Made by a program: the position numbers and the translations under genes. Below, piece after piece: positions 1 through 64,000 of a stretch of DNA of 64,000 nt. The notes beneath the pieces were generated by a model, which worked only from the letters and a program-made list of their open reading frames with translations, was not told the origin of the DNA and did not search any database. The DNA lies in assembly GCA_002269645.1 (NCBI GenBank), contig NIVC01003668.1, forward strand, positions 19,962-83,961, read 5' to 3'. The DNA comes from Macrostomum lignano (Eukaryota). How positions within the stretch are numbered: position 1 is the stretch's first letter; each line of letters opens with the position of its first letter.

Positions 1-3000
1 AGCTGAATTGGAGACTGGCGAGCGGCAGCTGCGCGCCGAGCTGTCCACCGCTCTGGGCCGCACGGAGACAAACGACACCGCCCTGCTGCAGCTGCGGACC
101 CGCCTGGCCGAGGCCGAGGCCAAGGCGCAGCAGGCCGAGGCTGGGCTCAAGGACGAACGGAAAGCCCGTCTGGCTGGCGAGGAGCGAGCGAGGGAACTGG
201 CCGAGGCCAGGGATGAGCTGCAGGACAGGGCTGACAGGACCGCTGGTGAGGGCTCTGCTGCCTGACTGCCTCTCCCCTCTCCTGTCTCACCTCCCGTCTC
301 CCATCTCTCCCCTCCCGTCTCTCCCCTCGTGTCTCCCCTCCCGGCTCTCCCCGCTCGTCTCTCCACCTCTCGTCTCTCCCCCTCTCGTCTCCTCCCCTCC
401 CGGCTCTCCCCTCTCCCCTCTGCCCTCTCATCTCTCCCCTCCCGTCTCTCCCCTCTCGTCTCTCCTCCTCTCGTCTCTCCCCTTCCGTCTCTCCCCTCCC
501 GTCTCTCCCCTCTCGTCTCTCCCCTTCCGTCTCTCCCCTCCCGTCTCTCCCCTCCCGTCTCTCCCCTCTCGTCTCTCCCCTCTCGTCTCTCCCCTCTCGT
601 CTCTCCCCTCTCGTCTCTCCCCTCTCGTCTCTCCCCTCCCGTCTCTCCCCTCCCGTCTCTCCCCTCTCGTCTCTCCCCTCCCGTCTCTCCCCTCCCGTCT
701 CTCCCTCTCCCGTCTCTCCCTCTCCCGTCTCTCCCCTCCCGTCTCTCCCCTCTCGTCTCTCCCCTCCCGTCTCTCCCCTCCCGTCTCTCCCCTCCCGTCT
801 CTCCCCTCCCGTCTCTCCCCTCCCGTCTCTCCCCTCTCGTCTCTCCCCTCCCATCTCTCCCCTCTCGTCTCTCCCCTCTCGTCTCTCCCCTCCCGTCTCT
901 CCCCTCTCGTCTCTCCCCTCTCGTCTCTCCCCTATCGTCTCTCCCCTATCGTCTCTCCCCTATCGTCTCTCCCCTCTCGTCTCTCCCCTATCGTCTCTCC
1001 CCTCCCGTCTCTCCCCTATCGTCTCTCCCCTCTCGTCTCTCCCCTATCGTCTCTCCCCTATCGTCTCTCCTCTATCGTCTCTCCCCTCCCGTCTCTCCCC
1101 TATCGTCTCTCCCCTATCGTCTCTCCCCTCCCGTCTCTCCCCTATCGTCTCTCCCCTATCGTCTCTCCCCTCCCGTCTCTCCCCTATCGTCTCTCCCCTA
1201 TCGTCTTGTAGTGACTGTGCATCAGGCCTAGGTGTTGTAACTAACTAACTTTGAGGCTAGAATTGTTCAATTACCTTATATGCATCGTGCGTTCAATCAT
1301 GGTATCGTTGTTTCGATTGCGTAACACTGTTTTCAACGTGCACATGAGTATAAATATATTGAGCGAGACTCAAGTGTCTCCAACTGAATTGAATTTAATC
1401 AATCAACTAGAACACAACAAATGGCGACGAGCGGACTCCCGTACCCAGCGGAGTTTCAACCAGTACCAGGCGAACCTCCTGTGCCATGGGCAAGGTGGAT
1501 CAAGTCATTTGAGAACTTCCTGGTAGCTGGAGCTCTCGAAGAGGCATCAGAGAGTCGGAAAAAGGCGATCCTCCTGCATCTGCTTGGTGAGGAAGGACGC
1601 CGCCGAGCTGCAAACGTCGATGCAAGCAAGTCGCTTCAGGAGACCAAAAAGGCACTGAAGGCGATTTTCAGCTCGTCGAGAAGCGTCATAGCAGAGCGCT
1701 TCGCCTTTCGGCAGCGAGCCCAGCACGACGGCGAGAGCATCGGAGACTACGTGATGGCCCTGAGAGAACTGGCAACAAACTGCAAATTTGACACCTTTCA
1801 CGACGAAATGATTCGAGACCAACTTGTGGAGAAAACCTGCGTACCTCGCATTAGGGAAAGACTCCTGATGGAGGAGGACGATCTGACGCTAGATGACGCC
1901 ATCAAGAAGGCTGAGCGAATCGAAGCAGCCATCAAAGATGCCAAGCAGGTCAGCGGCCCAGAGCTCCACGTGAAGGCGCTGAGCAAGAAGCCGAAGCCAG
2001 CTGCTCGCCATGAGAAGACCGCAGCAGCAGGTCCAAAGTGCACTCGATGCGGAGGCAACCACGGACACAGGGGCGAATGCAAGGCGATGGGCCAGAAATG
2101 CAGACGATGCGGCAAGACGAACCATTTCGCGAAAATGTGCCGCATGAAAGCGGTCTCTGCGATCGACACCAAAGAGCCTGCAGAGTCCAGTCTGACGGTC
2201 CTGGCCGTGAACAACAAGAGCACAGACAGCTTATTCTGCGAATGCCGTCTGGGCGGACAGCTGATTCGACTGCAAATCGACTGCGGTGCTGCCGTTTCGT
2301 TGCTCAACATGGAGACGTTCAAGAAGTCCTTCGCTAGGCACCCGCTGCTTCCGACGAGCACAAAACTGGAGGCATACGGCGGATCTGCGATCAAGACCAT
2401 CGGCAAGGTCGAGCTTCCAGTGACGTTCAACGGCATCAGGACAGAAGCCACATTCTACGTCGCCGACAAAGGAGCGAACATCCTGGGCCGCGACCTGTTT
2501 CAGGCCCTCGGATTCAAAATCTTCCAAGGTGACAACAGAGTGATGAGCATCAGCGAGACTACGATCGAGCGCGACTTCCCCGGAATCTTCGACGGTCTGG
2601 GCCGGTCCAAGAGCTTCATTCACCGGACAAAGATCGACGCCTCGGTCAAGCCAGTGTCTCAGCCAATGCGGAAGCTGCCGATCGGCCTGAAGGACGAAGT
2701 GACGTCAGAGATCAGCCGGATGGAGCAACAGGGCATCATTGAGAAGGTCGACGCGTCCGAGTGGGTTAGCAACGTTGTCGTGACGCGCAAGAAGGAGTCC
2801 AACAAGGTTCGTCTCTGCGTGGATCTGCGGCAGGTCAACAAGGCGGTGATCGCGGACCGCTATCCGGTACCGTCAATCGAGGACCTATCGGCCAGCATCA
2901 ACGGCTCGAAGTGCTTCAGCAAGCTGGACCTGCGTCAAGGCTACCAGCAGATTCCGCTGCATCCAGACTCTCGAGGACTGACGTGCTTCATCACCGATGC

Positions 3001-6000
3001 CGGCCTGTACCAGTTCACCGTGGTGCCATTCGGGCTATCTAGCTCCGGAGCTGCCTTCCAGCGAGCCCTGCAGACGGTGCTTCGAGGAGCTCCTGGCGCC
3101 ATCAACATCGTGGACGACATCCTGGTGCACGGCAAGGACGAGACTGAGCACGACAAGAACCTCCGAGAAGTCCTAGGGCGGATTCATCGCGAAGGCTTCA
3201 CACTCAATCGAGAGAAGTGCAAATTCCGGCAGGCGAGCGTGGATTTCTTCGGATTGGTCATCTCTGCAGACGGCATCAAACCGACCAAGTGCAACGTCGA
3301 CGCAATTCTAAGAATTCCTGAGCCATCAACGGTCGCGCAAATTCAATCGTTTCTCGGGCAGTGAACTTTTTGCACAAGTTCATACCGCATTACTCAGCAA
3401 TTGCCGAGCCTCTGAGACAACTGCTCAAAAAGGACGCGGACTGGCACTGGGGTGAGCGGGAACGTACAGCCTTCCGTACACTCAAGTCAGCCGTAACCAG
3501 CAGCCCAGTGTTAGCTCATTTTGACTGCCAAGCTGAGACGTACGTCACCTGCGATGCAAGTCTAGACGGACTGGGGGCAGTGCTCAGCCAAGTACAAAAC
3601 GAAAAAGAGGTGCCAATCGCGTTCGCATCGAGAGCACTCAGCCCAGCGGAAAAGCGATACTCAGCCGGAGAGCGAGAAGCCCTGGCCTGTGTATGGAGCA
3701 TCGAACGCTGGCACTACTATCTATACGGCAGACGAGTAACGCTGCGCACCGACCACAAGGCCCTGACAACTCTGCTCGACTCGAAAGGCATGGGGCACAG
3801 GCCTCTTCGCATTCATCGATGGGTCGAGAGACTTCGCGGCTACGACGTCCGGTTTGAGCACATCCCTGGCGCTGACAACAAGTGCGCGGACATGCTGTCC
3901 AGATGGGCCACGACGGAGCGCGTTCCAGCCGAGGAGACCGACGAGGAGGGCTACGTCTACGCAGTCGTCGACTCGAAGACAACGCTGACGGCAGACGCAC
4001 TGGCAACGGCGACCAAGGAGGACGAAGTGCTGCAGGCGGTTTTGCAGTACATCTCGGGCGGCTGGCCAACGAAGGTGGACAGCTCTCTAAAGCCGTACTT
4101 CAACGTCCGGGACGAGCTGTTCTGCTGGAACAACGGTCAGTGCCTCGGTCGTGGTGAACGCGCGATCATCCCGACGAGCCTGCGACTTCAAGTCATCGAG
4201 GAGGCCCACGAAGGGCATCCGGGCGTCGTTCGGTCAAAGCAGCGGTGCCGCGACACGGTCTGGTTTCCTGGAATTGACCGGCAGGTGGAGGACTACGTCA
4301 AGAACTGCACGGCCTGCACTCTGGCGGAGAAGTCCGGCAAGCCTCAACAGACGATTGTGACACCAATCGAGTGGCCAGATGGACCGTGGGACAAGGTCGA
4401 GATCGACATCTTCGGCGAGGTCGCCGCGGCTCCTCGACACCAGCGGTTTCTACTGGTGATCCACGACCTGTACAGCAAGTGGCCGGAGATTGCAGCCATG
4501 GAAACCGTCACCTCTGCCAACATCATCAAGACGCTTCGGAAGCTATTCGGCCGGTGGGGAGTCCCGAAGATGCTGATCAGCGACAACGGACCCCAGTTCG
4601 TCAGCGACGAGTTCGAAGAGTTCCTGCGAGCCGAGGGCATCAAGCACAGCCGAGTGAGCCGGTACTACCCGCAAGGCAACGGCGGAGTTGAGCGATTCAA
4701 CCGGAGTCTGAAGGAGGGCCTGGCAGCGAACCTGAGGGCGGGAGCGAAGTTCGAGGACGCCATCGACCTGGTGCTCAAGACCTACAGGACCAGCCAGCAC
4801 GCTCTCACCGGGCTGACTCCAGCCGAGCTGATGATCGGGCGCAAGCTGCGGTCCGGACTGCAGCTGCTCAGGCCAACTCCAGTGCAACAGCGGGACGACA
4901 GCGATCTGCGCGACGCTATCATTGAGAGGCAAGCCAAGAACGCCGACTACACCAACAAGCGAAGGCGGGCTCGTGACTCTATGCTCCAGGCCGGAGACTG
5001 GGTCTGGCGACAGACGCCGCACCGAGCGCACAAGCTGGCGACCCGACTGAAGGAACCGCTAAAGATCGCCTCCAAAGCAGGGCGCAACACCTTCGTGCTG
5101 TCCGACGGTACAAAGTGGCAAGCGAGTCGGCTGGTTAAGTGCAACAGCCCACCGGCTGACAACGGCGCGGCCGACCAAGAGGACGACTGGTTCGATTTGC
5201 CGCTGCCGCCGGCTCCGCCCCCACGGACGGGCGAGCCGCCACCTCCACCTGAGCTTCGAAGGTCAACTCGAGCTCGACGGCAACCGGCGCGTTATCCTCT
5301 TCCGGAAGGGGGAGAATGTAGTGACTGTGCATCAGGCCTAGGTGTTGTAACTAACTAACTTTGAGGCTAGAATTGTTCAATTACCTTATATGCATCGTGC
5401 GTTCAATCATGGTATCGTTGTTTCGATTGCGTAACACTGTTTTCAACGTGCACATGAGTATAAATATATTGAGCGAGACTCAAGTGTCTCCAACTGAATT
5501 GAATTTAATCAATCAACTAGAACACAACACGTCTCTCCCCTCCCGTCTCTCCCCTATCGTCTCTCCCCTATCGTCTCTCCCCTATCGTCTCTCCTCTCGT
5601 TTCTTCCCTTTCTTTGCTTTCCCATTCCGACCCTCCCCACTTCTTCCTCAACTCGCACCCTACTTTATTTCCTTCCATTTGACCGCTCAGCCTCCCCATC
5701 CAACCCCTCCCATTCCCGCAGCCCAGCTGCAGGATTCCCGCGCCAAGCTGGCCGCCGAGCGCCAACAATTCGATGCCGATTTGGCGGCCGCTCGCGAGGC
5801 CGGCGACGCCGCCGCTGCCAGCCTGCGCGAGGAGCTCCGACGCTGCCGCACGGCCGGAGATCGCGACTTCGCCCAGCGCGCCGCCGACATTGAAGCCTCG
5901 GCTGAGCGGGCCTGGCGAGAGAAATGCGACCGGCTGGTGGAACTCGAACGGGAACGGGCTGCCCGGTTGCTAGGCGACGCCGAGACCGAGCGGGCCAAAC

Positions 6001-9000
6001 TGGCCGGCCAGCTCGAGGAAGCGGCCAAACGGCTGGCCGAAGCTCGGACCGGGTCGCACGAGCGCCAGACTGCTCTGGACGAGACCAGGGAGCTGCTGGA
6101 CGAGGCACAGGCCAAGGTGCGTCCTGGGCTGCCTGTCTAATCTGATTTCTTGTCTCTAATCTCTCTCATCTAATCTCATTATCTCTAGTCTTATTGTCTC
6201 TTATCTCTCTCATCTAATCTCATTATCTCTAGTCTTATTGTCTCTATCTCTCTCGTCTAATCTCATAATCTCTAGTCTAATTGTCTCTAATCTCTCTCAT
6301 CTAATCTCATCATCTCTAGTCTTATTGTCTGTTATCTCTCTCGTCTAATCTCATTATCTGTAGTCTTATTGTCTCTTATCTCTCTCGCCTAATCTCATTA
6401 TCTCTAGTCTTATTGTCTGTTATCTCTCTCGTCTAATCTCATTATCTCTAGTCTTATTGTATCTTATCTCTCTCATCTAATCTCATAATCTCTAGTCTTA
6501 TTGTCTGTTATCTCTCTCGTCCAATCTCATTATCTGTAGTCTTATTGTCTCTTATCTCTCTCGTCTAATCTCATTATCTCTAGTCTCGTTGTCTTTAATC
6601 TCTCTCATCTAATCTCATTATCTCTAGTCTCGTTGTCTTTAATCTCTTTCACCCAATCTCATTAGCTCTCATCTAGTCTCACTAACTCTAATCTCGATGT
6701 CTCCATAATCTCTCTCATCTAATCTCATTATCTTTCATCTAGTCTTATTATCTGTAGTCTCATTCTCTCATCTCCTTGGCTGATCTCCATGTCTCTTATC
6801 TCTCATCTAATCTCATTATTTCTCATCTAGTCTCATTATCTAATCTTCCTATCTGATCTCATAGTCTCTTATCTCTAATCTCAGTCTCTAATCTCACCAT
6901 CTGATATCATTCTCTCTAATCTCTCTCATCTCTCAAGATACAAGGCGCATCTAATCTCACTTTGGCAGGTAGAGAAAACTCGCGCTCAAGCGTTGAAACT
7001 GAAGCAGCGACTGGAAGAGCAACTGGAGGCGACAGCGGCTGACCGAGATGCCCTGCAGGCTAAGCTGGAAGAAGCCGAACAGCGATTGCTGACGCGTCAG
7101 AAAGAGAATCAATCGGAGACTGGAAAGAGTGTATCAGGAGAGGTGGGCACTGCTAGAGCGATAGTTACTTTTAATCCTGAGAAAAACAATTTCCTAAAAT
7201 ATGATTTTCAACTTTTTAGCTCAAAACTGTCATGAACGGAGTGTTTCAATCGTTGCGACGTAAGATTGATCCTAACAAACGTTACAGCGGCGAGAAAGTG
7301 TTGCAAACTCTGCTTTTAGTGATTAAGGTACGTTCGGTGTAACAGGATATTTCTGGGGCCACGGGTTGAAGCTTTACTGGCTGGATGGCTGGCTAGGAGT
7401 GAGACAGAACGCCTTCTTTATGTACATTGGGGCAGAGGGGGTTGAAGCTTCACTGGCTGGCTGGCTAGGAGTGAGACAGAACACCTTCTTTATGTACATT
7501 GGGGCAGAGGGGGTTGAAGCTTCACTGGCTGGCTGGCTAGAAGTGAGGTGGGCCGCCTTATCTATGCACATTGGGGCAGAGGGGGTTTGAAGCTTCACTG
7601 GTTGGCTGGCTAGGAGTGGGGCGGGCCGCCTTCTCTATGTACACTGGGGCAGAGGGTGTTGAAGCTTCACTGGCTGGCTGGCTGGGAGTGGGGCGGGCCG
7701 CCTTCTCTATGTACACTGGGGCAGAAGGGGTTGAAGCTTCACTCGCTGGCTGGCTAGGAGTGGGACGGGCCGCCTTCTCTATGTACAGTGGGAGAGGGGG
7801 GGTTGAATCCTACCTATTCACTATTTTACTTACCGCAGAAAGAGACGCTGCGTGCCACCGGAGAACTGGCGGAAAATGACGATGAGGAAGAAGACGAAGA
7901 AGAAGACGAGGATGAGGAGGCATCCAGCGAGGCTGAAGATGAAGACAAAGACGAAGTTGATAATGCAGATGAAAAGCCGACAATAGACGAGGCAGCCGAA
8001 GAGGACAAAGAAGTTGCCGCCATTGCAGCGGCCGCCGACGCCTTAGGCGGAACTGTCGACGTTGAGCCGTCAACTCCGCCGACTTCGCCAGGCGAGCACT
8101 CTCACTCGGAGCTGGTCGTCAGCGCCGCCGAGAAGCTCCACCGTCAGGAAATCAGCGCTCGTTTAAGCGCCCTGTCGCCATCGTCAGCTCTGGCGCCTGA
8201 TGGTGCAGCAGCAGCGGCGGCGGCGGCGGCGCCGAGCGCCGATGATTTTCGACCGCTGCCTAGCGGCGGTCCGTCGACGCCGCCAGCCACGCCGGAGCCG
8301 GGCGGCCGTTATCGAATTCGGGGCGCGGCAGCAATAGCGTCGGCGATGGCGCCGTTTCGCCGCCGTTGCTTGGCGCCGCAGCCGCAGCGGCTGCTGGGGG
8401 CGCCGACGAGGACGGCATGGCTGCCGGTGGCGACGCTGACGAAGGTCGCGGCGGCGGCGGCCTCGAGGATTCTGGCACATTCGACGAGTTTGATAGTAAA
8501 GTTCGGTCGCCCGAAAATCGGCCGAATCTGCACGATGATGAGGAAGAGGAAGCGGATGAAGATGCTGGGGGAAATGTGGTCATTGCGGCTCCCATCGCAG
8601 TTCGCCTGGAACCTGGTGTATCTGGGGATGAGAAGGCTTCGTCAGATGATGATCGTGCAGGCAGGGAGAGCCCGCCGCCTATGGAGGAAGAGGAAAATCC
8701 GGATGCGACTGAAAAGCCGGCATCAAATAATGGGGAAATCCCATCCGAGGACAGGGAAATCCCATCCGAGAACAGGGAAATCCCATCCGAGGACAGGGAA
8801 ATTCCATCTGAGGACAGGGAAATCCCATCCGAGGACAGGGAAATCCCATCCAAGGACAGGGAAATCCCATCCGAGGACAGGGAAATCCCATCCGAGGACA
8901 GAGAAATCCCATCCGAGGACAGGGAAATCCCATCCGAGGACAAGAAAATCATATCAGAAGAGGATCAACCTTCTGTTGATGTGACAACTGAGGAAGAGAA

Positions 9001-11594
9001 AGTTAAAGATGCCCTGCCTTCCGAAGAAAAACCCGTTAGCGTCGACAAGGTCAATGATAATGAAGGTCAGAGTGCAGCAACCGGCCAGCCATCGGATCCG
9101 ACCTCACCGCTGCCGCCAGCTCCCAAGCTTAAGGAGTAAGTCCGAGTGATTAAAAATACAGAATTGCAAAATCAAAAAATTATCGAAACTTTGAACAAAT
9201 ATTTTGCAGCATCTTTGCCGACTCCGATAGCGATGAAGAATCACCCGCCGCTGCAGCTTCACTTAGCAAGCAGCAGCAGCAAAAGTCTAGCTCAAACAGT
9301 CAGCAAAAACATTCAACGGTTTCCGTTGAAAAGAAGTCTAAAGTTCCGAAGTAAGTTGCCTGTCTTGAATTGTAGGTCATTTTTCTATGTCTTTGTTTTG
9401 AAACAGATTTTACTGTTTAATTTTTGCAATTTTACAGCATATTTGGAGACGAAGATAGTGACGAAGATGAAGAAAGTGCCTTTGGCAAGTCTTTGTTTAA
9501 GAAGAAAGACGAAGAGCAACCAACTCCTGCTGCTGAGAAAGTAAGTCTTTTGAAGAAAGTTGATTTGCCTAGTATTTAATGCCTCACTTCTATTTATACT
9601 TCACAATGTAAATCGACTTACATAACTATTCTAGCCCTCTGCCCGCCACTGAAGCTTCAATTGTCTTTTCCTCCTGTGTACATTCGTTATTCTCTCTATC
9701 CCTAAGTGAAAAAAGCTTCAAACCCCTCTTTATAGTGTACATTTGCCGATTGAATTATCTAGCCTCCCCAGCCAGTTAGTGACAATTCAAACCTCTCTCT
9801 CCCACAGTGTACATTTGCCGATTGAATTATCTAGCCTCCCCAGCCAGTTAGTGACAATTCAAACCTCTCTCTCCAACAGTGTACATTTGCCGATTGAATT
9901 ATCTAGCCTCCCCAGCCAGTTAGTGACAATTCAAACCTCTCTCTCCAACAGTGTACATTTGCCGATTGAATTATCTAGCCTCCCCAGCCAGTTAGTGACA
10001 ATTCAAACCTCTCTCTCCCACAGTGTACATTTGCCGATTGAATTATCTAGCCTCCCCAACCAGTTAGTGAAAATTCAAACCCCCCTCTCTCTCCCGCAGT
10101 GTAAATTTGCCGATTGAATTATCTAGCCTCCCCAGCCAGTTAGTGAAAATTCAAACCCCCCTCTCTCTCCCACAGTGTACATTTGCCGATTGAATTATCT
10201 AGCCTCCCCAGCCAGTTAGTGAAAATTCAAACCCCCCTCTCTCTCCCACAGTGTACATTTGCCGATTGAATTATCTAGCCTCCCCAGCCAGTTAGTGAAA
10301 ATTCAAACCCCCCTCTCTCTCCCACAGTGTACATTTGCCGATTGAATTATCTAGCCTCCCCAGCCAGTTAGTGAAAATTCAAACCCCCTCTCTCTCCCAC
10401 AGTGTACATTTGCCGATTGAATTATCTAGCCTCCCCAGCCAGTTAGTGACAATTCAAACCTCTCTCTCCCACAGTGTACATTTGCCGATTGAATTATCTA
10501 GCCTCCCCAGCCAGTTAGTGACAATTCAAACCTCTCTCTCCAACAGTGTACATTTGCCGATTGAATTATCTAGCCTCCCCAGCCAGTTAGTGACAATTCA
10601 AACCTCTCTCTCCAACAGTGTACATTTGCCGATTGAATTATCTAGCCTCCCCAGCCAGTTAGTGACAATTCAAACCTCTCTCTCCCACAGTGTACATTTG
10701 CCGATTGAATTATCTAGCCTCCCCAACCAGTTAGTGAAAATTCAAACCCCCCTCTCTCTCCCGCAGTGTAAATTTGCCGATTGAATTATCTAGCCTCCCC
10801 AGCCAGTTAGTGAAAATTCAAACCCCCCTCTCTCTCCCACAGTGTACATTTGCCGATTGAATTATCTAGCCTCCCCAGCCAGTTAGTGAAAATTCAAACC
10901 CCCTCTCTCTCCCGCAGTGTAAATTTGCCGATTTAATTATCTAGCCTCCCCAGCCAGTTAGTGAAAATTCAAACCCCCCTCTCTCTCCCACAGTGTACAT
11001 TTGCCGATTGAATTATCTAGCCTCCCCAGCCAGTTAGTGAAAATTCAAACCCCCCTCTCTCTCCCACAGTGTACATTTGCCGATTGAATTATCTAGCCTC
11101 CCCAGCCAGTTAGTGACAATTCAAACCTCTCTCTCCCACAGTGTACATTTGCCGATTGAATTATCTAGCCTCCCCAGCCAGTTAGTGACAATTCAAACCT
11201 CTCTCTCCCACAGTGTACATTTGCCGATTGAATTATCTAGCCTCCCCAGCCAGTTAGTGACAATTCAAACCTCTCTCTCCCACAGTGTACATTTGCCGAT
11301 TGAATTATCTAGCCTCCCCAGCCAGTTAGTGAAAATTCAAACCTCTCTCTCCCACAGTGTACATTTGCCGATTGAATTATCTAGCCTCCCCAGCCAGTTA
11401 GTGAAACTTCAGACGCCTCTACTTCAGTGTACATCAACTAGTGCATAAAAGTACATAAAAATTTAATACAAAAACAATGAAATTCAAATCCTTATCTTAA
11501 ATTTAAGCCTACCGCTGCCGCCACCACGGCCGGGAAACCGAAGCCACTGTTCAGTGACGACGAAGATGACGATAGCATGGATTGGCTTAAATAA
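1..11594 (+). CDS. FKBP15: FKBP15/WAFL-like protein, 3' part (coiled coil plus acidic disordered tail); 5' end lies outside the window
   Basis: Phase-compatible GT-AG exons deduced by hand: <1-245, 5722-6116, 6969-7142, 7839-9135 (one unexplained frame change near 8264-8365), 9210-9350, 9438-9540, 11508-11594. E/A/R/L-rich coiled coil, then acidic motifs DIFADSDSDEE and NIFGDEDSDEDEE. The C-terminus KPKPLFSDDEDDDSMDWLK* resembles the FKBP15 end as I recall it (LFGDDDDDDDIDWLG). The FKBP domain is not in the window, so the symbol is tentative. Confidence 0.6.
270..1206. repeat. CT-rich 14-bp minisatellite (TCCCGTCTCTCCCC variants) in an FKBP15-like intron; resumes at 5530-5600
   Basis: Tandem units seen directly; ORF translations repeat every 14 aa (3 x 14 bp). 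Confidence 0.95.
1207..1419 (+). repeat. 5' LTR of Gypsy family A
   Basis: TGTAGTG...AACACAACA, identical to 5317-5529; contains TATAAATA. Confidence 0.97.
1421..5358 (+). CDS. Gag-Pol polyprotein of family A, split by a 1-nt frameshift at ~3358
   Basis: Cys/His knuckles CTRCGGNHGHRGEC and CRRCGKTNHFAKMC; protease IDCGA; RT NIVDDIL; RNase H TCDASLDG; integrase H-H-C-C and D,D,E (IDIF, SDNGPQF, VERFNR). ORFs 1421-3364 and 3361-5358 join into FLG-A-VNF if one G is restored in GGG at 3356-3358. Confidence 0.92.
1422..1431 (+). promoter_or_regulatory. Primer-binding site, probably tRNA-Ser(GCU)
   Basis: TGGCGACGAG begins 3 nt after the LTR and is complementary to the CUCGUCG-CCA 3' end recalled for metazoan tRNA-Ser(GCU). 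Confidence 0.7.
5304..5316 (+). promoter_or_regulatory. Polypurine tract, family A
   Basis: GGAAGGGGGAGAA directly abuts the 3' LTR. Confidence 0.9.
5317..5529 (+). repeat. 3' LTR of Gypsy family A
   Basis: Identical to 1207-1419; followed by TSD CGTCT. Confidence 0.97.
6150..6940. repeat. ~43-44-bp intronic minisatellite, degenerating rightwards
   Basis: TAATCTCATTATCTCTAGTCTTATTGTC recurs at 43-44-bp spacing. Confidence 0.9.
7365..7805. repeat. 72-bp intronic minisatellite
   Basis: TTGAAGCTTCACTGGCTGGCTGGC...TGTACA(T/C)TGGGGCAGAGGG repeated about 6 times. Confidence 0.9.
8730..8945 (+). repeat. Coding 21-bp minisatellite (EIPSEDR x ~10) inside an FKBP15-like exon
   Basis: GAAATCCCATCCGAGGACAGG units lie in the open frame 8366-9135. 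Confidence 0.9.
9725..11430. repeat. 72/76-bp intronic minisatellite
   Basis: CAGTGTACATTTGCCGATTGAATTATCTAGCCTCCCCAGCCAGTTAGTGA... repeated >20 times; 24-aa periodicity in the ORF track. Confidence 0.95.
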
Positions 11595-24564: not shown

Positions 24565-26030
24565 GGGAATTGCTGAGATGTCAAATCTTACAGGGGGAAT
24601 TGCTGAGATGTCAAAGCTTACAGGGGGAATTGCTGAGATGTCAAAGCTTACAGGGGGAATTGCTGAGATATCAAAGCTTACAGGGGGAATTGCTAAGATA
24701 TTGTAGTGATCCGCTAGTTGATGCTAGGCGTCCCACTTTGTCAGCAGTCTCCCTCGCCCTCGCCCTGGGTTGCTGTCTGCCTCTGGTCAGCTTCCCACCT
24801 CCCTTGGCCCGTCTGTTGCTGCCCCTGGCCTGTTCTGCCCTTCTGCGTCTCCGTTCTCAGCCCCCAGTCTCTCGACTGTGGGCTGTCTCTGTTTCGCTTC
24901 CGTCCCGTTTTTCCCTGTCTTGTGAGCAAGTCACATGACAGTTCTTGCGTTCTTTGAGTCTTAAAGTGCAGTACACATGTTTACTGCACTCGCTGGCCCT
25001 GTTTACCGGGTGAGTCACATGCTTTCGGTCCCCTCCCTTCTCTAAGGAGAGGAGTGACTCATGTTGCTAAAAATAGCAACAGTCACAGACATGTGTACTC
25101 TGCCGGGGGACCCTCAAGTGACGTCAGTTCTAAAAATAGAACAAGTCACGAGGTCTTCCGTGCGCTAGAACCCTGCCCGAGATGCTCAAGTGACGTCAGT
25201 TCTAAAAATAGAACAAGTCACGAGATCTTGTAAGCGGGTGTTTCCTGGCTATAAATAGGACCCCCCTCCCCCTTGTTTCCGTCAAGGAGTCTAGTTCTTC
25301 CCGAGATCATGAGTTCTAATTCCGTGTGACTACGTCCCGAGTGTCTGAGTCTCTGCGTACATTGAGTCTGTTCTTATTGGTCTGACTGAGACCCGACTAA
25401 AGCCAACCCGAGCCTACGAGAGGCTAACTTAGCCCTCCCTTTATCACCCAAGCCCGGCAGGTACTGCTGACGAGACGCCTAGTACGTTGAGCTGCAAATC
25501 TGCACTTGGTGCTGTGTTCGTTGACTTCGTTATTTCGTTCCGACGGGAAGCTCACCTCACCGAAGGCCGAGACCTGAAGGAACTGGTGGCAGCACTACCT
25601 ACGCTACTAAAAGTTAAGAAGGCTTCTGAGTAAGAGGACGGAGCCCAAGTCACTGCGCTGTACAGCAGGACAACCACAGGTACAACAATATCAAAGCTTA
25701 CAGGGGAATTGCTGAGATGTCAAGGCTTACAGGGGAATTGCTGAGATGTCAAGGCTTACAGGGGAATTGCTGAGATGTCAAGGCTTAGAGGGGAATTGCT
25801 GAGATGTCAAGGCTTACAGGGGAATTGCTGAGATGTCAAGGCTTACAGGGGGAATTGCTGAGATGTCAAGGCTTACAGTGGATAATTGCTGAGATCTCAA
25901 GGCTTATGGGGATAATTGGTAAGATGTCAAGGCTTACAGGGGAATTGCTGAGATCTCAAAGCTTAAAGGAGAATTGCTAAGATGTCAAAGCTTACAGGGA
26001 TAATTGCTAAGATATCAAAGTTTATTTGGG
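24565..26030. repeat. 29-30-bp minisatellite interrupted by a solo LTR
   Basis: GGGGAATTGCTGAGATGTCAA(A/G)GCTTACA on both sides of 24702-25687. Confidence 0.9.
24702..25687 (+). mobile_element. Solo LTR, diverged relative of Gypsy family B
   Basis: TGTAGTGA...GTACAACA, 986 bp, 4-bp TSD ATAT (24698-24701, 25688-25691), collinear homology to the reverse complement of 29965-30960, TATA at 25250. Confidence 0.93.
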
Positions 26031-26340
26031 TACTTAATGAGTTGTTAGGGCTCTTGGGGTGCTAAGATTTCAAGACTCATAAAGGGAATCATTGAAAGTT
26101 TATGGTTCATGGGTTTTTTGAGAAGTTAAAGGTTCAATAGGGAGTTTTTGATAGTTCAAGCATCAAAGAGGGTGCTAGAGTTAATCTATGGCTTAAAAGG
26201 GAAGCTTTGATGCCAAAGCTAAAAGGAGTGCTAATATCTTAGGCTTAGATTAGGGGTTGGAAAACTTTTTAACTCAGGGGCCATATAAAGAACCTATATC
26301 TTTTCTGCAGGCCAGCCAGATATACAAGATGAAGGGAGGA

Positions 26341-26459
<119 letters not shown>

Positions 26460-27701
26460 AATGAAGAATTATGAGAGATGAGGCAGGATGAGAGATGCAA
26501 TGAGAGAAGATAATATAGAAGAGAGGAAGGAGAGGGGAGAGAGAAAAAAGCAATAAGAGAGAAGGTAAGGAAAGAGAAGAGGAGAGATGAGAGATGAAGA
26601 GAGAGGAGAAAGGCAAGAAGAGAAGAGAGAAGAGATTAAAGAGAACTGAGAAAACAGATTAAGACAAAAACCTTGAATAGCCAGATTGTTATTGTGAAAT
26701 TTTAAAGGATCCAAGGGCCAGATAGAAAGGCTTTGTGGGTTGCATGTGGCCCTTAAGCTAGAGTTTCCCAACATTTAGGCTAGATCTAGCTAGCTTTTAG
26801 GCTTGATTATATGGTTTGAAACTGAAAATTTATATCTTATTTACACCTTGTATCTTTTGGTACTAGGTCAATAATATGATATATCTAGGCCTATATTGGC
26901 TGCTTTATAGCTATTTTAGGGCTAGAATAGGGCTAGATATTAAAGACAATATGCTTCTAACAATTACCATAGTTAAATACTTATATGAGTTTAACTATTT
27001 TAGTATTACAATTCATGGTTCTACCAAAATGCTCAATCTATGTGGTGGGTTTTTTCAAGAAAATAGAATGAAAAACAGAACATTCATATTTGCAGAATAA
27101 TAAAAGTTTACATTTAATCTATATGCTATTTATAATAACCTATAACTGTTTTGTTTGATAGCAATTAATCTAAAATAAACTAATTAGGCCTAAGCCCTAA
27201 TTTAACTATCAATTAGCATTATTAACAAATTACTGATAAATAGACAAGCAAAGTGGATATATTATAGTCTATATGACTATTATAGGTCTAGATTAAAATA
27301 AAAAAATAAAATTTAGTTTAGAATAATTAGGAATTTCAATTATTCTGTCAAATATATTTTAATTTTAAATCTAATCAAATTAAATCAGTTCAAAATTTCA
27401 TATTGTTATTAGGCCCCTATCTTTAGGCAGATTAAAATAAAAAATTATAACATTTACAAAAATAAAAAGCTTAGTTAGATTTTTTAATTTAACAGTAGGC
27501 CTAGAAAAAGTATAGGACAAGGTCAAAAAGTCATTATAAAGTGCAAATCTATAGTCGGTTAGAAATTTATATAGATTAATTCCAATTACATGACCAACTT
27601 TCGAAAATAGGTGTGTGTTAGCAATTATTCTGACAAGTGTTCAGAGATATAGGTCGGGCCTATCAGGCTATCACTCACTAGGGCCTAATGGTAAAAATAA
27701 A

Positions 27702-28357
27702 GGCAGTGCTTATCCCCACGGTACCGTAGGAATAATTTCTGTCTTATTCCAACGGTACCGTGCGAATAATTTTCTGCTTATCCGCACGGCACACTGAGGA
27801 GATAGCTGCCCTATCTTCTACATATGCCGTGCGAATAATTTTCTGCTTATCCGCACGGCACACTAACGAGATAGCTGCCCTATCTTCTACATATGCCGTG
27901 GGAAGTTTAGTACATACGATTTGAGTGCAGTATAACAACTTTGTTGAATTATTGTTGGATAAGTATACAGAAGGGTATCAGTAAAGCAGAATAACACGCA
28001 TTTACACATGCATATACTAGTCTAGAACTGATTCGAGTTTATACATCAAGATCAACAGCTTCTTAGTATCCTCAGTTCAAATTCCCTTTCAATAAGCTAT
28101 AAAGTTCTATTCACGCACAGCATATTGTAGCAGATAGGGCAGCTAGTAAAGCAGAGGGAATAAAACAGAGGACGTGTAGGGCAGCTATCTCGTCAGTGTG
28201 CCGTGCGGATAAGCAGAAAATTATTCGCACGGCATATGTAGAAGATAGGGCAGCTATCTCCTCAGTGTGCCGTGCGGATAAGCAGAAAATTATTCGCACG
28301 GTACCGTTGGAATAAGACAGAAATTATTCCTACGGTACCGTGGGGATAAGCACTGCC
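27702..28357. mobile_element. Non-autonomous foldback / Mutator-like DNA element
   Basis: 181-bp TIRs (27702-27882 and 28177-28357, one mismatch seen) starting GGCAGTG; flanks AAAAATAAA / AAAAAGAAA fit a 9-bp TSD with one mismatch; no ORF. Confidence 0.85.
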
Positions 28358-29964
28358 AAAAAGAAAAATTTCCAATAACTCGAAAACTGACTGAGTTACC
28401 CCCCTTACTGACTGGTGTAAGTTACTGTAAATGGCTGCAACTGGCCAAAAAATAGCAAGCCTATAATACTAAATATTGATATAATATAAGCTAACGAGAA
28501 CGACTTAGCCTACGACCTATGACCTATGCTAAGTCTATGATTTGTTTCTTTGACTAGGCCTATCCATGAAAACTTTTGAATACAGAAAGCCATGCGTATC
28601 GCGACATATTCTCTACTTTATTAGGCCTACACTCGAATCTTATAGTTATAGGCCTAGGGCCTACTCCAATTAGAAATAGATTAATTAGCATAAAAAATGA
28701 CAATTTTATGGTGTTAGGCCTTTTTATGTATTTTAAGTTCTAATGCAATGCAAACTCTACCTTTTGAGTTTAGACCTACATTTATAATCATAGCTAGGGA
28801 GACACAGACTAACACAGAGACAGAGTCAGACAAGCCTAAGCCTAAGCTAAGGCATTTCAACCTTTGTCTAGGGTCTAGCCTCGGTTAGGCCTGCTGCCTA
28901 AAGCTATAGCCTGGGACTCTAGAGAAATTGTAGGACTTAATGTCAAAACTGAACTTGTCAACTAATTGTCCTTATGACACTTATTTATGGTAGTATAATT
29001 ATAAATTGTTAGGCCTATATAAAGCAAGAGGATAATAATTAGGGATTTTTTATTTTTGACTTTACTTTTATTAGTCTAAGTTGACATAACATTCCCAATT
29101 ATTCTCTTGCTCATTCCCCCTTATCTAAAATTCAACTTTTGTCACTGGCACTGCCAAATCCAGGTTCCTAGGCCCTAGGCCTACCTAGTGACATTGCAAA
29201 CAAAATGTTATGTCAAATCATTTGTGTAGGTCTATATAGGTTACTTGGGCTCCACTTAATGAGCTTAAATTGACAAGCCCTTTGTAATTGCAATTTTGGT
29301 CCCAACTAGGCCTAAGCCCTACTTTTATTCATGTAAAATTATTATATTATATTGATATAAAGTAAATAGCTTATATTAAACTAAATAAACTAATATTCCT
29401 TTATGAATTGATCTTAATGACTTTATTCAGATAAAAAGGTTGATATATTTGAATTCAAGCAAGGTTAGAAAAGTCATTGAAATTTTATTAAAACTTTATT
29501 AGCCTATTTTTTATTTAAAAAATAAGGCAATATAAATATATATCTTAGTGCCACTTTATACATAGGCCTACCCAACACCCATCTAACCCATCTGAACCAG
29601 ATGGGTAAAATGGCCACCCACTAGCCAAGGTAAGTTGCAAAATTGAAAATGCAAAAAATGAAAAATTGGAAGAAAAAATAAAAGAAAAAAGGAAGGAAAA
29701 GAGAAAAAGAGGAGAGAGGAGAGAGAAAAAGAAAGAGAATAAAGAAGAATAAGGCAAGAAAAGTCATATACAAAGTGAAAATTAAGTTGCAATTAAAAGA
29801 AACTAAATTATAATCAGGAGGAACTAAGTTGCAATCAGGAGGAACTAAGTTGCAATCTGGACAAAACTAAGTTGCACCAGATGGGTGAAATTTTGAAGTT
29901 GGACATGTATGGTGCATAGCCTTTGAATCAGATATACAAGAGCATGGATATATATATATATATA

Positions 29965-30960
29965 TGAAGTACAATGGGGTTTCTTCCCGGTTTCGGCCCT
30001 TGCGGATTACCTTCAGACTCGGGCCTCTTCAGTGGGAAGTTCTCTCAACTTTCTCAGTAGCGTAGGTAGTGCTGCCACCAGTTCCTTCAGGTCTCGGCCT
30101 TCGGTGAGGTGAGCTTCCCGTCGGAACGAAATAATGAAGTCAACGAACACAGCACGACGTGCAGATTTGCAGCTCACGTATAAGGCGTCTCGTCAGCAGC
30201 ACCTGCCGGGCTTGGATGGTACAGGGAGGGCGGAGTTAGCCTCTCGTAAACTTGGGTTGGTTTTGGTCAGGTCTCAGTCGGAGCAATAGGAACAGAATCA
30301 ATGTGCGCAAAGATTCGGACACTCGGGACTCAGTCACACGCGGACGTAGAACTCGAGGTTGAACAGAAGGAAGACTCCTTGACGGAAACAAGGGGGAGAG
30401 GGCTCCTATTTATAGCCGGGAAATTCCCACGCTCCAGACCTCGTGACTTGTTCTATTTTTAGAACTGACGTCACTCGAGAGTCTCAGGCAGGGTTCAAGC
30501 GCGCGGAAGACCTCGTGACTTGTTCTATTTTTAGAACTGACGTCACTTGAGGGTCCCCGGCAGAGTACACATGGCTGTGACTCAGTTGCTATTTTTAGCA
30601 ACATGAGTCACTCCTCTCCTTAGAAAAGGGAGGGGTCCGAAAGCATGTGACTCACCCGGTAAACAGGGCCAACGAGTGCAGTAAACATGTTTACTGCACT
30701 TTAAGACTCAAAGAACGCAAGAGCTGTCATGTGACTTGCTCACAAGACAGGGAAAACAGGACGGGAGCGAAACAGAGACAGCCCACAGTCGAGAGACTGA
30801 GGGCTGAGAACGGAAACGCAGCAGGGCGGAAAGGACACGGGGGCAACAGGCAAGCGAAAGGAGGGCGGGAAGCTGACCAGCGGCAGACAGCAACCCAAAG
30901 GGAGGGCGAGGGAACGGCTGACAAGGGTGACGCCTAGCCATAAACTAGCGGCTCACTACA
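29965..30960 (-). repeat. Family B LTR (3' LTR)
   Basis: TGTAGTGAG...GTACTTCA on the minus strand; 996 bp. Confidence 0.95.
30417..30700 (-). promoter_or_regulatory. U3 enhancer/promoter motif cluster (FoxO x2, AP-1 x3, MEF2 x3, CRE x2, kB-like); TATA just left of it at ~30406-30413
   Basis: Exact consensus matches; positions are given in the finding. Function is inferred. Confidence 0.6.
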
Positions 30961-31604
30961 CTCTCCCCGTTCAAATAAAGAGGCGGAGTGAAGGCGGAGC
31001 GCGCCTTTATTTAAAAAGGTAAACTGCAGAAAATAAAATTTTGATTGGCAAAAAGGTGGTAACTTTGGCAGAATAGCAGAGAAGGGGCTGGGTTAGGCCC
31101 ATGATTGAAACCCTAAACGCGTGTGCGGGGGCGCCTGCCCGCTTGAAGTCAGCGCCTAAATACCGGGTTGCACAAATAACTGCAGCGCCCGTAAAAAGGA
31201 TGGCAAATACCGGTAATGGGACAAAAGAAGCCACAGTGGGCTATAAAAGCGCGGCTGGGCGGGGCCGTAGCTCGTACTACCGCCCCATACGGTATTAATG
31301 GAGTCATACCAAAGCATGAAGGGGGGCGCCAGCCCCATGATACGCAAGAGGCGCCTAAATATGGGGGATGCGGGAGTTCATGCAGAGCCCCGGGGGAAAA
31401 AGGCAAAAGACTGGCCACAAGGGCACAAATGGTTGATGCCGAAAATGAGCACAAAGGACAAATGCCGCTCATATACGAAGAGGGGAAGTAAACGGCGCGA
31501 CTGCGCAAAAATTCGCACGTGCAGCGCAGGGCTGCTGAGGGCGCTAGCAAAAGGGCGCGACGAAAATTGGAGTCACCTGGGGTTTGTCAGTCCAGGGTTT
31601 AAAG

Positions 31605-32450
31605 TTACTCTTGCCGGTCACAGTGGCGCACGAGATCCGGGACCTCCGGCGTCCGACCCGCCATCTGGGCCGCAATTAGCCGGGCGACGACGCGGGCCGT
31701 CTCGGGATGCGGCGGACGTCTGAGCGTCGGTGCTGCGAGCTGGGCGGCCTCGTCCATTAGTCGCTGCCGATCCTCATCCATAAGGGCGCGGAGACAGGCC
31801 CATCGCGGCCAGTCCGCGAGGGTTGGCAGTCGGTTCAATTGGGCGGCAGCAGTCAGCTGTTGGGCGATAAAATACACCGCCTCAATATAGCGGTTAACGG
31901 CAGCTTGAACAGCTGGCGAAAGGCCCGGTGGCGACGATCCGTTGTCCTCGGACTCATTGTCTGATGAGTCTGGGTCGCGTGGCTCCGGCGAGTTGGGCGG
32001 TGCCGGAGGGACTGCGTTGTTTGTAGGCAGGGCCTGTCGCAGCTCGGTGGTTAGCTCCTGCAGGGTGGTCGCCTCCGAATTGTTGCCGTCAGTCTGGCAG
32101 GCGGCCTCTACTCTGCCTGGGGCCACGGGGTTCTCTGGCTCGGGAACAGTTGGCAGCCAGACTTGGTCGTCGCGGGGCGGTGAAGCCGGTTCCAGTCGGA
32201 GCTCTGGCCCCGCTATTCTGCAAAGAAAAACTGAGTTGGGGGCGGGCTGCGCCGACGGTTTGCTGGCGTCATCCGACGACTCTGGCCGGGCGTCCCGAGT
32301 TTCGATCTTAGTCGATGTTGGCGTCGGCTGCCGGGGCGCGAGCTGTTGTCGAAGCTCCGCTAGGCCTTCGGCGACGACTTCGGCGGCCGACCCACCGGCC
32401 GGTCGGTACTTAGTAGTCGGGCTTAGCCCCGGGGAGTCCGGCTCCGTCAA
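31605..32450 (-). CDS. ORF downstream of pol (ORF3, not env), copy 1
   Basis: 281-codon open frame, nearly identical to 39869-40714; no early ATG. Confidence 0.5.
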   Translation of the reverse strand: MTEPDSPGLSPTTKYRPAGGSAAEVVAEGLAELRQQLAPRQPTPTSTKIETRDARPESSDDASKPSAQPAPNSVFLCRIAGPELRLEPASPPRDDQVWLPTVPEPENPVAPGRVEAACQTDGNNSEATTLQELTTELRQALPTNNAVPPAPPNSPEPRDPDSSDNESEDNGSSPPGLSPAVQAAVNRYIEAVYFIAQQLTAAAQLNRLPTLADWPRWACLRALMDEDRQRLMDEAAQLAAPTLRRPPHPETARVVARLIAAQMAGRTPEVPDLVRHCDRQE

Positions 32451-32451
32451 G

Positions 32452-35400
32452 TCAATGAAGACGGGCGTCGGCGGTCGGGGACGCTGGTGTCTCGCCCTTG
32501 GGCTCGACGACTTCGTATAAGGCTTTGCGAGGTCGATGAAATTTCGCCGCTTCGTCCGGTTTGAGCACCGGGTTGTTGAGGAAGACCAGATCGCCGGGTT
32601 GGAGCTTCTTGGCGGCGGGCAGGTTCGAGTAGTGCTCGTCTCGCAGTTGTTGGTGCAGGTGCAGGCGCTCCTTGGCCAGCTCAGTCGCCTCGTCCAGGCG
32701 ACACTGGAAGTCTTTGACGTAGTCGGGCAGATCGGCGTACTCAGGCAGCTTCTTCAGCGCGTTGTCGATCGGGAGTCGGAAGTCACGGCTGAACACCAGG
32801 TAGTGAGGCGTGAAACCTGTCACCGGGTGGACGCTGGAGCGGAGAGCCATCAGGCAGGCTGGGAGGTAGGTATCCCAGTCGTTGTGGTTGCGCTCAAGCA
32901 GACAGGTGAGGACCTTCTTCAGTTGTTTGTTCAGATTCTCGACTTGTCCATTGGAAGCTGGGTTGTATGGTGTTGTTGTCGTATGCCGAATGCCAAACAG
33001 GTCGCAGAACTTCTTGAAGGCCGAACCGGTGAAGTTGGTGCCTTGGTCGGTGTGGATCCAGCATGGTACACCGAACTCGGGGATGAAGCGCTCCTGCAGA
33101 AGCTTGATGACTGTTTTGGCTTTCTGGTTTCTCATCGGGTAGGCGAATGGATACTTCGACGTCGCATCGCACAAGGTCAGGATGTAGCGGTTGCCGCTCT
33201 TGCTCTTCTGCGCGATTGGTCCTACTACATCACAGTGTATTCTACCCAGAACTTCGCAAACTGGAAAGCTCTGGACCGGAACTCTCTCTCGCCGTCGCGA
33301 TTTACTTTCAAGGCAGGTGCGGCACTTACTGATGAAGGTCTTGGTAGTACGGGCTAATCCGGGTCTCCAGAACCGTTCTCGTAGCCGCAGTAACGTCTTC
33401 GTCTCGCCGAGGTGTCCACACAGTGGGGAACTGTGGAGCTCCTGGAGCACCTGGGCGTCAAGGGCCTCAGGCAGAACAACCTTGGGCGGCTGCTGTCCAT
33501 CAGTCAGATCAATCAGCAGCAGGCCGTTGTCCTCCTGCAGGTTCTCGTAGTATCCGAGCAGATTCCGCTGCTCCTTAGTCAGTCGCAACCGGGCGTCGAA
33601 CTCAGGCTTCGGGGCTTCGTTCTCGACCAGGTTGAGCACGTAGCTGATGGCTCGGTCAGCGCGTTGGGCGTCAACGAACTGTTGGCGAGTCATCGGCAGC
33701 TTCAGAAAATCAGTGAGCACAGCGCGGCATGGCTGAGGGGTCATGACTCCCGCAGTCTCCGCTTTAATGGCTCCAGGTCGATCACACGGCACCGTCTTGT
33801 CGGCGTCAGGATTAGGTCGCTCCGAGGGACTTTGTCTCACAACGTCGGCGTACGTCCGTTGATCTAGAATCGAAGTTCTCTTCATCGCTCTCATGACAGA
33901 AAAATCCGCAGATGGAGCAGCGCGCATGCCTCCACTGCATAGCCCAGGCGACTCTTGGCTGTAGGGCGGGACGCAACACGTGAAGCACGCCTCGTCGCTG
34001 GCAGCCGTAGCCGTCGGCTCAATCGTAGTCAAAATTGGGTGAGTCTTCTCCAGCACTGGGCGGTGTCGCAAAGGGGGACTCGACTTTCCGCACAGGCGAT
34101 GAGCAGCTGTCTGTCGGCCCGGGGGACAGAGCTTCGACCTTGCAGCTGGCGCGAGATTCTGGCCTCTGTCAACACGGCGAGAAATCTCAGCGAAAGGCTC
34201 AGTAGGGTTGTAGTTAAATTGCTTGCCTGGAGTTGCATTGCGGGCCGTCATCAGAAGGGCTGCTGGTGCGGTGGCCTTTGAATCTTGGTCCGTGGGCGTC
34301 TCCAGAGTCCGAGACCTGTAGTCTTGGGCGTCGTCAAGGAGGTCTGTGTCCACAGTGGCCTCAAGGTCTTCGTCCAGGTTGGTCTCCAAATTGCAGCGGG
34401 CGGCATGGGCATCGCGGCAGAGGGCTGTTGTCGCAGTGGCCTCTGGGTTGTCGTCCAGGCCGATCTCCAGGCGTTGACTGCAGCGGTGGGCGTCGTGCTG
34501 GAAGGCTGCTGGCGCGGTGGCTTCCAGGTCTTCGTCCAGGTCAGTCTCGGCCTCCAAGCAGCGAGATTGGACTGTCTTCTGGAGGGCTGCTCTGGCAGTG
34601 GCCTCGGGTGTCGGGTCCAAATCCGGTTCCAGGTCGTGGTCGTCACCGGGTCGGGCGGTAGAACCAGGTTGCTCTAGCAGTCGGCCATGCTCGAAGAAGA
34701 TCGGCGGGCCCTCCGGTCTTCTTGACAGGGCATCAGCATTGGCGTGGTCCTTGCCTTTGCGGTGGTTGAGCTGGAAGCGGAACTCGCTTAGGCGCTCGAT
34801 CCAGCGGCCTAAAATACCTGTGGCCTGAGTTTGGTTCAGTAACCACAGTAAGGCCCGATGATCGGATCGAACTTCAAACTTCTTGCCGATTAAGTAATGA
34901 CGGAAATGTCGCATAGCGTCCACAATTGCAAGCAGCTCTTTCTTCGTGACCGTGTAGCGCTTCTCAGGATCGCGAAGTTTACGGCTAAAGAATGCAATTG
35001 GACGTTCGACGCCGTCTGATTGCAGTTGTCCAAGACAAGCGCCTATTCGAATATCAGAGGCATCCGTGTCGAGGACAAACTTCACAGCAGGATCAGAATT
35101 AAATTCAGGCAGAGCGAGAACTTCAGTAGAACACAATTTCTTCTTCAAAGTGTCGAACGCGTGCTGATGCTCGGGAGTCCAATGCTGCCGCAGGCTGCCG
35201 ATGTCCTTTCGCGTCAGGGCATGCAGCGGCGCAGCCACTCCAGCGTAGCCGTCGACAAACTTGTGGTAGTAATTGGCGAGGCCTAGGAATTGTCTCAGTT
35301 GAGTAACGGACTGTGGCACGGGCCAATCACGGATCTGCGCAATCTTGTCCTCACAGGTCTTCAGGCCGTCGGGAGTCACGACGTGACCTAAATAATGCAG

Positions 35401-37109
35401 CTCCTTGAGGAACAAATGACACTTCTTCGGTTTCACTTTGAGGTTGGCTGCGATGATGCGCTGGAGCACAGTCGCAGATTATCCAGCTGTTCCTCAAAAG
35501 TCACTGAGTGCACCACGATGTCGTCCATGTAGCCAAGCGCAGTCTTTGGCGTCAGGCCGTCCAGGAGCTTATTGATGCAACGCTGAAAGCTGCCGGGACT
35601 ATCGTGGAGACCCATCGGTAGAACATTAAAACAGAATTGGCCGCGGTCGATTACTGAGAATGCCGTCAAGTGCTGGTCGCAGTCGCGCAGCGGGATCTGC
35701 CAGAATCCTTGAGCAAGGTCCAAGCTAGAATACCACTGAGCACCACGAAGCTTCGCGAAGGTTTCCTGGATGTGCGGGAGTGGATACGGGTGATACACAC
35801 ACCTGTCGTTGAGAGCTCTGAAGTCGTGGACTAGTCGGATGTTGCCGTCCTTCTTGGGCACGATGAGCATTGGCGAGTTGTAGCTCGAGTAGGCAGGGCG
35901 AACGATATGCTTCGCCAGCATCTCGTCTAGCAGGGCGTCGAGCTTGTCCTTCAGATGAGGCGGAATTCGGCGCGGTGGTAGCGCGACTGGTGTCCGGTCC
36001 TTCAAGATGATCTCGTGGGTCACCAGGTGAGTCAGGCCGGCGTCTAGCGAGTGCTTGGAGAAGGCCGCTTGACATTCGACTAGTAGATCTCTCACTCTTC
36101 GATGTTGTTCTTTGGACAATTCGCTGTTGATCTCGACTTCATCTAGCCATGCTGTGCTGGATTCTTCAGAGTTCTTCGGGAGGTGTCGCACTTCAGGTTC
36201 GGGCGTCTCGCTCAGGTACATCAGGTCGGCAGTTCGGAGTGGCGTCGCAACACCCACACGGATACCGGCTTGCAGGAACACCTCGCTGTCGGCGGTGTTG
36301 ACGACCTCAATGTAGCCGCGACCTTCAGGCATCGTCATCAGAGCAGGCGCTGCTTCCAGAGCGTTGCAGCTGGGATGCAGCCTCGACTTAACCAGCTCGA
36401 CAATTGATGGCGATCCTCGATTCTCAGGGTGGCCGTCATCCAATCTGACGGGAAGCAGCGCTGAACTTCTAGGCGGCAGGGTGCACTTCTCGGAGGTGTA
36501 CACTCGGCAGGTTTGAAGCTCACGATGCGAATAACGAACAGGGATACACGTGCCATTGTTGAACGTTAGCATTCCTTGAGCGAAGTCCAAGTTCTGGCAG
36601 TGCTCTCGCATAAACGATACGCCAAGAAAATTTTCACAATCGGAGACCGTGACGAGGAATTCGGTGTCCGCGACGACATCACCGAACTCCACCGGAATGG
36701 TCACCTTACAAGCAAGTGGGAGCTGCGTCCCATCATACATAGTTACGCAATCGGGAATAGCATGCGATATAATACAACGAGGCATCCGACGTCTAATAGC
36801 GGCCCAGGTTGACGAACCAAGAAAGTTTTTCCGGCTGCCGCTGTCAAGCAAGAAAGGGACCTCTCGACTCGCAACTCGACCTGTGACGTACGGATCGGCC
36901 TCACGCGCATGGATTTTTTGATTCGGGGAGGTGTCCACGAAACCTCCGCACTCCGCGTCACTTACTGACGAGCGACTGTCGGACTGGGCATTGGCGCCTG
37001 CACAGCCGACATCCTCTTCTTCTGGTGACCTCTCGGAGTCTGCCAAGTAGCCTGGGCTTGGACCTCGCGGAGGGCGGTGCCGTTGTCGCTCTCCGCCTGG
37101 CCGTTTCCC
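32452..37109 (-). pseudogene. pol, copy 1 (1-nt deletion near 35476)
   Basis: Same sequence as copy 2 except CACAGTCGCAG versus CACAGTCCGCAG, which splits the ORF just after the RT YMDD motif. Confidence 0.92.
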
Positions 37110-38136
37110 TGGTTCTGGCGCGTCGGGCACTGGGTGTTGCGATGACCGGGCTGTCCGCAGCTATAGCAGATTATAGCTCTCTTTGGCGGGCTGGCTACCT
37201 GCTGTTGGTCACGCTGCACCAGGTGATCCAGCATTCGCTGCTGCTTCTCAATCAAGTCGGTTAGAGTCGGTAAGGCTTGGGCGGTGACGTCGGGTTTCGG
37301 GTCGCCGTCCTCCTCCCCGTCCAACATCCTAACCGGGGGTTGAGCAGATCGGTGCGCCAATTCTTTGGCGCCTTCTAGTCGTCGTAGCTCTCGAATCGCA
37401 GCAAGAAGATTGTTCGGGCGAACCCAGTACAGCCGTTCGCGCAGATCTGGAGTCGTCCGGATACCAGCAAGAAATTAATCAGTAATCTCCTTCTCGCGGT
37501 CTTCAGGATGCATTCGAGGATATGCACGTTCACCCAGAGTTCTCAGGGCGTCAGCGAACTCTTCTGCTGACTCATTCTTGCCTTGTTGACGACGTCGCAA
37601 CAGTTCTCGATACTCATCAGCACCACCATGACGGGCAAATCGCTCAATCAGACGTTGCTTGACCTCCCGTAGCTGGCGAAACGCGGAAGATTCATACCAA
37701 GCAAGGCTGGATACGCAGTAGCCAAATCGAGACTCGCGATGAGGTGTTGTTTCATCTCGAACGGGTCGACGATGCGCTCCATCTCGCAACGCTGCTCGAA
37801 CGCGGCAAGCCAGACATGAATGTCCTGACTTGGAGTAAACTTTACAATTTTAACTTGTTTACTCACAGGCCGCTCCATCTGCTGCTGCAGAGCTGCCATC
37901 ATGGTCCTCACGTCCTGGTGCGTGATGTTCCGGCCGATGTTGTCCAGGCCTTGCAGAAGCTCGTCTGGCGGGTCGTCGGACACGTCGCTTCTCGCACCTT
38001 GCCTCGGCGTTGGCTGCTGACCAAAGTCGTTGATCGCTGCTGCTGCTGCGGCGGCTTCTGCTGCCGCAGGCCTCGAACTGCTGATGTGCTGATCCAGCCG
38101 GCTGCTGCACCGGCTCTCGTCTCGCTCGTTGAACAT
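36962..38136 (-). pseudogene. gag, copy 1 (frameshift near 37665 plus in-frame TAA at 37475-37477)
   Basis: CCC versus CCCC relative to copy 2; capsid-like RRQQGKNESAEEFADAL; CCHC knuckle CYSCGQPGHRNTQC. Confidence 0.88.
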
Positions 38137-38228
38137 GTTGAACTCGTCGTAGTCGCTGGCCGATGTCGTTCTCGAAAGAGCGGTTGGCTTGGGTGTGTCG
38201 TAGTCGGATCTCACCGCTGCGTCACCAG

Positions 38229-39224
38229 TGAAGTACAATGGGGTTTCTTCCCGGTTTCGGCCCTTGCGGATTACCTTCAGACTCGGGCCTCTTCAGTGGG
38301 AAGTTCTCTCAACTTTCTCAGTAGCGTAGGTAGTGCTGCCACCAGTTCCTTCAGGTCTCGGCCTTCGGTGAGGTGAGCTTCCCGTCGGAACGAAATAATG
38401 AAGTCAACGAACACAGCACGACGTGCAGATTTGCAGCTCACGTATAAGGCGTCTCGTCAGCAGCACCTGCCGGGCTTGGATGGTACAGGGAGGGCGGAGT
38501 TAGCCTCTCGTAAACTTGGGTTGGTTTTGGTCAGGTCTCAGTCGGAGCAATAGGAACAGAATCAATGTGCGCAAAGATTCGGACACTCGGGACTCAGTCA
38601 CACGCGGACGTAGAACTCGAGGTTGAACAGAAGGAAGACTCCTTGACGGAAACAAGGGGGAGAGGGCTCCTATTTATAGCCGGGAAATTCCCACGCTCCA
38701 GACCTCGTGACTTGTTCTATTTTTAGAACTGACGTCACTCGAGAGTCTCAGGCAGGGTTCAAGCGCGCGGAAGACCTCGTGACTTGTTCTATTTTTAGAA
38801 CTGACGTCACTTGAGGGTCCCCGGCAGAGTACACATGGCTGTGACTCAGTTGCTATTTTTAGCAACATGAGTCACTCCTCTCCTTAGAAAAGGGAGGGGT
38901 CCGAAAGCATGTGACTCACCCGGTAAACAGGGCCAACGAGTGCAGTAAACATGTTTACTGCACTTTAAGACTCAAAGAACGCAAGAGCTGTCATGTGACT
39001 TGCTCACAAGACAGGGAAAACAGGACGGGAGCGAAACAGAGACAGCCCACAGTCGAGAGACTGAGGGCTGAGAACGGAAACGCAGCAGGGCGGAAAGGAC
39101 ACGGGGGCAACAGGCAAGCGAAAGGAGGGCGGGAAGCTGACCAGCGGCAGACAGCAACCCAAAGGGAGGGCGAGGGAACGGCTGACAAGGGTGACGCCTA
39201 GCCATAAACTAGCGGCTCACTACA
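38229..39224 (-). repeat. Family B shared central LTR
   Basis: 996 bp; flanked by the PPT of one copy and the PBS of the other, with no TSD. Confidence 0.95.
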
Positions 39225-39868
39225 CTCTCCCCGTTCAAATAAAGAGGCGGAGTGAAGGCGGAGCGCGCCTTTATTTAAAAAGGTAAACTGCAGAAAATAA
39301 AATTTTGATTGGCAAAAAGGTGGTAACTTTGGCAGAATAGCAGAGAAGGGGCTGGGTTAGGCCCATGATTGAAACCCTAAACGCGTGTGCGGGGGCGCCT
39401 GCCCGCTTGAAGTCAGCGCCTAAATACCGGGTTGCACAAATAACTGCAGCGCCCGTAAAAAGGATGGCAAATACCGGTAATGGGACAAAAGAAGCCACAG
39501 TGGGCTATAAAAGCGCGGCTGGGCGGGGCCGTAGCTCGTACTACCGCCCCATACGGTATTAATGGAGTCACACCAAAGCATGAAGGGGGGCGCCAGCCCC
39601 ATGATACGCAAGAGGCGCCTAAATATGGGGGATGCGGGGGTTCATGCAGAGCCCCGGGGGAAAAAGGCAAAAGACTGGCCACAAGGGCACAAATGGTTGA
39701 TGCCGAAAATGAGCACAAAGGACAAATGCCGCTCATATACGAAGAGGGGAAGTAAACGGCGCGACTGCGCAAAAATTCGCACGTGCAGCGCAGGGCTGCT
39801 GAGGGCGCTAGCAAAAGGGCGCGACGAAAATTGGAGTCACCTGGGGTTTGTCAGTCCAGGGTTTAAAG

Positions 39869-40714
39869 TTACTCTTGCCGGTCACAGTGGCGCACGAGAT
39901 CCGGGACCTCCGGCGTCCGACCCGCCATCTGGGCCGCAATTAGCCGGGCGACGACGCGGGCCGTCTCGGGATGCGGCGGACGTCTGAGCGTCGGTGCTGC
40001 GAGCTGGGCGGCCTCGTCCATTAGTCGCTGCCGATCCTCATCCGTAAGGGCGCGGAGACAGGCCCATCGCGGCCAGTCCGCGAGGGTTGGCAGTCGGTTC
40101 AATTGGGCGGCAGCAGTCAGCTGTTGGGCGATAAAATACACCGCCTCAATATAGCGGTTAACGGCAGCTTGAACAGCTGGCGAAAGGCCCGGTGGCGACG
40201 ATCCGTTGTCCTCGGACTCATTGTCTGATGAGTCTGGGTCGCGTGGCTCCGGCGAGTTGGGCGGTGCCGGAGGGACTGCGTTGTTTGTAGGCAGGGCCTG
40301 TCGCAGCTCGGTGGTTAGCTCCTGCAGGGTGGTCGCCTCCGAATTGTTGCCGTCAGTCTGGCAGGCGGCCTCTACTCTGCCTGGGGCCACGGGGTTCTCC
40401 GGCTCGGGAACAGTTGGCAGCCAGACTTGGTCGTCGCGGGGCGGTGAAGCCGGTTCCAGTCGGAGCTCTGGCCCCGCTATTCTGCAAAGAAAAACTGAGT
40501 TGGGGGCGGGCTGCGCCGACGGTTTGCTGGCGTCATCCGACGACTCTGGCCGGGCGTCCCGAGTTTCGATCTTAGTCGATGTTGGCGTCGGCTGCCGGGG
40601 CGCGAGCTGTTGTCGAAGCTCCGCTAGGCCTTCGGCGACGACTTCGGCGGCCGACCCACCGGCCGGTCGGTACTTAGTAGTCGGGCTTAGCCCCGGGGAG
40701 TCCGGCTCCGTCAA
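39869..40714 (-). CDS. ORF downstream of pol (ORF3, not env), copy 2
   Basis: 281-codon open frame, +1 relative to pol; Pro/Ser/Ala-rich N-half and helical-looking C-terminal part. Confidence 0.5.
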   Translation of the reverse strand: MTEPDSPGLSPTTKYRPAGGSAAEVVAEGLAELRQQLAPRQPTPTSTKIETRDARPESSDDASKPSAQPAPNSVFLCRIAGPELRLEPASPPRDDQVWLPTVPEPENPVAPGRVEAACQTDGNNSEATTLQELTTELRQALPTNNAVPPAPPNSPEPRDPDSSDNESEDNGSSPPGLSPAVQAAVNRYIEAVYFIAQQLTAAAQLNRLPTLADWPRWACLRALTDEDRQRLMDEAAQLAAPTLRRPPHPETARVVARLIAAQMAGRTPEVPDLVRHCDRQE

Positions 40715-40715
40715 G

Positions 40716-43700
40716 TCAATGAAGACGGGCGTCGGCGGTCGGGGACGCTGGCGTCTCGCCCTTGGGCTCGACGACTTCGTATAAGGCTTTGCGAGGTCGA
40801 TGAAATTTCGCCGCTTCGTCCGGTTTGAGCACCGGGTTGTTGAGGAAGACCAGATCGCCGGGTTGGAGCTTCTTGGCGGCGGGCAGGTTCGAGTAGTGCT
40901 CGTCTCGCAGTTGTTGGTGCAGGTGCAGGCGCTCCTTGGCCAGCTCAGTCGCCTCGTCCAGGCGACACTGGAAGTCTTTGACGTAGTCGGGCAGATCGGC
41001 GTACTCAGGCAGCTTCTTCAGCGCGTTGTCGATCGGGAGTCGGAAGTCACGGCCGAACACCAGGTAGTGAGGCGTGAAACCTGTCACCGGGTGGACGCTG
41101 GAGCGGAGAGCCATCAGGCAGGCTGGGAGGTAGGTATCCCAGTCGTTGTGGTTGCGCTCAAGCAGACAGGTGAGGACCTTCTTCAGTTGTTTGTTCAGAT
41201 TCTCGACTTGTCCATTGGAAGCTGGGTTGTATGGTGTTGTTGTCGTATGCCGAATGCCAAACAGGTCGCAGAACTTCTTGAAGGCCGAACCGGTGAAGTT
41301 GGTGCCTTGGTCGGTGTGGATCCAGCATGGTACACCGAACTCGGGGATGAAGCGCTCCTGCAGAAGCTTGATGACTGTTTTGGCTTTCTGGTTTCTCATC
41401 GGGTAGGCGAATGGATACTTCGACGTCGCATCGCACAAGGTCAGGATGTAGCGGTTGCCGCTCTTGCTCTTCTGCGCGATTGGTCCTACTACATCACAGT
41501 GTATTCTACCCAGAACTTCGCAAACTGGAAAGCTCTGGACCGGAACTCTCTCTCGCCGTCGCGATTTACTTTCAAGGCAGGTGCGGCACTTACTGATGAA
41601 GGTCTTGGTAGTACGGGCTAATCCGGGTCTCCAGAACCGTTCTCGTAGCCGCAGTAACGTCTTCGTCTCGCCGAGGTGTCCACACAGTGGGGAACTGTGG
41701 AGCTCCTGGAGCACCTGGGCGTCAAGGGCCTCAGGCAGAACAACCTTGGGCGGCTGCTGTCCATCAGTCAGATCAATCAGCAGCAGGCCGTTGTCCTCCT
41801 GCAGGTTCTCGTAGTATCCGAGCAGATTCCGCTGCTCCTTAGTCAGTCGCAACCGGGCGTCGAACTCAGGCTTCGGGGCTTCGTTCTCGACCAGGTTGAG
41901 CACGTAGCTGATGGCTCGGTCAGCGCGTTGGGCGTCAACGAACTGTTGGCGAGTCATCGGCAGCTTCAGAAAATCAGTGAGCACAGCGCGGCATGGCTGA
42001 GGGGTCATGACTCCCGCAGTCTCCGCTTTAATGGCTCCAGGTCGATCACACGGCACCGTCTTGTCGGCGTCAGGATTAGGTCGCTCCGAGGGACTTTGTC
42101 TCACAACGTCGGCGTACGTCCGTTGATCTAGAATCGAAGTTCTCTTCATCGCTCTCATGACAGAAAAATCCGCAGATGGAGCAGCGCGCATGCCTCCACT
42201 GCATAGCCCAGGCGACTCTTGGCTGTAGGGCGGGACGCAACACGTGAAGCACGCCTCGTCGCTGGCAGCCGTAGCCGTCGGCTCAATCGTAGTCAAAATT
42301 GGGTGAGTCTTCTCCAGCACTGGGCGGTGTCGCAAAGGGGGACTCGACTTTCCGCACAGGCGATGAGCAGCTGTCTGTCGGCCCGGGGGACAGAGCTTCG
42401 ACCTTGCAGCTGGCGCGAGATTCTGGCCTCTGTCAACACGGCGAGAAATCTCAGCGAAAGGCTCAGTAGGGTTGTAGTTAAATTGCTTGCCTGGAGTTGC
42501 ATTGCGGGCCGTCATCAGAAGGGCTGCTGGTGCGGTGGCCTTTGAATCTTGGTCCGTGGGCGTCTCCAGAGTCCGAGACCTGTAGTCTTGGGCGTCGTCA
42601 AGGAGGTCTGTGTCCACAGTGGCCTCAAGGTCTTCGTCCAGGTTGGTCTCCAAATTGCAGCGGGCGGCATGGGCATCGCGGCAGAGGGCTGTTGTCGCAG
42701 TGGCCTCTGGGTTGTCGTCCAGGCCGATCTCCAGGCGTTGACTGCAGCGGTGGGCGTCGTGCTGGAAGGCTGCTGGCGCGGTGGCTTCCAGGTCTTCGTC
42801 CAGGTCAGTCTTGGCCTCCAAGCAGCGAGATTGGACTGTCTTCTGGAGGGCTGCTCTGGCAGTGGCCTCGGGTGTCGGGTCCAAATCCGGTTCCAGGTCG
42901 TGGTCGTCACCGGGTCGGGCGGTAGAACCAGGTTGCTCTAGCAGTCGGCCATGCTCGAAGAAGATCGGCGGGCCCTCCGGTCTTCTTGACAGGGCATCAG
43001 CATTGGCGTGGTCCTTGCCTTTGCGGTGGTTGAGCTGGAAGCGGAACTCGCTTAGGCGCTCGATCCAGCGGCCTAAAATACCTGTGGCCTGAGTTTGGTT
43101 CAGTAACCACAGTAAGGCCCGATGATCGGATCGAACTTCAAACTTCTTGCCGATTAAGTAATGACGGAAATGTCGCATAGCGTCCACAATTGCAAGCAGC
43201 TCTTTCTTCGTGACCGTGTAGCGCTTCTCAGGATCGCGAAGTTTACGGCTAAAGAATGCAATTGGACGTTCGACGCCGTCTGATTGCAGTTGTCCAAGAC
43301 AAGCGCCTATTCGAATATCAGAGGCATCCGTGTCGAGGACAAACTTCACAGCAGGATCAGAATTAAATTCAGGCAGAGCGAGAACTTCAGTAGAACACAA
43401 TTTCTTCTTCAAAGTGTCGAACGCGTGCTGATGCTCGGGAGTCCAATGCTGCCGCAGGCTGCCGATGTCCTTTCGCGTCAGGGCATGCAGCGGCGCAGCC
43501 ACTCCAGCGTAGCCGTCGACAAACTTGTGGTAGTAATTGGCGAGGCCTAGGAATTGTCTCAGTTGAGTAACGGACTGTGGCACGGGCCAATCACGGATCT
43601 GCGCAATCTTGTCCTCACAGGTCTTCAGGCCGTCGGGAGTCACGACGTGACCTAAATAATGCAGCTCCTTGAGGAACAAATGACACTTCTTCGGTTTCAC

Positions 43701-45374
43701 TTTGAGGTTGGCTGCGATGATGCGCTGGAGCACAGTCCGCAGATTATCCAGCTGTTCCTCAAAAGTCACTGAGTGCACCACGATGTCGTCCATGTAGCCA
43801 AGCGCAGTCTTTGGCGTCAGGCCGTCCAGGAGCTTGTTAATGCAACGCTGAAAGCTGCCGGGACTATCGTGGAGACCCATCGGTAGAACATTAAAACAGA
43901 ATTGGCCGCGGTCGATTACTGAGAATGCCGTCAAGTGCTGGTCGCAGTCGCGCAGCGGGATCTGCCAGAATCCTTGAGCAAGGTCCAAGCTAGAATACCA
44001 CTGAGCACCACGAAGCTTCGCGAAGGTTTCCTGGATGTGCGGGAGCGGATACGGGTGATACACACACCTGTCGTTGAGAGCTCTGAAGTCGTGGACTAGT
44101 CGGATGTTGCCGTCCTTCTTGGGCACGATGAGCATTGGCGAGTTGTAGCTCGAGTAGGCAGGGCGAACGATATGCTTCGCCAGCATCTCGTCTAGCAGGG
44201 CGTCGAGCTTGTCCTTCAGATGAGGCGGAATTCGGCGCGGTGGTAGCGCGACTGGTGTCCGGTCCTTCAAGATGATCTCGTGGGTCACCAGGTGAGTCAG
44301 GCCGGCGTCTAGCGAGTGCTTGGAGAAGGCCGCTTGACATTCGACTAGTAGATCTCTCACTCTTCGATGTTGTTCTTTGGACAATTCGCTGTTGATCTCG
44401 ACTTCATCTAGCCATGCTGTGCTGGATTCTTCAGAGTTCTTCGGGAGGTGTCGCACTTCAGGTTCGGGCGTCTCGCTCAGGTACATCAGGTCGGCAGTTC
44501 GGAGTGGCGTCGCAACACCCACACGGATACCGGCTTGCAGGAACACCTCGCTGTCGGCGGTGTTGACGACCTCAATGTAGCCGCGACCTTCAGGCATCGT
44601 CATCAGAGCAGGCGCTGCTTCCAGAGCGTTGCAGCTGGGATGCAGCCTCGACTTAACCAGCTCGACAATTGATGGCGATCCTCGATTCTCAGGGTGGCCG
44701 TCATCCAATCTGACGGGAAGCAGCGCTGAACTTCTAGGCGGCAGGGTGCACTTCTCGGAGGTGTACACTCGGCAGGTTTGAAGCTCACGATGCGAATAAC
44801 GAACAGGGATACACGTGCCATTGTTGAACGTTAGCATTCCTTGAGCGAAGTCCAAGTTCTGGCAGTGCTCTCGCATAAACGATACGCCAAGAAAATTTTC
44901 ACAATCGGAGACCGTGACGAGGAATTCGGTGTCCGCGACGACATCACCGAACTCCACCGGAATGGTCACCTTACAAGCAAGTGGGAGCTGCGTCCCATCA
45001 TACATAGTTACGCAATCGGGAATAGCATGCGATATAATACAACGAGGCATCCGACGTCTAATAGCGGCCCAGGTTGACGAACAAAGAAAGTTTTTCCGGC
45101 TGCCGCTGTCAAGCAAGAAAGGGACCTCTCGACTCGCAACTCGACCTGTGACGTACGGATCGGCCTCACGCGCATGGATTTTTTGATTCGGGGAGGTGTC
45201 CACGAAACCTCCGCACTCCGCGTCACTTACTGACGAGCGACTGTCGGACTGGGCATTGGCGCCTGCACAGCCGACATCCTCTTCTTCTGGTGACCTCTCG
45301 GAGTCTGCCAAGTAGCCTGGGCTTGGACCTCGCGGAGGGCGGTGCCGTTGTCGCTCTCCGCCTGGCCGTTTCCC
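40716..45374 (-). CDS. pol, copy 2 (intact frame: PR, RT, RNase H, insert, IN)
   Basis: LLDSGS protease; GYMDDIV RT; LDTDAS RNase H; H-H-C-C, IHCDVVG, HTDQGTNF and GQVENLN integrase. Entered via GGGAAAC at 45374-45368. Confidence 0.95.
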   Translation of the reverse strand, partial: GKRPGGERQRHRPPRGPSPGYLADSERSPEEEDVGCAGANAQSDSRSSVSDAECGGFVDTSPNQKIHAREADPYVTGRVASREVPFLLDSGSRKNFLCSSTWAAIRRRMPRCIISHAIPDCVTMYDGTQLPLACKVTIPVEFGDVVADTEFLVTVSDCENFLGVSFMREHCQNLDFAQGMLTFNNGTCIPVRYSHRELQTCRVYTSEKCTLPPRSSALLPVRLDDGHPENRGSPSIVELVKSRLHPSCNALEAAPALMTMPEGRGYIEVVNTADSEVFLQAGIRVGVATPLRTADLMYLSETPEPEVRHLPKNSEESSTAWLDEVEINSELSKEQHRRVRDLLVECQAAFSKHSLDAGLTHLVTHEIILKDRTPVALPPRRIPPHLKDKLDALLDEMLAKHIVRPAYSSYNSPMLIVPKKDGNIRLVHDFRALNDRCVYHPYPLPHIQETFAKLRGAQWYSSLDLAQGFWQIPLRDCDQHLTAFSVIDRGQFCFNVLPMGLHDSPGSFQRCINKLLDGLTPKTALGYMDDIVVHSVTFEEQLDNLRTVLQRIIAANLKVKPKKCHLFLKELHYLGHVVTPDGLKTCEDKIAQIRDWPVPQSVTQLRQFLGLANYYHKFVDGYAGVAAPLHALTRKDIGSLRQHWTPEHQHAFDTLKKKLCSTEVLALPEFNSDPAVKFVLDTDASDIRIGACLGQLQSDGVERPIAFFSRKLRDPEKRYTVTKKELLAIVDAMRHFRHYLIGKKFEVRSDHRALLWLLNQTQATGILGRWIERLSEFRFQLNHRKGKDHANADALSRRPEGPPIFFEHGRLLEQPGSTARPGDDHDLEPDLDPTPEATARAALQKTVQSRCLEAKTDLDEDLEATAPAAFQHDAHRCSQRLEIGLDDNPEATATTALCRDAHAARCNLETNLDEDLEATVDTDLLDDAQDYRSRTLETPTDQDSKATAPAALLMTARNATPGKQFNYNPTEPFAEISRRVDRGQNLAPAARSKLCPPGRQTAAHRLCGKSSPPLRHRPVLEKTHPILTTIEPTATAASDEACFTCCVPPYSQESPGLCSGGMRAAPSADFSVMRAMKRTSILDQRTYADVVRQSPSERPNPDADKTVPCDRPGAIKAETAGVMTPQPCRAVLTDFLKLPMTRQQFVDAQRADRAISYVLNLVENEAPKPEFDARLRLTKEQRNLLGYYENLQEDNGLLLIDLTDGQQPPKVVLPEALDAQVLQELHSSPLCGHLGETKTLLRLRERFWRPGLARTTKTFISKCRTCLESKSRRRERVPVQSFPVCEVLGRIHCDVVGPIAQKSKSGNRYILTLCDATSKYPFAYPMRNQKAKTVIKLLQERFIPEFGVPCWIHTDQGTNFTGSAFKKFCDLFGIRHTTTTPYNPASNGQVENLNKQLKKVLTCLLERNHNDWDTYLPACLMALRSSVHPVTGFTPHYLVFGRDFRLPIDNALKKLPEYADLPDYVKDFQCRLDEATELAKERLHLHQQLRDEHYSNLPAAKKLQPGDLVFLNNPVLKPDEAAKFHRPRKALYEVVEPKGETPASPTADARLH

Positions 45375-46399
45375 TGGTTCTGGCGCGTCGGGCACTGGGT
45401 GTTGCGATGACCGGGCTGTCCGCAGCTATAGCAGATTATAGCTCTCTTTGGCGGGCTGGCTACCTGCTGTTGGTCACGCTGCACCAGGTGATCCAGCATT
45501 CGCTGCTGCTTCTCAATCAAGTCGGTTAGAGTCGGTAAGGCTTGGGCGGTGACGTCGGGTTTCGGGTCGCCATCCTCCTCCCCGTCCAACATCCTAACCG
45601 GGGGTTGAGCAGATCGGTGCGCCAATTCTTTGGCGCCTTCTAGTCGTCGTAGCTCTCGAATCGCAGCAAGAAGATTGTTCGGGCGAACCCAGTACAGCCG
45701 TTCGCGCAGATCTGGAGTCGTCCGGATACCAGCAAGAAATTAATCAGTAATCTCCTCGCGGTCTTCAGGATGCATTCGAGGATATGCACGTTCACCCAGA
45801 GTTCTCAGGGCGTCAGCGAACTCTTCTGCTGACTCATTCTTGCCTTGTTGACGACGTCGCAACAGTTCTCGATACTCATCAGCACCACCATGACGGGCAA
45901 ATCGCTCAATCAGACGTTGCTTGACCTCCCCGTAGCTGGCGAAACGCGGAAGATTCATACCAAGCAAGGCTGGATACGCAGTAGCCAAATCGAGACTCGC
46001 GATGAGGTGTTGTTTCATCTCGAACGGGTCGACGATGCGCTCCATCTCGCAACGCTGCTCGAACGCGGCAAGCCAGACATGAATGTCCTGACTTGGAGTA
46101 AACTTTACAATTTTAACTTGTTTACTCACAGGCCGCTCCATCTGCTGCTGCAGAGCTGCCATCATGGTCCTCACGTCCTGGTGCGTGATGTTCCGGCCGA
46201 TGTTGTCCAGGCCTTGCAGAAGCTCGTCTGGCGGGTCGTCGGACACGTCGCTTCTCGCACCTTGCCTCGGCGTTGGCTGCTGACCAAAGTCGTTGACCGC
46301 TGCTGCTGCTGCGGCGGCTTCTGCTGCCGCAGGCCTCGAACTGCTGATGTGCTGATCCAGCCGGCTGCTGCACCGGCTCTCGTCTCGCTCGTTGAACAT
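45227..46399 (-). pseudogene. gag, copy 2 (in-frame TAA at 45740-45742)
   Basis: The frame continues past the stop as EITD*FLAGIRTTPDLRE... to the CCHC knuckle; first ATG at 46399. Confidence 0.88.
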
Positions 46400-46491
46400 G
46401 TTGAACTCGTCGTAGTCGCTGGCCGATGTCGTTCTCGAAAGAGCGGTTGGCTTGGGTGTGTCGTAGTCGGATCTCACCGCTGCGTCACCAG

Positions 46492-47487
46492 TGAAGTACA
46501 ATGGGGTTTCTTCCCGGTTTCGGCCCTTGCGGATTACCTTCAGACTCGGGCCTCTTCAGTGGGAAGTTCTCTCAACTTTCTCAGTAGCGTAGGTAGTGCT
46601 GCCACCAGTTCCTTCAGGTCTCGGCCTTCGGTGAGGTGAGCTTCCCGTCGGAACGAAATAATGAAGTCAACGAACACAGCACGACGTGCAGATTTGCAGC
46701 TCACGTATAAGGCGTCTCGTCAGCAGCACCTGCCGGGCTTGGATGGTACAGGGAGGGCGGAGTTAGCCTCTCGTAAACTTGGGTTGGTTTTGGTCAGGTC
46801 TCAGTCGGAGCAATAGGAACAGAATCAATGTGCGCAAAGATTCGGACACTCGGGACTCAGTCACACGCGGACGTAGAACTCGAGGTTGAACAGAAGGAAG
46901 ACTCCTTGACGGAAACAAGGGGGAGAGGGCTCCTATTTATAGCCGGGAAATTCCCACGCTCCAGACCTCGTGACTTGTTCTATTTTTAGAACTGACGTCA
47001 CTCGAGAGTCTCAGGCAGGGTTCAAGCGCGCGGAAGACCTCGTGACTTGTTCTATTTTTAGAACTGACGTCACTTGAGGGTCCCCGGCAGAGTACACATG
47101 GCTGTGACTCAGTTGCTATTTTTAGCAACATGAGTCACTCCTCTCCTTAGAAAAGGGAGGGGTCCGAAAGCATGTGACTCACCCGGTAAACAGGGCCAAC
47201 GAGTGCAGTAAACATGTTTACTGCACTTTAAGACTCAAAGAACGCAAGAGCTGTCATGTGACTTGCTCACAAGACAGGGAAAACAGGACGGGAGCGAAAC
47301 AGAGACAGCCCACAGTCGAGAGACTGAGGGCTGAGAACGGAAACGCAGCAGGGCGGAAAGGACACGGGGGCAACAGGCAAGCGAAAGGAGGGCGGGAAGC
47401 TGACCAGCGGCAGACAGCAACCCAAAGGGAGGGCGAGGGAACGGCTGACAAGGGTGACGCCTAGCCATAAACTAGCGGCTCACTACA
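46492..47487 (-). repeat. Family B LTR (5' LTR)
   Basis: 996 bp, followed by the PBS-like sequence on the minus strand. Confidence 0.95.
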
Positions 47488-49667
47488 TATAACTAAATTT
47501 AGTTATATAATAATATGAAAGGGTGATGTTTTAATTTTTGGCTTCCTTACAAGTTATTAGTTTATATGCTCATAAATTATGAATTGTATCTACCACCTAA
47601 AAAAATCTTAGATCACTACTAATAGCATACATGCACAACTGCTGGCCAACCTGGCCGATCTGGCCACCGTAAATTGTGGTGGACCAGGAGTGAGTTGCAA
47701 AAATGCCACCCCAAAGAATACGGATGTAGTACTAATTAGATGTCGAGGCATTTATGGCTGATAAGGTGAAGTTAGCAAGTATAATTTGCATAGAGAATAC
47801 GGACGTAGTACTAATTAGATGTCGAGGCATTTATGGCTGATAAGACAGTCATAGTTACTCCTGCCGTTTACCCAAAACTGCGTTAATTTTGGTTTAGGGT
47901 TTTTTTCACAGGTAAGTCGCATTTTTTGTCAAAAAGTAAGTTGCATGGCCAGTGTAAATCAGTGGGGTTGCGCATGTATGACTAATAGTACTGATATTGT
48001 TTCAGTTTTAACTACGTCTACTTTAAGTTTAACCTATACACTACATACACTATTTTAAATAGTTAATCAAGACTACAAAACTTTTGATTTTGTTTATTGT
48101 ATTGTATAATTCTTGATCTTAAAAAAGGGTTCTAAAAATCTTTAGATCTTTAACATAGATCTATGAATCTAGAGTTATGATGAATATTCAAAATAATTGA
48201 AATTGAATCAAATTGGACAAATATTCATTTTGAATTAGAATTGGAAAATAAACAATCAAATAACAAAATGTTTGTTTAATATAGTGCAAAGATTTAGAAT
48301 AAGTCAAGAGTTAAATATTGGTATTGTGGCTTATAAATAAGGGAAAGAATTTAGAATGGGTCCTGGGATAACATGTGATGCATCTTAAAGAAAGACAGGG
48401 GTGCTTGAGCTGTTGAAAGCATGTTGTGCTCCAACTGAGTACAAAGGTTTTAGGAGGCTTTAGGAAAAGTGGAGCAATAAGAATCAAGTGTATAGAACAT
48501 AGGTTTGGGGGTGCTAATTCCCACAAACTTGGAGAGATAGGGTTGGCATTTGGTCTGGGTGCATTTCATTGGACAAGAAGTAAAGATGCAAGCATATTAG
48601 TCAAGGACTGCTAAAGGGAATAGGGCTGGATATTAAATACCATCTGCTTCCAGTAATGAATATAGCTAGAAATTTCCATACAAGTTGAATCATTGCAATT
48701 TTTGGCTTCACCAAAGTGCTCACCCATGTGGCAGTTTTAGAGAAAACAGCAATAGCAAAATCTTTGTGAATCATTTTTAATAACTATACCTTTAAATATA
48801 TTCTACTTATGAATGTAAAAATCAAAAACTTAAAAATCTAGAATGAGTTCATTCAACAATCAATTATCACTACCGACAAGGGACTAATGAGTAGTGAAGT
48901 GGGCATATTATTGACTAAAATATTCATTCTCAGTTTTAGTATTAAAGTCAAATTAAATCAGTTTAAAAAAAATTAATTCGTCCAATCTCTAGACTCATCC
49001 ATATACAATTTAATTCTACTCATGAAAGACCCAATAAGCTTTTTCTGAACATATAATTCAAAAACATTTAGTTGTTGCAGCTCTGTATTTTGACCTGTAG
49101 ATATCCTAGTCTAATCTGCTTTTGGCTTGCTCTAATGGCAATCCACTGCACTGTAATATTGAGCATGCTTCTATTAGATTACGGCTTCAACAGAGAAAAT
49201 TGTTCCAGATTAACCAATTGCAAATCCCCTGTCAATTTTGTCCTTGTCCTTGTTGAGATAATCCTTATAGCGAATAGCCTTGCTTGACTGCCCTGTCAAA
49301 TAGTGCACACCAATGCATGCTAATCTGAGCAATTGCCGTCCTAACCATTAATCTTTTTTGTCAGATAATTTGGGCAGCTAACAGAACTATAGAAGTCAAC
49401 TAAGAGAGCCTCAAACTATATAGTGTAGATTTGATTTATATTGCGATCTTTCCAGCATTAACATACAGTCATTTTAAACCTCGCTTTTGATTCTCAACTG
49501 CTGAATAAGCAGCAGACCTGCCCATTACCCCTAGTCCTTTAGTAGTTTCTAAAGGACTGCCCGTAGCTTCCATTTTTCCACTACCCTGCTCAGCGCTTTT
49601 GCATAAAGCTAAAGCTGCACTACTGATTGAACTGAAAGTAATTTGAACTCTGCAAAACAAGTTACAG

Positions 49668-50222
49668 ATGGATTCAGTTAAAACTAATGACACAGTTTGG
49701 ATGCGCCGCTGCCTGAACTTGGCCAATGAAGCACTTGAAGCTGGCGAAGTTCCAGTCGGCTGCGTGATTGTCTCGGCAGATGGAAATGGCGTTGAACTCA
49801 CTAGCGGCAGGAATCGTGTCAACGAAGCTCGAGACGCTACGAGACACGCCGAATTAGTAGCGATCGATGCTCTGAGAGAGCGTTTAGATTCCGCTGAGTC
49901 TCTGCTAGTTGCTTTGTCTGGCGCTGCTCTCTATGTCAGCATTGAGCCGTGCGTTATGTGCGCATCGGCCTTGCGTCAACTTGCCTCGTTTAAACGCGTA
50001 GTTTTTGGCGGTCACAACGAACGTTTTGGTGGCTGCGGCAGCGTTGAAAATGTTCACTCGGATGTTCGACTGCTGCCGGAGTTGCCTCCACTGATTGTTG
50101 AGGCTGGGTTATTGGCGGACGAAGCTGTGGAGCTTTTGCGACAGTTTTATAGACAGGAAAATGCAGCGGCACCGGATGAGAAACGGCGCAGAAAAGAGCC
50201 GCCTACAATGCATGCGTCTTGA
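49668..50222 (+). CDS. ADAT2: tRNA-specific adenosine-34 deaminase catalytic subunit; single coding exon
   Basis: 184 aa; EVPVGC, HAE and EPCVMC zinc-deaminase motifs, NERFGGCGSV, and FYRQEN typical of ADAT2/Tad2. Confidence 0.93.
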   Translation: MDSVKTNDTVWMRRCLNLANEALEAGEVPVGCVIVSADGNGVELTSGRNRVNEARDATRHAELVAIDALRERLDSAESLLVALSGAALYVSIEPCVMCASALRQLASFKRVVFGGHNERFGGCGSVENVHSDVRLLPELPPLIVEAGLLADEAVELLRQFYRQENAAAPDEKRRRKEPPTMHAS

Positions 50223-52219
50223 TGCTCCGTCAGAGAGAACAGAGAGCGGACAAATAACATAAAAGAAAGCTGTCAGGAACTTGAATCAGATGTTCTCTGC
50301 TGTGCTGCATGCTTCTCTATTGAGACGATTCTTTGCTTGTCTGTCACTAGCTACCCTTGCACATGTAGCTGTGTTTTGCTTGTGTCACAACTTGCAATAC
50401 CGTTACTTCCGCCGTCTTTACATTTAAGCGCTGTCCGCTACCCTATCCAAGTCTTTGTGATTTTTAGCGCCCTCCTGGTACAAGTCTCTGTCTTCTTCCA
50501 TACCTTAAAAATGTTACCTTTTGTGTTCCATCGCTACATCGCTACAAAACATGGTGTACAGTGCTGCCGTACTCATAGTGCGGCCCACCGACCCATTCAA
50601 TGTCTTTGTGTACTTTTCCAGTCGTTACCGTCACCCTACCACCGTGCCTCTGTGCCTCTTCTTTCCTAAGATGCGTAAGCCGCTGCTTCTTGTTTCAGTC
50701 CTTTGTTTTGAGTTAAAAATGACTCTCCCAGTGTTTGTACCGGTTTCGCATTTCTAGCTTCCTAGCAGTGTAATGCAGCTATATGTATTTCACCAGCCAT
50801 TGCAATGAGTTTTATAAAGTTCGTTTAGACAAACTTGAAAACCATACATATAAAGCAGACTTTCATCGTATTTACATTTCGAATAAGATAATATCCATGA
50901 ATGCGTAATATTCTCAGCGCGGCCAAATATTCCCCTATGGGAATTTGTTCGTTGACCTTGTTTTGTTAAATCTCATTTAGTGAGTCGTACTGATGGGGAT
51001 GTTTTATAGCTCAAAATGTCGTATCGTCGAAAAATTGGTAGTCAACAATTGTCTATGGCCAAAATCTCAGGATCATTAAAAGGCAACCATCTACATACTA
51101 ACCGTTAACGCTTGTAAAGTTTTAAATGTCTATGAAACACCCCCAGATGTCCATGACTTCCACTAAAAGTCTAGAACGATCAACATCCTAAACTCGAAAT
51201 TTGAAATTTTAGAGAAAAGTCTTGCTAAAGGCACTTCTCTCTAGTCCCGACTAATGTGAAGTCTCAAACTTGTGAAAGCGGCCTTAAAAATTTATAATAG
51301 TTCATATATGTAGCCTCGTTAAATAATGATGTTTTCATTGCAGTTCTTTCAACTTCGATGCTGCTGCAGAACTAGAAAACGCGCGTAGCAACTATCCAGA
51401 ATAAATATGTAGATATTTTTGAATAGCTGTAGTTGCACTGTAGTTTGAGTGATTGCAACACTCTGCCGCTAAGCTGTCCTGTCTGTATACTGTGTCTATA
51501 CAGCTATTGCTATATAATTGCTTCCTTTTTTCTGGGCCTGCCCTGCCCAGTTTTCCATGAATGTACATGTGTACTTTCCGTCTGTCTGAAGTGCCGGCTT
51601 TCGTTCTCTGTCAGTTTTAATACCTTTTACATGCGTCTGGATTTAGCTAACGCCTTCCACATCTGTTCCCCATGCCTGATTGTCTTTAGTGTGTCTCTTT
51701 AGTAAGGCAAATAATTATTTGATGACAGTTTCTTTTGACTAAAAAGTGCATTCTAAAATCCAGGTGTTATTTCAATTTGAAAGAAGCTAGCTATATAAAT
51801 ATATGCAGATTTGTTTAACCTGATTTCTATAATATATATGACTTTGAGATTTTACCTACATGGCAAATCTATATATTGTCTATGCATATTTTTGACTCAT
51901 TTGTTAGTCACTTTCTGCATGTTGATAGAAAGTCTAATTATACGAGCTAGAAGCCTAGCTTCAGCTCACTAGTTATACTGCCGATATTTTATTTCAGAAA
52001 TAACTAAACAGTTGATATGGAATATGGATTTGGCTACATTGTTGCTACTTGGGGAAATATCACACTCTATATACTCGTACATACATGTACTTCCAGGGGT
52101 CAGGGGTGTCGCCACTGGAGGGGTGGGGGCAGAAAAGCTATGGGGGGACATGCCAACGCTTTGTCCTGGACCCCACACCACCTTGTGATCTGTTGTGGAA
52201 TTCAATAGTTTTGCTTCAG

Positions 52220-52840
52220 GGCGCCAAAATGTGTGCCCGTCTGCGGCGCTAAATGATCGTGCCTGCGCGGCGCCAAAATGAGTGTAGCTGTCTAGATTCT
52301 CTAGAATGCGGCGCCAAAATGAGTGTCTGTCTGCGGCGCCAAAATGAGTTTCTGTCTTCGGCGCCAAATGAGTGTATAGCTGTCTAGAATGTGGCGCCAA
52401 AATGTGTGCCCGTCTGCGGCGCCAAATGATCGTGCCTGCGCGGCGCCAAATAAGTGTAGCTGTCTGCGGCGACAAATGAGTGTCTGTCTGCGGCGCCAAA
52501 TGAGTGTCTGTCTGCGGCGCCAAATGAGTGTCTGTCTGCGGCGCCAAAATGAGTAGCTGTCTAGTATGTGGCGCCAAAATGAGTAGCTGTCTGCGGCGCC
52601 AAATGAGTGTATAGCTGTCTAGAATGTGGCGCCAAAATGAGTGTCTGTCTGCGGCGTCAAATGAGTGTATAGCTGTCTAGAATGTGGCGCCAAAATGAGT
52701 GTCTGTCTGCGGCGCCAAATGAGTGTATAGCTGTCTAGAATGCGGCGCCAAAATGAGTGTCTGTCTGCGGCGCCAAATGAGTGTATAGCTGTCTAGAATG
52801 CGGCGCCAAATGAGTGTGCCTGCCTGCGGCGCCAAAATGA
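52220..52840. repeat. Mixed 24/34-bp minisatellite (GGCGCCAAA core)
   Basis: GCGGCGCCAAA(A)TGAGTGT... units. Confidence 0.9.
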
Positions 52841-53764
52841 GGGCTAAAAGCACCGTTTCTCAAAATAGCTCGTAATGTACTTGTAGAAATTTAGTCATGT
52901 GCATGCAGCTACTTATACTTAACTAGATTAAATTCAATCAATCACTTATGTATGTAACAGCTATGCATTTAAGCTGCAGTTGAATTGTAAACAGTGGGCA
53001 TTTTGCCAGAGCTAAAAACTGATCAATCAAGATCATACTGCAGTATGTGGCTTTATTATATTTCCATAACATGCTTTAAGAAGATTCCGTGTGTATTCGA
53101 GAGCTATATCGCTACAGTATATCTACGGAGAAAAACTCACAAGACTTGTATTAATCCCTCTTACCCCTCTGGTACGATTAGGATTAATGCGAAATAGTAT
53201 AATCTTTATTATATTAACTGGCTAGACTTAATATTTCAAACTATAGCTGTCTAACTAAAATATGCATGCTATAATTTATTTTCTATTGACAGAAGAGCTT
53301 CGACCGTGACAAATTGGTTCTGCAAGCCTGCAGTCGCACGCGCATAGGTTTTTAGGGGTATCGGGAGAATCAGTGGGAGCGCAAGGCAATCAATCGATTT
53401 TGTCACCCTAATAGTGGGGGCTCATCTTAAAAAAGTTTATAAATTATAGCTATAGCTGTGATCGCTACACAGACTGATTGAGAAGTTATTTGTACAGGGT
53501 ACAGGATGCGTTATTGACTGTTCTGTGTAATTAAAAGTTTGAGATTCGAGAATGGAATCGTATACATTTATGAGCACAACTGTAAATAAAGGACCGCAGT
53601 GAGTACTACTGAGTTGTAAAACTCAGACTGTAATTTTTTATTGAAGACCTGCAATTATTTAGAAAAGCGTACCAAGTGGAGACAAGAAAAACTTTTATTC
53701 ATCACATAATCAATGATTGCATTTGATCTGGGGGCGGTGAAGATTACCATCTCAAAGTCTAACC

Positions 53765-54690
53765 CAAAGAGGAACCAGGGTTGGTGCTCAAAGAGGAGCC
53801 AGCTGGGTTGGTGCTCAAAAGAGGAACCAGGGTTGGTGCTCAAAGAAGAACCAAGGTTGGTGCTCAAAGAGGAACCAGGGTTGGTGCTCAAAGAAGAACC
53901 AAGGTTGGTGCTCAAAGAGAAACCAGGGTTGTTGCTCAAAGAGGAACCAGGGTTGGTGCTCAAAGAGGAGCCAGCTGGGTTGGTGCTCAAAAGAGTAACC
54001 ACGGTTGGTGCTCAAAGAAGAACCAAGGTTGGTGCTCAAAGAGAAACCAGGGTTGGTGCTCAAAGAGGAACCAGGGTTGGTGCTCAAAGAGGAGCCAGCT
54101 GGGTTGGTGCTCAAAAGAGTAACCACGGTTGGTGCTCAAAGAAGAACCAAGGTTGGTGCTCAAAGAGGAACCAGGGTTGATGCTCAAAGAAGAACCAAGG
54201 TTGGTGCTCAAAGAGAAACCAGGGTTGGTGCTCAAAGAAGAACCAAGGTTGGTGCTCAAAGAAGAACCAAGGTTGGTGCTCAAAGAGGAACCAGGGTTGA
54301 TGCTCAAAGAAGAACCAAGGTTGGTGCTCAAAGAGAAACCAGGGTTGGTGCTCAAAGAAGAACCAAGGTTGGTGCTCAAAGAGGAACCAAGGTTGGTGCT
54401 CAAAGAGGAACCAGGGTTGATGCTCAAAGAAGAACCAAGGTTGGTGCTCAAAGAGAAACCAGGGTTGGTGCTCAAAGAAGAACCAAGGTTGGTGCTCAAA
54501 GAGGAACCAGGGTTGATGCTCAAAGAAGAACCAAGGTTGGTGCTCAAAAGAGGAACCATGGTTTAATGCTCAAAGAGGAACCAGGGTTAGAGCTCAAACA
54601 GGAACCAGGGTTGGTGCTCAAAGAGGAACCAGGGTTTGATGCTCAATGAGAAACTAGAGTTGTTCTCAAAGAGGAACCAAGGTTGATGCC
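53765..54690. repeat. 24-bp minisatellite
   Basis: GGGTTGGTGCTCAAAGAGGAACCA units. Confidence 0.95.
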
Positions 54691-54837
54691 CAAAGTTCCG
54701 CTAAGATGGATAACTGAAGGTGTACAGATGGGACTTTTAATTACATTCAGACACAGAATAAAACAAGGATGAACGCAAGCTTGCAAATATTGAAAAATGC
54801 TTAACAAAGAAACTATAATACTCCCCCCGTAAGCTAT

Positions 54838-57800
54838 TCAAACAACAGACACCTGCAGTACTGAACTGTTGTCCTCGGATCGAGTTGCTGCTATCGCTGA
54901 ACTTGCCGCAGCGTTGACTGCGCCCGAATCCGAAGTGGCGGTGACGGCGGCGGTGTCTTCAAACAGAATGCCCATGAGTTCGCTCTCCTCGTCGCTTGTG
55001 GTATGCGAGCACTTGTTGCCTAAATTGGCTTGCAGACCGCCGGCTCCGCTGCCACCAACCGTACCGTTGAACTCGTTTCGGAAGCGGCTCCGAAATCGAT
55101 AATAATTGCACAGAGCTTGCACACACTTTGCGCCGAATAGGAGCAGAAATTCCGACACTTCAACGAAAGTCACTAGCGACATCCCGGCCCACAGGCCGCC
55201 GATCCCGCCGAGCTCGGAGAGCACCTCAACAAACGAATAAGACGGCGACTCGCGAATCAGCGTGCCCTTCGATTCTTCGGCGTAGACGTGCAGTTTAACG
55301 AAATTTTCGCGCACGAATCTTAGGCTGGTGTTCCACGCGGTGGCCCGGTCCACCGCGCCGTTGGGAGTTCGGTTGGTGTAGTCCAGGATCAGGTCCAGCA
55401 GCGGGATGCCGTGAAATTCCCTGGTGCGAGATTCAGGAGGTTCCAGGACATTCCAGTCGTGTATATTTTTTATTAGAGACAAGAGGCTGTGTGCACACTG
55501 GTGCACTTTAAGCGACATTGCCATACAACCGGCGAAAGGACTTACTGCCCATTCCGCCGACTCCCCTGAGCAGGCACACAAGCACGCGGATGCGTATGCA
55601 GTCATACGCACAGGCACACACTCACACAGTGTGTACAGCGTGCCTTAAGGGTTGGCCCTCAAGGGCGTTAAATGCACGAGCAGAGCCAAGCCGATCTTCC
55701 AATTTAGCCCCAAATTAATGCGACTGCACTTGGAATCGAACCTGGGCCGCGCTAGTACATCAGAACGTAGAACATAGGCTGCGCCCCCCCCCGAGAGAAT
55801 AGATGAGATAAGAGATGAAATGAGAGAAGAGTGAGATGAGTGATGAAGGGAGAGAATAGATGAAATGAGATATGAGGGAGAGACGAGATGAGATGAGAGA
55901 TGAAAGAAGAGACGAGATGAGATGAGAGATGAAAGAAGAGACGAGATGAGATGAGAGATAACAGGAGGGAAGAGATGAGATTAGAGATAACAAGAGAGAA
56001 GAGATGAGAGAGAACTCCAGCCCTAACGTCCATCACGTTAAATGGCTCTCAACTTACCTGTCAGCCAGAGAGCCCCTCGGTCCCATCACAAAGGTGTGCA
56101 CAAACGCTTCCAAATCTGAGTAGGCAGGCCAGGGTGCGGCCGAAGCAGAATAGGCATAACTGTTTCGCTGGCACTCCTGCACTCGAGCACAGTCGGCCAC
56201 AAACTTGTTCGACATAGTCTGTCGAACTCGTCGTTCAACTTCGATGTACTTTTGCAACTGGCGCAGCTTGCGACTTGCCCGACTGGCGAAGTCAACGTTA
56301 GGCGTCGCTGGCGCGGAGCTGAAGTCTACGTAGTGGCAGAGTCTGGAGCGATTCGTGTTGGGCAGAAAGGTGGACTCGCAGCCGCACAGGCGTCTCAGAG
56401 TGGCCTGCCACAGCTGCACCACGCAGTCTTGGCTGCGGCGCTTGAACTGCACCTGCTGATGCGGCTCCGCCACCTGCGACAGTATGTTAATCGAAATGTA
56501 GCTTTACCTTCTACTTCCAGTGGCTCTTGGATGAAGACATCTGCATGTCATCATTTCACAGCAGCCAAGACTACCCATTTGATCTACGTTCTTCTCTGAC
56601 CTGACCCTGTGACCCAATTGGGCCAGATGTGCAACCGACGCAACAGCCGCAGCTATTGCGCGGCGCATCTGAAGGCTGCGTACGTCCGGACGTCCGGTCT
56701 GGTTGTCAACACGCTGAAGGCCGACATCCCAGCGAACCTAACGTGCCGCGGCGAAGATGGGCAGACGACCAAGCCAGCGGCTCACCTACCTCGACAGTCT
56801 GGTGCCATACGTGGAGGAAGGACTCGCCTGAAGCGGCCTTCCGTTCGATCCGAGCCGTCCCCAGTCCAAAGCGCTGCCCGACCGCCAGAAGGCTCGGCTG
56901 TGGAAGGCGGTGGTCGAAACCGTCCTGCTCCACAACGCCGAAACGTGGACGCTGACGGCTACGATGGAGCGGCTGCTGGACTCAGCGCACTCAGGGCTGC
57001 TCCGTGCGGCCTTTTGAGCTGACGAGAGCGTCGGAACCGAGGCCCTGTACGATCGGACCAAGCTGCAGCGCCCGTCCATCATCTTGCGCCGGCGGCGACT
57101 TCAACTGGCGGGCCACGTGATCCGGGCCGAGGGCTTCTGCCCCCACCCTGCTCAGGACATCCTGCTGCTCACCTTGCAGGGCCCGTTCAGGCGGGGTCAG
57201 GCCCGAACCCGTCGATACGTGGACTGCCTCCTATGCGACGTCGGGGCTCCCGACACTGCCAACGGAGTGGACTTCGTCCGCTCTCATGCTCTGTGGCGCG
57301 CCGTCTGACGCGCCCTGCTCTAAGTGTGACCTTGCATGCGGGGCTGCGTATTTTGTTGTTGTTGTTGTACGGCTGTTCAGTCCAAGGACTGGGGGGGGGG
57401 GGTCGCCACACCCACCCTTAATACCCCAGCTAATGCTGGCACCCTTTTTACAGCTGCTTGAACTGAAGCAATGCAATGTACTCAAGAACACAAATTGTTC
57501 CGAATGGTTCGAGAATCGAACTTCCAGTCGTGAGTCATACGCTCCAACCACTAAGCTGGCTACAGCCCTAGCTTCCTTAGCTTCTATTAAGCTTTGAATG
57601 TATTAAGAAGTAACGGCATTAGGAGAAGCTATACTTGGTATTTTTTAATATTGTGATTATTAGAGTTTATATTATACAACAGAAACTCCACTCCAGCGGA
57701 GGGGCAAATGGCTAGTCCACTATACTATTTTGTCAGTTCACCTTAACTCACCCAATAGGACACGCTACCGTAGTTGTCAACACAACGATTGCCAGACCGA

Positions 57801-60800
57801 TTCACGTAGACATTTTGCGTCATTCGAAATCTGAGATCGGAGCTCCAGCCGTTGCCAACGTCCACCCCATCCCAGTACAGGTGCGGATAGGTTTCCGGCT
57901 CGTGTAGCAGTACTCGGATACCGCTGGAGCTCTGGGCTCCGGCTTTGCCAAACACTGTGCTCAACTGCTCCATTACGGTGCGTCTTCTTGTTGGCGGATA
58001 AGTGATCACGTAGTCGCCCGTTTCAGAGATCTCCCCCTTTGGAACTGTGCTGGTGTATAGAATGAGCTGCAGCCCGTCAGACGGACCCGTGCCCTGAACG
58101 CTTCGATCTCTGCGTGCTCAGGGTGTGGGAAATTGACTGCTCAAGTTGAGCTCACTATATTTGTTACTTTCACGAGGTTGATTTTCTAAAATCGCTATTG
58201 AGTAATCCGGAAGTTACTGTACGATTCATCTGGGGAATTGTTTGGCTATTTGTCCATTTAGCTACTGGCGAATTACTAACACGTAGCTATACTAGGGAAT
58301 TACTTACACGGTAGCTACTGGGGAATTACTAACACCTATTAAGGAATGACTACACGGTAGCTACTGGGGAATTACTAATACCTACAAAGGAATGACTTAC
58401 ACGGTAGCTACTGGAGAATTACTTACACGTAGCTACTAGGGGATTACTTACACGTAGCTACTGGGGAATTGCTAACACGTAGCTATGCTAGGGAATGACT
58501 TACACGTAGCTACTGGGGAATTGCTAACACGTAGCTATGCTAGGGAAGGACTTACACGTAGCTACTGGGGAATTACTTACATGGTAGTACTGGGTAATTA
58601 CTTACATGGTAGCTACTGGGAAATGACTTACATGGTAGCTACTGGGAAATTACTTACACGTAGCTACTGGACTTTCACGTAGCTTCCCTGGGCTGATCCG
58701 CTCTAGGCATAGCTTAGCACCCCGTTTAACACGTAGCTACTGGGGAATTACACGTCCTCGTAGCTACTGGGGAATTACATAGATATAGTTCCTCAGAAGC
58801 TAGAAATCCTGTGGATTAGCCTTAATTGACTAACCTGTATGCTAACATTTTCGTAACTGAAACTACTAGCAGTAGCGTAAAAGCAAATTTTCGCAGTATT
58901 CAACTCACTTCGGCCTGAAGCTCCAGCAGTTCCAATAGTGCGCGCTCTGCAGCAACTCGAAGTCCTCGGCTCGGCAGAGAGCCTTCTTGTAGAAGCAGCC
59001 AACCAAGCCGAGAGAGATGTTGTACCCGAGACCAGCCGTGGGCCGGCTAGCCCAGTAGTGCTGCAGAAATTGATACCAGTTAAAGTAGTCATGCGTGCTA
59101 AACAAACTCTTTAATCTTCTTGGACTGCCTGCGTACATCTTGCTGTACACCTGGCGGAGATCTTCGAGAAGACTGGCCATGCTGGCCTCCGCGTCTTGCC
59201 TTGTCTGGCTGTTGTAGTGCAACAGGTACTGCGGCATCGGCTTCAGGTTGCAGATGGTGACGTCAGGAAATACCGTGTCAACGCCTTGGTTCAGAATGAG
59301 AGTGTTCACCGGGGTGAGGATGAACTGCGAGACTGTCAGGTAGACATGGTAGCACCCGGCTGTGGTGGTCAGGCAGGTGAGGGCCAGCCAGAATGCCCGC
59401 CTGGCGTAGCTGTCCACCTGAGAGTTATTAATGAGTGACCGTATTGAGGCTTTTTGTGCGGTTAGAAACTGCCCGAAGCGGCATGAGATTATGCGAGACT
59501 TGCTAAGATTTATCTCTCAAACGATAAGATTATCTGAGACAAGCTGAGATTATCAGAGATAAGTTGAGATCATATGAGAAAAGCAGAGATTATCTAAGAC
59601 AAGCTGAGATTATATGATACAAGCTGAGATTATCTGGGACAGTATGGAGATTATCTGAGACAAGCTGAGATTATCTGAGACAAACTGAGATTATCTGAGA
59701 AAAATTGAGATTATCTGAGACAGATCAAGGACAAGCTCCGATTGCCATACGCTTATAAAGCACAGGTAAACAGATGCAAACAGGAAAACATCAAAGGAAA
59801 AAGCAGACGTGAAACAGACGGCCGGGGCATGCATTAATTAAATATTTTTCCAGTATTAGACAAGTGCTAAAACGCTCAAGAGCTCAAACTGAAGTGATTG
59901 AGCACGCATCTGTGCATTCATTTATGAGTCGAGATTTTCTTCTTGAGAAGTGCCATTTCACAAATTGCTTTTTGTAGCTTCAAGATTTGAGCAATTTTTA
60001 TATCATAATAGGTTTCCTAGAAAATATAATCCCCACGGATGCGGAGAAAACTCAAATCAAGTTATGCCAAATAGCTGAGTTCCTACGCATGAATATTCAT
60101 CAGCTAATGACCCGTAACCAAGGACATTCTGCAGTGTAAAGGCCGGCCGCAAAGCTTTATATATATGTATATGTGTGTATGTGTTTGGACTTACTGTTGA
60201 ATTCAATATAATCTAACTATTTTAACAGCCATAAGTAAAATGTGTGCGATACAACACGATCAAACTATTATTCATTCATGTAAAATTTAGCACTTTTGTA
60301 GCTAAACGACACTTATGACAACCCGATCTGACACCCAATTCGGTACTTCTGACACCCGATTCGGCTCTTCTGACATCCGAATCGGCACTAATTCTGACAT
60401 CCGGTTTGACACAATTTTGACACTGAATTTATTTTTTCTGACACCTAGATGACACCCATGCAGCATCAGCTGACACCCAGTGCAGCATCAGCTGACACCC
60501 AATGCAGCATCAGCTGACACCCGATGCAGCACCAGCTGACACCCAATGCAGCACCAGCTGACACCCAATGCAGCACCAGCTGACACCCAGTGCAGCACCA
60601 GCTGACACCCATGCAGCATCAGCTGACAGCCGATGAAGCATCAGTTGACACCCAATGCAGCATCAGCTGACACCCGATGCAGCACCAGCTGACACCCAAT
60701 GCAGCACCAGCTGACACCCGATGCAGGACCAGCTGACACCCAGTGCAGCACCAGCTGACACCCATGCAGCATCAGCTGACACCCGATGAAGCATCAGTTG

Positions 60801-61112
60801 ACACCCAATGCAGCATCAGCTGACACCCGATGCAGGACCAGCTGACACCCAGTGCAGCACCAGCTGACACCCAGTGCAGCACCAGCTGACACCCAATCTC
60901 ACCTGGAACAGCTGCGCCACTCCGTGCATGCTGGTGTTGTCGGCAAACCGGTTAGCGAAAAGGAAAACGCCCTTCATGGCTACCCTGGCGGCCGCCGCTG
61001 CGTCCGCCTTGGCCCGAGACTCGTTGCTATTGGCAACCGCCAAGCCGGCGGGTTGATTATTTTCAAACGGATTTACGTTGATCAGCGAATCGGCAGCTCG
61101 TGCAGACGCCAT
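54838..61112 (-). CDS. Amiloride-sensitive DEG/ENaC/ASIC-family cation channel (~710 aa)
   Basis: Exons 61112-60903, 59417-58909, 58109-57752, 56473-56058, ~55486-54838 (last acceptor least certain). N-terminal TSMHG motif; TM1; FPDVTICNL; GPSDGLQL; GIRVLLHEP; CGC thumb; TM2 LSELGGIGGLWAGMS. Confidence 0.92.
55795..56010. repeat. (GAGAT)n-like degenerate microsatellite
   Basis: Seen directly. Confidence 0.85.
56610..57368 (+). mobile_element. 5'-truncated, decayed non-LTR retrotransposon (RTE-like), antisense within a DEG/ENaC intron
   Basis: Frameshifted RT C-terminal motifs SGLVVNTLK, LTYLDS, RLWKAVVETVLLHNAETWTLT and RRRRLQLAGHVIR; ends in a (TTG)n tail at ~57353-57368. Confidence 0.85.
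58255..58780. repeat. ~25-bp degenerate minisatellite
   Basis: ACACGTAGCTACTGGGGAATTACTT core. Confidence 0.88.
59490..59715. repeat. 20-bp minisatellite
   Basis: GAGATTATCTGAGACAAGCT units. Confidence 0.88.
60345..60900. repeat. 22-bp minisatellite abutting the first DEG/ENaC donor
   Basis: GCAGCACCAGCTGACACCCAAT units; degenerate CTGACACCC copies from 60345. Confidence 0.9.
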
Positions 61113-61594
61113 CTTTTTTATGAGTTTACGTTAAGCTTTCGAATTGGACAAAATTATGGCATATGAGAACTGTTGCAATTTATAGTGCTAGGACTGACTA
61201 CTTAATAGCTGTTCCGTTTGGCACCGCTATTGGTCAGCTGATCAGCTGGAGCCACTAGCAGAGCAGCCAACCCCCCCCCCCCAATATGCAGGAGGGCATG
61301 AAGCAGTCGTGAGCTGGTACTCACTCGCGAACCCCGTTTTTTGTTTGTCACCCCCGATCTGCCAAATATGCAAAAGTGAGACGAAATTCTGCGTATCGAT
61401 CATATAAGTACATGTATATACAGTCGCGTGTTGTTAGGGCCAAACTGCTCAGACCTGAAAGCATTCAGCAGTTAGTATAGTAGAGAGTAAACTTGCTCAA
61501 TGTATGCTTTTTGTAGTTGGAAACCGCGTATAGTTGGAAGTTGTATTTGCGGGCAGCTGCTTACAATTTAGAAGCAATACTGCTTCTGGAGAGG

Positions 61595-61865
61595 CAGATT
61601 CCTGCGGGAGGAGCGGCCGAGGCAGATTCAGGGACTGAGGGAGGAGTGGAGAGGCAGATTCAGGGACTGAGGGAGGAGTGGAGAGGCAGATTCAGGGACT
61701 GAGGGAGGAGTGGAGAGGCAGATTCAGGGACTGAGGGAGGAGTGGAGAGGCAGATTCAGGGACTGAGGGAGGAGCGGAGAGGCAGATTCAGGGACTGAGG
61801 GAGGAGTGGAGAAGCAGATTCAGAGACTGAGTGGAAAGAGGAGAGCCAGATTCAGGGACTGAGGG
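61595..61865. repeat. 32-bp purine-rich minisatellite
   Basis: GGAGAGGCAGATTCAGGGACTGAGGGAGGAGT units. Confidence 0.92.
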
Positions 61866-62211
61866 AGGAAATACAGGAAGCTGAGTCACGAAACTCACGC
61901 AGGTGTGAGCAAACACACTAAACAAGAGTCGCTTATTTGCAATTCCTATAATTAGATTCTGTGGATGAGAAGATGGAGTATAGAACAGTTTAACTATTAA
62001 CGAGCTAATATGATCTGCTCATATCCGACAGACTTTTTTATGGGATGATTGAAATTGAAATTCTATTTATTCCCTATAAGGTATACCGCGTATGCGCGAA
62101 CGTTTTTGTTCCTTGTGAAGTCACCAAATTAGAAGTAATTTGTTGAAATACAGAGGACATTGTCCTTGAATGTCATGAAGACTGGCAGCAAAGTGCAAAC
62201 TGCTACAAATA

Positions 62212-63868
62212 TCGCTTTTGACGCTCTAGATAAGACTTTAGACATTCAAAATAAGACTGCATAGGATCGCAAGCAAGGCCAGGCTAGCCACGGCCAGAGC
62301 ATGCCCAGTCTTGGCTGCAGGAATGGCTTGGCCATAGACTAAAAAATGGAATATCAAAATGAGAATAAGACGCTCAATATGAGACTGAGTGTGAAAGCCT
62401 TCAGATATCGCTCTAACCCTCAGCCAGCTCTCATTCTTCACCCCTTGGGTTGCATCTGACCCCTTGGATTTCACTGTGATGGCACCATCGATTCCTGCAG
62501 CAGACCGTCAGCGTCTGATCGACGCAGTAAACAATGGATCAACCATCCTAGCTGCCGCTCAAATTCTCAAGATCAAGAGAGCGTCCGCCTTTAGGATCGC
62601 CGCGGAGTTCCGCCTCCATGGCAGAGTTGAATCCCTACCTCGTGGCGGTCGGAGAGAAGAAAATTGCAAGGCTGACAACGAGATGAGAGACTTCCTGACT
62701 GAGACGCTGGAGGAAAATCCCTTCCTCACACTCAAGGAAATGTCCTCACGTCTGGCTACGCAGTTTCCGGAAAAGCCGCAAGTCAGCTACAAGTGCGTGG
62801 ACCGAATGCTGCACGGTCTGCTATACACCGTGAAGCTGGCTGTCAAAGGCACTGACGTGAGGATGAGGACAAATTCTGAGGCAAATATCGAAGCCAGGCA
62901 CGAATACGCCATGTTCATGCTGAATTTGGCTCAAGAGACTCGCACTGTCTTCTTGGACGAGACCGGGTTCAATCTCTGGACCAGGCGCTCTCAGGGTCGT
63001 GCGCTGAAAGGCCGTCCTATTCGGCGAACTGTGACAACGCAACGCGGGCCAAATGTCTCGGTGTGCTTGGCGATTGCGACTGAGTTTGGTCTCCTGCACT
63101 CGAATGTCTACCGCGGTGGACAAACCGTTGCTCGCTTCCAAGAGTTTGTGGACGCCCTGTGCGAGCGATGCAACCAATCGGACCAGGGAGCCCACCAATG
63201 GGTCATCCTGATGGATGGGCCAAATTTTCATCGTGCGGCGAGGGTGCCTCAGCAGCTCCAGAACCTGACCTCCATCAGGATTCTGCCACCATACTCGCCT
63301 TTCCTCAATCCTGTGGAGCTCGCGAACTCAGCACTCAAGGCTCCAGGCGCGCATTCGCCAGATGCTGGCGAACCCTGAGCTAGTCGAGGAAGAGGCTGCT
63401 CCACCTGCAGATTTCACACAAGAGGAGTGGCGCTTCATGCTGCTGGAGCGGATTGCACGGGAGGCAGTCGGCCTCGTCATCACAGCTGAGAAGGCGGCCA
63501 GATGGGAACTCCGCTGTCAGAGGCACTTTGACAGGTGCTTAAATCGAATGGCCTTCTAACGCAGTCCGCCAGACTGACTTCAGTGATGGACTAAACATTT
63601 CGATATGCTATTCTGCTTCTTGTTTATTGCCTAATTTCTCCTTAGCTGTTTGTATGGTGACTGCCAAAAAGCAAATAAATTACGTTCACTCCCGGTCTCA
63701 TATTGAACGTCTTATTCTCATTTTGATATTCCATTTTTTAGTCTATGGCCAAGCCATCCCTGCAGCCAAGACTGGGCTTGCTCTGGCCGTGGCTAGCCTG
63801 GCCTTGCTTGCGATCCTATGCAGTCTTATTTTGAATGTCTAAAGTCTTATCTAGAGCGTCAAAAGCGA
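62212..63868 (+). mobile_element. IS630-Tc1-mariner DNA transposon, ~1.66 kb
   Basis: ~184-bp TIRs (62212-62395, 63685-63868; a few mismatches), TA on both sides (62210-62211, 63869-63870), single transposase gene. Confidence 0.93.
62479..63559 (+). pseudogene. DDE transposase (DD33E), frameshift near 63340
   Basis: HTH-like N-terminus; VFLDETGF, ILMDGPNFH, PPYSPFLNPVE. The C-terminal helices continue in the +1 frame (LQARIRQML...RHFDRCL). Confidence 0.9.
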
Positions 63869-64000
63869 TACTGCTTTTGACGTGCAATGTGAATTACTGG
63901 GCAGGCAAAGCAGAACGGTCCATTAGAGTTCTATGGTCAAGCGGTTGAATTAACTCGAGAAATTAAGCCATAGACAAATCGATTTGTCATGCTATATGGA

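Follow-up and report, generated by a model that had tools for sequence, protein, structure and literature searches.

A conserved array of MEF2 and bZIP sites in the LTR of a flatworm Ty3/Gypsy retrotransposon as a candidate mimic of immediate-early promoters

The long terminal repeats (LTRs) of a Ty3/Gypsy retrotransposon of Macrostomum lignano carry, in their U3 region, Forkhead, proximal AP-1, CRE and MEF2 sites which have very probably been maintained by purifying selection relative to the spacers between them. This U3 may be a mimic of host jun/fos-type immediate-early promoters, and the element would then be transcribed upon calcium/MAPK signals such as wounding. A probability of roughly 55% is assigned to this reading. 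The window, i.e., the whole stretch of DNA analysed, is 64,000 nucleotides long, and the element lies in it as a tandem of the form LTR-internal-LTR-internal-LTR with the following parts.

29965 to 30960, minus strand: 3' LTR, 996 bp, TG...CA, with U3 at about 30960 to 30390
30961 to 30970, minus strand: polypurine tract
32452 to 37160, minus strand: pol of the 3' unit, split by a frameshift near 35473
38229 to 39224, minus strand: middle LTR with the same motifs
40716 to 45425, minus strand: pol of the 5' unit, with reverse transcriptase, RNase H and integrase in Ty3/Gypsy order
45227 to 46555, minus strand: gag-like region, interrupted by an in-frame stop near 45740
46474 to 46491, and also 38211 to 38228, minus strand: primer-binding site, which we take to be of the tRNA-Leu type
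46492 to 47487, minus strand: 5' LTR with the same motifs
47488 to 47491 and 29961 to 29964: TATA target-site duplication of the tandem element
24702 to 25687, plus strand: older solo LTR of the family, 88% identical, with an ATAT target-site duplication and common to the sister contig C1784

The TG...CA LTRs, primer-binding site, polypurine tract, target-site duplication and pol domain order identify a Ty3/Gypsy LTR retrotransposon, and the same anatomy bears out the preliminary description of this DNA, which had placed the motif array in an LTR U3. The primer-binding site, the polypurine tract and 4-bp target-site duplications recur in many copies of the family, which counts 428 exact 18-base termini in the genome assembly. 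Ranked by identity, the nearest named pol relatives are proteins of M. lignano (58%). The three LTRs are 100% identical to one another. The tandem insertion is young, since the sister contig has an empty site in its place but shares the solo LTR. Gag is broken in both units (in the 3' unit by a frameshift near 37666) and pol in one.

Several further observations concern the element and its surroundings. Despite the identical LTRs, the internal parts of the tandem (29965 to 47487) differ by 13 substitutions and 3 gaps, for which recombination or assembly effects could be responsible. Two forms of the primer-binding site exist in the family, and the form in the window (46474 to 46491) has a 2-base insertion and one change compared to the commoner one. 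Each form precedes its own internal sequence, which suggests that LTRs are shared between internal types. A 382-aa open frame without a Pfam match (39869 to 41017, minus strand) overlaps the end of pol, in a stretch poorly shared among copies. Between RNase H and integrase, pol contains a long low-complexity insert (residues about 820 to 1200 of protein P0121; window region 43,000 to 42,000). Elsewhere, the window holds a second Gypsy element (1388 to 6140), a deaminase-domain gene (49647 to 50222), a DEG/ENaC channel gene (54838 to 59516) and a Tc1-like transposase with inverted repeats (62395 to 63378).

Within the U3 of the 3' LTR, the sites are arranged as follows, from the TATA box upstream; the factor names are taken from consensus assignments.

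30406 to 30415, minus strand: TATA box CTATAAATAG, which also matches the MEF2 consensus (pi 0.095)
30419 to 30428, minus strand: kB-like site GGGAATTTCC, adjoining the TATA box
30436 to 30497, minus strand: proximal module of CRE (30466 to 30473) and MEF2 (30453 to 30462)
30508 to 30569, minus strand: 72-bp duplicate of this module, CRE (30538 to 30545) and MEF2 (30525 to 30534)
30576 to 30612, minus strand: AP-1 (30604), MEF2 (30589) and AP-1 (30578), a module homologous to the CRE-MEF2 modules and exact in 54 of 70 family copies
30644 to 30654, minus strand: E-box TCAC(A/G)TG (30644 to 30650), overlapped by a non-conserved AP-1 site (30648 to 30654)
30659 to 30665, minus strand: third Forkhead site
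30675 to 30700, no strand assigned: perfect 26-bp palindrome with two inverted Forkhead sites (GTAAACA at 30681, TGTTTAC at 30688)
30724 to 30750, no strand assigned: inverted pair of presumably MiT/TFE-like E-boxes, GTCACATGAC (30726 to 30735) and a partner (30740 to 30748) that is one base off here

Every motif listed in the preliminary description was found again at its position. The third Forkhead site is absent from it, and the E-boxes at 30726 to 30735, 30740 to 30748 and 30644 to 30650 had been overlooked. The three MEF2 sites read CTAAAAATAG on the minus strand, and the proximal one lies 47 bp before the TATA box. Transcription is inferred to start about 25 to 30 bp downstream of that box. 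The centre of the palindrome contains a single p53 half-site.

The array could have arisen neutrally, if local duplication in a young family had multiplied a few motifs present by chance. Indeed, the proposed 72-bp duplication of the CRE and MEF2 sites is confirmed by a 62-bp block (30436 to 30497 and 30508 to 30569) with 90% identity, and the three bZIP-MEF2 sites are copies of one module, so that motif counts are inflated. A kB match alone also arises by chance in 355 of 20,000 shuffles (1.8%). The combination of motifs behaves differently: none of 20,000 dinucleotide shuffles of 30405 to 30750 held even one each of the four motif kinds or exceeded two of the four, nor did any of 337 non-LTR tiles of the window exceed two. 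The motif density of the U3 is beyond chance. Together with the strong deficit of common variants in the motifs described below, this has already largely refuted the neutral account, which is now scarcely credible.

Conservation was assessed in 80 of the first 100 termini listed, which were chosen by terminus only, blind to the motifs. After removal of 3 truncated copies and 7 copies of the same insertion, 70 copies remained, 71 to 98% identical to the window U3. Variability (pi) was 0.044 for the Forkhead sites, 0.045 for CRE, 0.038 for MEF2 and 0.032 for the two proximal AP-1 sites, compared to 0.151 for the spacers, i.e., about three times lower in motif positions. Rare alleles are mostly read as decay after insertion, and common alleles as having passed through active lineages. 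The ratio of rare to common alleles was 80:4 in the motifs and 195:78 in the spacers (p = 1e-6), while rare alleles per site were alike (80 in 88 motif positions, 195 in 188 spacer positions). Thus, the comparison of motifs with spacers across LTR copies, proposed earlier as a check, was passed. Without two poorly aligned copies, the ratios were 51:4 and 142:77 (p = 2e-5); five other allele thresholds gave p between 3e-6 and 1e-3, and the true motif mask was the best of 295 mask shifts. These p-values are approximate, because the copies are related and mosaic and the alignment columns are not fully independent. The CpG positions in the CREs had no common variants, compared to 16 in spacer CpGs. 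The conserved blocks reach past the consensus cores of the motifs.

A different cause of such conservation would be RNA structure, with the palindromes acting as hairpins at the 3' end of the genomic RNA (or arising as template-switching products) and the motif matches being incidental. The U3 does fold far more strongly than its shuffles (z -7.8), and every module is a near-palindrome. The bases flanking MEF2 covary (T-A 121, G-C 50, other 3); these symmetric flanks also match the extended MEF2 consensus, which counts against a hairpin. In two distant relatives (L196 and L197), the outer palindrome arms persist while one Forkhead site is lost, and in one copy the loop of the E-box palindrome is inverted. 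Among spacer positions, conservation is slightly higher where the base is paired (p = 0.025). Against this stands the behaviour of the motif bases themselves. Within the motifs, loop or bulge bases vary about as little as paired ones (pi 0.053 and 0.049), and among unpaired positions alone the motifs are four times more conserved than the spacers (pi 0.053 and 0.200, p = 4e-4). As conservation holds at unpaired positions, hairpin folding does not explain it. Moreover, pairing is disrupted by 16 of the 26 common variants found at paired positions; it survives in 8 through a single change and in only 2 through two changes. A structured RNA is expected to show compensatory covariation and free loops; the loops here are invariant and 2 of 26 variants compensatory. 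A comparison of the U3 with Rfam gave no match. The hairpin explanation is therefore considered improbable.

The sites differ in how widely they are kept. MEF2 stands out as both the best conserved and the most often repeated, its core being exact in 168 of 174 modules, and it is always coupled to CRE or AP-1 at 3 to 5 bp. The number of CRE-MEF2 modules varies from 1 to 3 across the family, and the left site of the module alternates between AP-1 and CRE among copies. CACGTG and CATGTG are both accepted by MiT/TFE and USF factors. The E-box TCAC(A/G)TG at 30644 to 30650 is present in 63 of 70 copies and toggles between these two forms. As in the AP-1/CRE alternation, the changes that arise preserve a motif. 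The GTCACATGAC E-box is found in 53 of 70 copies, the whole palindrome in 43 and both of its Forkhead sites in 51. The U3 thus places conserved MEF2 and CRE/AP-1 sites ahead of a TATA box, as in immediate-early promoters, and combines them with conserved TRTTTAC and E-box motifs of FoxO/TFEB type.

Other parts of the preliminary description have to be narrowed. The distal AP-1 site (30648) occurs in only 23 of 70 copies and overlies the conserved E-box; it is a subfamily feature. The same holds for the exact kB-like site (3 of 70 copies), while the consensus GGGRNWYYCC is found in 21 of 70 and a looser GGG-N4-6-CC frame is common (50 of 64); the centre of this site and the distal AP-1 vary freely. 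A Su(H)/CSL site that overlaps the kB-like stretch was set aside, being present in 3 of 70 copies only. What had been named a FoxO palindrome does contain conserved Forkhead sites, but GTAAACA is not assignable to FoxO in a genome with 151 Forkhead-domain matches, so the name reduces to Forkhead. Most motifs had been reported as retained in the diverged solo LTR. This applies to 2 of 3 AP-1, 2 of 2 CRE, 3 of 3 MEF2 and 2 of 3 Forkhead sites, but not to kB, for which no match was found there.

The host has the corresponding factors, as its genome encodes MEF2, Jun, Fos/ATF3, CREB, FoxO, MiT/TFE and Rel. Rel-homology-domain genes lie in tandem clusters (C109, C475, C1505; L061 to L066) with 24 matches, closest to c-Rel/RelB/p65 structures, an apparent expansion of the NF-kB family in a flatworm. 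For the host promoters, the 7 kb preceding the DNA-binding domain were compared at 20 transcription-factor loci, 7 of jun/fos type and 13 others. In this small, post hoc comparison with inferred start sites, a MEF2 site 32 to 50 bp before a TATA-like box was found at 3 of 7 jun/fos-type loci and at none of the 13 others (p = 0.03). The layout occurs at both jun-type loci and at 1 of 5 fos-type loci; the remaining 4 of 7 jun/fos-type loci lack it within 7 kb. In the fos-type locus, the order is MEF2, AP-1, a GGGAATACCC stretch and TATA, the same as in the LTR. The MEF2-TATA spacing of the LTR would thus match the upstream layout of three host jun/fos-type genes.

In the proposed mechanism, calcium/MAPK signals, e.g., upon wounding, would activate MEF2 and bZIP factors and thereby transcription of the element. 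The proximal modules would bind MEF2 together with CREB/ATF or Jun/Fos, and their arrangement (1 to 3 CRE copies and one AP-1 copy) would give a fast response to the signal. The distal block of Forkhead sites and TCAC(A/G)TG would add a nutrient or stress input of FoxO/TFEB type. Binding of the modules by MEF2/bZIP factors is probable from the motifs, and a signal-inducible U3 is slightly favoured. A starvation input, as suggested by the distal motifs, is tentative and rather unlikely. Contigs of four runs presumed to be RNA cover LTR, gag and pol. Since unique non-coding control DNA had low cover in three of the four and a repeat had very high cover, DNA background multiplied by copy number may account for this.

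The main rival accepts the binding sites as real and takes them to drive steady expression restricted to certain tissues (muscle, neurons or some other somatic niche), not an induced response. MEF2 also drives steady expression in muscle and neurons. The prominence of MEF2 among the conserved sites fits such a role, the factor being described as a differentiation factor of muscle and neurons (PMC6505634), and the conservation tests do not separate steady from induced use. The invariable coupling of MEF2 to CRE/AP-1 and its placement ahead of the TATA box, which resembles the layout at host jun/fos-type genes, argue for an inducible promoter instead. Steady expression is accordingly rated unlikely, and the mimicry of immediate-early promoters is preferred.

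Composite sites of this kind are widespread in the genome. Exact CRE-MEF2 composites number 852, compared to 0 for the reversed control, and MEF2-AP-1 composites 661, compared to 2. Most of the matches among those listed belong to the LTR family of the window. Twenty loci picked for unusual spacers comprised 6 relatives, 3 loci of an unrelated LTR-like family, 5 of another repeat and 6 single sites. The unrelated family, whose LTR status is drawn from its ends and a TATA-like box, carries AP-1/MEF2 arrays before that box. Its similarity to the window LTR is limited to motif-length matches, with nothing alignable, which suggests convergence. This family (L202 to L206, L190, L167) starts with TGTAG and has alternating AP-1/MEF2 sites in opposite orientation and variable number. 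No pol was found beside LTR-like family B at the copies examined. A second repeat family with MEF2-AP-1 sites was seen at L153, L157, L159, L160 and L166.

Some loci outside these families were also inspected. The non-LTR composites at L169, L171, L198, L200 and L201 are short arrays in or near unrelated genes, none an immediate-early gene, and were rejected as candidates. In two of them (L200 on C103, L169 on C96), which are 30-bp tandem arrays, the repeated unit consists of a CRE-MEF2 or MEF2-AP-1 module. The distant relatives of the LTR had been chosen for having CRE-MEF2 and are therefore no test of its conservation. Four distant LTR relatives (L152, L194, L196, L199) show GCGCAAT, presumably C/EBP-like, before the TATA box at the place of the kB-like stretch.

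The earlier suggestion that the LTR is a mobile source of ready-made enhancers is unsupported so far. A co-opted enhancer would be expected at a fixed insertion; the sister contig lacks the tandem element and shares only the older solo LTR. Co-option of LTR copies at host genes is doubtful. The solo LTR lies head to head with an NADPH-cytochrome P450 reductase gene (21049 to 23183), about 1.5 kb from its apparent first coding exon, is shared with the sister contig and is a candidate for co-option. In a broader and still speculative picture, which is somewhat improbable as a whole, flatworm LTR lineages may have partitioned the stress pathways of the host. Besides the published heat-shock families, copies of jun/fos immediate-early promoters (MEF2 and bZIP, with a FoxO/TFEB block) would have evolved separately in this large clade and in at least one other, unrelated LTR-like family. 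These elements would become active upon wounding or starvation, in tissue whose stem cells rebuild the germline, and would have spread several hundred injury-responsive modules, as counted by the exact CRE-MEF2 matches, across the genome of a regenerating animal.

These results bear on the question whether regeneration switches transposons on by direct wound signalling or only by the loss of silencing. The family is a concrete, pre-screened candidate in a regenerating flatworm that is accessible to transgenesis. As the sites kept by selection are now known, a reporter and knockdown test is direct. Furthermore, the family alignment can serve as a natural footprint for the MEF2-bZIP module, in a group for which few motif data exist.

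Tnt1 and Tto1 are wound- and stress-induced LTR elements of plants and belong to Ty1/Copia. Together with ONSEN (PMC12801592), they likewise have a U3 with stress boxes that vary in number and differ between subfamilies; in contrast to the window LTR, they are Ty1/Copia elements responding to plant factors. In M. lignano itself, heat-induced Ty3/Mdg4 LTR families carry heat-shock elements (HSEs) and were tested by a fluorescent reporter (PMC12801592). The window LTR resembles them in bearing host stress-response elements and differs in the canonical HSE, for which the published pattern gave no match on either strand. MEF2, AP-1, CREB and FoxO do not occur in the accessible portion of that paper. 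The immediate-early promoter Zp of EBV BZLF1 has several MEF2D sites (ZI) and a CRE/AP-1 site (ZII), which form a signal-operated switch (PMC2134958). The U3 shares several MEF2 and CRE/AP-1 sites upstream of the start; Zp belongs to a herpesvirus gene and its function was shown experimentally, whereas the U3 is a retrotransposon LTR with fixed 3 to 5 bp bZIP-MEF2 modules, whose function is predicted from sequence. The HTLV-1 LTR is bound by MEF2 together with CREB and needs viral Tax (PMC4374383). The combination is the same, but no Tax-like transactivator is evident in the window element. Calcium/MAPK signals reach the vertebrate immediate-early genes c-jun and Nur77 through MEF2 sites in their promoters (PMC6505634); these are host genes and not mobile elements, and their flatworm counterparts are recognised from sequence. 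CRE and AP-1 are the top motifs of injury-opened chromatin in Hydra (PMC8049744). ChIP in C. elegans found TRTTTAC elements together with E-boxes, as in the distal block, for which Forkhead and bHLH factors are predicted from the motifs. A literature search with little coverage of subscription papers gave no earlier account of an invertebrate LTR of the MEF2/bZIP immediate-early type. LTRs with stress elements are already known, and what this family adds to them is a conserved MEF2/bZIP array of immediate-early type.
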